In this document: positions 1 through 64,000 of the stretch, in pieces
Numbering within the stretch: the stretch's first letter is position 1
Layout: each line of letters opens with the position of its first letter
DNA from: Alphaproteobacteria bacterium
GTDB lineage: Bacteria; Pseudomonadota; Alphaproteobacteria; Rs-D84
DNA length: 64,000 nt
NCBI GenBank assembly: GCA_029059055.1
Contig: JAIDWS010000022.1
Span: 3,433-67,432 of the forward strand
Direction: 5' to 3'
The notes under the pieces: model-generated
The model's database searches: none
Told to the model about the DNA's origin: nothing
The model's input: only the letters and a program-made list of their open reading frames with translations
Position numbers and translations under genes: made by a program

Positions 1-1048
1 ACTGTTCCAATTGGTCCGCCGCAATCAGCGCATCAATCATTTCGTCCAGGCCCGCGCCCCCCGCCAAGATGTCATCCAATTTATACAGCGTCAGCTTGAT
101 ACGATGATCCGTTACACGCTGTTCCGGGAAATTATAGGTACGGATTTTTTCACTGCGGTCGCCGGAACCAACCATACTTTTTCTTGAAGCGTTACTTGCA
201 TTCATTTGTTCAAGACGCTGTTTTTCGTACAATTTGGACCGCAACACGGACATCGCCGCAATTTTATTTTGCAACTGGGACCGTTCATTTTGACACGTCA
301 CCACAATCCCGGACGGAAAGTGCGTGATACGTATCGCACTGTCGGTTTTATTAACGTGCTGGCCACCGGCACCCGACGCGCGAAAGATGTCGATACGAAT
401 ATCTTTGTCTTCGATAACGACGTCGATATCTTGGGCCTCTGGCATGACGGCGACAGATGCGGCACTGGTGTGGATACGACCGCCGGCCTCGGTTTCGGGG
501 ACACGCTGAACCCGGTGAATCCCGGATTCAAATTTCATACGCGCATAAACGCCGACACCCACGATTTTAAAGACAATTTCTTTGTACCCGCGCAGAGACG
601 TGGCATTTTCTTCGATAATTTCGATTTTCCACCCCTGGCGCAGCGCGTATGATTTATACTGATTAAACAAATCCCCGGCAAACAGCGCGGATTCTTCGCC
701 ACCGACACCGGCGCGAATTTCCATAATCGCACTGTTGTCATCGGCCGCGTCCCGCGGCAGCAATGCAATTTGAAGTTTTTTTTCAATATCCGGCAATACT
801 TTGTTGAGTTCAGCCAACTGTTCCAACGCCAACGCTTTTAATTCCGGGTCATGCTGCATTTCTGTGGCATCCGCAATTCCCTGCGTCGTTTGAAAGTATT
901 CCGCAATCACCGGCAACACTTCGTTCAGGCGCGAATATTCCTTGGACAGCTTGGTCAATTCTGCACCGGACACTGTGCCGGAATTCATTTGCGCTTCGAT
1001 TTCAGCGGCGCGATTTTGAATATCTTTTAATTTCTGTTCAATAATCAT
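1..1048 (-). CDS. prfA: peptide chain release factor 1 (3' end runs off the left window edge)
   Basis: Own minus-strand translation from ATG at 1048 (MIIEQKLKDIQNRAAEIEAQM...). It contains the GGQ motif (SGAGGQHVNKTDSAIRITH) and an RF1-type tail (EKIRTYNFPEQRVTDHRIKLTLYKLDDIL). It is absent from the ORF track because no stop codon lies inside the window. Confidence 0.9.
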   Translation of the reverse strand, partial: MIIEQKLKDIQNRAAEIEAQMNSGTVSGAELTKLSKEYSRLNEVLPVIAEYFQTTQGIADATEMQHDPELKALALEQLAELNKVLPDIEKKLQIALLPRDAADDNSAIMEIRAGVGGEESALFAGDLFNQYKSYALRQGWKIEIIEENATSLRGYKEIVFKIVGVGVYARMKFESGIHRVQRVPETEAGGRIHTSAASVAVMPEAQDIDVVIEDKDIRIDIFRASGAGGQHVNKTDSAIRITHFPSGIVVTCQNERSQLQNKIAAMSVLRSKLYEKQRLEQMNASNASRKSMVGSGDRSEKIRTYNFPEQRVTDHRIKLTLYKLDDILAGGAGLDEMIDALIAADQLEQ

Positions 1049-1051
1049 CTG

Positions 1052-2341
1052 TTACATTCCCATCAGTTCAATTGCCGCCGACAACGAAACCGTCTGTTGA
1101 TTTCCGGTCTGCATATTTTTCACGGAAACGGTTTGATTTTTTACTTCATCTGTACCAATTATCACACTGAATCCAGATTTTATTTTATCGGCGAATTCAA
1201 TTTGATTTTTAAATTTCTTATGCGCATCCAGATACGGCACCGCGACAATATTTGCCCCGCGCAATTCCGCCAAAACAGACATCGCATACGGCACACATTC
1301 ATCGCCCATTACCAACACCGCCGCATCAATGGGCCGCGCAAAAGACGATAAATCAATCTTGTTTTCATCCAACAGCGCCACCATCAGCCGGGAAAAACCG
1401 ACCGCCGCACCAACGCCGATAATTTTCGTTTTGGAAAATTTAGACGCCAAATCTTCGTAACGACCACCGCCGCCAACCGCCCCCAGTTCCGGGAACCGCG
1501 TCAGGAAAAATTCAAACACCACCCCGGTATAATACGCATGACCACGCATAATCCCCAGGTCAATTTCTGCGTTATTGACGCCCATGGATTTCAACAAATC
1601 CATAAAACGTTCCATATCGGCAATCGCCGAATCCAGGTTGTTATTTTTGTTCAAAAATGACTTATACCCGTCTGTAAACACTTTATTTATTTCATTTGCC
1701 ACATTTGCACCAACAACATCTGTTAATGCGCCGACAAAATCATCCAGTTTGTCTTTTTTATCAATCAAGACAAACGCATTGCGTGCCGTCGTCGCATCCA
1801 GCCCCAGATATTCAAACATGGCGTTCCAGAACCGGCGATTACCAATTTTAACCACCGTCGGCCCAATAAATTCCGCCACAGATTCATAGACGCGCGCCAA
1901 CGTTGCGACAATTTCCGCATCATAATTTTCCGACAGCGCCCCCACCCCCATGATGTCCATGTCCATCTGGTAAAATTCACGATACCGACCACGTTGCGGA
2001 CGTTCACCACGATAATTGCGTGCGAATTGATATGCCCGGAACGGAAACACCAAATCATTCATGTGTCCCGCAACATATCGCGCCAACCCAACCGTCCCGT
2101 CATAACGCAGGCCCATTTTGGTATCACCCTTTTGAAACAGGAACATTTGGGTTTCAATTTCGTCCCAGTTGTCTTTGTCCGTCAGAACTTCGGCCCGTTC
2201 AATGGCCGGCAAATCCAGGTGATTAAACCCCGCCGTACGCAACACCCGCTGCATCCGCGCGGCACATTCGTCCACACAGCGTTGCTGGACCGGCAACAAT
2301 TCAATAAATCCCGACATTGGCTTGGTTGGCTTTAAATCCAT
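1052..2341 (-). CDS. hisS: histidine--tRNA ligase
   Basis: 429 aa with class II aaRS motif 2 (GERPQRGRYREFYQMD) and a C-terminal anticodon-binding-like domain (AVLVMGDE...VIIGTDEVKNQTVSVKNM). The stop lies 3 nt before the prfA start. Confidence 0.88.
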   Translation of the reverse strand: MDLKPTKPMSGFIELLPVQQRCVDECAARMQRVLRTAGFNHLDLPAIERAEVLTDKDNWDEIETQMFLFQKGDTKMGLRYDGTVGLARYVAGHMNDLVFPFRAYQFARNYRGERPQRGRYREFYQMDMDIMGVGALSENYDAEIVATLARVYESVAEFIGPTVVKIGNRRFWNAMFEYLGLDATTARNAFVLIDKKDKLDDFVGALTDVVGANVANEINKVFTDGYKSFLNKNNNLDSAIADMERFMDLLKSMGVNNAEIDLGIMRGHAYYTGVVFEFFLTRFPELGAVGGGGRYEDLASKFSKTKIIGVGAAVGFSRLMVALLDENKIDLSSFARPIDAAVLVMGDECVPYAMSVLAELRGANIVAVPYLDAHKKFKNQIEFADKIKSGFSVIIGTDEVKNQTVSVKNMQTGNQQTVSLSAAIELMGM

Positions 2342-2548
2342 GGTAAAAATCCCTACTCTTTTTTAATCAGAAAAAACGATGACATATTTTATGTCAATTA
2401 TATCACAGAATATAAAAAATAGCTAATACGACGCCCGGCGGGCGTGATGATGAACGGCAAAAAACATGGTCTGTTTTAACATCCCATTAATTTTACCGTG
2501 ATTTTATCACTTTGCAACAAAAAATGGCGCCATTGTTTTTTTGTGCAA

Positions 2549-2923
2549 TTAACGCGAATAATAACAATCACCCGTATATGTCCCGGATCCCGACGTATCC
2601 GAAAATGACGTGCCGGACGACAGATAACAATCTGTAATAGACGTAGCACGACCACCAAAAGTCGTGCCACCATCCGGACAATCCACACAAACACCAGAAG
2701 ATGGATACTGCCCATCCAAGCATATTTCCTGTAAGGGCGGCCGGATTGTTCCGCCACCACCGCCCGAACACGTCGTACAACAGTTATTCAATCCCCACAC
2801 CAGGCAATTTTCAGGATGGCCATCACATTGCATGTCATAAGGACAGGTCAGCGTTGCCACACCATGCGCACCGCCGCACATTATCATTGCCACCCCCCAG
2901 ACCAACATCAGTGATTTTTTCAT
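2549..2923 (-). CDS. small secreted Cys-rich protein (family member 1)
   Basis: 124 aa with a signal peptide (MKKSLMLVWGVAMIMCGGAHG) and 16 Cys. The C-terminal module CVDCPDGGTTFGGRATSITDCY...TGDCYYSR is shared with the other family members. Confidence 0.7.
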   Translation of the reverse strand: MKKSLMLVWGVAMIMCGGAHGVATLTCPYDMQCDGHPENCLVWGLNNCCTTCSGGGGGTIRPPLQEICLDGQYPSSGVCVDCPDGGTTFGGRATSITDCYLSSGTSFSDTSGSGTYTGDCYYSR

Positions 2924-3168
2924 TCAAACTTCCCTTTTGTTTATTTCATTAATGAAAAACCACCAAAAAATTTTTCAGGTGGTTGGAGGTTCGAAACTAT
3001 AAACTAGAATAGTGCTGCTTATTCGATATATTCAGCCGCCCTCCAACCCGCAATAACGGATGGAGTTTTTATCGTCACACCGGACGCTAGTTTAATGGGT
3101 TTCGACACCCACCCCGGGAACACCCCTGGGGCAAATTAAATTATATATCAATTGGGATTTATGAACAA
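2924..3168 (-). promoter_or_regulatory. promoter plus structured leader RNA, copy A
   Basis: Minus-strand promoter TTGTTC (3168-3163), 17-nt spacer, TATAAT (3145-3140). The leader has a 5' hairpin with loop GUGUU and a long-range helix ggttggagg (3047-3039) : cctccaacc (2989-2981). That helix encloses a hairpin with loop AAUAUAUCGAAUAAG. Terminator: aaccacc-loop-ggtggtt-UUUUU (about 2984-2955). Confidence 0.55.
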
Positions 3169-3183
3169 GACAAAAGTGCGCCG

Positions 3184-3882
3184 TCACAGATATTGATGCA
3201 ATTGCGCGCCATTGGTTGCCAACCACCGCTTGGCCCGTTCCACGCCAAACCCGTACAATTCACGCACAAATGCCCAAAATTCCGGCGAATGGTCCATATG
3301 ACGCCGATGCGCCAATTCGTGCATCACCACATACCGCATCACGTCCGTTGGCGCAAATGCCAATCGCCATGAAAAAGATATCGTCCCGGTTGACGAACAA
3401 CTGCCCCAGCGCGACGTCGTATCACGCAACGCAATCCGCCGCGGCCACAGTTCCCGCGGCGCACCGCGCACCATATCACGCACGGCGGTCATAAATTCTT
3501 GCTTTATCACATCGCGCAGACGGCGTTCAAACATATCCGCCCCACCCCCGATATACAACGTCATGCCGTCGGCACTGTAACAATTGCCGCGACGGGTCGG
3601 ATCATGGCGTACAACCACACTGCGCCCCAGATAATTTAAAACCATGCCGTCATAAACCCGGACCTTTTGCGGGGCGCGGACAAAAATGCGTTCAACCCAC
3701 GCGCGCTTGCGTTCCAAAAATCGCAATGCCGCCGATTGGGGCGTTAACCACGGTTTCGATATGCAAATTTCACGCCGCGGCACCGTGCGGGGCCGCAAAG
3801 TTATATTGCGCAGCCCCCGGCGCGTTGTCACGACAACCGGGATACGTTCGCCCGACGATGTTTCGAATACCAAATCCGACAT
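3184..3882 (-). CDS. YgjP-like/M48-type metal-dependent hydrolase (DUF45)
   Basis: 232 aa with HELAH zinc motif (YVVMHELAHRRHMDHSPEFW) and WGSCSSTGTISFSWRL, typical of the YgjP family. The start lies 3 nt after the tkt stop. Confidence 0.75.
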   Translation of the reverse strand: MSDLVFETSSGERIPVVVTTRRGLRNITLRPRTVPRREICISKPWLTPQSAALRFLERKRAWVERIFVRAPQKVRVYDGMVLNYLGRSVVVRHDPTRRGNCYSADGMTLYIGGGADMFERRLRDVIKQEFMTAVRDMVRGAPRELWPRRIALRDTTSRWGSCSSTGTISFSWRLAFAPTDVMRYVVMHELAHRRHMDHSPEFWAFVRELYGFGVERAKRWLATNGAQLHQYL

Positions 3883-3884
3883 GA

Positions 3885-5675
3885 TTATTTTAAAAATTTT
3901 GAAATTTCCCGGACCAATGCGTCTGTATCAAATCCAAACGCACGATACACATCGTCCCCCGGTCCCGATGCGCCAAACGAATCAATACCAATCGCGGCGT
4001 CGGCAAATTCAAACCATGGGGCGGTGGCGGCCGCTTCGACAGATACGACATATCCCGCCAATATGCGCCGACGATATTCTGATGACTGCATCCGAAATGC
4101 GGCGACATTGGGCATACTGACCACTTGGACACCCGATAATTTCCGGGCCGCGGACACCGCCAATGGGACTTCGGCACCGGTCGCAACCAATGTCATCCGT
4201 ACCCGCCGGGTCTGCGCCGGATAAATCACATATCCGCCACGCATCATCTGGGCCGTATCGGGCGTATCAATTTGCTGAATCTTTTGACGCGACAAAATAA
4301 TACACGACGGGCGCGTCACATCCCCCAGTGCCGTACGCCAGGCATATACAACCTCAGCCATGTTACAGGGACGAAAGACATTCAAATTCGGCATTAAACG
4401 CAATGATGGCAACTGTTCAACGGGCTGGTGCGTGGGCCCATCTTCGCCAACAGCCACACTGTCGTGGGTCAAAACATATACCACCGGCAATCCCGACAGC
4501 GCCGCCAAACGAATACTGGGGCGCATATAATCACTGAACACCAAGAATGTTGACCCGTATGGCCGCAATCCGCATGTGACCAGACCGTTCATAATCGCGC
4601 CCATGGCATGTTCGCGCACACCATAATTGATAAAGTTCCCGGAAAAATCGTCCGCCGTAATATCACGATGCGATTTGGTTTTGGCATTCGTGCTGGTGGC
4701 CAAATCTGCACTGCCCCCAATCAGGCACGGTATCGCCGCCGCCAAACGTTCCAGATACATCCCCGACAATTCACGGGTGGAAATTTCCGCCGCATCCACC
4801 GTCGGCACATCCACAACCGGCACGGCACCGGCATCAATGCACGGTTTATCTTCGGCGCGACGCGGCCGCCGCCGGGCAACCGTCGCCCACAATTTTTCGC
4901 CGGCCCGCGATGCGTATTCAGCCATCAATTGCGCCATTTCCGCATCCCCCAGTGCCAATCCATGCGCCCGTGGCAATCCGGCCAAACTGGACCCGGCACC
5001 AATGACGGTTCGGCATTGGACAAAGACCGGCCCATTGCATTGTCCGGCGCGTTCCAGCGCCGCATTTAACGATTTAAAATTATTTCCATGCGCACTGATA
5101 ACCGTCCAGCCCGCCGCCGCCATGCGACGCGGGATATTCACGTCTGTCTGGGCGATGCCATCAATACTGATACCATTGTCATCCCACAACAAAACCAAAT
5201 TATCCAATTTGTAACGACCGGCAAATGCGATGGATTCGTTGGCCACCCCTTCCATCAAATCGCCATCGGAACACAGGCAATAAACACGGGCGCCCGTCCG
5301 GCGGATTTTGGCCCCCATGGCGATGCCGACGGCATTGCCGATTCCCTGGCCCAGGGGGCCCGTGGTTGCAGCCACGCCGTCAATTCCCAATTCCGGATGC
5401 CCCGGCAAACCGCCCAGCGCGCGAAACCGTTCCAAATCACCGATATCGTGCCCCGATAATTTCAACACGGAATACAGCAGCGCACTGCCATGTCCCGCCG
5501 ACAGCACGAATTTATCCACCCCCAGGCGCAGAAAATTTGCAAAAATTGTCGTTACAATATCGGCCGCCCCCAAGACGATACCGACATGCCCACTGCGCGA
5601 TGCGCGCAACGCCCCCAGCGCGCGCGAACGCAACGCCCCGGCCATTTCTTGTAATTGTTTGGATTCGTGTCTCAT
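3885..5675 (-). CDS. tkt: transketolase
   Basis: 596 aa with ThDP-binding signatures: SGHVGIVLGAADI, GHGSALLYSVLKLSGH, GPLGQGIGNAVGIAMG, CLCSDGDLMEGV. Confidence 0.9.
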   Translation of the reverse strand: MRHESKQLQEMAGALRSRALGALRASRSGHVGIVLGAADIVTTIFANFLRLGVDKFVLSAGHGSALLYSVLKLSGHDIGDLERFRALGGLPGHPELGIDGVAATTGPLGQGIGNAVGIAMGAKIRRTGARVYCLCSDGDLMEGVANESIAFAGRYKLDNLVLLWDDNGISIDGIAQTDVNIPRRMAAAGWTVISAHGNNFKSLNAALERAGQCNGPVFVQCRTVIGAGSSLAGLPRAHGLALGDAEMAQLMAEYASRAGEKLWATVARRRPRRAEDKPCIDAGAVPVVDVPTVDAAEISTRELSGMYLERLAAAIPCLIGGSADLATSTNAKTKSHRDITADDFSGNFINYGVREHAMGAIMNGLVTCGLRPYGSTFLVFSDYMRPSIRLAALSGLPVVYVLTHDSVAVGEDGPTHQPVEQLPSLRLMPNLNVFRPCNMAEVVYAWRTALGDVTRPSCIILSRQKIQQIDTPDTAQMMRGGYVIYPAQTRRVRMTLVATGAEVPLAVSAARKLSGVQVVSMPNVAAFRMQSSEYRRRILAGYVVSVEAAATAPWFEFADAAIGIDSFGASGPGDDVYRAFGFDTDALVREISKFLK

Positions 5676-5711
5676 TTTATGGTATTATACCACAAAACAG
5701 GTGTATTTAAA

Positions 5712-6143
5712 ATGCTAAAAATATGGACAGACGGCAGTTGTTTGGGAAATCCCGGCCCCGGTGGGTGGGCATTCCTGGCGACGGACGGAAAAAATATCGC
5801 GGAACGTTGTGGTGGCGAAGCAGACACCACCAACAACCGCATGGAATTGATGGCGGTGCTGCGTGCATTGACGGCGGCGCGCCGCCACAGCGAAGTGGAA
5901 ATCCACACCGACAGCCAATATGTAAAAAACGGCATGATGTCGTGGGTAAAAAATTGGAAGCGTAACAATTGGCGCACTGCGGACAAAAAACCGGTCAAGA
6001 ACCAGGATTTATGGATGGCCCTGGACGCGGCCGCCGCCCAGACAAAAATTCACTGGGTCTGGGTCAAGGGACACGCCGGCGAAGAATTTAACGAACGCGT
6101 CGACGAATTGGCCCGTGGCGCGGCCGCAGCATTAAAGAAATAA
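5712..6143 (+). CDS. rnhA: ribonuclease HI
   Basis: MLKIWTDGSCLGNPGPGGWAF...TTNNRMELMAVLRAL...HTDSQYV...WVKGHAGEEFNERVDELAR. Internal ATG at 5712 chosen, because the track's longer start at 5655 would overlap the tkt start. Confidence 0.9.
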   Translation: MLKIWTDGSCLGNPGPGGWAFLATDGKNIAERCGGEADTTNNRMELMAVLRALTAARRHSEVEIHTDSQYVKNGMMSWVKNWKRNNWRTADKKPVKNQDLWMALDAAAAQTKIHWVWVKGHAGEEFNERVDELARGAAAALKK

Positions 6144-6145
6144 AC

Positions 6146-6871
6146 ATGACCAAAAAAAACGTATTTTTGCAGGCCGCCCGCACATTATACCAACGGGCCC
6201 GACCGGCCATGTGGCGGACACTGTATCGCACCATGCACACCATACGTTACAGCCAGGATATGTCGACATTTTGGGCGGCATGGGAAATGGGCAAGATTGG
6301 CCTGCTGATGCATCAGCGGGGACGCAGTTCCGCCAAAGTGGCCCGTGAAATCCGCAAATATTTGTTTAACGCATTGATTGAAAACGCAGACCATATCACA
6401 CCGACAACATATCATTTGGCCACATTTGACCAGCGTTATCATATGGTTATACAATTAACACAACATCTGCATGCCCAAATGTCTGTGGCGCACCCGGATG
6501 TTGCACCATCATTGACCAGCGTCACATTTCGCCCAGACCAGGACGGCAATAAAAAGAAATGGTGGCAAACGGACGCGTTATACAGCCCGGCCAAGAAACA
6601 AATTGTGTATTACACACACATCCTGGACCATTCGTTCAACGACGTTATCAATACAATCATCCACGAATACACGCACGTATTACAGAACGCCCGCCACAGT
6701 GCCATGCCCAACTTTATCTTGGAATTCCAGGCAAAACACCCCAAGGCATATATCAAGACGCCATACATCATCCGGCCCGATGAAAACGAAGCATGGCGCA
6801 TGGGCAGCTGGATCAGCCGTAATTTCGACAAACACTTTTTCACGTATCTGGAAAAACACGCACGCGAATAA
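6146..6871 (+). CDS. hypothetical protein with HExxH motif
   Basis: 241 aa with no signal peptide. The only recognisable element is IIHEYTHVLQ. The start lies 3 nt after the rnhA stop, so it is probably co-transcribed. Confidence 0.5.
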   Translation: MTKKNVFLQAARTLYQRARPAMWRTLYRTMHTIRYSQDMSTFWAAWEMGKIGLLMHQRGRSSAKVAREIRKYLFNALIENADHITPTTYHLATFDQRYHMVIQLTQHLHAQMSVAHPDVAPSLTSVTFRPDQDGNKKKWWQTDALYSPAKKQIVYYTHILDHSFNDVINTIIHEYTHVLQNARHSAMPNFILEFQAKHPKAYIKTPYIIRPDENEAWRMGSWISRNFDKHFFTYLEKHARE

Positions 6872-6897
6872 AAACGGGGGCGTCGCCCCCGTTTTTA
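6870..6897. terminator. bidirectional intrinsic terminator
   Basis: aaaaacgggggcgtcgcccccgttttt: a GC-rich hairpin flanked by an A-tract and a T-tract, between convergent genes 6146..6871 and rlmE. Confidence 0.65.
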
Positions 6898-7575
6898 TTG
6901 TTGTTGTTCCGATGTCGCCCCCCGGAATCCCAAACCAACAATGAACATTTCCACCGAATCTTTGCGTGATGCCGGCGGTTTGATATGATGCACCTTGTCA
7001 AAATTTTCTTTGAATTGTTTCAGTAATTCGTTTGTTGTACCACCGGTAAACGATTTGGCCACAAACGTGCCGCCCGGCTTTAACGCGCGCAATGCAAAAT
7101 CAAACGCGTATTCCAACAACACCATCTGGCGGATATGGTCGGTTTTTTTATGCCCAACCGTGTTCGGCGCCATGTCGGACAAAACCACATCAACCGTCCC
7201 CCGCCCCATTTCGCCGGCCGGCAGATTCAGTTTTTCTTCCAACCAATGCAATGCGTCATCGGTGGTAAAATCCCCCTGGTAAAAATCCACCCCGACGATG
7301 GGCTTGATTTCCAGCAAATCCATCGCAAAGATTTTGGATTTTGGAAATTGGCGGGCGATATATTGGGTCCATGACCCGGGTGCCGCCCCCAAATCCACCA
7401 CCACCTGGCCATTGCGCAGGAAATGAAATTTATCGTTCATTTCAATCAGTTTGTACACCGCACGGGCGCGATAGCCTTCTTTTTGGGCACGCGCAACGTA
7501 CGGGTCGTGCGCCTGGCGTTGCAACCACGCGACAGACGATTTCTTGGCGGCAATTTTTTTGTTCAGTATCTTCAT
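6895..7575 (-). CDS. rlmE: 23S rRNA (uridine-2'-O)-methyltransferase RlmE/FtsJ
   Basis: 226 aa: WLQRQAHDPYVARAQKEGYRARAVYKLIEMNDKF, SAM motif VVDLGAAPGSWTQY, and DVVLSDMAPNTVG. Confidence 0.9.
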   Translation of the reverse strand: MKILNKKIAAKKSSVAWLQRQAHDPYVARAQKEGYRARAVYKLIEMNDKFHFLRNGQVVVDLGAAPGSWTQYIARQFPKSKIFAMDLLEIKPIVGVDFYQGDFTTDDALHWLEEKLNLPAGEMGRGTVDVVLSDMAPNTVGHKKTDHIRQMVLLEYAFDFALRALKPGGTFVAKSFTGGTTNELLKQFKENFDKVHHIKPPASRKDSVEMFIVGLGFRGATSEQQQ

Positions 7576-7844
7576 TTTTGCTTTTGGTGCTGTGCGGCCA
7601 TCTGTTTTTTGACGTGATTATAAAACCCGCGCGCACGGTATAACGCATATTCGGGTGTTGCCAACTTGAATTTTTCCCCGTCAACACTGAACATACATTT
7701 TTCCGTACCGTGATGAACGTATGTCACCGTCAATTCATAGCCCTTTAACATCTGGGCCTGGTCCCGGCCCGGCTGAAAAACCGGCACCGGTTCGGTAATA
7801 CTGGCAACGGACCAGTCAAACAATTTTGAAATTTTGATTTTCAT
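7572..7844 (-). CDS. hypothetical protein (90 aa)
   Basis: ATG-initiated ORF packed tightly between the SRP54-M-like gene and rlmE, with a 4-nt overlap with the rlmE start. No recognisable motif. Confidence 0.45.
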   Translation of the reverse strand: MKIKISKLFDWSVASITEPVPVFQPGRDQAQMLKGYELTVTYVHHGTEKCMFSVDGEKFKLATPEYALYRARGFYNHVKKQMAAQHQKQK

Positions 7845-7847
7845 GGC

Positions 7848-8348
7848 TTACTGATTTCCCCCTTGGGCGGCTTTCATTTTTTCCATCACAGCTTCCATCC
7901 CGCCCATTTTTTGTAACATGGCCATTTGCTGTTTCATTTTGGTATACTGTTTAATCATGTGTTCCACATCACGCACCGTGCAACCGGCGGTTTCGGCAAT
8001 GCGCGCCTTGGCATTGGCGAAAATTTTATCCGGTTGGGCACGTTCGGCCGGTGTCATGGCTTCCAGAATCTTAATCTGGGCATCGACACTGCCGTCTTTG
8101 ATTTTTTCTTTCATGGCGGCGACCGCACCGGACATCCCCGGCACCATTTTCAACAGACCGCTGAAATTGCTCATTTTTTTAATCTGTTTCAACTGGGCCA
8201 GCATGTCATTCATATCAAATTGGCCGGACATCATGCGCGCGGCGGTTTCTTTCATACCGGCGGGCATTTTTTCTTCGATTGCGGCCATATCTGCGGCATT
8301 GTCCATTTCCGGGGCGTTGCCCGCTTTCTTTTTTCCAAAACCAAACAT
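7848..8348 (-). CDS. stand-alone SRP54/Ffh M-domain-like protein
   Basis: 166 aa, Met-rich. FDMNDMLAQLKQIKKMSNFSGLLKMVPGM...ILEAMTPAERAQPDKIF...RIAETAGCTVRDVEHMIKQYTKMKQQM parallels the E. coli Ffh M domain (FDLNDFLEQLRQMKNMGG...MTMKERAKPEII...RIAAGSGMQVQDVNRLLKQF, from memory). No NG/GTPase domain lies upstream, because the uvrA stop is at 8376. Confidence 0.7.
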   Translation of the reverse strand: MFGFGKKKAGNAPEMDNAADMAAIEEKMPAGMKETAARMMSGQFDMNDMLAQLKQIKKMSNFSGLLKMVPGMSGAVAAMKEKIKDGSVDAQIKILEAMTPAERAQPDKIFANAKARIAETAGCTVRDVEHMIKQYTKMKQQMAMLQKMGGMEAVMEKMKAAQGGNQ

Positions 8349-8375
8349 ACGTCTTACTCCTTGGTGTTCACAAAC

Positions 8376-11231
8376 TTATTTCTTCTTTTTATCAGCAACC
8401 AGATACTTTTTCAAGTATTTCCCGGTCAGCGATTCCGGATTGGCCACGATTTCTTCGGGTGTGCCGGCCGCGATAACGCGTCCACCCCCACTGCCCCCCG
8501 TCGGCCCCAGGTCGACAATCCAGTCGGCGGTTTTAATCACTTCCAGATTATGTTCAATAACGATGACAGTGTTACCCTGTTCGACCAATTCATGCAGCAC
8601 CGACAACAGCATCTTGATATCTTCGAAATGCAGCCCCGTCGTCGGTTCGTCCAAGATATACAGTGTTTGCCCGGTACCGCGCGCGGCCAATTCCTTGGAC
8701 AATTTGATGCGCTGGGCTTCGCCACCGGATAAATCCAGGGAACTTTGCCCCAGTTTGATGTAATCCAGCCCCACACGCTTTAACAATTCCAGTTTACGCG
8801 CGATTTGCGGCACATTCACAAAGAACCGATATGCTTCGTCCACGGTCATGTCCAAAACATCCGCGATGGATTTGCCCTTGTACTTTACCGCCAACGTTTC
8901 GTCGTTATAACGCGCACCATGGCATTTGTCACATTCGACATAAACATCGGCCAAGAAATTCATTTCAATCTTTATCTGGCCGTCACCCTGGCATGCTTCA
9001 CACCGACCGCCCTTGACATTAAATGAAAAGCGTCCCGACGTGTATCCACGCGCCTTGGCTTCGGGTAATCCGGCAAAGAAATCACGAATATTGGTAAACA
9101 CGCCCGTATATGTGGCCGGGTTACTGCGCGGGGTGCGCCCAATGGGCGACTGGTCGATATCAACCACTTTGTCGATATTTTCCATCCCGCGAATAATATC
9201 GTGGGCGCCGGTTTCCATCTTGGAATTATACAGAACGCGCATCATCGCCGGATACAGCGTATCCAACAATAATGTCGATTTTCCCGACCCCGACACCCCC
9301 GTCAGTGCAATGAATTTCCCCAGCGGAAATTCCACATCGACATTTTTCAAATTGTTTTCACGGGCCCCATGAATTGAAATCTTTTGCCCGTTGCCGGCGC
9401 GGCGCTGTTTCGGGACATCGATTTTCTTTTTCCCGGACAGATATTGCCCGGTCAGTGAATTTTTGTTCTTAATCACCTGGTCGGGGGTGCCGGCGGCGAC
9501 AATATTTCCACCGTTCACACCCGCATTGCGACCAATATCCACCAAATAATCCGCGGCGCGCATGGCGTCTTCGTCATGTTCGACAACGATAACCGTGTTA
9601 TCTTTGTCACGCAGCATTTTCAGCGTATCCAACAATTTGTCATTATCACTTTGGTGCAGACCAATGGACGGTTCGTCCAACACGTACAATACACCCGACA
9701 GCCCACTGCCGATTTGCGACGCCAAACGAATGCGCTGGGCTTCGCCACCGGACAAAGTCCCCGACATACGCGACATCGTCAAATACCCCAACCCCACGTT
9801 CTGCAAGAATTGCAGACGGCTGGTAATTTCGCGCAGAACAATGCGGGCAATATCGTTTTCTTTTTGGGTCAAATGATTGGGCAAATCCATAAACCATGCC
9901 AGCGATTCGTCGACCGACATGTTACACGTGTCCATAATGTCCAACCCATTGATTTTAATGCACAGTGCCTGGATATTCAGGCGTTTCCCGTGACATACCG
10001 GACATGCTTTCTGGGATTGATATTTCGCCAGTTCCGCCCGCATGGATTCAGATTCCGATTCGCGCCAACGCCGTTCCAGATTCGGAATGACGCCTTCGTA
10101 CGGTTTTTCATATGTGAACCCGTTCCATGTAATTTTAATCGGTTCGTCACCGGTTCCGTACAAAATTAAATCTTTCTGTTCCTGGGTCAATGTGTGCCAT
10201 GGTTTGGCCAATGGAATCTTGAATTTTTTATGCAACGCATCCAACAGATGGTCATATTGGGACAACATCCCCCCGCGTGACCATGGCGCAATGGCCCCAT
10301 CCAGGATTGATTTGGACGGGTCCGGAATCACCAAATCCGGCGACATGTTCAATTGCATCCCCAACCCGTCGCACGCGGTACAGGCGCCGGCCGGCGCGTT
10401 AAAAGAAAACAAGCGCGGTTCAATTTTGGGAACGGTAAACCCACTGACGGGACAGGCATAGTTTTGGGAATACAAGATATCTTCGCCCGTGTCCAAACGC
10501 CGCACCAGAACCGACCCCGGCACCAGGCGCAAAGACCCTTCGAATGACGCATACAGACGGGAATAAAATTCTTCGCGGTCGGAATCCGATACATCGGCGG
10601 CCGGCATCGCCAACCGGTCGATTATCACGAAAATATTATGCTTTTTATTCTTGTCCAGCGGCGGCACAGACGACAAATCGTACAATTCACCGTCGATAAT
10701 CGCCCGGCTGTACCCCTGTTTAACCAAGAACGCCAATTCCTTGCGATATTCCCCTTTGCGGTCACGAATCAGGGGGGCCATAATATAAATCTTGGTTCCG
10801 GCGGGAATTTTCATCGTCCAATCAACCATTTCGCCAATGGTCTGGGACTTAATCGGCAACCCCGTCACAGGCGAATGCGGCACCCCGATGCGCGCCCACA
10901 GCAATCGCAGATAATCATATATTTCCGTCACGGTTCCGACCGTTGAACGCGGATTTTTGGACGTGGTTTTCTGTTCAATGGAAATTGCCGGGGCCAAACC
11001 TTCTATCATGTCAACATCGGGCTTTTTCTGCATATCCAGAAACTGGCGCGCGTATGATGACAAAGATTCGACATAACGACGCTGACCTTCGGCATAAATG
11101 GTATTGAACGCCAGGGATGATTTCCCCGACCCGGACACGCCGGTAAAGACCACCAATTTGTTTTTTGGTATGTCCAAGTCAATGTTTTTAAGATTATTTT
11201 CGCGGGCGCCCCGCACTTTTATCGTATTCAT
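8376..11231 (-). CDS. uvrA: excinuclease ABC subunit A
   Basis: 951 aa with two ABC ATPase modules ([31 protein letters not shown] twice) and zinc-finger Cys clusters. Confidence 0.95.
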
Positions 11232-11269
11232 GATTCTAAATATAGGTCAAAAAACGACAATTTCAATAC

Positions 11270-11296
11270 AAAAAAAGGGCGAAATTTCTTTCGCCC
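11270..11296 (-). terminator. intrinsic terminator after the rodZ-like gene
   Basis: Minus-strand sense gggcgaaagaaatttcgccc followed by a T-tract. Confidence 0.55.
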
Positions 11297-11317
11297 GGAA
11301 CGGAAAATTTACCGATT

Positions 11318-12151
11318 TTATTCCGCGGTGGTACCGGCGGTGGCCATCAAACTGGCCGGTGCCATGGACACCCCGGATTTACGCGTATGGTCCGCACCCA
11401 ATTTTGGGCCCAATTTACCGTCAACCCATACGTCAATCCCGCCGGCATTGCCAAACGTCCCCTTGTACTTGTCCCCGGCGGGCACATAATACACATCGCC
11501 CGGCACCAAAACCCGGCTGAACACGGTGTTGCCACGCCCATCTTCGATTTTGACCCAGGATTCCTGGGCGGCCTGTAAAATAACGTCGGCACTTTCACGG
11601 TTTTCCGTACCAAAACGTTCACGCACCGCCAATTTATATGCCGGTTCCGACACCGCCATCACCGGGGTATCCACCACAACGGGCGTATCCGTTTCCGCCG
11701 CCGGTCGCAGGGCCAATGTCAACCCCACCACCAAAATCACCAGTGCCACCAATCCGGCCGTCAACCACATCCAATATTTGCGCCCAAACTGTAACATGCG
11801 GGCCCAAAATCCGCCACGTTTGACCGCACCAGCGGGGGCGACGGTTTCTTCGTCATTTTTGTCCCCGGCCGCATGAACATCCGGCAACAATCCCATTTCA
11901 CGTTTAATCTTGGTCACGATTTCTTCGGGATTCAGCCCCAATTCCATCGCATAATTGCGGGCAAAGCCCAATACATAAACCAATTCCGGAATCTGATGAT
12001 AATTACCGCTTTCCAGTGCTTCTAAAAATTCTTCGCGAATACATAACTGTTTGGCAATGGTGGGAATTTCACGCTTGCGTCGGCCGGTTGTTCTGGCATT
12101 GCGCAGCATTTCCGCCGCCGTCATTTCAACATTGTTTTCATTCATTTTCAT
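11318..12151 (-). CDS. rodZ: RodZ-like HTH/DUF4115 cytoskeleton protein
   Basis: N-terminal HTH (TAAEMLRNARTTGRRKREIPTIAKQLCIREEFLEALESGNY), one TM segment, and a C-terminal DUF4115-like block (ESWVKIEDGRGNTVFSRVLVPGDVYYVP). Internal ATG at 12151 chosen, preceded by aaggatgg. Confidence 0.72.
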   Translation of the reverse strand: MKMNENNVEMTAAEMLRNARTTGRRKREIPTIAKQLCIREEFLEALESGNYHQIPELVYVLGFARNYAMELGLNPEEIVTKIKREMGLLPDVHAAGDKNDEETVAPAGAVKRGGFWARMLQFGRKYWMWLTAGLVALVILVVGLTLALRPAAETDTPVVVDTPVMAVSEPAYKLAVRERFGTENRESADVILQAAQESWVKIEDGRGNTVFSRVLVPGDVYYVPAGDKYKGTFGNAGGIDVWVDGKLGPKLGADHTRKSGVSMAPASLMATAGTTAE

Positions 12152-12198
12152 CCATCCTTGGCAATAATATAATAATCGTGATTTTATGATAGAATCTA

Positions 12199-13122
12199 TT
12201 ACCCCGCAACGCAACCCCAAAATTCAGCAATTGCCGCCCGCAGCACATTTTCATCTGTTATTTGGTTAACCCGGATACGAAATTCAGTCGCATTTTTCAA
12301 TCCGGCCGAATACCATGCCGCATGTTTGCGAAACAGTGGCACACCTGTGCGCGGTCCATAATAATCCAACACCATATCCAAATGGCGCAACACCACCGCC
12401 CCAACATTTTCCGGCGCCGCCGCCCCATTGGCCAATTGCCCCAACAACCACGGCCGCCCCAGCAATCCGCGACCAATCATGGCCCCGTCATACCCCAAAT
12501 CTTTTACACGTGCGACATCATCCGCATCGCGAATATCGCCGTTTGCAATAATGGGAATGGGCGTTTGGGGTTTGACCGGCAATTGCGCCGACCCGACATA
12601 CAATTGGGCCCGCGTCCGGCCATGCAATGTGGCAAATGCCGCGCCATTATCGGCCGCAACGCGAATTAAATCCATCCAGTCCTGATGTTCATCATCCCAT
12701 CCCAACCGCGTCTTTATCGACACCGGGATTTGCACAGCGCGCGCCACCGCCCCCACAATACGTCCCGCCAACGCATGGTCGCGCATTAAAAATGCACCGG
12801 CGCCGGCGCGCGTGGCCACCTTGGGCACGGGACACCCCATATTGATATCAATCCATTTGGCGCCGTTATCCTGTAAAATTTTGGCGGCGGACGCCATTAA
12901 TTCGACATCGGCCCCAAAAATCTGGGCACCGACGGGGCCTTCGTCCGCGTACGTATCAAAATTACGCAGACATCCCCGATGCGCACCCACCAACGAATGG
13001 CACGAAATCATTTCCGTCACCATGGGCGCATTGGGCGCAAATTCGCGCATCAGACGCCGAAACGGCTTGTCCGTGATTCCCGCCAGGGGTGCTGCAAAAA
13101 TTTGATTATTATTGTCAAACAT
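12199..13122 (-). CDS. dus: tRNA-dihydrouridine synthase
   Basis: MFDNNNQIFAAPLAGITDKPFRRLMREF...IDINMGCPVPKV...IKTRLGWDD. Internal ATG at 13122 chosen, because the longer track ORF runs through the divergent ftsB-like promoter. Confidence 0.85.
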   Translation of the reverse strand: MFDNNNQIFAAPLAGITDKPFRRLMREFAPNAPMVTEMISCHSLVGAHRGCLRNFDTYADEGPVGAQIFGADVELMASAAKILQDNGAKWIDINMGCPVPKVATRAGAGAFLMRDHALAGRIVGAVARAVQIPVSIKTRLGWDDEHQDWMDLIRVAADNGAAFATLHGRTRAQLYVGSAQLPVKPQTPIPIIANGDIRDADDVARVKDLGYDGAMIGRGLLGRPWLLGQLANGAAAPENVGAVVLRHLDMVLDYYGPRTGVPLFRKHAAWYSAGLKNATEFRIRVNQITDENVLRAAIAEFWGCVAG

Positions 13123-13141
13123 TTGTGCTATAATGCCACCG

Positions 13142-13468
13142 ATGATGGAAAAAATCAAAAATTTCTTTGGCTTTATCGGTCGCGCATGGCGTGGCGGCAT
13201 CCGGGGCAAGGCGGGCGTCCTGTGCGCGGTGTTCGCGGCATTCATGTTTGTGCGCATTTTCTGGGGCGATGTCAACGTCCAGAAATTTATCGTCAATATA
13301 TGGCGTCTGAACGCGGAACAGGAACAGCTGGCCGCGGAACAGGCGAAATTAAACACACTGAAAACCCACATTGAACTGTTACAGGGGTATTCGGCGGACT
13401 ATGTCGAAGAATTGGGATTAAAATACCTGAATATCGGCGACCCGCGTGCCAAAATTCTGAAAATTTAA
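13142..13468 (+). CDS. ftsB: FtsB/DivIC-family septum formation initiator
   Basis: A single TM segment, then a coiled coil and a conserved tail (RLNAEQEQLAAEQAKLNTLKTHIELLQGYSADYVEELGLKYLNIGDP). The extended -10 TGtgcTATAAT at 13125-13134 places the TSS close to ATG 13142/13145, so the start is uncertain and the mRNA may be leaderless. Confidence 0.6.
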   Translation: MMEKIKNFFGFIGRAWRGGIRGKAGVLCAVFAAFMFVRIFWGDVNVQKFIVNIWRLNAEQEQLAAEQAKLNTLKTHIELLQGYSADYVEELGLKYLNIGDPRAKILKI

Positions 13469-13935
13469 TTCAGGTAAACAATCACCGCATTCAGATACAG
13501 CGCAAACAGCGTCCAAATCACATATGGCCAAACCAGATAACCGGCCGTCCGGTCAATGCGGCGAAACACGCGCATCATCCAGATTGCAACCGCCAACAAC
13601 AGGGCGCAAATCACCAGACTGACATCCGCCAGATGCAATCCAAAGAACGCATATGTCCACCCGGCATTTAAAATCATATGGGCGCCAAACAGTGCATACG
13701 CCCGACCGCGCCGGCCCCCGCGCGGGGCGCGAATAACCCGATACAACGCGATGCCCAACAGAAAATACAGCACCATCCACACGATGACAAAGACGATTCC
13801 ATCCGGCGTCAATGCCGAATGGCGCAAGTTATCGTACCAGCATCCGTTTTCCCCCGTCACCGGAAACAGCGCCGACGTCGCCCCCGGCAGATAAGACAAA
13901 AACATCGCCCAAACAAATGTCAAAAATTTTTTCAT
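13465..13935 (-). CDS. tspO: TspO/MBR tryptophan-rich sensory protein
   Basis: Five TM segments, with WYDNLRHSALTPDGIVFVIVWMVLYFLLG, NAGWTYAFFGLH and WPYVIWTLFALYLN. Internal ATG at 13935 chosen. Confidence 0.8.
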   Translation of the reverse strand: MKKFLTFVWAMFLSYLPGATSALFPVTGENGCWYDNLRHSALTPDGIVFVIVWMVLYFLLGIALYRVIRAPRGGRRGRAYALFGAHMILNAGWTYAFFGLHLADVSLVICALLLAVAIWMMRVFRRIDRTAGYLVWPYVIWTLFALYLNAVIVYLN

Positions 13936-14031
13936 ATATTTTTCCTTTGCCCCATTATACCGCAGTTTCCCCCAAAACGTCATAGGAACGATTTTCCAAC
14001 AAAAAACGCCCGACAACGGGCGTGCGGGGCG

Positions 14032-14910
14032 TCACAATACACCGGCCATTTTGGCATACATGCGCCATATATCGACATATGGCCCCACCCCGCCCCAGGG
14101 CTTGTCATTACCGGCGTAATGCAAAATCGTATAATTATAATAATCTGTAATTAAATCCGCACGCCCCAGCCCCGCCTGTTGATACGCCGCGATATAATTC
14201 CCCGGCCCCATTTTCGCCATCCGATTAAAGCGTATCGATACATATTCAATCCGGCCACGACAAACGGAATTAATGACATCTTGGTCAAAATACCAAATGT
14301 TGCGCGTTTCACGGCGGACACGCTGCATACACTGTTCCGTCCACCCAAAGACCCGCATTTCACGCAAATTCATCACCAAAACGCCACTGTTGACATATTC
14401 GCATTTATCCACCATGGCCCGCAATCCGTATTCTGGATAATGCGCAAATTCATCGGGATATTGTTTTTCCACCGCGGCAATGTTCACATCGCGCACCGCC
14501 CCGATTAATCGACCGACCATCGGCGTACGCCACAATTCGCGCAAATCACCGGCAACAATGATATCGGAATCCAACCAAATGATTTTCCGCACCCGGGGCA
14601 ATAATTTCGGCAAAAACAACCGGGCCATGGCCGCGCGGGGAAATCGCGCCCGTCCATCGTCATAAAATTGATGTGACAGCGCGTTGCCGTTAAATTCTAC
14701 AAAATGAATCCGGGTCCGGCGCCCGGCCCGACGAACAATCTGGCGAACCAAATCCCGCATGGCGCCATGCACATTTTGGTCAACCAGACAATACACATGA
14801 TACCGCACGCCGCGCCGCGCATTATGGGCCAATGAAAAAATCGCCACCGCCGTTTGCAACCACAGATTTTCATCAAATGCAAACGCAACATTAATCCGTA
14901 CCATGACCAT
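14032..14910 (-). CDS. glycosyltransferase family 8 (LPS-type)
   Basis: INVAFAFDENLWLQTAVAIFS, WLDSDIIVAGDLRELW (DxD) and YVNSGVLVMNLREMR. ATG 14910/14904 overlaps the end of the upstream GT2 gene. Confidence 0.8.
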   Translation of the reverse strand: MVMVRINVAFAFDENLWLQTAVAIFSLAHNARRGVRYHVYCLVDQNVHGAMRDLVRQIVRRAGRRTRIHFVEFNGNALSHQFYDDGRARFPRAAMARLFLPKLLPRVRKIIWLDSDIIVAGDLRELWRTPMVGRLIGAVRDVNIAAVEKQYPDEFAHYPEYGLRAMVDKCEYVNSGVLVMNLREMRVFGWTEQCMQRVRRETRNIWYFDQDVINSVCRGRIEYVSIRFNRMAKMGPGNYIAAYQQAGLGRADLITDYYNYTILHYAGNDKPWGGVGPYVDIWRMYAKMAGVL

Positions 14911-15865
14911 ATACCAAATGTAATAAATATTGCTTGAACAAGAATAACCGTGCAAAGCGCCGCATATGCCGGGGCAACATTTTAATGTGTCGCGCATGGG
15001 CCAATAACCGACGGCGCAGTTGCGGTGCCATGATTGATTTATCCACATTGATTTCGTTCAATTCGAAATCCACAATGCAGCGCATCAAATTAAATATCAC
15101 AGAATTCAGAAAATACCGTGGCAAAGCCCTGTTTTCATCAATGCGTTCAATTACTGTCAACAATTGGTCGACCCGCCCCAGCGGCCCTGCCCCGCGGGTC
15201 ACAGAATCACGCCAAACGCGGTGATACAGAACGACCTGGTTAACCTGGACCATCAATGGGCGCATGGCCAACACATCCAGAAACCACAATAAATCTTCAT
15301 TGATTTCGATATTTTCCGGGAACCGAATATGTTTAACCATGTCCGCACGATACAAACGACGCCATGTCCATGCCACGTTATAACAATATTTGGGCAAATC
15401 TGTAAACAGATTTTCGTACAGCAACACATTCACCGCATGCGGATTGAACACCGCCGGCAATTTGGGCAACCGAAATTCGGCATGGACAGTGGTGGTGCCA
15501 CCTTCAACAATATCGGCGTTTCGCATTGACGCCCCGTGCAACATAATTTCAAATGCCGCCGGTAACAACATGTCATCGGCGTCCAAAAACGAAATCCACT
15601 GGCCGGCCGCCATATCCATTCCCACGTTACGCGCCGCCGATACACCGCGCCGCGATTGGTATACAGATTTGAACCGTTTGTCACGCCGACAATATTTTTC
15701 AATAATCGCCCGGGAATCGTCATCACTGCCGTCATCAATAATGATACATTCCCAATCGGTCACGGTCTGGTTTAACACAGATTTCAGACAGTCATCCAGA
15801 TACCGTCCATTATTGTAATTCGGAATAATCAGGGAAATATTCGGCATCAGCTTAGATATGGGCAT
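14891..15865 (-). CDS. glycosyltransferase family 2
   Basis: ISLIIPNYNNGRYLDDCLKSVLNQTVTDWECIIIDDGSDDDS...ISFLDADD. An alternative ATG at 15847 (MPNISLIIPNYNN) would give a TGATG overlap with the upstream Cys-rich gene. Confidence 0.85.
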   Translation of the reverse strand: MPISKLMPNISLIIPNYNNGRYLDDCLKSVLNQTVTDWECIIIDDGSDDDSRAIIEKYCRRDKRFKSVYQSRRGVSAARNVGMDMAAGQWISFLDADDMLLPAAFEIMLHGASMRNADIVEGGTTTVHAEFRLPKLPAVFNPHAVNVLLYENLFTDLPKYCYNVAWTWRRLYRADMVKHIRFPENIEINEDLLWFLDVLAMRPLMVQVNQVVLYHRVWRDSVTRGAGPLGRVDQLLTVIERIDENRALPRYFLNSVIFNLMRCIVDFELNEINVDKSIMAPQLRRRLLAHARHIKMLPRHMRRFARLFLFKQYLLHLVYGHGTD

Positions 15866-16479
15866 GTATGTGAATCAAAGCATCCGCTGTTATCGCACGA
15901 TGCCGCGACATAGACCCGGCAATCCGTAATACTGCCACCCACGGCATATGTGTTACGGTACCCGCGCAACCCACTGTAAAATGGACATTCATATTGGCAT
16001 ATCGACCCATAATTATAACTGTTATAACATTGCAGATTGTCCCCGCCATGCGAACTGACATAGCGGCAAGAACACGCATTTCTGCTGGCACTGCTGTCCA
16101 ACATATATACGCGGCGACATTTTACCAAACTGCCGTATTGCGAATCACAGACTTCGTTACCGCGGTCAAATGAAAAGCAATAAATTTTGCTGCCGTTATT
16201 ACAACTGATGGGGTTATTCAGCGCCCAATAACACGGATAATCGCCATAATATTCATCCCCAGACAGACATTCACATGTACACGACATCCCGGATGTATAC
16301 CCCGGACTGGCCACACAATTTGCATATAATCCGGCGCCGCATTGTTGACTGCATGCGGACAACTGGGTGTAATTACAGGTATCTGCGATTGCATCATTGA
16401 CCTTGATAAAATAATTACACACCGAAATCAAAGCAACCAAAATACTGTGCACCAGTGCCGATTTTCTTGTAAATGACAT
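15847..16479 (-). CDS. secreted Cys-rich protein (family member 2)
   Basis: 210 aa with an N-terminal hydrophobic signal/anchor (SALVHSILVALISVCNYF) and more than 25 Cys. C-terminal family module: YECPFYSGLRGYRNTYAVGGSITDCRV...SHTCPYLS. Confidence 0.65.
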   Translation of the reverse strand: MSFTRKSALVHSILVALISVCNYFIKVNDAIADTCNYTQLSACSQQCGAGLYANCVASPGYTSGMSCTCECLSGDEYYGDYPCYWALNNPISCNNGSKIYCFSFDRGNEVCDSQYGSLVKCRRVYMLDSSASRNACSCRYVSSHGGDNLQCYNSYNYGSICQYECPFYSGLRGYRNTYAVGGSITDCRVYVAASCDNSGCFDSHTCPYLS

Positions 16480-16621
16480 ATTTGCCCCCTGTATACGCCA
16501 ATTGCCGTATCCAAACCACCGTTTGGATTAGGCATAAAATCACAAGAAAAAATGCAGAGAAAAACGGATTTTTTTCAAAAATAAAACCGCCGATTTAAAC
16601 GGTGGTTTGCATTCAGCAGGG

Positions 16622-16650
16622 ATTATATCAAAAAAAGCCCGCAATGTCAA
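16622..16650 (-). promoter_or_regulatory. consensus sigma70-type promoter for the 15847..16479 operon
   Basis: Minus strand: TTGACA (16650-16645), exactly 17 nt, TATAAT (16627-16622). Confidence 0.7.
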
Positions 16651-16712
16651 TATATAGATAGATGTTTCAGATTGATTTTTATCCAAAAGGATATATAATA
16701 CCGACCGTGTAT

Positions 16713-16789
16713 GCGCCCATAGCTCAGCTGGATAGAGCATCGGATTTCTAATCCGCAGGTCGCAGGTTCGAATCCTGCTGGGCGTGCCA
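16713..16789 (+). tRNA. tRNA-Arg (anticodon TCT)
   Basis: gcgcccatagctcagctggatagagcatcggatttctaatccgcaggtcgcaggttcgaatcctgctgggcgtgcca. The cloverleaf can be folded by eye: a 7-bp acceptor stem with one G-U, anticodon loop tTTCTAa, T-loop GGTTCGAATCC, and an encoded CCA. Confidence 0.9.
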
Positions 16790-16832
16790 TAAATTTAAAC
16801 CGGCCATTGGTCGGTTTTAATTTTTGCTGTAC
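16771..16832. repeat. direct repeat copy 1 (tRNA-Arg 3' end plus its terminator)
   Basis: aatcctgctgggcgtgccataaatttaaaccggccattggtcggttttaatttttgctgtacg. It is repeated at 16938-16999 with 2 substitutions and a 1-nt indel. Confidence 0.85.
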
Positions 16833-16937
16833 GCCCCAGGATTTGAACCGTCACAGGTTCGACAACAAGTTGGCGTTTGCAAGCCCGCGCCGCGAACGCC
16901 GTCACGGTTGCCCCGCTGGCATCACAGATGCCAAGGG

Positions 16938-16999
16938 AATCTGCTGGGCGTGCCATAAATTTAAACCGGCCATCGGCCGGTTTTAATTTTTGCTGTACG
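16938..16999. repeat. direct repeat copy 2 (tRNA-Arg 3' end fragment plus terminator)
   Basis: aatctgctgggcgtgccataaatttaaaccggccatcggccggttttaatttttgctgtacg. There is no tRNA body in front of it. Confidence 0.85.
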
Positions 17000-17039
17000 A
17001 TCCACAAACAAAAACCGCCGCGATTTGCGGCGGTTCTGG

Positions 17040-17645
17040 TTATTCCGACAACATATTCTTCATCCGGCGTAATTCCAAATACATGTAAATGTCCGCCAAC
17101 GCGTACAGCAACAATGTAATGGCCAAATAATATATCATTGTGACCGCGCCGACTGCTGGAAATACCAAAATCATCACCGCAATCGCGACCAGAATAACCG
17201 ACACAATCAAACTGAAAATATAATGACCGAACCGGGCGCGCGCCATGTTGATGGAAAATACCAATGACTGGACAGCCTTGGCCAGGAATAAAATCGCGAA
17301 CATATAAACCACACTGAATGGGAAAAGGCAAAACAGTATCCCAATCAACACATTCAACAATCCAAATGTGATGTCCAACCCACGGCTGGTCCCCGGGCGA
17401 CCATCCCCCGCCAGCCCCACAATCGTGCGATATGCACCGAACGCCACCAAAACAATCCCGGCAACCAGCATGATTGTCGACAACGCCCACAACGGCCGCA
17501 CAAACATAAACACCCCGATGGCGGCGAACAAAACCGCTTCACAAATCAACAGTGTCGAACTGCGGCTGTACAGGCGACGCACATACTGGGCGACGGTGTT
17601 ATTTGATGCGCGGTATGCCCGCTGATTTTTCGATGCGGATGCCAT
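17040..17645 (-). CDS. HdeD/DUF308-like integral membrane protein
   Basis: About 200 aa with six predicted TM helices and repeated small-residue patterns (LLICEAVLFAAIGVFMFVRPLWAL..LVAGIVLVAFGAY). ATG at 17645 is preceded by aaggaaag. Confidence 0.55.
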   Translation of the reverse strand: MASASKNQRAYRASNNTVAQYVRRLYSRSSTLLICEAVLFAAIGVFMFVRPLWALSTIMLVAGIVLVAFGAYRTIVGLAGDGRPGTSRGLDITFGLLNVLIGILFCLFPFSVVYMFAILFLAKAVQSLVFSINMARARFGHYIFSLIVSVILVAIAVMILVFPAVGAVTMIYYLAITLLLYALADIYMYLELRRMKNMLSE

Positions 17646-17722
17646 GATTTTCTTTCCTTTGGTTAATATAATTTTATTGTACCATGAACCATACACAGAC
17701 GCAACCATGGGCGCGTGGGTAT

Positions 17723-18658
17723 TTATTCCGCCGCGCGACGCTGTAAATAATCATGCAACCCCAATTGCAGATAAATAATGCGACGCGTCCAACGGGGCCA
17801 CCGGTAAAAGTGGGCCAGCGCACCGGCAATATTTTTCTTGGTGGAACGGTCACTGCGCGGGCAAAAACGGCCGTCGAAATACCAGCGTTTTTCCCACATG
17901 AATTCAATTGCGCGTAAATCTGCGATACGGTGCCGGTCCGGCCGACGACCGGACAACCGTTCATATTCCCGCAGAAATTCGCGATACAGCGGCCGATTGC
18001 GCGACAATGACATCAACACCAAATCACGCCAGCGTTCAAATATACCGCAATTACAAAAATCAAACACCCCGCACAAATTGCCGTGCGCATCCACAACGGA
18101 ATTGATGCCTTTTAACCCCAAATGGACCAACGCCATATCCCCATCCGGGATATTGGCCACAATGCGGTTATAATGACGTTCAAAACAGTGCATTTGGCGA
18201 CGGGACATAAATCTGGCGAAAAAATCCGCCACCCGTTCAAACGGGATATATGGTGACCCAGTACGCAATTCCGGCACGGCATGACACAATTTCGCGACGT
18301 CCACCCCGTGCAATTGGACCAAGAACCGTGCGCAACTGCGCGCCAAATTCCGCTGGCGACGGGGATGGAACATAAACGTGTGCCATGACCACGCATTACC
18401 CATAATCATCGGATGAATTGCACAATACGAATGACCGGCCGTAAATGTTTCAATCCGGGGGATATCGACCGATATGAATGGCCGAATATAATTACACACG
18501 GCCGATTCGCGCGTATACAGCGTCGGATTACGCCGTGTACACCGCACAATATTGTCGCCGACGCGCCACGCAACAGAATCGCTGCCACTGCCCACGATTC
18601 GGGGCGTATACCCGGGAAATTTGCGTTCAAAAAACGCTGCTAAATCTTCATTTTTCAT
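17723..18658 (-). CDS. aminoglycoside-phosphotransferase-like (kinase-fold) protein, catalytic motif degenerate
   Basis: The C-terminal half aligns by eye to the APH pattern HxDxxxxN...IDF (LVHLGLKGINSVVDAHGNLCGVFDFCNCG). The catalytic Asp position is Gly. ATG at 18658 overlaps the tolC stop by 11 nt. Confidence 0.45.
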   Translation of the reverse strand: MKNEDLAAFFERKFPGYTPRIVGSGSDSVAWRVGDNIVRCTRRNPTLYTRESAVCNYIRPFISVDIPRIETFTAGHSYCAIHPMIMGNAWSWHTFMFHPRRQRNLARSCARFLVQLHGVDVAKLCHAVPELRTGSPYIPFERVADFFARFMSRRQMHCFERHYNRIVANIPDGDMALVHLGLKGINSVVDAHGNLCGVFDFCNCGIFERWRDLVLMSLSRNRPLYREFLREYERLSGRRPDRHRIADLRAIEFMWEKRWYFDGRFCPRSDRSTKKNIAGALAHFYRWPRWTRRIIYLQLGLHDYLQRRAAE

Positions 18659-19937
18659 TTTCCCTGTTCCCAACCATAATACCCAGGTTATCTGGATTTA
18701 ATTTACCGACCGCGGACAAGACCGCAAAGAATGCCGCAATCTGATTGTGCTGGGCCCGGGCCAAAGACACCCGGGAATTCAGCAATTCTTGTTGTGCATT
18801 TAACACGTCCAAGACGGTACGCCGGCCACGCTGTTGTTCTTCGCGGATACCGTCCAACGCCATTTGATTTGCATCAATACTGGCGCGGGCGGCGGATATG
18901 GCAACGCCCTGGGCATCATATGTGTTCCAGGCCTGGTACAGGTTTTCAACCACCACGCGGCGCGCATTGATAATCTGGTCTTGGATACCGGCGACGGTAT
19001 GGCGAACCTTGTCGGCACTGGCGAACGCGGTCCCGCGGTCATACAGGGGCAATTTCAGATAAACGCCAACCCGACTGTCACGCACGCGGTCCACAATCGG
19101 CAAATCTTCGAATTGCAAGACAGATGCCCGCACATCAACCGATGGCAAAATGGATTTATACGCCGATGTAACGTTTTCCTTGGCCGCGGTTTCCTGGGCG
19201 TTCAGGGCAACGATACTGGGGTGATTTTTTATGGCATATTCTTCGGCACTGGCGGCGGATTCCGGGAACAAGTGTCGCATTTTATCCAAATCGATATCAT
19301 CATACGAATCCATCAATGTTCCGTATATCCGGCGGAATGTTTCCAGACTGTTATCATATTGGGCGGTTGCTTCGGCCAATTGGTATTTGGCCCCGGCCAA
19401 ACGGGCAGACGCCTGGGCGACATCGGTCTTGGTCAATGTCCCGACACTTTCGCGCGCCACGCACAGGTCGTAATATTCCTGTAATACGCGTTGATTGTTT
19501 TTATTTAATTTCAATACTTCGGCCGCGTTCAGCACATTGATATACGCATTAATCGCAGATAAAAACACATCCTGTTGGGTGGCGTACAGAACCGCTTCTT
19601 GGGCGGCCAACATGCTTTTTGCGGCCTTTATCTGTGCCATGATGGAAAATCCCTGGAATATATTTTGTTGGGCTTCGATTCCGATTTGCGTCGGTTCATA
19701 ATCAAACGTTTCCGACCCGATTTTGGTACGTGAAAAACCCGTGCCGGCCGACGCCCCGACATAGGGCCGCGATTGGGTCCGGGCCAGGCTTAAATCCGAA
19801 CGCGCCGCATCCACCGCCGCACGTTGCCGGGATATAACGGGGCTGGTGTCATAAACAGTCTGTAACGCAGAATACATGTCTGCATGTGCCGCAGAACACA
19901 TCAACATCATCCCCAGAAAAATCAAATTGCGTTTCAT
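18648..19937 (-). CDS. tolC: TolC-family outer membrane efflux protein
   Basis: 429 aa with signal peptide MKRNLIFLGMMLMCSAAHA and two tandem TolC-type repeats (LQTVYDTSPVISRQRAAVDAA...; ...NHPSIVALNAQETAAKENV). It is the last gene of the efflux operon. Confidence 0.85.
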   Translation of the reverse strand: MKRNLIFLGMMLMCSAAHADMYSALQTVYDTSPVISRQRAAVDAARSDLSLARTQSRPYVGASAGTGFSRTKIGSETFDYEPTQIGIEAQQNIFQGFSIMAQIKAAKSMLAAQEAVLYATQQDVFLSAINAYINVLNAAEVLKLNKNNQRVLQEYYDLCVARESVGTLTKTDVAQASARLAGAKYQLAEATAQYDNSLETFRRIYGTLMDSYDDIDLDKMRHLFPESAASAEEYAIKNHPSIVALNAQETAAKENVTSAYKSILPSVDVRASVLQFEDLPIVDRVRDSRVGVYLKLPLYDRGTAFASADKVRHTVAGIQDQIINARRVVVENLYQAWNTYDAQGVAISAARASIDANQMALDGIREEQQRGRRTVLDVLNAQQELLNSRVSLARAQHNQIAAFFAVLSAVGKLNPDNLGIMVGNRENEK

Positions 19938-19957
19938 GGATAAATCCCCCCTTGCTT

Positions 19958-21055
19958 TTATAACGTTGTTTTAAACCGGCGCACCGCAAAGACCCATATC
20001 ACCGCCCCCGCCGCCAACTGCGCCGCCGCATGACGGGCGAAATATGCCCAATCGGGTCCTTTTAAAATAATATTGCGCACCAAATACGAATAATGACTTA
20101 ACGGGTTGACATGACTGATGACCTGTAACGCGCGCGGCATATTTTCGGTCGGAATAATCGCCCCCGACAGCATCAGGGCCAAAAACGCCACAATGACAAT
20201 GCCCAACATCGCCTGTTGCTGGGTCTTGGTGAATGTAGACAGCCATACCGCAATGGCGCATCCCGGCACACAAAACACCAAAAATGCCAATCCCAACATC
20301 AACCCAGAACCCACAAACGGCACATGAAACATCCACACCCCAATCAGCATCAATGCAATCATGATAACCAGCGACAATACAACATATGGGATGACTTTGC
20401 CCAAAATGATGTCATATTTTGAAATGGGGGCCGATATCAAAGTTTCCATTGTTCCCATTTCTTTTTCTTTGGTGATGGCGATGGTTATCATCATCATCAA
20501 TGATATAAAGATTAAAATCGCGACCAATGACGGCACCATAAAGAATTTCGTATTTAATTCCGGATTAAACAAAACACGCACGTCAAACCGGATGGGGGTG
20601 GTCGGCGCGGCATGTGTCATATCGCCCAGGGTGCGCATCATAATCCCCTGTAAATATGCTTCGATATTCTGGGCCTTTAAGATATTGATGGAATCAATCA
20701 ACACCTGGACTTCGCCGGAACCGCGACCCAATGCACGGGTCAATCCCCCGTCCGGCGCAACCAGCGCGACATCCGCCCGCCCCGATTGAACCGCATCCAT
20801 GGGCGTCATATGATCGGGAACGACGGCCGGCACAAACCAGCCCGACCCCAACGCCCGGTCATAAATCCGTTCCATAACCGTGTCACCGGGCGCATTTGAC
20901 ACCACCAATCGCAGATTATTCGCCTGCATCGTGATGGCGGCCGCCAATATAATCATTTCAACCAACGGCATTATCATAATCGCGACAAACAACACCGGGT
21001 CACGCACCAGGCCGAAAACTTCTTTTTTAAAAAATCCGCGCAGTGTCTGCATCAT
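19958..21055 (-). CDS. ABC-2 type transporter permease (YbhR-like)
   Basis: Six TM segments and a large periplasmic loop after TM1, the ABC-2 pattern. An ATGA overlap links it to the upstream permease gene. Confidence 0.85.
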   Translation of the reverse strand: MMQTLRGFFKKEVFGLVRDPVLFVAIMIMPLVEMIILAAAITMQANNLRLVVSNAPGDTVMERIYDRALGSGWFVPAVVPDHMTPMDAVQSGRADVALVAPDGGLTRALGRGSGEVQVLIDSINILKAQNIEAYLQGIMMRTLGDMTHAAPTTPIRFDVRVLFNPELNTKFFMVPSLVAILIFISLMMMITIAITKEKEMGTMETLISAPISKYDIILGKVIPYVVLSLVIMIALMLIGVWMFHVPFVGSGLMLGLAFLVFCVPGCAIAVWLSTFTKTQQQAMLGIVIVAFLALMLSGAIIPTENMPRALQVISHVNPLSHYSYLVRNIILKGPDWAYFARHAAAQLAAGAVIWVFAVRRFKTTL

Positions 21056-22176
21056 TCCAACGTCCTTTTGAATCGCAACAGGCACGCCGTCAACAACACC
21101 GCCGCAATGCCCGCCAATGCGGCAAACGACGACCACAGATATGCAATGGAACTGCCCTTTAAAAACTGGTCACGGGTGATATCAATGTAAAACCGCGCCG
21201 GAAACACCGCAGAAATATACTGATACGCGCGGCCCATGTATTCGACCGGAAATACAAATCCCGATAAAATGACTGTCGGCAGCAATCCAATGACACATGC
21301 GTATTGAATGGCGACCTGTTGATTATGTGTGGAAATGGAAATATACAATCCCATTGCCAAATATCCCAAAATAAACAACAGCGTCCCCAGTACCAGTGTC
21401 AAATAATTGCCCACGAATGGTACGCCAAACACCACGCGCGCCACGATAAAGACCAATACAAAGCCCAAAAAGCTTAAAATCGCGTACGGCAACGTTTTCC
21501 CCAGGATGATTTCCAGCGATGTCGCCGGGGTCGACAATAACATTTCCATGGAACCCTGTTCCCATTCACGGCAAATGGTTAATGTCGTCAACATAATGGC
21601 GACCAATGCAATAATCACCGCCGATAATCCCGGCACAGAAAACCACCGGGAATTCAATTCCGGATTAAACAGATACCGCACACGCATCGCCGGATTTTGC
21701 CGCGACATCGATTGGGGGATGTCATGAATTTTGAAATACGCGCTGCGATTAATAATGGTCAAATAATTCATAATGGCCATAATCGCCGAATTGTCCGCCC
21801 CATCGACCAAGACCTGGACCGGGGCGACACCGCCACCCAAAACATTTTTTTCGAAATCCGGCGGCACCACAATGGCCGCACGGGCCCGGTCTGTGACAAT
21901 ATCGCCATGAATATCACCGGGGTTGTCCAACGGATACGTCTTGAAATAATCAGAACTGCCGAACGTGTCAATCAAGCGCCGCGAACTTTCCGTGCGGTCA
22001 TTATCGACCCAGGCCAAATGAATGGATTTAATATTAAATTCAATCGAATTGCCCAGAATCAAGACAATCGTCAACGGCAACAACAACGCCATAATTAACG
22101 TGAATGGGTCACGCATAATATGCTTAAATTCTTTGGAAAAAATGGCCAACGCCCGGCGCCAAGAAAATCGCTTCAT
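21052..22176 (-). CDS. ABC-2 type transporter permease (YbhS-like)
   Basis: 374 aa, paralogous to the following permease (FKHIMRDPFTLIMALLLP..., ...EQGSMEMLLSTPATSLEIILGK). Confidence 0.85.
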   Translation of the reverse strand: MKRFSWRRALAIFSKEFKHIMRDPFTLIMALLLPLTIVLILGNSIEFNIKSIHLAWVDNDRTESSRRLIDTFGSSDYFKTYPLDNPGDIHGDIVTDRARAAIVVPPDFEKNVLGGGVAPVQVLVDGADNSAIMAIMNYLTIINRSAYFKIHDIPQSMSRQNPAMRVRYLFNPELNSRWFSVPGLSAVIIALVAIMLTTLTICREWEQGSMEMLLSTPATSLEIILGKTLPYAILSFLGFVLVFIVARVVFGVPFVGNYLTLVLGTLLFILGYLAMGLYISISTHNQQVAIQYACVIGLLPTVILSGFVFPVEYMGRAYQYISAVFPARFYIDITRDQFLKGSSIAYLWSSFAALAGIAAVLLTACLLRFKRTLE

Positions 22177-23090
22177 CTGTTATCCCCTTCGACCAGGCGA
22201 ATAAACACATCTTCCAGGGACGGCGGAATGGATTTAATATCAAAATCCCGCGCATATCGGCGGATTTGCGCGGCCGCATCCACCCCGTCACGAAACCGGA
22301 TATGATAATGGCGTCCATATGGTTCAAACATATCCAGCGTATCCGGGTCCGGCATACGCGGATTTTTGATACGCGGCGTAAAGTTATATAACGTATCGCC
22401 AAACGTTTGACGCTTTAAATTTTCGGGCGTATCAATGGCGATTAATTCGCCCGACCGCATCAGTGCAATACGGTTACAGTTTTCCGCTTCGTCCATGTAA
22501 TGTGTGGTGACAAACACCGTTTTTCCGGCGGCGGCCAATTCGCGGATTAACCGCCAGAATTGCTGGCGCGCGACGGGCGCGACCCCTGCGGTCGGTTCGT
22601 CCAGAAAAATAATCTTTGGATCATGCAGCAATGACACGCACAGCGCGACTTCTTGCTTAATTCCGCCCGGCAGATTTTTAACCACCGTCCCCAAATCATG
22701 CTTGAACCCGATAAAGTCCAACAAACGCGCACGCCGTGCCGCATAATCGGCCGCCGACAATCCCCGCAATGCCGCCGCAAAATCAAAGTTTTCCCGCACC
22801 GACAATCCGTCATACAACGTGAATCGCTGGGACATATATCCGACCTTTTGCTTAATCAGATTTTCTTTGCCCGGCGTAAATTCCGCCCCATCGATAATAA
22901 CGCGACCGGCACTGGCCGGCAACAGACCGCACAAAACGCGAATCGTTGTTGTTTTGCCCGCGCCATTTGCCCCCAAAAATCCAAATATTTCCCCCGGCGT
23001 CACACGAAAAGACACGTCACGCACGGCAAAGAATTTTCCAAACTGGACCGACAAATGCTGAACATCAACAATGGGGGCCGTTTTACGCAT
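22173..23090 (-). CDS. ABC transporter ATP-binding protein
   Basis: Walker A GANGAGKTTT, signature LPGGIKQ, Walker B IIFLDEPTAG. ATG at 23090 overlaps the upstream stop. Confidence 0.9.
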   Translation of the reverse strand: MRKTAPIVDVQHLSVQFGKFFAVRDVSFRVTPGEIFGFLGANGAGKTTTIRVLCGLLPASAGRVIIDGAEFTPGKENLIKQKVGYMSQRFTLYDGLSVRENFDFAAALRGLSAADYAARRARLLDFIGFKHDLGTVVKNLPGGIKQEVALCVSLLHDPKIIFLDEPTAGVAPVARQQFWRLIRELAAAGKTVFVTTHYMDEAENCNRIALMRSGELIAIDTPENLKRQTFGDTLYNFTPRIKNPRMPDPDTLDMFEPYGRHYHIRFRDGVDAAAQIRRYARDFDIKSIPPSLEDVFIRLVEGDNR

Positions 23091-23817
23091 GCTGAACACC
23101 CCCACGCTTTAAAAAGAATTCATCAAAATTGGCACACCGATTTTTCTTTAACAAATCACGCGGTTCCCCCACCCCCAAAACATTGCCGTTTTCCATCAAA
23201 ACCACCTGGCTGCATCGTTCGGCTTCGTCCATGTATGCGGTCGACATGATAACCAAAATTCCCTGTTGCAATGCCGCATGCAATAAATTCCAGAATTCAC
23301 GACGACTGATGGGGTCCACACCGTTGGTCGGTTCATCCAACAACATAACCTTGGGCGAACGCAATAACGCGCACATTAAACCCAATTTTTTATACATCCC
23401 GCCGGACAAATTTCCCGCCGGCATATCCAGAAATTTATCCAATCGCGCCAAATTGACCAATTCCGCCTTTTTCCGGCGATATTCATCCGGGGCAATGCTG
23501 TATAATTTTTGAAAGAAATCCAAATGTTCTTCCACCGACAAATCGGCATATAAACTCTGGCTTTGTGGCATATAGGCAATATGTTGGCGAAAATCGTCAA
23601 AATCAACCGCACGGCCATCATTAAAATACGTCACATCGCCGCCGTCGGTCCCCAGCAATCGCAACATCAACCGAAACAGCGTCGTCTTACCCGCCCCGGC
23701 CGGTCCAATCACCCCGTACAGATTGCCGCTGTGGAAATTCATCGACACGCCGTTCAAAGCCGGCGTGTTCTTGAACCCCTTGGACACATTGGAAATACGA
23801 ATTTCTATATCATTCAT
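23083..23817 (-). CDS. ABC transporter ATP-binding protein
   Basis: Walker A GPAGAGKTTLF, signature LSGGMYKK, Walker B VMLLDEPTNG. Confidence 0.9.
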   Translation of the reverse strand: MNDIEIRISNVSKGFKNTPALNGVSMNFHSGNLYGVIGPAGAGKTTLFRLMLRLLGTDGGDVTYFNDGRAVDFDDFRQHIAYMPQSQSLYADLSVEEHLDFFQKLYSIAPDEYRRKKAELVNLARLDKFLDMPAGNLSGGMYKKLGLMCALLRSPKVMLLDEPTNGVDPISRREFWNLLHAALQQGILVIMSTAYMDEAERCSQVVLMENGNVLGVGEPRDLLKKNRCANFDEFFLKRGGVQHA

Positions 23818-24568
23818 CGATTAAATTACTTTCGATTGTCATCCCGGATTTCAGGGTTAAATTGGGGTTATCAAACTTTACCTTAATCCCATATACCAGA
23901 CGGGTTCTTTCTTCGCGGGTTTGGACGTTTTTGGGGGTAAATTCGGCCTCTTCGCTGATTTTAATAATGCGACCGGGAAATGTTTGATCGGGCGCTTCGG
24001 GTAACAGGCCTGTGACAGATTGCCCCACGCGCAATTTATGCAACATGTCATACGGGACATAAAAATAAGCCCAAATATCATACGGATTGGCCAGCGATAT
24101 CAACGCCGTACCGGGCGCGACGACTTCGCCAACTTCGCGGAACTTGGTCATAACCATGCCGTCAATGGGCGATTTAATCTGGCACCAATCCAGTTTCAAA
24201 TCATTATCTTGCTTATTACGTGTCATGACATCAAATTCTGCCTGGGACAGATGACCTTTGGCCTGTAATGCGGCGGCGCGTTCATAATCACCGTCAATTT
24301 GATGGGCCAATACCTTGTATGTATCACAGCTTAATTCCATTAAAACCTGGCCGGATTGTACGGTATCACCTTCGATAACATATTGGTTGGAAATATCAGA
24401 TGCCACACGGGCCGACAAAATCACCTTGGTCGTTTCCAGCGTCCCGGCAAACACAAACGGACGTGCCGCAATCATACGATGAATAACAAATCCCCCGACA
24501 ACAACCAGCGCAGCCGCCACCGCGACGATGATAATAACCTTTTTCTTTTTCGGCGTTATGGGCTTCAT
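23810..24568 (-). CDS. HlyD-family membrane fusion protein (YbhG-like, short)
   Basis: An N-terminal TM anchor, a lipoyl-like motif (VIEGDTVQSGQVLMEL ... IKSPIDGMVM) and a beta-barrel domain. It is the first gene of the operon. Confidence 0.85.
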   Translation of the reverse strand: MKPITPKKKKVIIIVAVAAALVVVGGFVIHRMIAARPFVFAGTLETTKVILSARVASDISNQYVIEGDTVQSGQVLMELSCDTYKVLAHQIDGDYERAAALQAKGHLSQAEFDVMTRNKQDNDLKLDWCQIKSPIDGMVMTKFREVGEVVAPGTALISLANPYDIWAYFYVPYDMLHKLRVGQSVTGLLPEAPDQTFPGRIIKISEEAEFTPKNVQTREERTRLVYGIKVKFDNPNLTLKSGMTIESNLIDE

Positions 24569-24584
24569 ATTTTTCTCTCCTGTT

Positions 24585-24602
24585 TTATCCCGAACGGGAT
24601 AA
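24585..24602. promoter_or_regulatory. perfect 18-bp palindrome in the efflux operon 5' region
   Basis: ttatcccgaacgggataa (8-bp arms, 2-nt centre), starting 17 nt upstream of the HlyD start codon. Confidence 0.4.
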
Positions 24603-24620
24603 CATTCACATACATAATGA

Positions 24621-24896
24621 TTATGGATTATAATTATTACATAATTTTTCCCTAACCCAAATAAAAAAAGCAGCCTCAGGAATATTTTTTACTTGCCCCT
24701 CAAAAATAAAATCGACCCGGATTGAAGTATAAACGCGCGCCAGCCCGTCAAATATTGCAGACAGCATGCGGTCTGTTTCTTTGTCGATGGCATTACGATA
24801 AAACACATCGGCGGATTTATTGCGTATAATCGACGGCATCACGCGATACCCGCCCGCGGCACGTGCACGGGCGTTTTGACGCTGGGTTTCGGTCAT
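24621..24896 (-). CDS. hypothetical protein (91 aa), in frame with the upstream ORF
   Basis: ATG at 24896. It is separated from the 24900..25757 ORF only by TAA plus one codon in the same reading frame. No recognisable motif. Confidence 0.4.
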   Translation of the reverse strand: MTETQRQNARARAAGGYRVMPSIIRNKSADVFYRNAIDKETDRMLSAIFDGLARVYTSIRVDFIFEGQVKNIPEAAFFIWVREKLCNNYNP

Positions 24897-24899
24897 GAA

Positions 24900-25757
24900 T
24901 TATTCCCCACCAAAGAAAAGATTGACAACCAGGTCGGATTCTGTTATGCTGTTATCAACTCCCTTAGCCAGTCCGGATTTGTTTAGCCGGTCGCTGTTCG
25001 CTAAGGGTTTTATAATTACATGGTCATAATACAGACGACCGTTTGAATCAGACCGCACTGTCAGTCTTACATTTTCTGGCTTATCATCAATTTGAACAGG
25101 GCACTTGATTGTATAAAAAGCGTTAACATTTTGCCTATCGCGTTTATCGTCTTGCTTTTCGATGATGGTTCCGCGTTTTATAATATCCGGCAAATATGGA
25201 AACAGTTTCAGCTTGCGCGCGTCGGCACTGAATGAAATCGGCTTCTTATATCCACCCATCGAAAACTGGACATCGCCCAGTTCCGGATGTCTTACCGTGG
25301 TGCCGGCCAGATTCTTTTTATAGTAATCCACCGCAGCGCTGCGCAATTCACCGGGCGTCATATTAAATCCACCCAGTTCGTTGCCGCGCACGGCGATGGC
25401 GCCGGTGTCCTTGGCGCCAAATTTACCGTCCGGTGCACGTGGGTGGTCGGATTCTTTCCAATCGGCGTTGGACATTCCGAATACATCGGGCAGTCCGCCC
25501 CCATTCGGGTCGTCGTCCGGATAATCATCCAGGCCCGACGCCATATCATCCAGCGTGATTTGGTCCAAATGGAAATCTTTGAACGATTTTAACCATTCAA
25601 AGACATCCGCCTGTTTCGCCCCCAATTCAATCAATGAACGCGCCACGTCGGCATACGACCGAATGTTTTCCGCGCGTTCTTTTTCGCTGGATTCTTCCAG
25701 CGGATTAAACACGTAATCGGGGAATTTGACATATCGGCCCGTAATGGTCCCCGCCAC
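24900..25757 (-). CDS. mobile-element-type 'polyvalent protein'-like ORF (HPRxxxGKF linker plus C-terminal nuclease-like module)
   Basis: 285 aa with a GTG start at 25757, 7 nt from the terminal CRISPR repeat. It has an acidic linker, then the WKESDHPRAPDGKFGAKD motif typical of phage/conjugative-element polyvalent proteins. The tail (VQFSMGGYKKPISF...NVNAFYTIKCPVQIDDKPENVRLTVRSDSNGRLYYDHVI) resembles BECR-fold toxin modules from memory only. Confidence 0.45.
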   Translation of the reverse strand: MAGTITGRYVKFPDYVFNPLEESSEKERAENIRSYADVARSLIELGAKQADVFEWLKSFKDFHLDQITLDDMASGLDDYPDDDPNGGGLPDVFGMSNADWKESDHPRAPDGKFGAKDTGAIAVRGNELGGFNMTPGELRSAAVDYYKKNLAGTTVRHPELGDVQFSMGGYKKPISFSADARKLKLFPYLPDIIKRGTIIEKQDDKRDRQNVNAFYTIKCPVQIDDKPENVRLTVRSDSNGRLYYDHVIIKPLANSDRLNKSGLAKGVDNSITESDLVVNLFFGGE

Positions 25758-25764
25758 GATGCCA

Positions 25765-26658
25765 GTTGCAGATTGCTTTCCTAATCAATTTTGATACAAT
25801 TCGGAGGAACCGAATGCGGCAACAATTGGAGTTGTAGATTGCTTTCCTAATCAGTTTTGATACAATGCAATATTGAATATAAGGGCACACTGTGGCGTTG
25901 TAGATTGCTTTCCTAATCAGTTTTGATACAATAAGTGAATGAAAAATTTACCTGTGGATTTAGTTGTAGATTGCTTTCCTAATCAGTTTTGATACAATAT
26001 AAAATTCAAACAGCACTTGCTGAATGGGGTTGTAGATTGCTTTCCTAATCAGTTTTGATACAATGCAACCTAGCAGAATACTGGGGTGTAACCAGTTGTA
26101 GATTGCTTTCCTAATCAGTTTTGATACAATTCGTCTTTGCATTTCTCTTGTGCTTCCAAGGTTGTAGATTGCTTTCCTAATCAGTTTTGATACAATGAAA
26201 AAACGTTTCTCTCTTCTCTTTTTTGTGTTGTAGATTGCTTTCCTAATCAGTTTTGATACAATTTATCCGCTGTTTCATCCCCCATCTGCGCAGTTGTAGA
26301 TTGCTTTCCTAATCAGTTTTGATACAATTCAATGAACTTTTGCTGAAAAGCGTACGCAGTTGTAGATTGCTTTCCTAATCAGTTTTGATACAATTTTTGA
26401 AAATAAATTTTATCAGGTATGGGTGTTGTAGATTGCTTTCCTAATCAGTTTTGATACAATTATGAGCATCATCAAATTGATTCGCGAGCAGTTGTAGATT
26501 GCTTTCCTAATCAGTTTTGATACAATTCAAAAACTGAATTTTTTTCAGTAATTGGAGTTGTAGATTGCTTTCCTAATCAGTTTTGATACAATTTGGTACA
26601 AACATATCAAACAACCAAAAATGTTGTAGATTGCTTTCCTAATCAGTTTTGATACAAT
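25765..26658 (+). CRISPR. CRISPR array, 14 repeats x 36 nt and 13 spacers x 30 nt (type II-C)
   Basis: The repeat GTTGTAGATTGCTTTCCTAATCAGTTTTGATACAAT starts at 25765 and every 66 nt up to 26623; I checked every unit. The first unit (25765) is degenerate (GTTGCAG...TCAATTTT). Orientation is set by complementarity to the tracrRNA anti-repeat. Confidence 0.97.
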
Positions 26659-26664
26659 ACCCAT

Positions 26665-26696
26665 AAAATAACCCGCTGAATACAGCGGGTTATTTT
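26665..26696. terminator. bidirectional terminator between the array and cas2
   Basis: aaaataacccgctgaatacagcgggttatttt. Confidence 0.7.
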
Positions 26697-26715
26697 GCAA
26701 TCTCTTAAAGAAAAA

Positions 26716-27045
26716 CTAGAACATAACAAGTTGTTTTGCCCCTATCTTTTCTTGTTTTTTCGATTCGCCAACCAGTATTTCCATATCGGCAAATTGTTTT
26801 TCTGTAACTGTCATCAGTCTAACACTGCCGCGGGGCGGAATCAAGCATTTTAGGCGGCCAGCATGCTTTTCAACCTGTGCCATTCCCTTGCAAATCCGCG
26901 AATAAACAGACAGTTGCATCATATAGTATCCGTCCTTTAACAAAGCATTCCGAAATTTAGATGCCTGTTTTCTATCTTGTTTTGTTAGTGTTGGTAAATC
27001 AAAAAATACTATCATTCTCATAAATCGTTCCCCATATTGCGCCAT
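26716..27045 (-). CDS. cas2: CRISPR-associated endoribonuclease Cas2
   Basis: 109 aa: MRMIVFFDLPTLTKQDRKQASKFRNALLKDGYYMMQLSVYSRI. Its ATG overlaps the cas1 stop (TAATG). Confidence 0.9.
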   Translation of the reverse strand: MAQYGERFMRMIVFFDLPTLTKQDRKQASKFRNALLKDGYYMMQLSVYSRICKGMAQVEKHAGRLKCLIPPRGSVRLMTVTEKQFADMEILVGESKKQEKIGAKQLVMF

Positions 27046-27950
27046 TACTCATAATCCCCCATAACCAACATAGAAGATTCAAAAACCGGTAAATTTAATA
27101 AACGACAATCCTTTTGCCTGAATGCCTTGGCCAATGATGCGGACATCATTTCTGCACATTTAAGCAGGGATATTGCTTCGCCATCCATATTTGCATTACA
27201 CAACAATACTGATATTAGTTTATTTTTTAATTCTGGTGTTAAATCCGAATAATCAGACAAATCCAACTTTGCCACACTATAATCCACAAATGGCCGCAAT
27301 GGTTCCATCATGTCATCAACCAAATTAAACTGATTTAATTGATTATCATGATGAATGCCAAAACATGGCAACAATCCAGATGCAACAATATTGCGCGCAA
27401 CACAACCACGCACAATGGCATATCCATAATTCAGCGCTTTGTTTATCACATTTGCATCATCACGGCGCGAAAAATCACCGAACAACAACCGCCAATAGAG
27501 TTGAGCCGCATAAGCTTCGCGATTATCGCTATCACCGCTTTGTACACGTTTTGCAATTTCGCCCAGCGCATTTTGCCTTCCCAGCGCATATAACACAGCA
27601 GATTGATTTAAAATTTTCTGTTGCACAACTGATTGCCATACGCGCTTTTTTAATGGTTCAGTGGCCGCGATTTGAATATGGGCCATTTCTGAATAGCGCG
27701 AGTTATCATGAAACGGAAAAAAAGTTCCCGACGGCAAATGCGACGCATCACAGGTCAACAAGACGACATCATTTGCCGCGAATTCTGACAAAACGTGCCC
27801 TGTTAATTGTACAAAGCCCGTTTCCAAAACAACGACCGACAAGTCCTCTATCGGAATCGTTGTTTTGGTGTCATCTGATTCATAAAATAATTGTTTTTGC
27901 TTGACTGATAATTTACACGGTTTCGTTAGTTGAAGGATTCGCCACCCCAT
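27045..27950 (-). CDS. cas1: CRISPR-associated endonuclease Cas1 (type II)
   Basis: 301 aa: NKALNYGYAIVRGCVARNIVASGLLPCFGIHHDNQLNQFNLVDDMMEPLRPFVD. Confidence 0.95.
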   Translation of the reverse strand: MGWRILQLTKPCKLSVKQKQLFYESDDTKTTIPIEDLSVVVLETGFVQLTGHVLSEFAANDVVLLTCDASHLPSGTFFPFHDNSRYSEMAHIQIAATEPLKKRVWQSVVQQKILNQSAVLYALGRQNALGEIAKRVQSGDSDNREAYAAQLYWRLLFGDFSRRDDANVINKALNYGYAIVRGCVARNIVASGLLPCFGIHHDNQLNQFNLVDDMMEPLRPFVDYSVAKLDLSDYSDLTPELKNKLISVLLCNANMDGEAISLLKCAEMMSASLAKAFRQKDCRLLNLPVFESSMLVMGDYE

Positions 27951-30900
27951 TTTTATTCCTTTTAGGTTGCTTCCTTCCTTTTCTTTTTTCTGATTGCGGC
28001 TTTATGGCACAGACCGGCGTCCGATGTTCACATTTTACTTCATTCACATCGCCCAACACGCCAATATGAAATTTTTGTAAGTTTTTGAATGTATTTATGT
28101 CTATTTTTTTCTGACTATCGCATTTTTCCAATTCCACCAATGTTTTTATTTTCTTTTTTTCTTCCACTCCGCCACGTTTTTGTTTTTTCTGTGCTTCTAT
28201 TTCAAAAATAATACCATTTTCACTGATTGCAATTAATTTTCCGTTTTTAATCTCAGAAACCTTATACAAAGTATTTTCAACTTTAATAATATCATCAGGC
28301 TCAAACGTATCTGTTCGAACAGAAAATCTTGCAGAATTATCTAAACTTCTAATTACTAATTGAGATTGGTTAGAGGCCGCCGTACACTTTACGACATACC
28401 CCTCATATTCTATCTCCGATTTTGTCGTAATCTTGATATAATCATCCTTGTGCAATGTCATAACGAATTCATAAGTATCGTCAATGGCAACGGGCTTTTC
28501 CGCCTTGGCTGGTTGGGGATAGAATATATCTTGGCGATTTTTATCAACTGTATCCGCAACAAATATTGGAACAACCACATACTTGCCGTCTTTTTTAAAG
28601 ATATCCATGCGGAACATATTGTCTTTATCCGCACGTCCACGTGGCAAAACCATACTACCTTTACCAGATTTTGGCGAATTTATAGTATCTTTATGCACCG
28701 AACCCGTTGCCTTGCCACGTACCGTACGCGAAACAAATACATCATCAACGGACTGCAAGACATCCGCCCGAAAACCATCCCATGGCTCTCTAACATTCTG
28801 CTTCAAGTTGTCCCACCAGGGCCGCCCTTTCTCATTACGTTTATTTTCAAACAAACCGGATACTGTTGATAAATATTGCACCATTCCTGGCGTTGCACAG
28901 GCGATAACAATGGCGTCCTGGGCATGATGCCGGTCTGATTCTGTACGCGATTTTGTCAGCCCCCACTGACCGCGTAAATAATGTGTCAATGCCCCGGCAC
29001 GCACATCAACCCGCAAATCTGGGAACGCGGTATTTAAGACTTGTTTGACATATCGTGCCGCATATGCATTGTCATGCTCATTGCGTTCACGAAAATCCTC
29101 TTCTGACGCATCAAAGTCTTTATTCAACAGATTATGCACTTTGCGGGTTCCCAACCCCACTTTGAGTGCAGATACACGCCCAGCAAAATCATCCCAACGT
29201 GCGGTATTGCCAAAATATTCATACGGTGTTTTATTGCCTTTGGCCTGATTTTCTGTATATTTGACCAAAACCTTGTTCATATATGAATTATCCAACGATC
29301 GTGAATACGGTAAAATATGGTCAATTTCGTAACTATCCAGATGGGCCAAATCAATCGCTTCGCCAGAATACATGCACTTTCCATCTTGATCACGATACAG
29401 TTTATATTTTACTACATCTTTGGCTGTGGCCTTGCGTCCCGTCAACGCTTCATACTCTGTCCGGGCACTATCATTTTTATCGCGATTTTCATTTTGTTGG
29501 CGTTCGATTTTTTTACGATCGTCAAAGTTATTCTTTAATTCGCGCCCTACTTCTAAATTCACACGGTCCGGGGTGCCGTATTTACGAACCAGCGCATTAT
29601 ACACCTTGCGAAACTGGGCAACTGTACGATTAACAACCGGGACACGCGTCCATTCTGCAATCTCTGCGACACATCCATTGTCTGCCTTTACTTCGCCAGA
29701 TATTTTGCTTTTAAAATCATATCCGGCCGCCGCACACGCCTTGTCATACGTCAGTCCACGCATCATTTCCGGCACAATTTTATACAAGGCCTGTAAAGAC
29801 AGATTTATAAACTTTGACGTAGATAGCGTCTTTAATTCGGCAATATGCTTTTCAGGCACCTTTTTTCGACGCAATTCTTTTTCGATTGCCGCATCATCTT
29901 TCTGGGTTGCAATGACCTTCATAATCCGGTCCAGCATTTGAACATCCGACATATCGGCACTATCCAAGATTTTCTTTAATTTATGCCATCCGGCCATGGA
30001 ATAAAAGGTTTGCGTTTCTTCCTTTACACCGCGAAAAGCGACATCGTGCCCTTTCCATATTTTATTACGCAGTGTCTTGTACTTAACAGTTTGGGTCTTG
30101 CGCAATAAATCCAGAATTGCAGCACGTTCTTCATCATTCACAGAACGCACGGCGCCATCGATAACCATTTTCATGTTATTTATACGGGTCAACGCCACAA
30201 ACAATTCTGCCGTCGGGGATTCTTTTGGCGCACGCAGACAATTGGGTTCCAATGTACATCCGCCGACCATTTTGCCAACCGACTGTATTGGACGTACACG
30301 AAATGCAATTTTCTTATATTGTTCGCGCAATTCTGGGGTAAGCAGTCCGTATTTCTGCTGGGCATCAAAAATCAAATCAAGTTCCCGTTCTATTTCTTCC
30401 CGCGGAATTGAGTTATCGTATACGCCATCACCATTGCGATATTTTTTCGCGCCATCGCAATTGTTTTTGTAAATCATCTGGGCCATCGTCTTATATTCAC
30501 CCATCCGTTCACGATTCCGCGCAATGGAAACCAGTACCTTTCCGGTTTCTTTATCATTTTCTTCTGCCGATTTTCGCATAGATTTATATCCGCGATGCTT
30601 TGCCATATGAATTAACACACGCGACAGTTCGCGTGATGACAATTTACGATAAAACACATCTTCTGCGCGCAACGCCCAAACATCAACGTCATCGGCCCCA
30701 ACAACAATATTTTGATTACCAAGTCCACTATTTTCCAATAATGTTCGAATTTCTTTCATACGTAACGCTTTTCTGCGCAGCGCACGACGAATTGACCGCT
30801 TCTCGCGACGCGGCGCCGCCAATGAAGAACCATCCTTAGGATTTTCCGCGACACTAAAAATACGTACACCTGACTGTTGAATTTTTCCCACAGTGGCACG

Positions 30901-30990
30901 TCCCATCTCTGGATTATTATTTTCTTTCTCTATATCAACAACCGCCCAACCGATACTGGCAATTCCCAAGTCAAAACCGAATACACGCAT
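27913..30990 (-). CDS. cas9: Cas9, compact type II-C (1025 aa)
   Basis: RuvC-I MRVFGFDLGIASIGWAVV, Arg-rich bridge helix RREKRSIRRALRRKALRMKEIR, HNH YEIDHILPYSRSLDNSYMNKVLVKYTENQAKGNKTPYEY, and RuvC-III HHAQDAIVIA. There is no csn2 or cas4 in the locus. Confidence 0.97.
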   Translation of the reverse strand: MRVFGFDLGIASIGWAVVDIEKENNNPEMGRATVGKIQQSGVRIFSVAENPKDGSSLAAPRREKRSIRRALRRKALRMKEIRTLLENSGLGNQNIVVGADDVDVWALRAEDVFYRKLSSRELSRVLIHMAKHRGYKSMRKSAEENDKETGKVLVSIARNRERMGEYKTMAQMIYKNNCDGAKKYRNGDGVYDNSIPREEIERELDLIFDAQQKYGLLTPELREQYKKIAFRVRPIQSVGKMVGGCTLEPNCLRAPKESPTAELFVALTRINNMKMVIDGAVRSVNDEERAAILDLLRKTQTVKYKTLRNKIWKGHDVAFRGVKEETQTFYSMAGWHKLKKILDSADMSDVQMLDRIMKVIATQKDDAAIEKELRRKKVPEKHIAELKTLSTSKFINLSLQALYKIVPEMMRGLTYDKACAAAGYDFKSKISGEVKADNGCVAEIAEWTRVPVVNRTVAQFRKVYNALVRKYGTPDRVNLEVGRELKNNFDDRKKIERQQNENRDKNDSARTEYEALTGRKATAKDVVKYKLYRDQDGKCMYSGEAIDLAHLDSYEIDHILPYSRSLDNSYMNKVLVKYTENQAKGNKTPYEYFGNTARWDDFAGRVSALKVGLGTRKVHNLLNKDFDASEEDFRERNEHDNAYAARYVKQVLNTAFPDLRVDVRAGALTHYLRGQWGLTKSRTESDRHHAQDAIVIACATPGMVQYLSTVSGLFENKRNEKGRPWWDNLKQNVREPWDGFRADVLQSVDDVFVSRTVRGKATGSVHKDTINSPKSGKGSMVLPRGRADKDNMFRMDIFKKDGKYVVVPIFVADTVDKNRQDIFYPQPAKAEKPVAIDDTYEFVMTLHKDDYIKITTKSEIEYEGYVVKCTAASNQSQLVIRSLDNSARFSVRTDTFEPDDIIKVENTLYKVSEIKNGKLIAISENGIIFEIEAQKKQKRGGVEEKKKIKTLVELEKCDSQKKIDINTFKNLQKFHIGVLGDVNEVKCEHRTPVCAIKPQSEKRKGRKQPKRNKNGVANPSTNETV

Positions 30991-31006
30991 ATTGTAAGCC
31001 TTTTTC

Positions 31007-31034
31007 TTGACATTTTAATTCCTATCACTACAAT
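31007..31034 (+). promoter_or_regulatory. candidate tracrRNA promoter
   Basis: TTGACA (31007-31012), 16 nt, TACAAT (31029-31034), divergent from cas9. Confidence 0.6.
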
Positions 31035-31040
31035 TGCAAT

Positions 31041-31152
31041 GTATTTCTAGATATTATGGACTGAATTAGGAAAGCAATCTACAATAAAGAAATACTCTGT
31101 GGGGCTCTGTTGGAAACAACATCCTCTACCGCCCGCTTGTCGGGCTTTTTTT
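31041..31152 (+). ncRNA. tracrRNA (predicted)
   Basis: The anti-repeat ACTGAATTAGGAAAGCAATCTACAA (about 31060-31084) is complementary to repeat positions 2-25, with a single-nt bulge. It is followed by TAAAG, an internal hairpin (ctctgtggggctctgttggaaacaacatcctc region) and the terminator gcccgcttgtcgggcTTTTTTT (31131-31152). The 5' end is inferred from the promoter only. Confidence 0.8.
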
Positions 31153-31181
31153 ATATAAAGAAACCGCGACTTGGAATTCTG

Positions 31182-31195
31182 ATGGTCGGGGCGAC
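31182..31195. repeat. 14-nt duplicate of the tRNA-Pro 3' end
   Basis: atggtcggggcgac is identical to 31386-31399, which covers the 3' acceptor end of the minus-strand tRNA-Pro. Confidence 0.6.
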
Positions 31196-31386
31196 CATAA
31201 GTAGTTGAGAACAAGCGCATTAGCGCGCAATTCGAAACGTTACGAATGCCGCGTAGTCCGGCGCACCCAGCGCGACGAAACAAGCGACCTGTTCGAACAC
31301 AAACCATTGGTTTGTTGTTCGGGTTCAGGATTGTCACAACCAAATTTAATAAAATGGACACCATGCGGTGTCCATCTTATTAAACA

Positions 31387-31463
31387 TGGTCGGGGCGACA
31401 TGATTCGAACATGCGACATCTTGCTCCCAAAGCAAGCACTCTACCAGACTGAGCTACGCCCCG
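31387..31463 (-). tRNA. tRNA-Pro (anticodon TGG)
   Basis: Minus-strand sense cggggcgtagctcagtctggtagagtgcttgctttgggagcaagatgtcgcatgttcgaatcatgtcgccccgacca. It has acceptor cggggcg/cgccccg, anticodon loop tTTGGGa and an encoded CCA. Confidence 0.9.
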
Positions 31464-31639
31464 AAATCCCCGGAATTATATCAATAAAAATATCAATTGC
31501 AAATTTTTATCTGACATGCGCCACAAACCGCCGGTTTTCCCGATTTTTAAATTGGGACAACCCCCATATTGACATTTGCAGTATTCCAGCCCATAATAAG
31601 AAAAAATTCATTCAAATTTCTGCTTAAACAGGCGTGAAT

Positions 31640-32800
31640 ATGGCAAAAATTAAGGTTGTTTTTTGTATTCCAAATATGGTTATTGGCGGCGTTGAAAACG
31701 TCTTGGTCAATACTGTAAATGAATTGATGCGCGATGACAATCTGGATATTGCCATTGCATTGCATGCGCCCGTACGCGAACCGGTCCATCGCCAATGGTT
31801 GGCCGCACATCCCCAGATTCCGGTTTATACGTATTATCCCCTGTGCAACTGGTTCGAAGATATGCAGAAATACTGTCGCGTATTTCCATTGAAACCGCTG
31901 CGCAAAATCGCGTTCAGTCTGTATAAAAAATACCGCCGCATGGTGGCGCGATGCACCCGGCCCTTTGCCGATGCAGATATTTTTATTGATTATAAAAATC
32001 TTAGCTTTTTCAAAGAATTACGCAACGCGCACGCCCCACGCATTACATGGGTTCATGGCCCGGCGGGATATTTGTGCGACAACGGATTGGCCCCGCACGT
32101 TAACATATACGACCATATTGTCGGATTAACCGATGATTTCGTTGCCGAATTTTCGCATGTCATTCCCGGATATCGCGGGCGTGTCACGCGCATATACAAT
32201 CCGATTGACGGGGACAAAATCCGTCGTATGGCGGCATGCGGCACAACACATCCCGGTCATTATTTTTGCCAGGTATCACGTCTGGACCCGGTCCAAAAAG
32301 ATTTAAAAACATTGTTGGGCGCATTTGATTTGTTCTGGGGCGAAAATGGTGCACCGGATGTTCAATTGGTCATTGTCGGCGATGGCGCCCAGGCGGACGA
32401 ATTACAACAAATGGCGACACAATTGCCCAGTGGCCGCAACATCATTTTCACCGGCGCAACATCGAATCCATTCGGATTTATGGCGGGTGCAATGGCGACC
32501 ATTTTGGCCACCCGATACGAAGGGTTGCCAACGGTTCTGATTGAATCCGCGGTTTTGGGTGTGCCGTGCATTTCGTCCGATTGTCCCAACGGACCGCGCG
32601 AAATATTAATGAACGGGCACGCAGGATTATTGTTTAACGTTGGTGACGTGCGCCAATTGGCCGACCACATGACGGCAATTTGGACCAGCACCGCAAATAC
32701 ATTGGAATTGGCCGCCACCGCGACAGAAAACCTGGTCCGGTTTAATCCGGCGACAACGGCATCACAAATCACCCATTTGATAAAGGAATATGTAAAATGA
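31640..32800 (+). CDS. glycosyltransferase family 4 (GT-B, group 1)
   Basis: KVVFCIPNMVIGGVENV at the N-terminus and the C-terminal E(x7)E-type region YEGLPTVLIESAVLGVPCISSDCPNGPREIL. ATG at 31640 preferred over GTG at 31634. Confidence 0.85.
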   Translation: MAKIKVVFCIPNMVIGGVENVLVNTVNELMRDDNLDIAIALHAPVREPVHRQWLAAHPQIPVYTYYPLCNWFEDMQKYCRVFPLKPLRKIAFSLYKKYRRMVARCTRPFADADIFIDYKNLSFFKELRNAHAPRITWVHGPAGYLCDNGLAPHVNIYDHIVGLTDDFVAEFSHVIPGYRGRVTRIYNPIDGDKIRRMAACGTTHPGHYFCQVSRLDPVQKDLKTLLGAFDLFWGENGAPDVQLVIVGDGAQADELQQMATQLPSGRNIIFTGATSNPFGFMAGAMATILATRYEGLPTVLIESAVLGVPCISSDCPNGPREILMNGHAGLLFNVGDVRQLADHMTAIWTSTANTLELAATATENLVRFNPATTASQITHLIKEYVK

Positions 32801-33753
32801 CATCCAATAACGCCCCATCTACAAAGCGTCTGTTTATTTTTGCTGCGTATGACAAAGCCGATCTGATTGACGACACATTGCTGTATTATCTGACCGCGCT
32901 GTCCCATTTGGGTCATATTGTGTTTACCATGGATAACAATACGCCCGAATCCGAAATGGCCAAACTGAAATCCATTCCCAATATTATTCACGCCAATGCC
33001 ACCCGTCATGGCGAATATGATTTCGGTTCGTATAAGCGCGGATATAAATGGGCCAAAGACAACAATATCTTGGGCCAATATGACTGGATTTATATGGTCA
33101 ATGATTCGGTTTTGGGGCCATTATATGATTTGGGCCCGATTTTAACAGAACTGGAATCCCGCGGCACAGATTACGTCGGCATGGTCAGCAACGACCCACA
33201 GTTATTGCCGACACATATTCAGTCTTGGTTTGTGGGGATGCGCCAAGCGGTGGCAACATCAAAATTCTTTGACGATTTTATTACCCAGGTCGCCCACCAA
33301 ACAGACAAACAATTCATCGTATATAAATACGAAATTCGTATGTCGCAATTAATGGTCGACAATGGTTATACATACAGTGTTCTGTATGAAAATCATGGGG
33401 CTTTGCTGTATACCAATCCGCACCAGGCAATGAAAATCGGCATTCCATTTGTAAAAAAAATGGCACTGGGGCATTTATACGAACCCCAATCTTTATACAC
33501 ATTCGCCCCGGCAAAACTGGTATCTGCAATCATGATGTACGCGGCGCGCCACAACATCAGCATGGTCCAAGAAGCCCAATTGGCCCCATATGTCAAACGA
33601 TTTCGCATGACAATTTTGGGCATTCCATTCTTTACCATTTATACCCAAACCGATATGGCCCGAACGGCATACAAAATGTATTTGTTTGATAAAGTTCCAA
33701 TTTTAAAAATCTGGTTCCAATCCAACCCGTTAACATCCAGCCCCCAGGAATAA
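32797..33753 (+). CDS. RgpF-like (rhamnan synthesis protein F family) polysaccharide biosynthesis protein
   Basis: RLFIFAAYDKADLIDDTLLYYL, HGEYDFGSYKRGY, WIYMVNDSVLGPLYDL and HIQSWFVGM match my recollection of the RgpF family pattern. ATGA overlap with the GT4 stop. Confidence 0.65.
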   Translation: MTSNNAPSTKRLFIFAAYDKADLIDDTLLYYLTALSHLGHIVFTMDNNTPESEMAKLKSIPNIIHANATRHGEYDFGSYKRGYKWAKDNNILGQYDWIYMVNDSVLGPLYDLGPILTELESRGTDYVGMVSNDPQLLPTHIQSWFVGMRQAVATSKFFDDFITQVAHQTDKQFIVYKYEIRMSQLMVDNGYTYSVLYENHGALLYTNPHQAMKIGIPFVKKMALGHLYEPQSLYTFAPAKLVSAIMMYAARHNISMVQEAQLAPYVKRFRMTILGIPFFTIYTQTDMARTAYKMYLFDKVPILKIWFQSNPLTSSPQE

Positions 33754-33757
33754 AGTA

Positions 33758-34549
33758 ATGCCAAAGCCAAAAGCTGGTGTCGTATACACCTGTATCACCA
33801 ATGGATATGACAATCTGATTCAACATACATATACCAATCAGGATTGGGATTACGTATGCTTTACCGATAATACCAAGTTGTTACAGCGCAACCGGGTCGG
33901 CATATGGCAAATACGTCCGTTGGCGTTCAGTGCGTCTGATCACACGAAAAACGCCCGCTGGCACAAGACGCATCCGCATGTGCTGTTTCCCGAATACCAG
34001 GCCAGTTTGTGGATTGACAGCAATGGCGACATTTTAACGCCGCATATTTTCGACCTGGCAACGCATAAAAATCAGTCATTGATGATACCGTATCATTTTA
34101 GCCGGGATTGTATATTTGACGAAGCGAACGCAGTCGTCAAATACCACAAAGACAGCCCAGAAAACGTGAATAACGTTGTATATTATCTGGAATCAAACCA
34201 AATGCCCCGAAATTATGGCTTAAACGAAACAAATATTATTTTCCGTCGCCATCATGACCCCAAAATCATCCATTTGATGGATTCATGGTGGCACCATATT
34301 GAAAATTATTCCAAACGCGACCAGTTATCATTGTCATATGTCTTGTGGCGGGCGGGAATTGCGGTGGCGGATATTTCGTTCCCCAACGCGCGCACAGACA
34401 TCCAGAATTTCGCATTTATTACCCATACATCTGATGTCCGGCGGCAACGGTGGAAATTATTTGTAAAAATTCGGGATTCAAATGGACGGCGTCGTATTTA
34501 TTGCTGTGGTATTCGTATTTTTACATACCACCGCAAATGCGCATTCTAA
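33758..34549 (+). CDS. DUF616-type glycosyltransferase-domain protein
   Basis: VVYTCITNGYDNL...DWDYVCFTDN...ARWHKTHPHVLFPEYQASLWIDSN...NETNIIFRRH...SKRDQLSLSYVLW. Confidence 0.65.
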   Translation: MPKPKAGVVYTCITNGYDNLIQHTYTNQDWDYVCFTDNTKLLQRNRVGIWQIRPLAFSASDHTKNARWHKTHPHVLFPEYQASLWIDSNGDILTPHIFDLATHKNQSLMIPYHFSRDCIFDEANAVVKYHKDSPENVNNVVYYLESNQMPRNYGLNETNIIFRRHHDPKIIHLMDSWWHHIENYSKRDQLSLSYVLWRAGIAVADISFPNARTDIQNFAFITHTSDVRRQRWKLFVKIRDSNGRRRIYCCGIRIFTYHRKCAF

Positions 34550-34567
34550 ACAGTCGGGGAATAATTC

Positions 34568-35266
34568 ATGAGCTTTGTGAAAAAATATTGTCAAAAACGG
34601 CGCCAGAAACGTATGCTGCGCAAATTTTATAGAAATGGCAATCATGTGTACCTGGTCACCGAACAGGGAACCCGCATAACCAATCCGTCCCGGGTTCCGG
34701 GCCTGTATGTCAATGCAACCGGCACCAACAACACCATTACAATTGAATTGCCAATCAAGATTGACAAGAAGCTGACAATTGCCCTGACGGACAATGCAAC
34801 AATCAGCATTGGTCATCATGCACATTTTTCCGGCCCCAGCCGTATCAGCAAAAGCCGCGGCAGCGCCGAAAACCACGTCCATATCGGCAATTACTGTGGT
34901 TTTGGCGAATGCATCATTGATATTACAGACCATGGCAATATTGATATTGGCAACAACGGGATGTTTTCATGGGGCATATATATCAAGACCGACGACACGC
35001 ATCCTGTGTTTGATGCGGCGACCGGCGCCGTATTGAACCGGTCCACCGGAATATCCATTGGCAACCATGTTTGGATTGGGATGTACGCCACCATTTTAAA
35101 GAATTCGATTATTGCCGACAATTCCATCGTCGGCGCACACAGCGTTGTGGCCGGAAAATTTACGGAACCAAACACGGCCCTGGCGGGCAATCCCGCCAGG
35201 GTGGTAAAAACCGGCATCAATTGGTCCGGAAAATCAATCGAAGATTATTGCGCACAGAACCCGTAA
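34568..35266 (+). CDS. hexapeptide-repeat (LbH) acyl/acetyltransferase
   Basis: IGNHVWIGMYATILKNSIIADNSIVGAHSVVAGKFTEPNTALAGNPARVV. Confidence 0.8.
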   Translation: MSFVKKYCQKRRQKRMLRKFYRNGNHVYLVTEQGTRITNPSRVPGLYVNATGTNNTITIELPIKIDKKLTIALTDNATISIGHHAHFSGPSRISKSRGSAENHVHIGNYCGFGECIIDITDHGNIDIGNNGMFSWGIYIKTDDTHPVFDAATGAVLNRSTGISIGNHVWIGMYATILKNSIIADNSIVGAHSVVAGKFTEPNTALAGNPARVVKTGINWSGKSIEDYCAQNP

Positions 35267-35757
35267 ACCGTCCACACCTTTAAACTGGTGTTTGCATTTG
35301 CAGACAGGTTGCTGCTGTTCAATACATTACATTGTGCCAAAAAGCCGGTTGTCGTCACATCACGAAATCCGCATACATAAACATTGTTATTTGCAGATAC
35401 GCATGTGCCAGTCATCAAGATATGATAGGTGCTGTTCATCATTTCCACCGGTAATGTAATGGCGGTTTGCTTGGTCTGGCCGCCCTGTTCGACCCACCCG
35501 CTTTTGTATTTGCGAAACCAAATATAACCATTTTCCGCTGTGGGGGCCTGGCTGTCCACGACAAAATCGTAATTATCCGGGACGCTGAAACCGTCGGGAA
35601 CGTCGTCCGCACGCGCCAATGCCACGCCGCCCGGCGTTTGCCCGTCATGCACGCGCAAGGTTTGGTTGGTTGTGTCCATGGTGACTTCGCCTGCGGCCCC
35701 GACAAAGGATTCGTGTTCGGTCGCACTGCCGCGACGTAATTGTATTTGTCTGCTCAA
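35245..35757 (-). CDS. orphan phage tail-fibre-like protein (Mtd-N-like N-terminus, gp53-like C-terminal tip)
   Basis: TTG start at 35757, 7 nt after AGGAGA. It reads MSRQIQLRRGSATEHESFVGAAGEVTMDTTNQTLRVHDGQTPGG, then GYIWFRKYKSGWVEQGGQ...VTTTGF. The track's 291-aa version adds an unsupported N-terminal extension. Confidence 0.6.
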   Translation of the reverse strand: MSRQIQLRRGSATEHESFVGAAGEVTMDTTNQTLRVHDGQTPGGVALARADDVPDGFSVPDNYDFVVDSQAPTAENGYIWFRKYKSGWVEQGGQTKQTAITLPVEMMNSTYHILMTGTCVSANNNVYVCGFRDVTTTGFLAQCNVLNSSNLSANANTSLKVWTVYGFCAQ

Positions 35758-35998
35758 AATAATATCTCCTGTTTGCTGGGTGGAAATGGCATTGATAAAA
35801 AAATCATCCGCGAAACGGATGATGTCCCCAATATGGGCGTGCAATTCCCACAATAAAAAAACCGACGAATGTTCCCATTCATCAGATGAATTTAGTATAC
35901 CATAAAATCGCAAAAAACACAAGTCCAAAGTCTTTGGCCACCCTGCTTTGCGCATTTTATGCTTGTCTAAATTTATCAAAATTTCTATCATATGATTG

Positions 35999-37099
35999 AT
36001 GTCAAAGATTTTGGTATTTTTTATCGCGACGATAACGGCACTGGCCGGGGGGGCGCATGCCGTTACGGCACGGACCGCAACCACGTCCGCCGCACGCAGT
36101 GCCATGAACAGTGCCGCCACCCCGACATCGGCATATAATTACAATTACATGTACCCGTATCTAAGCAACCAGATGCGTACGGATTTAAACCCCGGCGTCA
36201 CCCCGGATTTGTCGGCCAATCCCATCAGTGTGATTACCCGCACCGAACAAATGAATCCCGGTCGTCGGGTTGTCCCGCGCGCCGCCACCACATCACGCAG
36301 TGCCACCGCAACCAATTCGTCCGGGACGGCGACAACATCTGCGGCGGTACGGGCGGCCACCACGGCGGCAAATTCAGCACGTGCGGCAACGGCGTCTGCG
36401 ACAACGACGCGTGGGGCAACATCGGGCGCAAACACGTCCACCAATGCCCGCGCCGCGGTCCCCACCGCAACGTCCGGCGACACACGTCGTGTTGTTGCCC
36501 GTGGCAATACCCGCACCACATCCACCGCACGCAGTGCGCGTGGCGACGCATCATATTTGGCCAGCGCATCCGACGCCACGGCCATCAATAATTCCACCAC
36601 GGTGTCTTTGCCGGCGTCACGCTGTCTGGCGGATTATACAGAATGTATGAATGATTATTGCCAGCGTGAAAAAACAGAATATAACCGCTGCTATTGCAGT
36701 GCAAAATTGGCCCAAATCGACGCACAGTACCAGCCTGCTATCGACAAACTGATTACACAGCTGGCGCGATTACAGGGAATCAATCAATGGACTGATGCGG
36801 AAATGAATCAGTACTGGATGGATACCGTGGGCAAATACACGGGCGATAATTCCTGGGTGAACCTGGACAACGCCCTGGACATCAACTGGGCGGATACCGA
36901 AAGCCGCGTGCGCGGCCAACAGGCATTTGCCACCGGTCATGATTATTGTGTACAACATTTGCGCGGCTGTTATTATATGGCATCCAACATGCGCGATGCG
37001 TACCGTTCAGAAATTGCACGTGATTGCGCGACATACGAATCGTCTTTGCAGCGTCTGCAACGCGCAATCGAAAGTTTAGTGGAGACTTACAATGAATAA
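35999..37099 (+). CDS. secreted protein: T/A/R-rich disordered region plus 'CMNDYC' Cys module (paralog of 54785..57829)
   Basis: Signal peptide MSKILVFFIATITALAGGAHA, about 170 aa of RxATT-like low complexity, then CLADYTECMNDYCQREKTEYNRCYCSAKLAQID. Confidence 0.6.
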   Translation: MSKILVFFIATITALAGGAHAVTARTATTSAARSAMNSAATPTSAYNYNYMYPYLSNQMRTDLNPGVTPDLSANPISVITRTEQMNPGRRVVPRAATTSRSATATNSSGTATTSAAVRAATTAANSARAATASATTTRGATSGANTSTNARAAVPTATSGDTRRVVARGNTRTTSTARSARGDASYLASASDATAINNSTTVSLPASRCLADYTECMNDYCQREKTEYNRCYCSAKLAQIDAQYQPAIDKLITQLARLQGINQWTDAEMNQYWMDTVGKYTGDNSWVNLDNALDINWADTESRVRGQQAFATGHDYCVQHLRGCYYMASNMRDAYRSEIARDCATYESSLQRLQRAIESLVETYNE

Positions 37100-37928
37100 A
37101 TTTTTGGGTATTGAATACGGCCGCGCCGCGACGGCCAAAATTGTCATGGATGGTCCGGCATTGGGTCCGCGCGCGGTGCGCGATATGTTCCCGAACGCCG
37201 AATGGACATTTGTCACCGCGGACGCGGTTGATGCCCAGACATGTATGGCGGACCGATTTGGCGATGCGTTCGCCGTTCACCAGAAAACATATGCCGCGGT
37301 ACCCCGCGACCGTCATATTATGATTGGCGGTGACCATTCGGTGAATTTCGGGCATTTTGCGGCCATCGCCGATCAATTCGCAGACACAGACGTCTGTTTG
37401 GTCTATATCGATGCGCATTTGGACATACACACCCCCGAATCCAGCATCGCCCAGGCATCCGGCGCCCCGCACGGCACCAATGTGCGCGCATTGCTGGGGG
37501 ATGGGGATGCCCGCTGGTTGGGGATGCAGAAAAAATGCCCGGCGTTAAAACCTGAAAACCTGTTTTATTTGGCCACCCGTTCGTATGAACCGGCGGAAAT
37601 TGAATGCGTACGAAACAATAACATTTGGATGCGGACAACCGACGAATTAAAAAACCCGGACCAATGGGCGGCCGCGGTCCAAGAAATCCGCGCCCGCATC
37701 GGCAATCGCCCGTTTGTCGTATCATTTGATTTTGATGCGATTGACCCGGCACATTTTACAGATGTATTGGTCCCGGAACCAAACGGCATCAGTGTTGACG
37801 CAGCCGAATTTTTGACCCGCGCGTTCAAAGACGCCCACAGCTTTGAATTTGTGGAATACGCGCCGCGTGGCGATAAAAACACGGCTGATTTGGCAAAAAA
37901 ATTGATTGGTATCGTTGCCAACCAGTAA
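37092..37928 (+). CDS. arginase/agmatinase/formimidoylglutamase-family hydrolase
   Basis: Mn-binding signature blocks GGDHSV, IDAHLDIHTPE and SFDFDAIDP. ATG overlaps the upstream stop by 8 nt. Confidence 0.78.
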   Translation: MNKFLGIEYGRAATAKIVMDGPALGPRAVRDMFPNAEWTFVTADAVDAQTCMADRFGDAFAVHQKTYAAVPRDRHIMIGGDHSVNFGHFAAIADQFADTDVCLVYIDAHLDIHTPESSIAQASGAPHGTNVRALLGDGDARWLGMQKKCPALKPENLFYLATRSYEPAEIECVRNNNIWMRTTDELKNPDQWAAAVQEIRARIGNRPFVVSFDFDAIDPAHFTDVLVPEPNGISVDAAEFLTRAFKDAHSFEFVEYAPRGDKNTADLAKKLIGIVANQ

Positions 37929-37969
37929 TGGGCCCGCGGATTGCCCATAAACGCAAAACCGGTGCAAAA

Positions 37970-38947
37970 TTATCTGCACCGGTTTAAATTATCACGTAAC
38001 AACGCATTCATTTCCGGGGGTAAAAATTCGTGGTATTGATAATAAAACATACGCACCCCATCAGCCACATCATATTGCTGGGCATATGGATGCGGTTGTT
38101 CCACGACCAATCGCACGGCATCGAACCCACCCCGGCGCCACGCCCGGTCAATACAGCGATAAATCTTGCGCGCCCGATATGATATCCCGGCGTACGCCGT
38201 CGGAAATGTATCCCCAAAATCAATCCGCCGCCCGCAACGGTAATTGCGTTCACAGACCTCACTCAGACGGGTGGTGAATATTTCATATCGGTTGCGCCGT
38301 ATCCATCCGTCGTTATCATCCCCGCCCCATGCCGACAATATATACGGATCATGGAACAGTGACGCCATATACACCGGATTATTGTGGCGCGGTTCGGCGG
38401 CATATGCCGCAAACGCCGTCGGAATTTCATACAGCGGCCCATGGCGACCATATGCGCTGGCACCATTTGAAAAATAAACTTTTAATGCGTAATCACATTT
38501 GATTTCCGGGAACGACATCTTGCACACGTATCCGAACGCGCCACGCCAAACATCACTGCCGCTGCGGCCTGGTGCGCCGCGATACGAAATTCGGCACGAC
38601 GTTCCAAACATTGCCCCAATGGCGGGCAAATCGTATTCACCATCTTTCTGGGCCGTGCGCAAAGCGTACCCATTATCGACCAGAAATTCTTCCAATGCGT
38701 TGCGGAACCACGTCGTCACCACCGCGACATCCGCCGGTTTTAACCGCGCCACCAATTCCGGCGGTAACGCCCCAATCCGCGGGTCCACATCACATGTTGC
38801 CAGAATGTTTCGCAATTCCATCGGCGTGCGCAAATAATGATGCCGCAACCAATGCGTCAACGACACATGCCGGGTTTTTGGCGCGGGGCGCCGTTCACAC
38901 GAAGATAAACGTACAGTATTCACGCCCAAATAATAGTACAAAAACAA
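37970..38947 (-). CDS. hypothetical protein with faint protein-kinase-like motifs
   Basis: GAFGYVCKM (Gly-loop-like), YALKVYF (VAIK-like) and RIDFGDT (DFG-like), but no HRD/catalytic loop is seen. TTG start at 38947; an alternative ATG at 38821 exists. Confidence 0.4.
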   Translation of the reverse strand: MFLYYYLGVNTVRLSSCERRPAPKTRHVSLTHWLRHHYLRTPMELRNILATCDVDPRIGALPPELVARLKPADVAVVTTWFRNALEEFLVDNGYALRTAQKDGEYDLPAIGAMFGTSCRISYRGAPGRSGSDVWRGAFGYVCKMSFPEIKCDYALKVYFSNGASAYGRHGPLYEIPTAFAAYAAEPRHNNPVYMASLFHDPYILSAWGGDDNDGWIRRNRYEIFTTRLSEVCERNYRCGRRIDFGDTFPTAYAGISYRARKIYRCIDRAWRRGGFDAVRLVVEQPHPYAQQYDVADGVRMFYYQYHEFLPPEMNALLRDNLNRCR

Positions 38948-38953
38948 TAAATG

Positions 38954-39151
38954 TCAACCACCTAATTCCGCACACATGCGATTATGGCGATAAATATTGC
39001 GCGCCAAATCATCACTGATGACATCCCAGTCTGTGGCGCGGCCGAAAATGGGCTGGCACACGGTCACCGCGCACGTATTATTCGGCAATGGTGTATTTCG
39101 CGCGCAAGATGCGACGAATATCAGCAACCCCGGTATGCAAAGCTTCCACAT
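38954..39151 (-). CDS. o-spanin-like lipoprotein (Rz1-like), start embedded in the preceding gene
   Basis: ATG at 39151, 6 nt after AGGGGGA. Lipobox LLIFVASC, then CQPIFGRATDWDVISDDLARNIYRHNRMC, which fits the C-x-PI...D...I..HN...C pattern I recall from alphaproteobacterial prophage o-spanins. Confidence 0.5.
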   Translation of the reverse strand: MWKLCIPGLLIFVASCARNTPLPNNTCAVTVCQPIFGRATDWDVISDDLARNIYRHNRMCAELGG

Positions 39152-39305
39152 TAATTTCCCCCTGTTTTTGAATAATTTGTGTATGCAGAATTTGATTTTC
39201 TGCGGCAACATGTTCCCGGCAATTTGCACGTCCCAGCCGATTTCCGGCAACATAGGCCGCATAAACCACCGCGCAAACGGCCCCCACGGCATAGATATGT
39301 TTCAT
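39078..39305 (-). CDS. i-spanin-like membrane-anchored protein (Rz-like)
   Basis: 75 aa with an N-terminal TM segment (IYAVGAVCAVVYAAYVAG) and a helical charged remainder. It overlaps the lipoprotein ORF out of frame over 39078-39151. Confidence 0.45.
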   Translation of the reverse strand: MKHIYAVGAVCAVVYAAYVAGNRLGRANCREHVAAENQILHTQIIQKQGEINVEALHTGVADIRRILRAKYTIAE

Positions 39306-39439
39306 GTTAAAATCCTGTTGTGTTTATTTCCCCATTATTTTATACTTTTTATTGAACCCACAGGGATGTGGGTTCGGGACTTAGAAAATCCCAATCATCG
39401 CGGTGGCATGCCATCGTAATCCGACCAAAATGCTGCGAT

Positions 39440-39622
39440 TTTGCGGCATATGTTACGTCCCCGACGGGTATATATCCGGCCGGGAAGCTGTTGGTTATAC
39501 AACAAGATGCCCCGGGCATCCAAAGGCCAACAGGGTCTTTCGATGATTGATTTTTCTAACTTCCCGACCACCAAGAACACTGGTGGTTTTTGTTTCATAC
39601 AAAACAAAAGGGATGAAAAATC
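39440..39622 (+). promoter_or_regulatory. structured leader RNA, diverged copy E
   Basis: Outer helix cgggaag (39481-39487) : cttcccg (39560-39566). Terminator accacca-agaacac-tggtggt-TTTT (39567-39591). The SD context aacaaaaggga is shared with copy A. The inner hairpin differs (tgttg-GUUAUA-caaca). Confidence 0.4.
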
Positions 39623-40210
39623 ATGAAAAAAACCGTCTTTATCATCGCCATGTTCATAATGGCAATCGGCTGCGCCGGGGCCAGCCATGCAGCGAATGAA
39701 ATCATCGGCACCACCTGTACAGAATCAGCATGGCAAAGTTGTCTGACCAATTATGGCGTGACATATGATTCCAGCTGTTCAAATTCCGCATGCAGCCTGT
39801 GTAACAATCGGTCATCGTCGGCGGGGCTGACGAATTCATTCGGCATTGTTACCAGCACAACATACAGATACGAAACCAATTGCCCATCATCATATGGCGG
39901 CACCGCCACGTGCAGCTGTAAACAAACCAGTTCGTCATACAAATGTGCATCGGGTTATTACGGCACAGCGACATCCAGCACCAGTGGTTGCACCGCATGC
40001 CCATCAAACGCGACATGTGCCGGCGGTAATAATTCCACATTTTCCTGTAACAAGGGATATTACAAAGACGGGTCATCGTGTTCCGCATGCCCCGGCATTG
40101 GTACATCCGCCGCCGGCGCGACATCGATATCATCATGTTACATCCCGGCCGGCACGACGTATTCCGACAGCACGGGTGGTGGGGAATACACCGCCAATTG
40201 TCCATATTAA
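39623..40210 (+). CDS. secreted Cys-rich protein (family member 3)
   Basis: Signal peptide MKKTVFIIAMFIMAIGCAGASHA. Repeats: CASGYYGTATSSTSGCTACPSNATCAGGNNSTFSCNKGYYKDGSSCSACPGIGTSAAGATSISSCY...TANCPY. Confidence 0.72.
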   Translation: MKKTVFIIAMFIMAIGCAGASHAANEIIGTTCTESAWQSCLTNYGVTYDSSCSNSACSLCNNRSSSAGLTNSFGIVTSTTYRYETNCPSSYGGTATCSCKQTSSSYKCASGYYGTATSSTSGCTACPSNATCAGGNNSTFSCNKGYYKDGSSCSACPGIGTSAAGATSISSCYIPAGTTYSDSTGGGEYTANCPY

Positions 40211-40237
40211 AAAATCCCCCGGATGGGGGATTTTTTT
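40209..40237. terminator. bidirectional terminator
   Basis: aaaaaatcccccggatgggggattttttt between convergent genes 39623..40210 and rho. Confidence 0.7.
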
Positions 40238-41504
40238 ACTGATTCATTGAACCAAAGAAATCCGCATTGGTCTTGGTCAGGCGCAGTTTATCCAACAAGA
40301 ATTCCATGGCTTCCAACGTTCCCATGGGATTGATGATACGGCGCAAGACATACATCTTGGACAGGATATCTTTGCCCACCAACAGGTCTTCTTTGCGTGT
40401 GCCGGATTTGGTGATATCAATGGCGGGATACACGCGTTTATCCGACAATTTACGGTCCAGAATAATTTCGCTGTTCCCGGTCCCTTTGAATTCTTCAAAG
40501 ATGACTTCGTCCATTTTGGACCCGGTATCGACCAGGGCTGTTGCGATAATGGTCAACGAACCGCCACCTTCGATATTACGTGCGGCCCCGAAAAAGCGTT
40601 TTGGACGCTGTAACGCGTACGCATCGACGCCACCGGTCAAAACCTTGCCGCTGGACGGGACGCATGTGTTATACGCACGTCCCAAACGCGTGATGGAATC
40701 CAGCAAGATAACGACATCCTGGCCGGCTTCGACCAAGCGTTTGGCCTTTTCAATAACCATTTCGGCGACCTGGATATGGCGCGCGGCCGGTTCATCGAAT
40801 GTGGACGAAATGACTTCGCCTTTGACGCTGCGCTGCATGTCGGTCACTTCTTCGGGGCGTTCGTCAATCAACAGAACAATCAGCTTTACATCCGGATAAT
40901 TGGTCGCAATCGAATGCGCAATGTTTTGCAGCATAACCGTTTTACCCGTACGCGGCGGCGCCACAATCAGACTGCGCTGGCCTTTGCCGGTTGGCGATAT
41001 CAGGTCAATGACCCGCGCCGACAAACTGCGTCCACGGTCTTTGTCATCGACCACTTCCATTTTCAATTGTTCATCCGGATACAGCGGCGTCATATCGTCA
41101 AACGACACGCGATGGCGCAGTTTTTCCGGTGTATCCCCGTTGACGCGTTCAATGGTTTCCAACGCGAAATAGCGTTCGGATTCGTTTTGGGGTGCCTGAA
41201 TCTGTCCTTCGACATAATCGCCGGTTTTCAATCCGTATTTTTTAATCAGTGCCGGTGACACGTACAAATCATCCGGTCCCGCCAGATAATTGCTTTCGGG
41301 GGCGCGCAGAAATCCAAATCCATCCTGCATCCGTTCCAAGACGCCGTCACCAATCAGTGTGACCTTTTTATCCGCGGCGTGCGCGCGCAGAACGGCAAAG
41401 CGTAATTGTTGCACATTCAACTGCGACGGATTTTCAATTCCCATGTCTTCTGCAATTTTCAACAGCTGCTTGGGCGATTTTGCCTTTAATTCATTTACAT
41501 GCAT
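40236..41504 (-). CDS. rho: transcription termination factor Rho
   Basis: 422 aa: [25 protein letters not shown], Walker [12 protein letters not shown], and [12 protein letters not shown]. Confidence 0.95.
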
Positions 41505-41691
41505 TTAATATGGTCCTTTTGTGGAAGTTTTCGGGGCGAAACAGTCCAAACTGTCCCCGCAGAGATATTTTTATTATAAACCATTTTGACAAAAAAGTCA
41601 AGGCAAAGCCCCGGCGGCGTGTTTTTTCCTTGCATTTTGGCGTCAATCCTGCTCAAATCAATCATAGATTAAACAAAAAAGGAAAGCGATT

Positions 41692-42147
41692 ATGGCAGGC
41701 AGCATTAATAAAGTCATTCTGGTCGGCAACATCGGCCAAGAACCCCAGGTTCGCACAATGAACAGCGGACAAAAAGTGGTCAGTTTTTCACTGGCGACAT
41801 CGGACCGCTGGCGCGACAGACAAACCGGTGAACAAAAGGAACAAACCGAATGGCACCGCGTTGTTGTGTTTAACCCGAACCTGGTCGATGTGGCCGAACG
41901 CATGTTACAAAAAGGCACCAAATTGTATATCGAAGGCGCCCTGAAAACGCGCAAATGGCAAAATCAACAGGGTGTCGACGTTTACACCACAGAAGTTGTC
42001 CTGAACCCGTTTTCCGGCCAGATGGTCATTCTGGGCGGTGCCAAGGCGATGGATGGCGGCATGTCGGGCGATTATGGCGCCGCGCCTGCCCCGGCCCCAC
42101 GCGAAGAAATTTCGGTTGCCGAAATCGGCGATGACATTCCGTTTTAA
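41692..42147 (+). CDS. ssb: single-stranded DNA-binding protein
   Basis: [37 protein letters not shown]...TEWHRVVVF, with the acidic tail DDIPF. Confidence 0.95.
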
Positions 42148-42164
42148 TGGGATGAAACCATACA

Positions 42165-42194
42165 CGCGCCCGCGATTGCGGGCGCTGTTTTTTT
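42165..42194 (+). terminator. ssb terminator
   Basis: gcgcccgcgattgcgggcgc followed by tgttttttt. Confidence 0.7.
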
Positions 42195-42200
42195 ATTACA

Positions 42201-42476
42201 TTGCAATCATACAATTTTCACGATATAATACGCATGTCGCCGGGTGTTCCGGCGATGGGGTGTGATGACCCGTGTGATAGCGTCGGAATACTGTCATATG
42301 GCGCGCAAAATGGCGCCTGTTTTAATATTTCGATGAAAAGAAAACTCCTGAAACCCATTGGGTCAGGAGGGTTGCGAATATATTGAATAAGCACACAATT
42401 CTATCAATTGTCATCAACCTCCTGACCACCACGAAAATGGTGGTTTTTTGTTTAACAAAGCATCAGGAGATTGAAC
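42201..42476 (+). promoter_or_regulatory. promoter plus structured leader RNA, copy B
   Basis: TTGCAA (42201-06), 17 nt, TATAAT (42224-29). 5' hairpin cgccgg-GUGUU-ccggcg (42238-54). Hairpin ctcctga...tcaggag (42345-69). Outer helix 42361-70 : 42418-27. Inner hairpin loop GAAUAUAUUGAAUAA. Terminator 42425-49. SD caTCAGGAGa (42461-70). Confidence 0.6.
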
Positions 42477-42551
42477 ATGAAACAAAAATTAACGGCGATA
42501 TTGACATTGCCGATATTATTGGCATTGCCAACCGACCGCGGATACGCCGCC
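42415..42551. repeat. inverted repeat, left arm (leader 3' part plus signal-peptide codons)
   Basis: 137 bp, the reverse complement of 44058-44194, with 4 mismatches that I can see. Confidence 0.85.
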
Positions 42552-43274
42552 GGTGACGTTGGCACAACAATAAAATGCAGCAACGATGCCAGATGTACAA
42601 ACTATGTCGCGTCCACATACAGTTATGGGGGGACAAAAGAACCCACAACCACACTATGCGATACCAATACATATGGATATTGTTGGCTCTGGGGCGACCT
42701 GTGCGTATCAAACGGTTTCGGTAATGATACACCGGGTTACTGCACCCAACGCTGTGCAGAACGGGGTTACGATATCTTGGTCTATGACATGAATAACAAT
42801 TACGAATGGGGATGCGCCTGTGTTCGGGATACATCATTCCAAGAATGGCAAAAATACAGCACCAGACGTATGCAAAAATATACCCCCACATACCGCAACG
42901 ACATGACCGCTGGGAAATGCACCGTCACCGCCACCCCGACCGGCGAATATCGATGCGCGGCCGGATATTATGGCACCGCAACATCAGAATCCGCCTGTCT
43001 CGCATGTCCCACCAACGCCACATGCAGCGGGGGAACCACATTTATGTGTAATGTCGGCTATTACAGAAATGCCGCCAAAACCGGATGCACCAAATGTCCA
43101 GACAGCAAAACCGCCGGCTTGGGATGGGACGCCAATGGAAATGGGGTTGCGGCCGTGGGCGGCGGTGATGATATCAGCTGGTGCGCCATTGCATCTGGGA
43201 CCGTGTTACACGATAACACCGGAACGTTCATTGTGGACCCCGACAATGAACTGACGGATGGGTGCGAATATTAA
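42477..43274 (+). CDS. secreted Cys-rich protein (family member 4)
   Basis: ATG at 42477, 6 nt after the SD; the track's TTG at 42471 is less likely. Signal peptide MKQKLTAILTLPILLALPTDRGYAA. Repeats: YRCAAGYYGTATSESACLACPTNATCSGGTTFMCNVGYYRNAAKTGCTKCP...LTDGCEY. Confidence 0.75.
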   Translation: MKQKLTAILTLPILLALPTDRGYAAGDVGTTIKCSNDARCTNYVASTYSYGGTKEPTTTLCDTNTYGYCWLWGDLCVSNGFGNDTPGYCTQRCAERGYDILVYDMNNNYEWGCACVRDTSFQEWQKYSTRRMQKYTPTYRNDMTAGKCTVTATPTGEYRCAAGYYGTATSESACLACPTNATCSGGTTFMCNVGYYRNAAKTGCTKCPDSKTAGLGWDANGNGVAAVGGGDDISWCAIASGTVLHDNTGTFIVDPDNELTDGCEY

Positions 43275-43277
43275 CAC

Positions 43278-43301
43278 AAATCCACCCAAATGGGTGGATT
43301 T
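43278..43301. terminator. bidirectional terminator between the convergent paralogs
   Basis: aaatccacccaaatgggtggattt. Confidence 0.65.
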
Positions 43302-43313
43302 ATGATTGGTCAT

Positions 43314-44132
43314 TTAATAAGTTTGATATTCGCATCCGTCATTCGCGTCATCGGTAATGACAAATGTGCCGGTGGCGTCATGCAGCACCGTTCCCGCGGG
43401 AATACTGCACCATGACAATTCGTCCACACCACCCACGGCGGCCACGCCATTTCCATTGGCATCCCATCCCAGACCGCCCGTTTTGCTGTCTGGACATTTG
43501 GTGCATCCGGTTTTGGTGCTGTTGATATAAAATCCGTCCTTGCATGAAAATGTGGAATTATTTCCACCACGACACGTCGCGTTTAACGGGCATACGGTGC
43601 ATCCGGTGCGGTCCGATGTGGCGGTGCCATAATATCCGGCCGCACATCGATAATTATCGGTGGTGGTGGCGGTGACGGTGCATCCTGCGCCGGATGAACC
43701 GCTGGAATATGTTGGTTTATATTGCCGCATGTACCCACTGTTGCCGGCAACGGCGCGCCATTCTTGGAATGACGCGGATTGAAAACAGGCACACCCCCAT
43801 TCGTAATTGTTATTCATATCATAGACCATAACATCATAACCCGCATTTGCGCAGTTTTGGCTGCACACGTTATATGCGTCGTGGCCGGAACCATTTCCCA
43901 GACACACCCCATCCCACAACCAACAATATCCACTGCCACCAGCGGTACATGGCGCCGTTGTGGTACTCTTGTCACCAAATTTGTGATAAGATGCGCCGAC
44001 GTATTTTGTACAACTGTCCGCATACGCACATTTTTCCACGATATTCACTTCCAAACTGGCGGCGTATCCGCGGCCGGTCGGCAATGCCAATAATATTGGC
44101 AATGTCAGTATCGCCGTTAATTTTTGTTTCAT
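43314..44132 (-). CDS. secreted Cys-rich protein (family member 5)
   Basis: ATG at 44132. Its signal peptide differs from member 4 at a single residue (PTG vs PTD). Repeats: YRCAAGYYGTATSDRTGCTVCPLNATCRGGNNSTFSCKDGFYINSTKTGCTKCP...ANDGCEYQTY. Confidence 0.75.
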   Translation of the reverse strand: MKQKLTAILTLPILLALPTGRGYAASLEVNIVEKCAYADSCTKYVGASYHKFGDKSTTTAPCTAGGSGYCWLWDGVCLGNGSGHDAYNVCSQNCANAGYDVMVYDMNNNYEWGCACFQSASFQEWRAVAGNSGYMRQYKPTYSSGSSGAGCTVTATTTDNYRCAAGYYGTATSDRTGCTVCPLNATCRGGNNSTFSCKDGFYINSTKTGCTKCPDSKTGGLGWDANGNGVAAVGGVDELSWCSIPAGTVLHDATGTFVITDDANDGCEYQTY

Positions 44133-44194
44133 GTTCAATCTCCTGATGCTTTGTTAAACAAAAAACCACCATTTTCGTGGTGGTCAGGAGGTTG
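44058..44194. repeat. inverted repeat, right arm
   Basis: Reverse complement of 42415-42551. Confidence 0.85.
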
Positions 44195-44408
44195 AGAACA
44201 ATTAATGGAATTGCACTGCTTATTGAATATTCAGCAGTCCTCCTGACCCAAAAACGGGTATGTTCAGGAGTCTTCGCCGGCACATATCAAAAACGGCGCC
44301 AATCGCGCGCCATCATGGTATTCCGACGCCATTAAAGAGGTTCTCACGCCCCATCACCGGAACCCCCGGTGACATAATAATTATATGCCGACGGTGCAGT
44401 TAATGCAA
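44133..44408 (-). promoter_or_regulatory. promoter plus structured leader RNA, copy C
   Basis: Minus strand: TTGCAT (44408-03), 17 nt, TATAAT (44385-80). 5' hairpin tcaccgg-GGGUU-ccggtga. Inner hairpin actgc-UGAAUAUUCAAUAA-gcagt. Its 3' third is near-identical to copy B. Confidence 0.6.
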
Positions 44409-44411
44409 TAC

Positions 44412-44441
44412 AAAAAACGGGGGCCGCGCCCCCGTTTTTTT
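44412..44441 (-). terminator. autotransporter gene terminator
   Basis: aaaaaacgggggccgcgcccccgttttttt, directly downstream of the stop at 44450. Confidence 0.7.
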
Positions 44442-44449
44442 CATCCGTA

Positions 44450-47400
44450 TCAGAATCTGTACGAACCGGATATCTTAATCTGATGCAACTGCATTTCCGT
44501 ATTATATTGATACCGGTAATCCAGACCAACCTGGACCCCGCTGGCCGACAGGATTTCCACCCCGCCCCCTGCGTTGGCCCACAACGGGTCCAAATCAATG
44601 TCATATGTGGTATACCCGCTGGCCGGTGCGAATTTGTATTTCGCGTGGTTCGGCGCACCCAGCAAATCGTATTCCACACCCACCGACAGATACGGGCGAA
44701 TCTGGAACCACGGCCCCGGATAGATACGCTTTTGCGCAATCAACGAATACCCCGGTGTCAACATCATGTATGCATCGGATTCCAATTTCATGTAATCGCT
44801 GCCGGCGGCCTTTTCGGTGACAGAAAATCCCGAATTGACGCCCACACGTGCATACAGATTGCCCACCAGATACTGGTTCAACCAATCATGCAGCAATCCC
44901 CATTCCGACGTCAATGCGAACGCGGTACCACTGCCATCGATGGACGCGACATAATTCTGTTCGCGCGACACATCCAACAGGTGCAAATCCAGATATGCGT
45001 TTCCATACAGACGCATCTTGGTCCCCAATGTCTTCATCAAATATCCGCCCAGGCCGATGTCTGTATCCGCCACGTCAACCTTGACATGTCCGGCGATATG
45101 CTGGCCGGGTTTATAGCCCAATTCCATGCTGTCGGAATTGTCGGACGACATGTGGGACACGCGGCCGGTCACACCCAAAATCAGTGTCGGATTTTCCTGC
45201 CAATCAAAACCACCCGATACGCTGAACCGGTCGCCACTGACACGTTTGCCATCGGATACGCGCTGATTAAACATGCCGAAATCCGCATCCAACCATGCCT
45301 TTTTCAAATTACGGTGACGATTCCAGATGAATTCGTCGAACATACGATCTTCGAAATTGCGGAAATTGGTATGTTCGTTCATCACGATATGACCCGCAAT
45401 TTGTTCGATTTCACGCGGCTGGAACAAACGGCTGAACCGGGCCAATCCACGACCATCGCGCGATGTGTTGTAATATTCCATGCGCTGATACAGTTCCTGG
45501 GCCATTTCCGCCATGTTTGTGTTTTTAAAGATTAACGGAATCGCTTCAATCGGTGTCCGGTTAAAGAATCCGGTCTGGGCCAATTTACCCGCAATCAATT
45601 TGTCCAATGCCCCCGCAGAAACATGTTCACCGGTGGTGTGGTCGCCTTCGCGGTCAACGATGGGCTGAATCTTAAAGACTTCGACCGGGCCACCGAAACG
45701 CGGGTCAAACACGATGTAAATGCTGTCCGGCACGCCGTCGCCATCGGTATCACGGACCGACAGAAACGCCGGCAAATCCAACCCGTCAACGCTGCCGTTA
45801 TTACCGGGCTTAATCGCGTCCAGATAATCAAAGCACATTGAACCGTCCGCATTACAGAACTTTACGAACAAATTGCGCATCTTTAACGCCAATTCTTCCA
45901 GGCCGCCGTCCGCATGCACCAACCAAATGGCATCGCCCTGGTCAACCATGTCAAAGATATCAATGCCAATTTGCGGATTGGTCAATGCCCCACCGTTAAT
46001 CGACGTACCCAAATCTGTAACATTGGAAATGAATTTCCCATTGACAGAAATCAAGGGTTCCGCCCCAACCGGATTGGTAATCTGGCCCAATGTGTTGTCA
46101 TTGTTCAGACTGACCGATGCCCAATAATTGCGGGTGGTCGCCGCCGGCGGCATGATGGCCGCGTGCAACAAACTGTCGGTGTCAAACGTATATGCACCAC
46201 CAACGGTCATTTCTTTTAATCCCACAAATCCAACGCCACCGGATACATCACCATCCACGTTAACCGTCAACCAATTGTTGTTGATTGTGCTGTCTTTGCC
46301 CTGGGCATAGACACGCAGATGTGATGCCAAAATACTGCCGTGGACATCCAAATCACTGGTGTTCAGGGTCATGCTGCCGGATTTTTGCTGAATCCCGTTT
46401 GTGATAACGTTTGATGCCGTAATGGTGTACGCATCCCCAATAACATTCGCATCACCCGCAGACGCCGATGTCATATTCTGTAACAAACGTCCCGCCAATG
46501 TAAACGCCCCGGTCGAATTCATACCCTGGCCCAGCAAAGTTGCCGAACCACCGGTCAATGTAAAGCTGGTGACGTTGGCCAAATCCGCCCCCGAATCCAG
46601 CGTCATTGTGCCCGCCATCCCGTTCACAACATCCAATGTCATGCCGTTTTGTGCGGTCAATGTCAATGTACCCGCATTCGTGACGTTGGCGGCGGTAATC
46701 GTTTTGGCCGAAATATCGGCGTCTGCGACGCTGACAACAATGATGTCGCCGGCAATCGTCGCCGCATCTGCGATGCGGTAATCCGCCGATAAGCCATTCG
46801 CCCGGAATGCCCCGTCAACGACCAAATTCTGGGCCGTGACGACCGAATTGTTACGCGTAATATTCAATACGCCACCGGTACCGCCAATCCCACTTTGGAC
46901 CAAATCGCCCGCCACGGTAATATTATTGGTCGCGGTAATCGTATTAACGTTCAAATTGGCATAACCACCGGTTACAGACAAATTATTCAGATTCCACGAC
47001 GTCCCCGTCACATCCAACGCGCCCGCCGTGGTCGACACCGCCGCAGACTGCATCGTGCCACCAGACATGGTAAATGCCCCGCTGTTGGTGATGCTGCCGG
47101 TATTGATGGGCCCGGAATTCTTGGCCGTGATGGCAACACTGCTGGTGTTTGTAATATCTTGGGTTGTGATGCTGGCCCCGTCAATGGTCAATGTCCCGGA
47201 ATTATCAATATCATTGGCCGATGTCACCGCACCGTTGGCATTGATATCCAATGTTCCCTGGGCATTTTTAACCAGCCCCGCCAACGTCACCGCATCACGC
47301 GAATTCAACGTCAATTTGTGTCCCGACGATATCGACATACCGCCGGCAATATTCATAGAACCACCGTTTCCGGTTGTGGCCAATGTGACATTGGTCGGCC

Positions 47401-49675
47401 CCGTGATAACCATACCCGACGTCGGGTTTGTTCCGTCAAACCAGATACCGCCCGCGATATCAATGGCGTTTGTATTTGCATCCGACGCATCAATCGTGGC
47501 ATTTACCGACGCGGATGACCCGTGCAAGATAAATTTGCCATTGCCGCCCAGACTGCCGACATCAATGTCCGCCACCGCCAGGTCGATTACCCCGCCGTCG
47601 CGCGCCGTCAACGCACCGGTTACATTCAAATTGGTGGCCAGATTACCGCCAAAAATCAATGCACCACGATTCGCCGCGGTGACATTGCCACCCACGTCCA
47701 GCGTTTGCGCATCAAAGCTGATGGTGCGCGCCATATCGTTTTCAATTGCGGAAATATTGCCGCCAATGTTAATTGCGTCGGTGGCCGTCATGACAAAGGT
47801 CTGGGGGCCGCCCGCCGCAATATTCACATTACCCGCGTCCAGAACCGGTGTCGCCGCCGCCGTAACATCACCCGCGATGTTTGCCGTGCCGGTAATGGCG
47901 ATTTCATGCGTGGCGTCGCCGATGTTCAAATCACCGCCGGTTACATTCAAATTATTGGTCACAGATACCGACCCGGTCAACGCAGTCAAATCCACCACGC
48001 CGCCCGATACATTCAAACCGCCCAGCGTTACCGCCCCGCCGGTCTGGTCAGACCCACGGATGGTCATGGTACCGTCGGCATTTGTAACCACGCCGTCAAT
48101 TTTAATCTGGCGCGATTCAATTTTCATTGTGCCACTGTTGGTGACGGTGCCGGTAATTGAAATATCCCCCGGCGTATTGGTATACGCATCAATCGCCATG
48201 TTCCCGACGTTCGACACCGTATTCAAGGCAATTTTTTGCCCGTTGATGTTCATGGTGGCCGTCGTGCTTTCATTCGCGACCGCACCGCCGACCGTTATGG
48301 TCCCATCGGCAATTAAATTCGTGGTTCCATCCCCACGGGCGGTCACACCCTGGGCCACATTAATGGTACCGGCACCGGCGTTGGCGGCGGTAATATTTAA
48401 ACTGGTACCGGAATTGGTAATGGAATTGGCTGTAATCGCCTGGGCGGCCAACATCATATCCGCATTGGCGTTTGTATCCCCGTTGATAATATCCGTCGTC
48501 AGGTTTAATTCCCCATTGCGCACGCGCACAATAAACGAATTCAAATTATTTGTAAACAATGCCAACCAGTTGTCATCCGACAAATTGGTCCCGAATCGCA
48601 ATGTACCGGTATCCAATTCAAACGTATTGGTATTCGGCATTGTGGTCAAATCGAACCCATTTTCCAGATATGTTTCACCGGTAACGTTAATGGCCAAAAT
48701 CCCCTTGTTCACCAAGGATGCGTCATTATGCGCCGAATCGGTCCCGGCCACGTTCAGGGACGTACCACTGATTTTCATTGTGCCGCCATCCGAATCGTTT
48801 TTCATGGTCCCGGACACCGTAATGGCACCGGCACTGGTGATTGTCATGGACGCGTTACCATTGGCATCAATCCCAGAATTTTCCACACTACCCGTCACAT
48901 CAATTCCACCGGTGGTTGTGGTGATATTCATACGTCCCGCCTGGTTTTGAATACTGCCCTGGGCGATGATATTGCCGGCGGTGATATCGGTATTTCCGGT
49001 ATGCGCGACAACAAAGTTCCCAGACGCGTCTGTATCCGCCAGATAGCTGCCATTTGTATATTGGCCCATAATCATTTGACCGGCGGCATTGATGGTAACG
49101 TCGCCCTGGTCATTGGCCAAAGTTCCCATTTTAATCGTATTGGCGTTAATGGCCAACGTACCGGCATTGGTCACACTGCCGGTGCCGGCGGTCAAGACGT
49201 CCCCGGTCCATGTTCCGACCGTTAACGCATCAATATTATTTAATGTCAATGACCCCTGGTTATCAATACTGCCCAGGGCGGCATTAATCGCGGCCACAGA
49301 CGTATTGTTGGGCAATTCCAGGGTCAACGCGCGACCATTTAAAACGCGCAATACGCCGCCAACCGACAGCGCGCCTTCGCTTTGCAGTGTAAATGACAGA
49401 TTGGTATTCGTCGCAATCAGCAATTGCCCGGTATCGGCACCAATATAATCTTGGCCGGCAATCATATCACCGGTAACAGAAATACCGCCGGTCCCCACAA
49501 CCACACCCGCGGGGGTTTGGTTATAACTGTTCCCCTGGATAATCACACTGTCGGTGTAATTAATGCCCGCCTGGTCCGGAATTAATCCGTCCGCCCCGGG
49601 TTCCAAATAAACAGGCGCCGCAACTGCACCAACCGGCAACAGGCAGCAAACAAAAGAAATTAGCTTTTTTATCAT
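44450..49675 (-). CDS. very large autotransporter (type Va) adhesin-like protein
   Basis: 1741 aa from ATG 49675. Signal peptide MIKKLISFVCCLLPVGAVAAP. A Cys-free passenger of about 1400 aa carries degenerate beta-helix-type repeats (G-T-L/I-x-I/V-N...). The C-terminal beta-barrel domain ends in ...KISGSYRF. Confidence 0.85.
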   Translation of the reverse strand: MIKKLISFVCCLLPVGAVAAPVYLEPGADGLIPDQAGINYTDSVIIQGNSYNQTPAGVVVGTGGISVTGDMIAGQDYIGADTGQLLIATNTNLSFTLQSEGALSVGGVLRVLNGRALTLELPNNTSVAAINAALGSIDNQGSLTLNNIDALTVGTWTGDVLTAGTGSVTNAGTLAINANTIKMGTLANDQGDVTINAAGQMIMGQYTNGSYLADTDASGNFVVAHTGNTDITAGNIIAQGSIQNQAGRMNITTTTGGIDVTGSVENSGIDANGNASMTITSAGAITVSGTMKNDSDGGTMKISGTSLNVAGTDSAHNDASLVNKGILAINVTGETYLENGFDLTTMPNTNTFELDTGTLRFGTNLSDDNWLALFTNNLNSFIVRVRNGELNLTTDIINGDTNANADMMLAAQAITANSITNSGTSLNITAANAGAGTINVAQGVTARGDGTTNLIADGTITVGGAVANESTTATMNINGQKIALNTVSNVGNMAIDAYTNTPGDISITGTVTNSGTMKIESRQIKIDGVVTNADGTMTIRGSDQTGGAVTLGGLNVSGGVVDLTALTGSVSVTNNLNVTGGDLNIGDATHEIAITGTANIAGDVTAAATPVLDAGNVNIAAGGPQTFVMTATDAINIGGNISAIENDMARTISFDAQTLDVGGNVTAANRGALIFGGNLATNLNVTGALTARDGGVIDLAVADIDVGSLGGNGKFILHGSSASVNATIDASDANTNAIDIAGGIWFDGTNPTSGMVITGPTNVTLATTGNGGSMNIAGGMSISSGHKLTLNSRDAVTLAGLVKNAQGTLDINANGAVTSANDIDNSGTLTIDGASITTQDITNTSSVAITAKNSGPINTGSITNSGAFTMSGGTMQSAAVSTTAGALDVTGTSWNLNNLSVTGGYANLNVNTITATNNITVAGDLVQSGIGGTGGVLNITRNNSVVTAQNLVVDGAFRANGLSADYRIADAATIAGDIIVVSVADADISAKTITAANVTNAGTLTLTAQNGMTLDVVNGMAGTMTLDSGADLANVTSFTLTGGSATLLGQGMNSTGAFTLAGRLLQNMTSASAGDANVIGDAYTITASNVITNGIQQKSGSMTLNTSDLDVHGSILASHLRVYAQGKDSTINNNWLTVNVDGDVSGGVGFVGLKEMTVGGAYTFDTDSLLHAAIMPPAATTRNYWASVSLNNDNTLGQITNPVGAEPLISVNGKFISNVTDLGTSINGGALTNPQIGIDIFDMVDQGDAIWLVHADGGLEELALKMRNLFVKFCNADGSMCFDYLDAIKPGNNGSVDGLDLPAFLSVRDTDGDGVPDSIYIVFDPRFGGPVEVFKIQPIVDREGDHTTGEHVSAGALDKLIAGKLAQTGFFNRTPIEAIPLIFKNTNMAEMAQELYQRMEYYNTSRDGRGLARFSRLFQPREIEQIAGHIVMNEHTNFRNFEDRMFDEFIWNRHRNLKKAWLDADFGMFNQRVSDGKRVSGDRFSVSGGFDWQENPTLILGVTGRVSHMSSDNSDSMELGYKPGQHIAGHVKVDVADTDIGLGGYLMKTLGTKMRLYGNAYLDLHLLDVSREQNYVASIDGSGTAFALTSEWGLLHDWLNQYLVGNLYARVGVNSGFSVTEKAAGSDYMKLESDAYMMLTPGYSLIAQKRIYPGPWFQIRPYLSVGVEYDLLGAPNHAKYKFAPASGYTTYDIDLDPLWANAGGGVEILSASGVQVGLDYRYQYNTEMQLHQIKISGSYRF

Positions 49676-49773
49676 ATTTTTTTGTTTAATTCCGATTACA
49701 ATTGTGCTTACATTATGGCACATAATTTGTTTGTTAGCCAAGCAAAAAGTAATCGCAAGGTGTAAAAATATAG

Positions 49774-51054
<1,281 letters not shown>

Positions 51055-51147
51055 TCACACACGGGGCGAATGCACCCATTCGCCCCGAAAAAAAACGGCC
51101 CACACATGATTTACAACATCAATATTTTATTACTAATAAAATATACG

Positions 51148-51312
51148 ATGGCGACAGCCATCGTACTGGGGATTATGTTGGCGCCGGCATACCTGGCCCG
51201 CGTTGCAGGCCGGGGAAAATACGACATGTTGTTGGTCCGAATTTACAGCTGGCTGTTCGGGTGGACCGGTATCGGTTGGTTGATCGCCCTGTTTTGGGGC
51301 ATCAAAAAATAA
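51148..51312 (+). CDS. small membrane protein, superinfection-immunity (Imm)-like
   Basis: 54 aa from the internal ATG. It has two TM segments and GWTGIGWLIALFWGI, the GW..GW...ALxWA pattern as I recall it. Confidence 0.45.
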   Translation: MATAIVLGIMLAPAYLARVAGRGKYDMLLVRIYSWLFGWTGIGWLIALFWGIKK

Positions 51313-51338
51313 TCCCGCCACGGCGGGATTATTTTTTT
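51309..51338. terminator. bidirectional terminator
   Basis: aataatcccgccacggcgggattattttttt. Confidence 0.65.
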
Positions 51339-52236
51339 ATTTATCTGTGTCCCACAGACCAAATCGCGTAATATAATTGAACGATATACCGATGATTATA
51401 TTACTGCCATAAACGTCGGCACCACGCGATTTTGCCAAACGATACTGGACATACGGCCCCATTGTGAAATTGCCCCACAAATTTGTATCCATGCGTAAAA
51501 CCGCACTTAAATCGCGTTCCAAATCCGTGCTGACATACCGGGAATAATCCAAATATTCACGATAATATCCATTGGTTGATAATTTGACGCCGTCGCGAAT
51601 TTTGTATTCAACGCGCCATCCCAATTCCACCCCCAGTTTACTGGTCTGGGCATGGGGAAATGTGAAATCATATTCATGCACGCCGGCCAAATACAAGCTT
51701 TTCAACACATGGTGGTCAAACAAAGAAATCCCGGCATTCGAACGAACAATATTTTGGCGCGGGTCACCAACAAATTCTGTTTCATATTGCACACCGACGG
51801 TCGGTCCAAACTTAAACCCGCCAAATTCCCAACATGCGTATGACAAATCCGTGGACAGCAAAATTTTGTCTGCGTTTTCGTCCGATGTTTCCGGCCCGTC
51901 ATACGGTTTCAGGGTTGTCTGGCCGTATTCCATAAACAGGCTGTTATCCCATTTGAATTTGTTCTTGCGATATTCCAGCGCCATATCGCCAATTCCCTTG
52001 ATAAAATCTTGGCTGGTGGCTTTTAATGCCTGGATGGGCGAATCCGTATATTCTGCGGTATTTCGTACCTGGGTTTTGGACAATTCCAACCCAATACGAC
52101 GGATATTCAGGAATAAAACCGTTTCACGTGCCTTTTTCGCGGCCGCATCTGCATCAGCCGCCGCAGTTTCATCCGCCATGGCCATGCACGGCATCATCAA
52201 CGCCATAAAAAATAAAGCTATTTTTTTCACTTCCAT
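51337..52236 (-). CDS. secreted protein, probable outer-membrane beta-barrel
   Basis: Signal peptide MEVKKIALFFMALMMPCMAMA and alternating aromatic/hydrophilic beta-strand patterns (GVQYETEF, GVELGWRVEYKI, GPYVQYRL). No family assignment. Confidence 0.5.
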   Translation of the reverse strand: MEVKKIALFFMALMMPCMAMADETAAADADAAAKKARETVLFLNIRRIGLELSKTQVRNTAEYTDSPIQALKATSQDFIKGIGDMALEYRKNKFKWDNSLFMEYGQTTLKPYDGPETSDENADKILLSTDLSYACWEFGGFKFGPTVGVQYETEFVGDPRQNIVRSNAGISLFDHHVLKSLYLAGVHEYDFTFPHAQTSKLGVELGWRVEYKIRDGVKLSTNGYYREYLDYSRYVSTDLERDLSAVLRMDTNLWGNFTMGPYVQYRLAKSRGADVYGSNIIIGISFNYITRFGLWDTDK

Positions 52237-52322
52237 TTCCCAATCCTGTTAACCGCGCCAACCATAGAAGCGATTATATATAATGTCAAGATTTTTGTCC
52301 GCGCACCGCGGACAATGCGCCA

Positions 52323-52946
52323 CTATTGCTGGCGCCACAGACGCAACGTCCCATCCATGTCCGCATACCGCCATCCGCCCGCCGCCACAGACGCCGTGAA
52401 TGCCGAACGGTTGGACGCTGGAATTTCCACAACCACCTGGGGGCCGGAAATACGACGCGTATACATTTCAATACCGTCATTGCGCGCAATGGATTGTAAA
52501 TTCACCCAATCACCCAATCCATTGGCCAGATTCACAAACACCAATGTCCGGTCCGCAGATGCAGAATCACCCAGCCAATTGGGAATCCCGTTGTCATTTA
52601 ACCAATTCTGTGCGGCAACGCGTTCCAGTGTCATCGTAATATTTGCGGAATACGTCGTTGCAGATTGCTGTTCATTATCAATACTGGACGATGTGATTAA
52701 ATACGTTAAATCGTTATCGGGTGCGTCTTTTAACAACAAATCCAATTGCGACGTATCCGAATATTGCCCCAATACGTCACGCACGATTTGACGGCGTGCT
52801 TCGGCCATGGCCATGTTTTTTGCCGTCGCGGCGGTATCACTGGTCACATTTACGGATGCACGGCCCGTCATGTTTGGTGCCGCAACGGCCCCGCCCGCAA
52901 CCAGACAAACACATGCTGTTACAAAGTTTCGCAATATTGATTTCAT
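52323..52946 (-). CDS. secreted hypothetical protein
   Basis: Internal ATG at 52946 gives signal peptide MKSILRNFVTACVCLVAGGAVAAP. It lies downstream of the 53035..54531 OMP gene. Confidence 0.5.
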   Translation of the reverse strand: MKSILRNFVTACVCLVAGGAVAAPNMTGRASVNVTSDTAATAKNMAMAEARRQIVRDVLGQYSDTSQLDLLLKDAPDNDLTYLITSSSIDNEQQSATTYSANITMTLERVAAQNWLNDNGIPNWLGDSASADRTLVFVNLANGLGDWVNLQSIARNDGIEMYTRRISGPQVVVEIPASNRSAFTASVAAGGWRYADMDGTLRLWRQQ

Positions 52947-53034
52947 GTTTTCTTTCCTGTTCCGCCCCACCCCCAGACGCCGCCGCCCACACGTGCCAAT
53001 GGCGCGTGTGGGCAACGTTTTTCAATCGGCATCA

Positions 53035-54531
53035 TCAGAACCGGGCGTTGATTCCGACGCGAATCCCCATAGATTTATAGAACGATTCGATTTCACCATT
53101 GGATTTGCACACCCATCCCGGACATTCGGATTGCAAATTCTTGATATTAATCGCAACCGGGTCACCCGTTTCTGGGTTCAACATGTCGTCTTCCCGATTG
53201 TCCCATTTGGTCGTCAACAAAGTATTATAGATATTCATATAATACGATTCGTTCAGATATGTTTTTGCATCGGCGTCACTGACACTGTAATAATCATATG
53301 TCAGTCCCACTGTCAACATAATGCGGTCGGTTAATGCCGTTTTCCAGTTTGCGCCCAAACCAAAGTGAATGGCACTGCCGATACCGGCTTCGTCTTGGAC
53401 ACTTTTCGGGTGTTGCCAGTCAAAGCGGTACGGTTGGTCACCTTCGGCGCTGTAACCGGGGAAACCCAATTCAACGTGCGCATTGACCGCGTTATTCTGG
53501 TTGATATCATAATCAACATCCATCGCCAAATACGGCCCAGACCACACGACATCATACGAATGGCTGGTTCCGGGCTGCTGATAATAATATGTCCCGGCGG
53601 TACCGATATGTGTTGCCCCCGCATGAACCGGTAACTGGTCGCTGACAGTGTCGCGCCAAACAACAGACTGTTTCCCATTCGCGTCATAGAAAATAATAAT
53701 CGGGTCGCACTGAACTTCGTCACTGCCTTCGACCTTGAAACAGGCCGCCGTGTCAACCGACAGACCGTAATTCTTTTTGGTTTCCAGATGATATTTCAAA
53801 TATCTGAATCCGATTGACGGTGTGATTCTGGCATTCCCCCATTTAAAGAAATCCGTCAACCCAAACCCGATATTAAATCCCAGCATATCGCCGCCATCAC
53901 TGGTCCCGATGGACAACGCATGGCCCAGCTGTTCGCCGATAATGTTGTTATTCTGGTCAATCCATTGGGTGATAAAATACCCACCGTTGGAAATATCGTC
54001 GTCAACCATGGTGGTTTCGCCGGCCTGCATACCGTACTTCAATCCGGCGGTCACCTGCATCGCGGTATTGCCCGCGCTGAAATTATACCCCCCGGACAAA
54101 TCAAACACGTTCCAAGAAATATTGTCATAGTGCAAAATACTCTTGGATTCGTTCATTTCAAACTGCCACTGGGCGGATTCACGTGAAATCCCGGCGTCGA
54201 CAAAGAAGCCCTGTTTATCCTTGGCCCCGGCGGACGCAGTACGCGACGTGGACGCATTGCCGGTCGATTGGGTCCGCGATGTTGTCGCCGCAGCCGTGGT
54301 CGGACGCGTCGACGCATAGCTGGAATATCCGGCCTGGGTCGCGGACGGATTGGTCCGTGCATACCCGGTGGTCTGGGCATATCCGCGTTGCATCTGGCTG
54401 TACCCGGTTTGTGTATATCTGGCCTGGGGCGACTGATACGCGCCGGTATAATATGTTCCCGCGGCGTTCGCTGCGCACGGCACCAGCACCGCCAAAGAAC
54501 ACTTGAATAACATTTGTGGTAGTTTTTTCAT
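53035..54531 (-). CDS. outer-membrane beta-barrel protein with Y/Q/T/S-rich N-terminal region
   Basis: Signal peptide MKKLPQMLFKCSLAVLVPCAANA. About 90 aa of low complexity (GAYQSPQARYTQTGYSQMQRGYAQTTGYARTNPSATQAGYSSYASTRPTTAAATTSRTQS), then amphipathic strands ending ...GIRVGINARF. Confidence 0.65.
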   Translation of the reverse strand: MKKLPQMLFKCSLAVLVPCAANAAGTYYTGAYQSPQARYTQTGYSQMQRGYAQTTGYARTNPSATQAGYSSYASTRPTTAAATTSRTQSTGNASTSRTASAGAKDKQGFFVDAGISRESAQWQFEMNESKSILHYDNISWNVFDLSGGYNFSAGNTAMQVTAGLKYGMQAGETTMVDDDISNGGYFITQWIDQNNNIIGEQLGHALSIGTSDGGDMLGFNIGFGLTDFFKWGNARITPSIGFRYLKYHLETKKNYGLSVDTAACFKVEGSDEVQCDPIIIFYDANGKQSVVWRDTVSDQLPVHAGATHIGTAGTYYYQQPGTSHSYDVVWSGPYLAMDVDYDINQNNAVNAHVELGFPGYSAEGDQPYRFDWQHPKSVQDEAGIGSAIHFGLGANWKTALTDRIMLTVGLTYDYYSVSDADAKTYLNESYYMNIYNTLLTTKWDNREDDMLNPETGDPVAINIKNLQSECPGWVCKSNGEIESFYKSMGIRVGINARF

Positions 54532-54632
54532 GTAACAATCCTGCCTTTCTATCAGATGTATTTTATCACAAAAAGGTTGAAGAAAAAAACGGTTTCTTGT
54601 AATATTGCCCCAGAAAATTTATTTTCCCACGT

Positions 54633-54718
54633 GCGGGTATGGCGGAACTGGTAGACGCGCCACTTTGAGGTGGTGGTGGGCTTTGCCCTTAGGAGTTCGA
54701 ATCTCCTTACTCGCACCA
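54633..54718 (+). tRNA. tRNA-Leu (anticodon GAG)
   Basis: gcgggtatggcggaactggtagacgcgccactttgaggtggtggtgggctttgcccttaggagttcgaatctccttactcgcacca. It has a long variable arm, anticodon loop tTGAGgt and an encoded CCA. Confidence 0.9.
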
Positions 54719-54784
54719 GATATTTTTACATTTTTTTCTGCTTGCCCCGATTTTCATAAATTTGCTAACATCCATATACAAAGG

Positions 54785-57700
54785 ATGAGAAAGATTCTGA
54801 ATTTTTTCGCCATCTGCCTTGTCCCGCTTGCATTCCAGGCGGCGCGGGCCGATGATGCCACCGATGCTGCACGCGCGGCAACGCGGCGCAATGCCGCAAC
54901 CACGGTTGTCGCCAACACATCCACCCGCCAGAAATCAACCACCGCAACAACGCCCGCCACGCCGGCTGTATCGCGTACGGCCACCACGGCAAAAACCGCC
55001 GGCACGGTTCGCGAACGTACCACCACCACATCGGCCAGCCCGCGCAGCACCACCAACGTCGTGAACGTCGAATCCCGGTCTGCCATTACGGGTACAACCG
55101 CCCCCCGGACCGGAACCACGGTCCAATCGCGGACATCTGTAACGCCGACCCGCACAGTTATCCCGGCGCAAACACGCACCGCAACGCCGGTGCGCGGCGC
55201 GACATCGACCACGACCAATATCAACCGGTCTGCCATCACGCGCAGTGCGACGCCGACGCGCACCACCACAACCACCACCACCGGGGCCCGCCGCACAACC
55301 ACCGCGGCCACCACCGCCCGCAGTGCGACCGCCACGGCGGACGCAGACGCCCGCGCGGCGATTATGAACAAAGATTACAAGACATGCCGCGAAGTTTATT
55401 ACAACTGTATGGACGAATTCTGCGCGAACAAGGACGCCCAGCTGAAACGTTGTGCGTGTTCATCCCGCATCCATGAATTTGACAGTGTGAAAAAGCGTCT
55501 GGACAATGTCGAAGAAAAAATGCTGGATTTCAGCCAACGCCTGTTGACGGTCAACATGGACAAAGAAGATGCCGAAGCGTTATTCAAAGCCACCGAAGGT
55601 GAATTGGCATTCCAACAGACCGACACATCCGCGTCCAAGAAAATTCTGGATGAAATCGCGAAAAAATTGCAAACCGGAACCGCCGATTCCCGCACAGAAC
55701 AAAATTTAAGCGCACTGTCATGGTCATTGAACACAGACGCGGCGTTTGACAACATTGATTCCATGCTGGGGGCATCCACCACCGTCAAAGAAGGAACCGC
55801 CCTGTACAGTGCCGCATTACCGGTATGCCGCGAAATGGCGATGGAAGTTTGCGACGAAGACGCATTATCTTTGGCGCAAAGCGGGTATTTAATGATGATT
55901 GAACAGGATTGCACCACCGTTGCCAAGGCATACGAAACCCAAACAGACCAGGCCCGCGAAAAAGTCCGTGAAAGCAGCGCTTTGTTGGACATGTCGCGTC
56001 TGGACATTTATCAGAAACGCAATTCTGACGACATTTTGACATGCAAGAAAAAGATGCTGGACATGTTAACCAATTCGACGGTTTGCGGCACCGATTTGGG
56101 CAAATGTCTGGATACCACGGGCCGTTACATCGACCCGTCAACGGGCGAAGCATTCCTGACCGAAAATTTGGTTGATTTGGCGAACCTGATAACCCGCCCC
56201 AGCGGGGATGAAAAATGGACCACGGCCCCGGGCAACGACCGGTTTGTCACATATCTGAATTCCAAAAAGAAATATTTGGAACCGGCCATGGAAAATTGCC
56301 AGGACATTGCCGACAGCGTCTGGGATGCGTTTATCGAAGACGCCCTGGCCCAGATTAAATTGGCCCAGGAAAGCAAATTGGAAGACATGCGCCAAAGTTG
56401 TACGGCATTGACCACACAATGTTTGTCGGATACGGCACAATCGCTGGCGGATTTTGATGCACGTGCGCTGTCTATCTTTGGGGTCCAGGCCGACAAAACC
56501 GTCAAAGAAATGTGTAAAGAGGTTAAAAATGCCTGTACGGCGTTATTGGACCAAACGGGCGACACCAATTGGACCGGCGGCATGACAGATATTGCGACCG
56601 ACACGACATACGACACCCTGTTGCGGACATGCCGCGAAGTTGGCCGAAACTGCATCATCCAGACATGCAAATCCATTTCCGGGAACTTTGGTTTGTGTGA
56701 AAACATCCAGACATCCATTAACCGTAAATCCATTATTAACCGCACGGCCTGCTGGCAAGAAGTCAATGATTGTGTTGCGGCGGCGGGCGACGACGCCATC
56801 AAGAACATCATGGAACGCCAAACCGGTTTATCTGCTGCCCGGGATACCAATATTAATGCGTTTTATAACGAATTATATGGTATGAATTGGGTCATCAGTA
56901 ACAATTTGAATAAATGCGAAGACAACCAAACCTGTATTTATGATATTTGTCAACAGTCCAATGCGTGCAACAGCCTGGTCGATACAACAACGGAATGTTT
57001 GGTATGCCGCCTGTCGGAAAAGATTTGGGGTAATTGCGAACTGGATCCGTTGACCAATCTGAAATCCCAGGAAAACCATAATAAAATCTTGGACACCAAT
57101 GGGGAAACCCTGTTGTCTTGGTTTGCCATCAACACCGGCACCACCAATGCCCAGGACAGCTGTCGCGATACATCGTGCGGCATTGGATATATCGCATCAT
57201 ATGATGGCAGTGGGAACGTTATCTGTGTGGACAAGGCCAATTATACCGACGGCGAAGAACAATTTTGCCCCTCGTCCCCCAGAATCCAGGTTTCACAGGG
57301 CCTGCAAAATTGCTGTAACAGCAATATGACTGATTTCCACGGCAATTGTTGTACCCAGAAACAGACATCGACCCTGTCTTTTAATCCCGCCAAAACATAC
57401 TTTGGCTCGGCCACAGCATCATCGCCTCGTACGCTGTGCCTGCCCAGTGCAAAATTTGTTTTAACGGTGGATAATGCCGGTTCGGCGGCATATAACATCA
57501 ATACGCATTTAACCCTGGTTTGCACGGGAAAATTGGTGGCCGATGACACCGATGCCGACAAGCGGCCCGCAGATTATCCCAACGGGAAAACAGTTCTCTG
57601 CCAAGACGGCCAGTACGTCTGGGTGAATGCCCGACAGGTTGGCAGTTATGGATATTATTTCGCACCGAATTATGGAAAAACCACCGACAATGGCCCATTA

Positions 57701-57829
57701 AACTTTTATAACAGTGGCCCCAACACCGACGATGTTTGCACATGGTCCCCAACAGACCAAAAATGGTCCGGCGCATGCATGGAATCCGGTACCCCCCTCA
57801 AATGGCAGGTTGGCACCACTGGGAATTAA
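54785..57829 (+). CDS. large secreted protein: T/R/A-rich disordered region, 'CMDEFC' module, long helical middle, Cys-rich C-terminus
   Basis: ATG at 54785 (aaaggATG); the track's start at 54605 would run through tRNA-Leu. Signal peptide MRKILNFFAICLVPLAFQAARA, about 190 aa of T/R/A-rich sequence, then CREVYYNCMDEFCANKDAQLKRCACSSRIHEFD. Confidence 0.7.
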   Translation: MRKILNFFAICLVPLAFQAARADDATDAARAATRRNAATTVVANTSTRQKSTTATTPATPAVSRTATTAKTAGTVRERTTTTSASPRSTTNVVNVESRSAITGTTAPRTGTTVQSRTSVTPTRTVIPAQTRTATPVRGATSTTTNINRSAITRSATPTRTTTTTTTGARRTTTAATTARSATATADADARAAIMNKDYKTCREVYYNCMDEFCANKDAQLKRCACSSRIHEFDSVKKRLDNVEEKMLDFSQRLLTVNMDKEDAEALFKATEGELAFQQTDTSASKKILDEIAKKLQTGTADSRTEQNLSALSWSLNTDAAFDNIDSMLGASTTVKEGTALYSAALPVCREMAMEVCDEDALSLAQSGYLMMIEQDCTTVAKAYETQTDQAREKVRESSALLDMSRLDIYQKRNSDDILTCKKKMLDMLTNSTVCGTDLGKCLDTTGRYIDPSTGEAFLTENLVDLANLITRPSGDEKWTTAPGNDRFVTYLNSKKKYLEPAMENCQDIADSVWDAFIEDALAQIKLAQESKLEDMRQSCTALTTQCLSDTAQSLADFDARALSIFGVQADKTVKEMCKEVKNACTALLDQTGDTNWTGGMTDIATDTTYDTLLRTCREVGRNCIIQTCKSISGNFGLCENIQTSINRKSIINRTACWQEVNDCVAAAGDDAIKNIMERQTGLSAARDTNINAFYNELYGMNWVISNNLNKCEDNQTCIYDICQQSNACNSLVDTTTECLVCRLSEKIWGNCELDPLTNLKSQENHNKILDTNGETLLSWFAINTGTTNAQDSCRDTSCGIGYIASYDGSGNVICVDKANYTDGEEQFCPSSPRIQVSQGLQNCCNSNMTDFHGNCCTQKQTSTLSFNPAKTYFGSATASSPRTLCLPSAKFVLTVDNAGSAAYNINTHLTLVCTGKLVADDTDADKRPADYPNGKTVLCQDGQYVWVNARQVGSYGYYFAPNYGKTTDNGPLNFYNSGPNTDDVCTWSPTDQKWSGACMESGTPLKWQVGTTGN

Positions 57830-57908
57830 ATCATATTGACAAAATCGATTTTTTTGTGATACATTAAAAAATGAAACAAAAAACAATCCATTAAAAAAGG
57901 AGGATAAC

Positions 57909-58355
57909 ATGCGTTTCACAAAAAAATTCCCAATTAACCTGTCCCCAAAATATTTGGCCATGCTGATGCTGGGCGGCGCATCATTGTTTGCATCATGCGA
58001 CAAAGAAAACGAACCCCCGCACGATGTGGAATTGGTATTTCTGGAAAATAATCTTGAAAGTAAATTGGACCCGCGCTTGGAATGGGAAGAATTTATTAAA
58101 CTGGTGGCAGACCCGTCGGTAAATAATATTTATCTGTGTGCTCATGAACGTGGTAATTATGAAGCCAGTATCCCGAAAAATATTGCCAATATGCGCAACT
58201 ATTTTCACGACAGAATCTATTTAGCCCCCCATCGCATTTTTGGTCGTGGCAATTTGAAGTTTAAGCCGGGTGTAATTCCCGAAGCAGACAGTCTGTGGTT
58301 CGTTCAACAGGGCTGGACTGTAAATCAACATTTGTTACAACAAAAACAAAAGTAA
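57909..58355 (+). CDS. lipoprotein, hypothetical
   Basis: Strong SD (aaaaggaggataacATG) and lipobox LFASC followed by DKENE. The gene is AT-rich. Confidence 0.6.
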   Translation: MRFTKKFPINLSPKYLAMLMLGGASLFASCDKENEPPHDVELVFLENNLESKLDPRLEWEEFIKLVADPSVNNIYLCAHERGNYEASIPKNIANMRNYFHDRIYLAPHRIFGRGNLKFKPGVIPEADSLWFVQQGWTVNQHLLQQKQK

Positions 58356-58381
58356 AAATCCGGCATTCCGCCGGATTTTTT
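58355..58381 (+). terminator. intrinsic terminator
   Basis: aaaaatccggcattccgccggatttttt. Confidence 0.65.
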
Positions 58382-58422
58382 GTTTGCTTTTACTGTGCCT
58401 TTTATTCTAATATTTGCATGAG

Positions 58423-59547
58423 ATGAGAAAAATTTTATTAATTCTTTTATCCGCTTATTTTATCCCCATCATGACACCATCCGCGCATGGTGCAACATCG
58501 GCACAAACGTGTGGTGATGCAACCAAGCAATCCGAATGTCCCGCCGGTTGTAGATGGCATACAACATCCGGATGCCTGCAGTGTACTGGGAACACATACA
58601 GTGCCAAGGGCGCCACAAATTGTACATCATGTCCAGACACCCACCCATTGGCACCAGACGGCGCGACCAGTCAGTCCGAATGTTATAAAAAATGCGCGGG
58701 CGAAACCATTGACAACGGAAAATTCAACGATGATGTAATTGCCACCTATGATAATGAATGTAAGCCATCATGCGATAGCAGTGGAAACTGCAACTTTACA
58801 TGCAGTACCACCCAAAACGATGTCTGCACATCCTTTACCCCACAGAATGCCCAATGTGTATCTGCCATTACAGCATGCACCCCCGTACATGGTAAGGAAA
58901 ACACCGGGATAATCCTAACAGTACTCGCTAACCTTCCGACAACTCAGGCATTTTGCTACGCTACATCACAAGCCTCTTGTAAAGAAGATTTCACTTTTAT
59001 AGAATTGACGAAGCAGCCATTCCCATGTTCCACCCACACACTGGGGGTATGTTATTCAAACACGGTAAATTGCAGTGATAAGTTGGGGGCACCCGACAGC
59101 AATGGAAGAATTGATGGTACCGCAGAAATAAACAACGGCAAGTATGATTATTCCAACTGCACATGGACTGTCACCAATGTGGAAATCACCAACGGTACAG
59201 GAAAAAAAACATGTAAATACAAGGGGCCGGTCCCAGATATTAGTACCACCACAAAACGGCCCACTAACGAAGCAGACTGGGGTACCTGTACCACTGAGGC
59301 AACCACTTGCAACACCGGCTTTTGCAAAGATAACACCCAATGCATCACCCCCAGAAAAGGGTACTATGGCGATCGGTATGATTGCCAGAAATGCCCCGCG
59401 GGAACGACAACTGCTGCCACCGGCGCAACCACACAATCCGACTGTATCATGACACGCGGTGCAAACGGGACAAAATTTTGCGATGGCGCCGGAAACTGTT
59501 TTACACTGGGGGGGACCGGAACAATTCCATACAATCCCACAAACTGA
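58423..59547 (+). CDS. secreted Cys-rich protein (family member 6, largest)
   Basis: Signal peptide MRKILLILLSAYFIPIMTPSAHG. Repeats: CLQCTGNTYSAKGATNCTSCPDTHPLAPDGATSQSECYKKC ... YYGDRYDCQKCPAGTTTAATGATTQSDCI. Confidence 0.72.
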   Translation: MRKILLILLSAYFIPIMTPSAHGATSAQTCGDATKQSECPAGCRWHTTSGCLQCTGNTYSAKGATNCTSCPDTHPLAPDGATSQSECYKKCAGETIDNGKFNDDVIATYDNECKPSCDSSGNCNFTCSTTQNDVCTSFTPQNAQCVSAITACTPVHGKENTGIILTVLANLPTTQAFCYATSQASCKEDFTFIELTKQPFPCSTHTLGVCYSNTVNCSDKLGAPDSNGRIDGTAEINNGKYDYSNCTWTVTNVEITNGTGKKTCKYKGPVPDISTTTKRPTNEADWGTCTTEATTCNTGFCKDNTQCITPRKGYYGDRYDCQKCPAGTTTAATGATTQSDCIMTRGANGTKFCDGAGNCFTLGGTGTIPYNPTN

Positions 59548-59557
59548 TTCCGCGTTA

Positions 59558-60085
59558 TTATCCCCCGAATAAATCCAGGTTTTCTATTGCCGCATTGATT
59601 GCGGCAATTTGTGTATCGTCAAATCGGCCCAACACCCAATCTGCCGGCGACATCGGCAAACCCAATGTACGGGGATGGTCAATGCCAATGCGAATCCGAT
59701 GATAATTTGGTCCAACGGCGGCATCAATGGATTTTATACCGTTGTGACCCGCACTGCCCCCACCCATCTTGCGACGGATGGCGCCAACCGACAAATCCAA
59801 ATCATCATGAATGACAATCAAATTATCCAATGGAATTTTATAAAACGCCATTAACGGCCCGACCGCCATACCACTGTTGTTCATATATGTTTGGGGTTTG
59901 ACCAAAATAACCCTGTGCCCGGCCAATGTCAGCGATGTGGTCAACGCATTTTTTTCTTTTTTCCAAACCGCGTCCGCGCCGGCCAAATGGTCCACCGCCA
60001 TAAATCCGACATTGTGCCGCGTGCGCGCATATTGCGTCCCGGGATTGCCCAATCCCACCACCAAAACAGGTTTATTTTCTTGCAT
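59558..60085 (-). CDS. pth: peptidyl-tRNA hydrolase
   Basis: MQENKPVLVVGLGNPGTQYARTRHNVGFMAVDHLA...GGSAGHNGIKSI. Internal ATG at 60085. Confidence 0.9.
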   Translation of the reverse strand: MQENKPVLVVGLGNPGTQYARTRHNVGFMAVDHLAGADAVWKKEKNALTTSLTLAGHRVILVKPQTYMNNSGMAVGPLMAFYKIPLDNLIVIHDDLDLSVGAIRRKMGGGSAGHNGIKSIDAAVGPNYHRIRIGIDHPRTLGLPMSPADWVLGRFDDTQIAAINAAIENLDLFGG

Positions 60086-60132
60086 ATATGTGACTCTTTT
60101 TTCTATTATAATATCACAGAAAGGAGAAAAAT

Positions 60133-60669
60133 ATGAAATTAAAATCTGTGGCGACAATGACTGTCATTTCCGCCCTGGTGGCGGGCCCGGCCAGCGCAAA
60201 TATTTTGTTTGATATATATGCGGGTGGAACCGTGGGTATGGGTGGCGCAACAGTATTTGCCGATGGCCACACCGAATCCGACGGCGCGCAAAGCTATGGC
60301 GCGGTTGTGGGGGTGGATATCCCGGCATTTCGCTTTGAATTGGAATACGATTACCTGAATGATAACGACGCAACGATGCATGTTGGCATGCTGAACGCGT
60401 ATTTCAAGGTTCCGTCCCTGGTGGTAAAGCCATATTTGGGCGTTGGCGTCGGAACGATTTTCGCGGGTGATTACGGCCATATTGATATCGACACATCCGC
60501 CGCATATCAGGGGATGTTGGGGCTGACGTTCGACATCCCGGTGGCACCGATTAAAATCGACGCCGAAGCACGCGCCCTGTACGCGCCGAACATCTTTGAA
60601 ACGGTTGACGATATCAAGCCCGACATTTTACATTATGACCTGCGCTTGAAATTGCGTTACGTATTTTAA
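60133..60669 (+). CDS. small outer-membrane beta-barrel (OmpW/Opa-like porin-family) protein
   Basis: Strong SD and signal peptide MKLKSVATMTVISALVAGPASA. Eight amphipathic strands, ending ...LKLRYVF. Confidence 0.72.
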   Translation: MKLKSVATMTVISALVAGPASANILFDIYAGGTVGMGGATVFADGHTESDGAQSYGAVVGVDIPAFRFELEYDYLNDNDATMHVGMLNAYFKVPSLVVKPYLGVGVGTIFAGDYGHIDIDTSAAYQGMLGLTFDIPVAPIKIDAEARALYAPNIFETVDDIKPDILHYDLRLKLRYVF

Positions 60670-60707
60670 TAACCAAACATCGGGGGCGCGGTGCGCCCCC
60701 ATTTCGG

Positions 60708-63497
60708 ATGACGACCATGCTGACACTGATTGATGGAAATTCACTGCTTTTTCGTGCGTATTACGGCGTACACAGCCGCCTGACGCGGGGCGACGGAACA
60801 CCGACCGGGGCCGTATTCGGGTTCTTTAACATGGTGCTGCCGATTTTGGCGGCGGCGCGCCCCGATGATGCGTTTGTCTGTGTTTTTGACGCATCCCGCA
60901 CCACGTTTCGCCAGGATATCTATCCCCTGTACAAGGCCAACCGGTCCGAAACACCCGCCGATTTAATTACCCAGGGAACATTAATCCGCGCCGGCATGGC
61001 GGCGTGCGGGATGCCGGTTCTGTGCATCCCCGGGGTCGAAGCCGATGATGTTATCGCAACCCTGGCGGCGGCGAACTGTGACAATCCGGGCGGCACGCGC
61101 ATCATCACCAGTGACAAAGACCTGATGCAATTGGTGTCGGATTGCGTCTTTTTATACGACGGGATGAAGCAACGCGAAATCCGCGCCGATGGGGTTCTGG
61201 AAAAATTCGGTGTCCGCCCCGACCAGGTTGTTGATGTGCAAAGCCTGATGGGCGATTCGTCTGATAATGTTCCGGGCGTCCCCGGCATCGGCCCGAAAAA
61301 GGCCGCAGAATTAATCAATCAATTCGGCAATCTGGACAATCTGTACGCGAATTTGGCCGATGTCAAAAATGACCGCATCCGTCAATTACTGACCGACCAT
61401 CGTGAAATGGCGTATATATCGCGCCGGTTGGTGACGCTGAAAACCGACGTGGATTTGGACGGATTGGTTATCCAACCGTTCCAGTTCAACACACCCGCCG
61501 CACTGGAATTCGTCAAGACCAAGGTCGAAAGCAATTCTTTGGCGGCAAAAATTGAGAAAGCATTCCCCAGTTCCGATTACAACGCCGCCACCCAACCGCC
61601 CGCCACAGAATATCCCGGGTCGGCATGCCCCATGGAAATGATTTTACCGACCGCGGACGACACGCGCACGGCCCTGGCCCCGCAAACATATGAAACAATT
61701 ACAACCACGGCACAACTGGATGCGTTTTTGGCCACAGTGACCGATATCTTGGCACTGGACACGGAAACAACCGGCCTGAACCAAATGACGGATAAAATTG
61801 TCGGCATATCGCTGGCGGCAAACGACCATCATGGGGTATATATTCCCATCCGCCATCGGGGCGCATCGGATGATTTATTTGGCGACGGGGTATCCGCCCC
61901 CACCCAGTTGGATATCAACACCGTGCGTGATAAATTGTCGCCGGTTCTGACCAACCCCGATATTGTAAAGGTCGGCCACCATCTGAAATACGATTTCCAC
62001 ATCTTGGCCAACGACGGGTGGGACACAACCGCCATCCGCCCGTTTGATGACACGTTGCTGTTATCATATGCACTGCACGGGACATTGCATGCGCACGGGT
62101 TGGACGAATTGGCGCGGCGATATCTGAGCCATGAAAACATCGCGTTTGAATCCCTGTTTCCGCCCAAAACGCGGGACGCCGACCGCCGATTCGACACGCT
62201 GGACGTGGCGGCCGCCACACCATATGCCGCCGAAGATGCCACAGTTTGTCTGGCCCTGTACAAATTAATGCGCCCGCAATTGAATGCCGACGAAAAATTA
62301 CGCCGGTTATATGAAACATGCGACCTGCCCTTGATGCCGGTATTGCTGCAAATGGAACGCGATGGCGTCTTGGTGAATCAGCCAGGCCTGCACCAGTTGT
62401 CGGGGGTATTTCACACCCAACTGGCCAAACTGGAACAGGAAATCTGGACGGATGCCGGCCATGAATTTAATATCGCCAGCCCCAAGCAATTGGGCATTGT
62501 GCTGTTTGATGAATTAAACCTGCCGGCGAACAAGAAACGGTCCACCGACGCCGATACTTTAAACGATTTGGTGGACGCGCACCCCATTATTGAAAAGATT
62601 CTGCAATGGCGTTCTATTGCAAAGCTGGCGGGGACATACGCGGACGCGTTGCCGCGCCAAATTGCATCCGACGGCCGCATTCATACCACATATTTGCAAA
62701 CCAGCACCAACACAGGCCGTCTGTCGTCGCGGGACCCGAATTTGCAAAACATCCCGATTAAAACAGAACTGGGCGAAGAAATTCGTAAATGCTTTGTCGC
62801 GCCAGCGGGCCGCGTATTAATATCGGCGGATTATTCACAGATTCAGTTGCGTCTGTTGGCGGATGTGGCGGGCGTCAAAACATTTACCGACACGTTTAAC
62901 AGCGGCGCCGACATCCACGAACAAACCGCCCGCCAAATCTTTGACATCGCGCCCGACATGCCTGTTCCGCGGGATTTGCGCCGCGCGGCCAAAACGGTGA
63001 ATTTTTCCATTATTTACGGCATATCATCGTTCGGTCTGGCGTCCCAGCTGGGCGTAACGCGCAGCGAAGCCCAATCCATCATCAATTCATACATGGCGGG
63101 ATTGCCGGAAATCCGGGAATACATCGAAAAAATCAAAGACTTTGCATTGGAAAACGGATGCGTGTACACCCCGTGGGGCCGACGCATTGAATTGCCGGAT
63201 ATCAAGAATCCGCGCATGCGCGCGTACGCCATGCGTGCGGCGGTCAACGCCCCGATTCAGGGATTCGAAGCCGACCTGATGCGGCGGGCCATGATTAACA
63301 TCCACCGCAATGTTACAGACGCGGCACCGGACAAAATCAAAATGATTATGCAGGTGCATGATGAAATGGTCTTTGAATGCGACGCGGACATGGCGGACAC
63401 ATTTGCGCATCAAATCCGCGCCGAAATGGAATCGGTCGCCAAATTATCGGTACCATTATTGGCCGAATACGTCATCGCCCCGGTGTGGGGGAAATAA
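60708..63497 (+). CDS. polA: DNA polymerase I
   Basis: 929 aa: 5' nuclease (LIDGNSLLFRAYYG), 3'-5' exonuclease (LALDTETTGL) and polymerase motifs (DYSQIQLRLLA, RRAAKTVNFSIIYG, QVHDEMVFE). Confidence 0.95.
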   Translation: MTTMLTLIDGNSLLFRAYYGVHSRLTRGDGTPTGAVFGFFNMVLPILAAARPDDAFVCVFDASRTTFRQDIYPLYKANRSETPADLITQGTLIRAGMAACGMPVLCIPGVEADDVIATLAAANCDNPGGTRIITSDKDLMQLVSDCVFLYDGMKQREIRADGVLEKFGVRPDQVVDVQSLMGDSSDNVPGVPGIGPKKAAELINQFGNLDNLYANLADVKNDRIRQLLTDHREMAYISRRLVTLKTDVDLDGLVIQPFQFNTPAALEFVKTKVESNSLAAKIEKAFPSSDYNAATQPPATEYPGSACPMEMILPTADDTRTALAPQTYETITTTAQLDAFLATVTDILALDTETTGLNQMTDKIVGISLAANDHHGVYIPIRHRGASDDLFGDGVSAPTQLDINTVRDKLSPVLTNPDIVKVGHHLKYDFHILANDGWDTTAIRPFDDTLLLSYALHGTLHAHGLDELARRYLSHENIAFESLFPPKTRDADRRFDTLDVAAATPYAAEDATVCLALYKLMRPQLNADEKLRRLYETCDLPLMPVLLQMERDGVLVNQPGLHQLSGVFHTQLAKLEQEIWTDAGHEFNIASPKQLGIVLFDELNLPANKKRSTDADTLNDLVDAHPIIEKILQWRSIAKLAGTYADALPRQIASDGRIHTTYLQTSTNTGRLSSRDPNLQNIPIKTELGEEIRKCFVAPAGRVLISADYSQIQLRLLADVAGVKTFTDTFNSGADIHEQTARQIFDIAPDMPVPRDLRRAAKTVNFSIIYGISSFGLASQLGVTRSEAQSIINSYMAGLPEIREYIEKIKDFALENGCVYTPWGRRIELPDIKNPRMRAYAMRAAVNAPIQGFEADLMRRAMINIHRNVTDAAPDKIKMIMQVHDEMVFECDADMADTFAHQIRAEMESVAKLSVPLLAEYVIAPVWGK

Positions 63498-63872
63498 TTA
63501 CGCCCCCGCGTCCGCATAAGCGGCCGGCACGCGCACCAAATCATCGGTCAGCCGGGCGATTATTTTTACCTGGTCCGGCGTCATCTTGTACAGATTCTGC
63601 ATAATGTGCATCAGTTTCGGGTCCTGGGTATATTCAGAATCGGCTTCTTGTAAAAATTGTCCCATGGGAATTCCGAGACATTTACACATATCATACAGAC
63701 GTGATACTGCCATGCGGTTGCCCGCGCATTCATATTTTTGCACCTGTTGAAACGAACATCCCATCGCCGATGCCAAATCTTTCTGCGACAGACCGTGCCG
63801 CGCACGATGCAATGCGATTAATCGTCCCAAACGCTTATCAAAATCGGTTAAAACCGTGCTTTTTCCTGACAT
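63498..63872 (-). CDS. XRE-family helix-turn-helix transcriptional regulator
   Basis: Internal ATG at 63872 gives MSGKSTVLTDFDKRLGRLIALHRARHGLSQKDLASAMGCSFQQVQKYECAGNRMAVSRLYDMC. The track's longer start would translate the leader RNA. Its stop abuts the polA stop. Confidence 0.8.
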   Translation of the reverse strand: MSGKSTVLTDFDKRLGRLIALHRARHGLSQKDLASAMGCSFQQVQKYECAGNRMAVSRLYDMCKCLGIPMGQFLQEADSEYTQDPKLMHIMQNLYKMTPDQVKIIARLTDDLVRVPAAYADAGA

Positions 63873-64000
63873 GCCGCCCCCATATTTATACATATAAAAA
63901 TCCGCCATATACATATAAGGCGGGTTGGAGTTGAGAACAACTATAAAACAAATTGCCTGGCTTATTGGATATTCACCAGACTCCAACCCAACACAGGTCA
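63873..64000 (-). promoter_or_regulatory. structured leader RNA, copy D (5' part beyond the window)
   Basis: Minus-strand sense ...gggttggagt-ctgg-UGAAUAUCCAAUAAG-ccag-...-actccaaccc, then terminator ccgcc-ttatatgtatat-ggcgg-AUUUUU. It is collinear with copy A. Confidence 0.5.

Follow-up and report, generated by a model that had tools for sequence, protein, structure and literature searches.

The adenine riboswitch of pbuE (ydhL) is a terminator-type ON switch: some nucleotides of its closing helix P1 also belong to the 5′ strand of the terminator, so that stabilising P1 is expected to allow read-through. Riboswitches of the c-di-GMP-I (GEMM-I) type occur many to a genome and occasionally in tandem, and the genes that they serve code for secreted or surface proteins and regulators rather than for one pathway. 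In the ZTP riboswitch, a linker whose length varies connects two subdomains, and a long-range pseudoknot holds these in place against each other. Among families in Rfam, sRNA-Xcc1 (RF02221) is an 88-nt sRNA of Xanthomonas integron cassettes (PMC2996969) and is positioned upstream of symE (bioRxiv 10.1101/2025.06.18.660453).

Here we describe a widespread and apparently undescribed family of cis-acting leader RNAs that are 170-240 nt long and have a double-pseudoknot architecture. One member, copy D, lies at the edge of the 64,000-nt stretch of alphaproteobacterial DNA that was analysed (the window; positions are counted from its first letter).

Results

The window ends within the leader of an XRE-family gene

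The final 128 nt of the window (63873-64000, minus strand) are the 3′ two-thirds of a structured leader of ~175 nt. All features of this stretch are on the minus strand. The first is the end of strand s4a, of which the last 5 nt, UGACC, are at 63996-64000 and the remainder of the mimic AUUCUGACC lies beyond the window edge; s4a is the H4 partner of s4b (GGGUUGGAGU; DNA GGGTTGGAGT; 63989-63980), the strand common to helix H4, formed with s4a, and helix P1, formed with s8. Hairpin H5 (63979-63957) has a CUGG/CCAG stem (CTGG-TGAATATCCAATAAG-CCAG in the DNA) and the conserved A-rich loop UGAAUAUCCAAUAAG. Hairpin H6 (63938-63956) pairs CAAU (63955-63952) with GUUG (63941-63938), and the loop GUUUUAUA (63949-63942) provides the long-range helix PK2 with its 3′ strand, whose partner UAUAAAAC is beyond the window edge; the motif TTTTATAGTTG (63948-63938) can be read directly from the sequence. 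It is followed by s7, UUCUCA (63932-63937), the 3′ strand of the long-range helix PK1, whose partner, the H2 loop UGAGAA, is likewise beyond the edge, and by s8 (ACUCCAACCC; DNA ACTCCAACCC; 63931-63922), the 3′ strand of P1. The final two C of s8 are the first two bases of an intrinsic terminator stem (63896-63923), which comprises CCGCC (63923-63919), a 12-nt loop, GGCGG (63906-63902), an A and UUUUU (63900-63896). A Shine-Dalgarno sequence, GGGGG (63881-63877), precedes an XRE-family HTH gene of 124 aa (ATG 63872 to stop 63498), whose product scores above the Pfam cut-offs for HTH_31 (30.0 bits, cut-off 27) and HTH_3 (28.3 bits, cut-off 23). Every motif that the first-pass annotation had named in this stretch was found in its place.

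The parent contig of the window is ENA ERZ14208469 NODE_31 (75,472 nt; locus L001), on which the XRE gene is at 8169-8543. The first-pass annotation had read the window edge as the 3′ part of a leader, a reading that called for a promoter and a 5′ hairpin past 64000, and the contig carries both there. Copy D is completed by a -10 box, TATAAT, and a 5′ domain with H1 (TGACAT/ATGTCA), H2 (GGGG..CC with loop UGAGAA; sequence GGGGCCUGAGAAACC), H3 (CGUC-AAGU-GACG) and the upstream mimic, which is complementary to GGGUUGGAGU. An absent 5′ half would have spoken against a leader; because L001 shows TATAAT, H1, H2, H3 and s4a for copy D, this objection falls away. The 174-nt copy D RNA folds with z=-4.44 relative to dinucleotide shuffles. 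An exact 33-mer of copy D has a single occurrence in the window and is unexpected by chance. Copy D is a real structured leader RNA that has both a promoter and a terminator to itself, and it belongs to a family. What the first-pass annotation had not described are two long-range pseudoknots, the alternative pairing of H4 and P1, and a tandem copy, F.

The frame of the XRE gene is open upstream to a TTG at 63986, a start that had been suspected to be wrong. The gene starts at ATG 63872 instead: the public gene call (124 aa) and the N-termini of all orthologues align at this ATG, the in-frame upstream stretch is closed by 3 nt upstream in L006 and by 57 nt upstream in L008, and a terminator lies inside the stretch, so that TTG 63986 is not the start. 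The stretch 63986-63873 shows RNA-type covariation. There is also a 131-aa call from ATG 63893 (P0001), but it has no Shine-Dalgarno sequence and begins within the terminator tail.

Five copies (A, B, C, D and F) and a divergent relative, E, lie on one contig

With a 161-nt query from copy D alone, two other copies were recovered from the window, namely B (44252-44155, E=3.2e-6) and A (3050-2911, E=5e-4). Searching the window with a three-copy profile gave D (63998-63881, minus strand, E=4.9e-25), A (3158-2941, minus strand), B (44399-44146, minus strand), C (42223-42463, plus strand, E=2.6e-31) and, as a weak match, E (39330-39603, plus strand, E=3.7e-5). With the covariance model R1, the scores were 159 bits for A, 130 for F, 122 for D, 121 for C and 103 for B.

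Leaders A, B, C and E each stop ~30 nt short of the start codon (ATG) of a gene whose product has a signal peptide and 12-19 Cys. Copy A (2941-3145, minus strand; 158.9 bits) has a -10 box TATAAT at 3145-3140 and a leader at 3131-2955, and precedes a 124-aa secreted protein with 12 Cys (ATG 2922). Copy B (44147-44385, minus strand; 102.5 bits) has an extra hairpin inserted in H3; the secreted protein encoded after it is 272 aa long and has 19 Cys (ATG 44131). The gene of copy C (42224-42462, plus strand; 120.9 bits) codes for a 265-aa secreted Cys-rich protein (ATG 42478) and is a paralogue of the gene of B, with which it is convergent; B and C lie on an inverted duplication, and the H3 insertion in both is 45 nt long. 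Copy E (39345-39594, plus strand) has H1, H2, PK1, PK2, P1 (CGGGAAG/CUUCCCG) and the terminator, and precedes a 195-aa secreted protein with 18 Cys (ATG 39623); because it scores only 11.8 bits with R1, its membership rests on the architecture and on the nhmmer match. Copy F is a full copy in tandem just upstream of D (L001 7694-7886, which corresponds to 64155-64347 in window numbering). It is transcribed from a predicted promoter of its own, TTGAAA-17-TAATAT, and ends in its own terminator, which is followed by a second hairpin-terminator and then by the promoter of D; no ORF comes directly after F. No further canonical copies were found upstream of the other Cys-rich genes of the window (15847-16479, 54605-57829 and 58414-59547).

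The proposal that one and the same leader precedes the XRE gene and the Cys-rich genes is borne out, as these leaders are collinear and share helices and a covariance model.

The leader is widespread in gut metagenomes and tied to a sub-lineage

The XRE protein of the window has few close relatives. Orthologues in five other species or strains are preceded by the leader, and in every orthologue contig retrieved it is immediately upstream of the XRE gene. These contigs are L002-L005 (mouse gut and other sources), four contigs that carry one XRE protein of 69% identity, L007 (67%), L006 (49%) and L008 (36%), which comes from an uncultured gut alphaproteobacterial MAG. The link between leader and regulator is therefore conserved across orthologues of 36-69% identity. 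Of 80 loci with XRE homologues from GTDB species representatives, nearly all of them Alphaproteobacteria, the leader is present in only two, the gut MAGs L008 and L011, which indicates that the RNA marks a gut sub-lineage and not the XRE protein family.

For metagenomes, JGI and ENA contigs were scanned with the pattern GGTTGGAGN{6,7}GAATATATYGAATA. The scan yielded at least 120 stretches of gut metagenome, with human gut, rumen and termite gut among the sources, and nhmmer on the matches listed together with the earlier loci gave 167 copies, 136 of them full length and 123 non-redundant. At least six copies are present in the human-gut assembly ORMR01. The pattern fixes s4b (GGTTGGAG) and the H5 loop in the metagenome set, so that the apparent invariance of both is inflated; the 24 copies that the pattern does not match are more variable. 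We also found mini-copies that consist of the 3′ domain only with a promoter of their own (L007 ~494-560, L002 9252-9332 and L106).

Compensatory changes support the proposed fold

The leader comprises the hairpins H1, H2, H3, H5 and H6, the long-range helices PK1 and PK2, and the alternative helices H4 and P1. To the unfitted MAFFT alignment A4, which holds 94 non-redundant copies among the matches listed, we applied a hand-drawn structure and counted pairs. Standard pairs occupy 90.8-91.2% of the cells versus 75% in shuffled alignments, a control that ignores phylogeny and in which none of 500 shuffles reached the observed value. When the partners were slid by 1-3 columns, 35-48% of the cells were paired. 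Double changes are seen at 7/7 pairs of H1, 3/3 of H2, 4/4 of H3, 5/5 of H5, 2/4 of H6, 6/6 of PK1 and 5/7 of the terminator. The terminator has the consensus AACCACC/GGUGGUU followed by U5-7, and 92.7% of its helix cells are paired in A4. The H5 loop is conserved (GAAUA...AAUAAG), and two copies have a regular stem-loop inserted at its centre, which suggests an irregular A-rich internal loop rather than a floppy one.

PK1 is formed between the H2 loop and s7, a segment of 6-8 nt between H6 and the 3′ strand of P1. In A4, 93% of its cells are paired, and the double changes, present at all six pairs, reach up to 46 cells. Its sequence differs from copy to copy: UCGAAAC/GUUUCGA in A, UGAGAAC/GUUCUCA in B, D and F, UGAUGAC/GUCAUCA in C, UUAGAAAA/UUUUCUAA in E, CUAGAAAGC/GCUUUCUAG in L002 and AUUAGUCU/AGACUAAU in L003. 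PK2, which we first noticed in minimum free energy (MFE) folds, joins the linker between H2 and H3 to the H6 loop, with UAUAAAAC/GUUUUAUA in D, UAAACUAG/CUAGUUUA in A and CAAUCAUCG/CGAUGAUUG in E. Since the PK2 segments vary in length, they were tested by cognate versus non-cognate combinations rather than by alignment columns, using a custom script that returns the longest perfect Watson-Crick run. Over the 94 copies, the mean longest run was 7.44 nt for cognate versus 3.53 nt for non-cognate PK2 strands, and 7.16 nt versus 3.51 nt for PK1. There are 61 distinct PK1 and 89 distinct PK2 sequences among the 94 copies, and the sequences of both helices are almost copy-specific. Together, the predicted helices PK1 and PK2 tie the 5′ and 3′ halves of the leader to each other. 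On geometric reasoning, H2 and H6 would stay closed while their loops pair elsewhere, with linkers of 1-3 nt as in H-type pseudoknots.

A candidate extension of PK1, in which the GGGG of H2 pairs with CCUC of s8, was rejected. It is present in the MFE, but 21-41 cells are unpaired at three of its five pairs, and there is no compensation where column 232 covaries with P1. The contact might possibly occur in an OFF state.

One strand has two partners, and P1 overlaps the terminator

The G-rich strand s4b (GGUUGGAGG) can pair with the upstream mimic s4a (CUCCAACC) to form H4 or with the downstream strand s8 (CCUCCAACC) to form P1. H4, which has a loop of variable length, is 95.7% paired over the 94 copies. 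Where s4a does not give the commonest pair in H4, a U-G wobble is usually kept, in 4-17 cells per C-G column. P1 is 98.1% paired, and its innermost pair covaries (GC 70, UA 11, AU 3). Where s4b itself is variant, as GGUCAGGAG (B, C, L108 and L153), GGCAGGAG (L091) or GGUUGGGG (L182), s4a and s8 both follow. In the metagenome set P1 and H4 are nearly invariant, partly as an effect of the retrieval pattern, and the covariation comes from a handful of variant types.

In every copy read, s8 ends in 2-4 nt (ACC) that also form the bottom of the terminator stem, next to the U-tract (A4 columns 237-240). The MFE structures of A, B, C, D, E and F computed with ViennaRNA always contain H4 and the complete terminator. 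Forcing P1, with the duplex energy of PK1 added, gave structures that were 2-12 kcal/mol worse than the MFE, in energies that ignore pseudoknots and tertiary contacts. H4 is already present in predicted folds of transcripts that are cut just before s8. From the terminator end to the start codon there are 13-35 nt; this leaves no room for a promoter, so that the downstream gene would be made only by read-through. A simple terminator scan called the terminator of F but not that of D, which it missed because of the 12-nt loop.

Leaders precede XRE regulators and secreted Cys-rich proteins

A census covered the 150 leader hits, among the matches listed, whose alignment reaches the 3′ end of the model. 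In 120 of these, an ORF of at least 45 codons follows on the same strand within ~130 nt of the U-tract, and most of the ORFs start within ~35 nt of it. Among 58 non-redundant downstream products, Pfam domains HTH_31, HTH_3 and HTH_19 were found in 19, 14 and 12, respectively. Most of the non-HTH products have a signal peptide, are often Cys-rich and mostly have no Pfam match, and a few contain Ephrin_rec_like or TNFR-like Cys-rich domains. A common signal may control a regulon of leader-associated genes, as the first-pass annotation had suggested.

In the deduplicated table, two or more leaders precede 5 of 13 distinct XRE genes but none of the 27 genes for Cys-rich secreted proteins, and XRE genes of the L002 type have a 1.4-kb spacer that holds additional copies, partial ones and ones of the E type. 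The tandem arrangement is specific to XRE orthologues, and F-D is thus a conserved trait. A by-eye look upstream of the promoters for a common XRE operator showed no more than loose ATTGCA-like palindromes near A, B and C and, at copy D, an AGAAT-N10-ATTCT repeat.

Discussion

A candidate transcription attenuator

The leader probably acts as a riboswitch-like, effector-dependent transcription attenuator, although we hold this with restrained confidence. It has a covariation-supported domain in a 5′ leader, a terminator that shares nucleotides with the putative sensor helix, and an alternative pairing, as generally found in riboswitches that terminate transcription, and its terminator consists of a G+C-rich stem followed by a U-tract, as in intrinsic terminators. 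Each leader copy would be a transcription unit of its own, with a sigma-70-type promoter, a structured RNA and an intrinsic terminator. By default, H4 would form first during transcription and leave s8 free, so that the full terminator could form (OFF). An effector, either a small molecule or a protein, would stabilise the pseudoknotted core with P1, and the ACC would be held. With ACC held, the terminator stem would fall short of the U-tract, and RNA polymerase would read into the downstream gene (ON). In this scheme the CCGCC/GGCGG hairpin is a putatively regulated terminator, the identity of the ON fold and the effector-driven switching are inferred, and the polarity may be the reverse of the default-OFF scheme.

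Several observations speak against an attenuator. The overlap between P1 and the terminator is 2-4 nt, and strand exchange could let both partly coexist. Neither copy F nor the mini-copies are directly followed by a gene, which fits a free-standing RNA equally well. The downstream genes offer no metabolic clue to an effector. As for attenuation by a leader peptide, no small ORF was found to be conserved; the median stop-free stretch in the leaders is 46 codons long, in an inconsistent frame.

A further-reaching version of the attenuator is speculative, and we consider it possible rather than probable. The leader would then be a new riboswitch class, with a double-pseudoknotted aptamer and a three-strand toggle, that senses a signalling molecule or a host- or gut-derived cue and co-switches on a Cys-rich secretome and XRE regulators in uncultured gut Alphaproteobacteria with reduced genomes; tandem copies would give the regulator a sharper, two-checkpoint response.

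Other readings of the leader

The alternative that survives best is a free-standing, trans-acting sRNA of ~175 nt, with the C-rich CUCCAACC/CCUCC as anti-Shine-Dalgarno seeds and the position next to a gene as a secondary matter. Its own promoter and strong terminator in every copy, the many copies per genome, the lack of an ORF directly after F, where a second terminator comes next, and the 3′-domain-only mini-copies with their own promoters in L007, L002 and L106 would all fit, as would the detection of the nearest Rfam family, sRNA-Xcc1, as an 88-nt sRNA (PMC2996969). However, 120 of the 150 leader hits among the matches listed precede a same-strand ORF and the gene classes recur; the C-rich segments are paired in both predicted folds, bar one at a time, and the conserved overlap of P1 with the terminator base would have no role in a pure sRNA. 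We therefore regard a trans-acting sRNA as unlikely.

Somewhat less plausible still is a constitutive structured 5′ UTR that does not switch, be it a stability or processing element, a self-cleaving ribozyme or an RNA for processive antitermination. A double pseudoknot and a conserved non-canonical loop such as that of H5 are also typical of ribozymes and polymerase-binding RNAs, and the fold is very stable (z=-4.44), but the mutually exclusive pairings of s4a, s4b and s8 with their three-way covariation are hard to explain unless the RNA switches, and no Rfam ribozyme or antitermination family was matched.

The leader could also be a mobile or recombining repeat, in essence a promoter-terminator cassette that spreads by gene conversion and whose RNA has no specific function. 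It is multi-copy, B and C lie on an inverted duplication, and there is mosaic exchange, as in L002 and L003, which have an identical XRE protein and identical leader flanks but entirely different PK1, PK2, H5 and H6. Such a repeat is very improbable, since ~40 base pairs are kept by compensatory changes across 94 diverged copies, which requires selection on RNA structure, and we saw no terminal repeats, target duplications or transposase genes beside the copies. An N-terminal extension of the XRE protein from TTG 63986 (162 aa), for which the ORF open from 63986 and the in-frame stretches of 141-210 nt that are also open in L002, L003 and L007 could be cited, is scarcely credible given the frames closed 3 nt (L006) and 57 nt (L008) upstream, the orthologue N-termini and public 124-aa call at ATG 63872, the terminator hairpin and U-tract inside the extension, and the occurrence of the leader sequence before unrelated secreted proteins.

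Significance

If the attenuator reading is true, the leader represents an orphan class of riboswitch-like RNA whose structure is unusually rich, with ~40 pairs that covary and two long-range pseudoknots. The class is abundant in the gut metagenomes of humans, rodents, ruminants and termites but absent from Rfam. It would delimit, in an uncultured lineage of which little is known, a regulon made up of XRE regulators and secreted Cys-rich proteins, and this regulon would be a handle on what these gut bacteria sense. The annotated start is corrected for the XRE gene and likewise for similar genes whose ORFs run into a leader. The alignment, the covariance model and the mutational predictions for s4a, s4b, s8, PK1 and PK2 make the question directly testable.

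Comparison with known RNAs

At gathering score, the 4227 models of Rfam 15 give three tRNAs only in the window, and permissive Rfam scans of each copy gave nothing beyond sub-threshold sRNA-Xcc1. A literature search for the motif or for related riboswitch candidates returned nothing relevant. With sRNA-Xcc1, a 301-nt search gave 37.9 bits for copy A (E=2.3e-5), and copy E reached 28.6 bits (E=0.004), both below the gathering threshold of 53 bits; B, C, D, F and twelve other copies, those of L002, L007, L102 and L106 included, gave no match at E<=1-10. The likeness lies in an outer G-rich/C-rich helix (GGCCGGGGG/CCCCCGGCC) around two hairpins, followed by CACC. The leader has the same outline, in that P1 encloses H5 and H6 and is followed by the (A)CCACC of the terminator, and both RNAs are upstream of a gene. 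In contrast to the leader, sRNA-Xcc1 has no 5′ domain, so that neither PK1 nor PK2 is possible there, and it belongs to Gammaproteobacteria and an integron context; symE is not among the leader-downstream genes, which code for XRE HTH or secreted proteins. Distant homology between the 3′ domain of the leader and sRNA-Xcc1 is possible, and the 3′-domain-only mini-copies are a further lead. Filing the leader family under sRNA-Xcc1 was considered and rejected in view of the sub-threshold scores, the missing 5′ domain and the other host and context.

Compared with the ZTP riboswitch, the variable linker of the leader corresponds to H3. The helices and conserved nucleotides are unrelated, however, and the leader has two long-range helices, each of which uses a hairpin loop. 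The likeness to c-di-GMP-I riboswitches is one of usage only (multiple copies, tandems, secreted proteins and regulators), and the leader showed no match in sequence or structure to RF01051, RF01786 or other Rfam riboswitches. As in pbuE, the closing helix P1 of the leader and the 5′ strand of its intrinsic terminator have nucleotides in common. The leader differs from pbuE in that the overlap is 2-4 nt and a mimic, s4a, competes for the 5′ strand of P1, and it is ~2.5 times larger, with two long-range pseudoknots. By analogy, terminator-type ON riboswitches appear to be the closest functional counterparts of the leader, and c-di-GMP riboswitches the closest in usage.

Possible exchange of leader cores between copies

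We compared the leaders on two contigs that encode the same XRE protein (L002, 9788-9987, and L003, 9791-9986). The promoter, hairpins H1 and H3, the terminator and the RBS were all identical, and there was no likeness in the long-range helices PK1 and PK2, in the upstream strand of H4 (s4a) or in hairpins H5 and H6, with complementarity kept inside each copy. The comparison suggests that the leader core is swapped in a cassette-like manner among paralogous copies.

Leaders C and B precede convergent, paralogous Cys-rich genes in the window (42224-44385), one on the plus strand behind leader C (42478-43274) and the other on the minus strand behind leader B (43314-44131). The terminator, RBS and signal peptide are nearly the same at the two loci, and PK1 and PK2 are different. 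This region is an inverted duplication with diverged leader cores.

Leader copies and Cys-rich genes

Beyond the window edge, the extending contig L001 carries copy F upstream of copy D, in tandem with it. A second hairpin-terminator, ATGACGAA...TTCGTCAT-TTTTT, follows copy F, and both lie at 7694-7950 of L001 (equivalent to window positions ~64090-64347). This hairpin-terminator can also be read as a putative 12-codon ORF, MTNKDILFVIFL.

The leader element covers some, not all, genes for Cys-rich secreted proteins. A canonical leader was absent upstream of three further such genes in the window, at 15847-16479 (22 Cys), 54605-57829 (45 Cys) and 58414-59547 (32 Cys).

Other repeats and a CRISPR-Cas locus

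Several copies of a ~90 nt repeat (...GACTGGATTGCTTC...GCAATGACAA...GCAATCCAG) lie alongside leader copies at 8620-9620 of L002, where they fill the 1.4-kb spacer that separates rpmA from the XRE gene; the repeat may be a MITE-like element. The window also contains a 64-nt direct repeat (16775-16838 and 16941-17004, 94% identical) that begins within the 3' end of a tRNA (16713-16786). Integration of a small element could have left this repeat as a scar; alternatively, the end of the tRNA and a terminator could have been duplicated.

Window positions 25762-30990 are a complete type II CRISPR-Cas locus comprising cas9, cas1 (27045-27950), cas2 (26716-27045) and an array in which a 66-nt unit recurs ~14 times, with the 36-nt repeat GTTGTAGATTGCTTTCCTAATCAGTTTTGATACAAT. 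The cas9 gene lies on the minus strand (27913-30990), and its 1025-aa product contains HNH_4, RuvC_III and Cas9_RuvC domains.

Mini-copies of the 3' domain

Mini-copies consisting of the 3' domain alone (outer helix P1, H5 and H6) are scattered among full leaders upstream of XRE genes (L007, ~480-570; L002, 9225-9340; L106, 230-570). Some of them carry a TATAAT box of their own and show no clear terminator. They gave no match to RF02221 (sRNA-Xcc1) at E<=1; in outline, the mini-copies are similar to sRNA-Xcc1.
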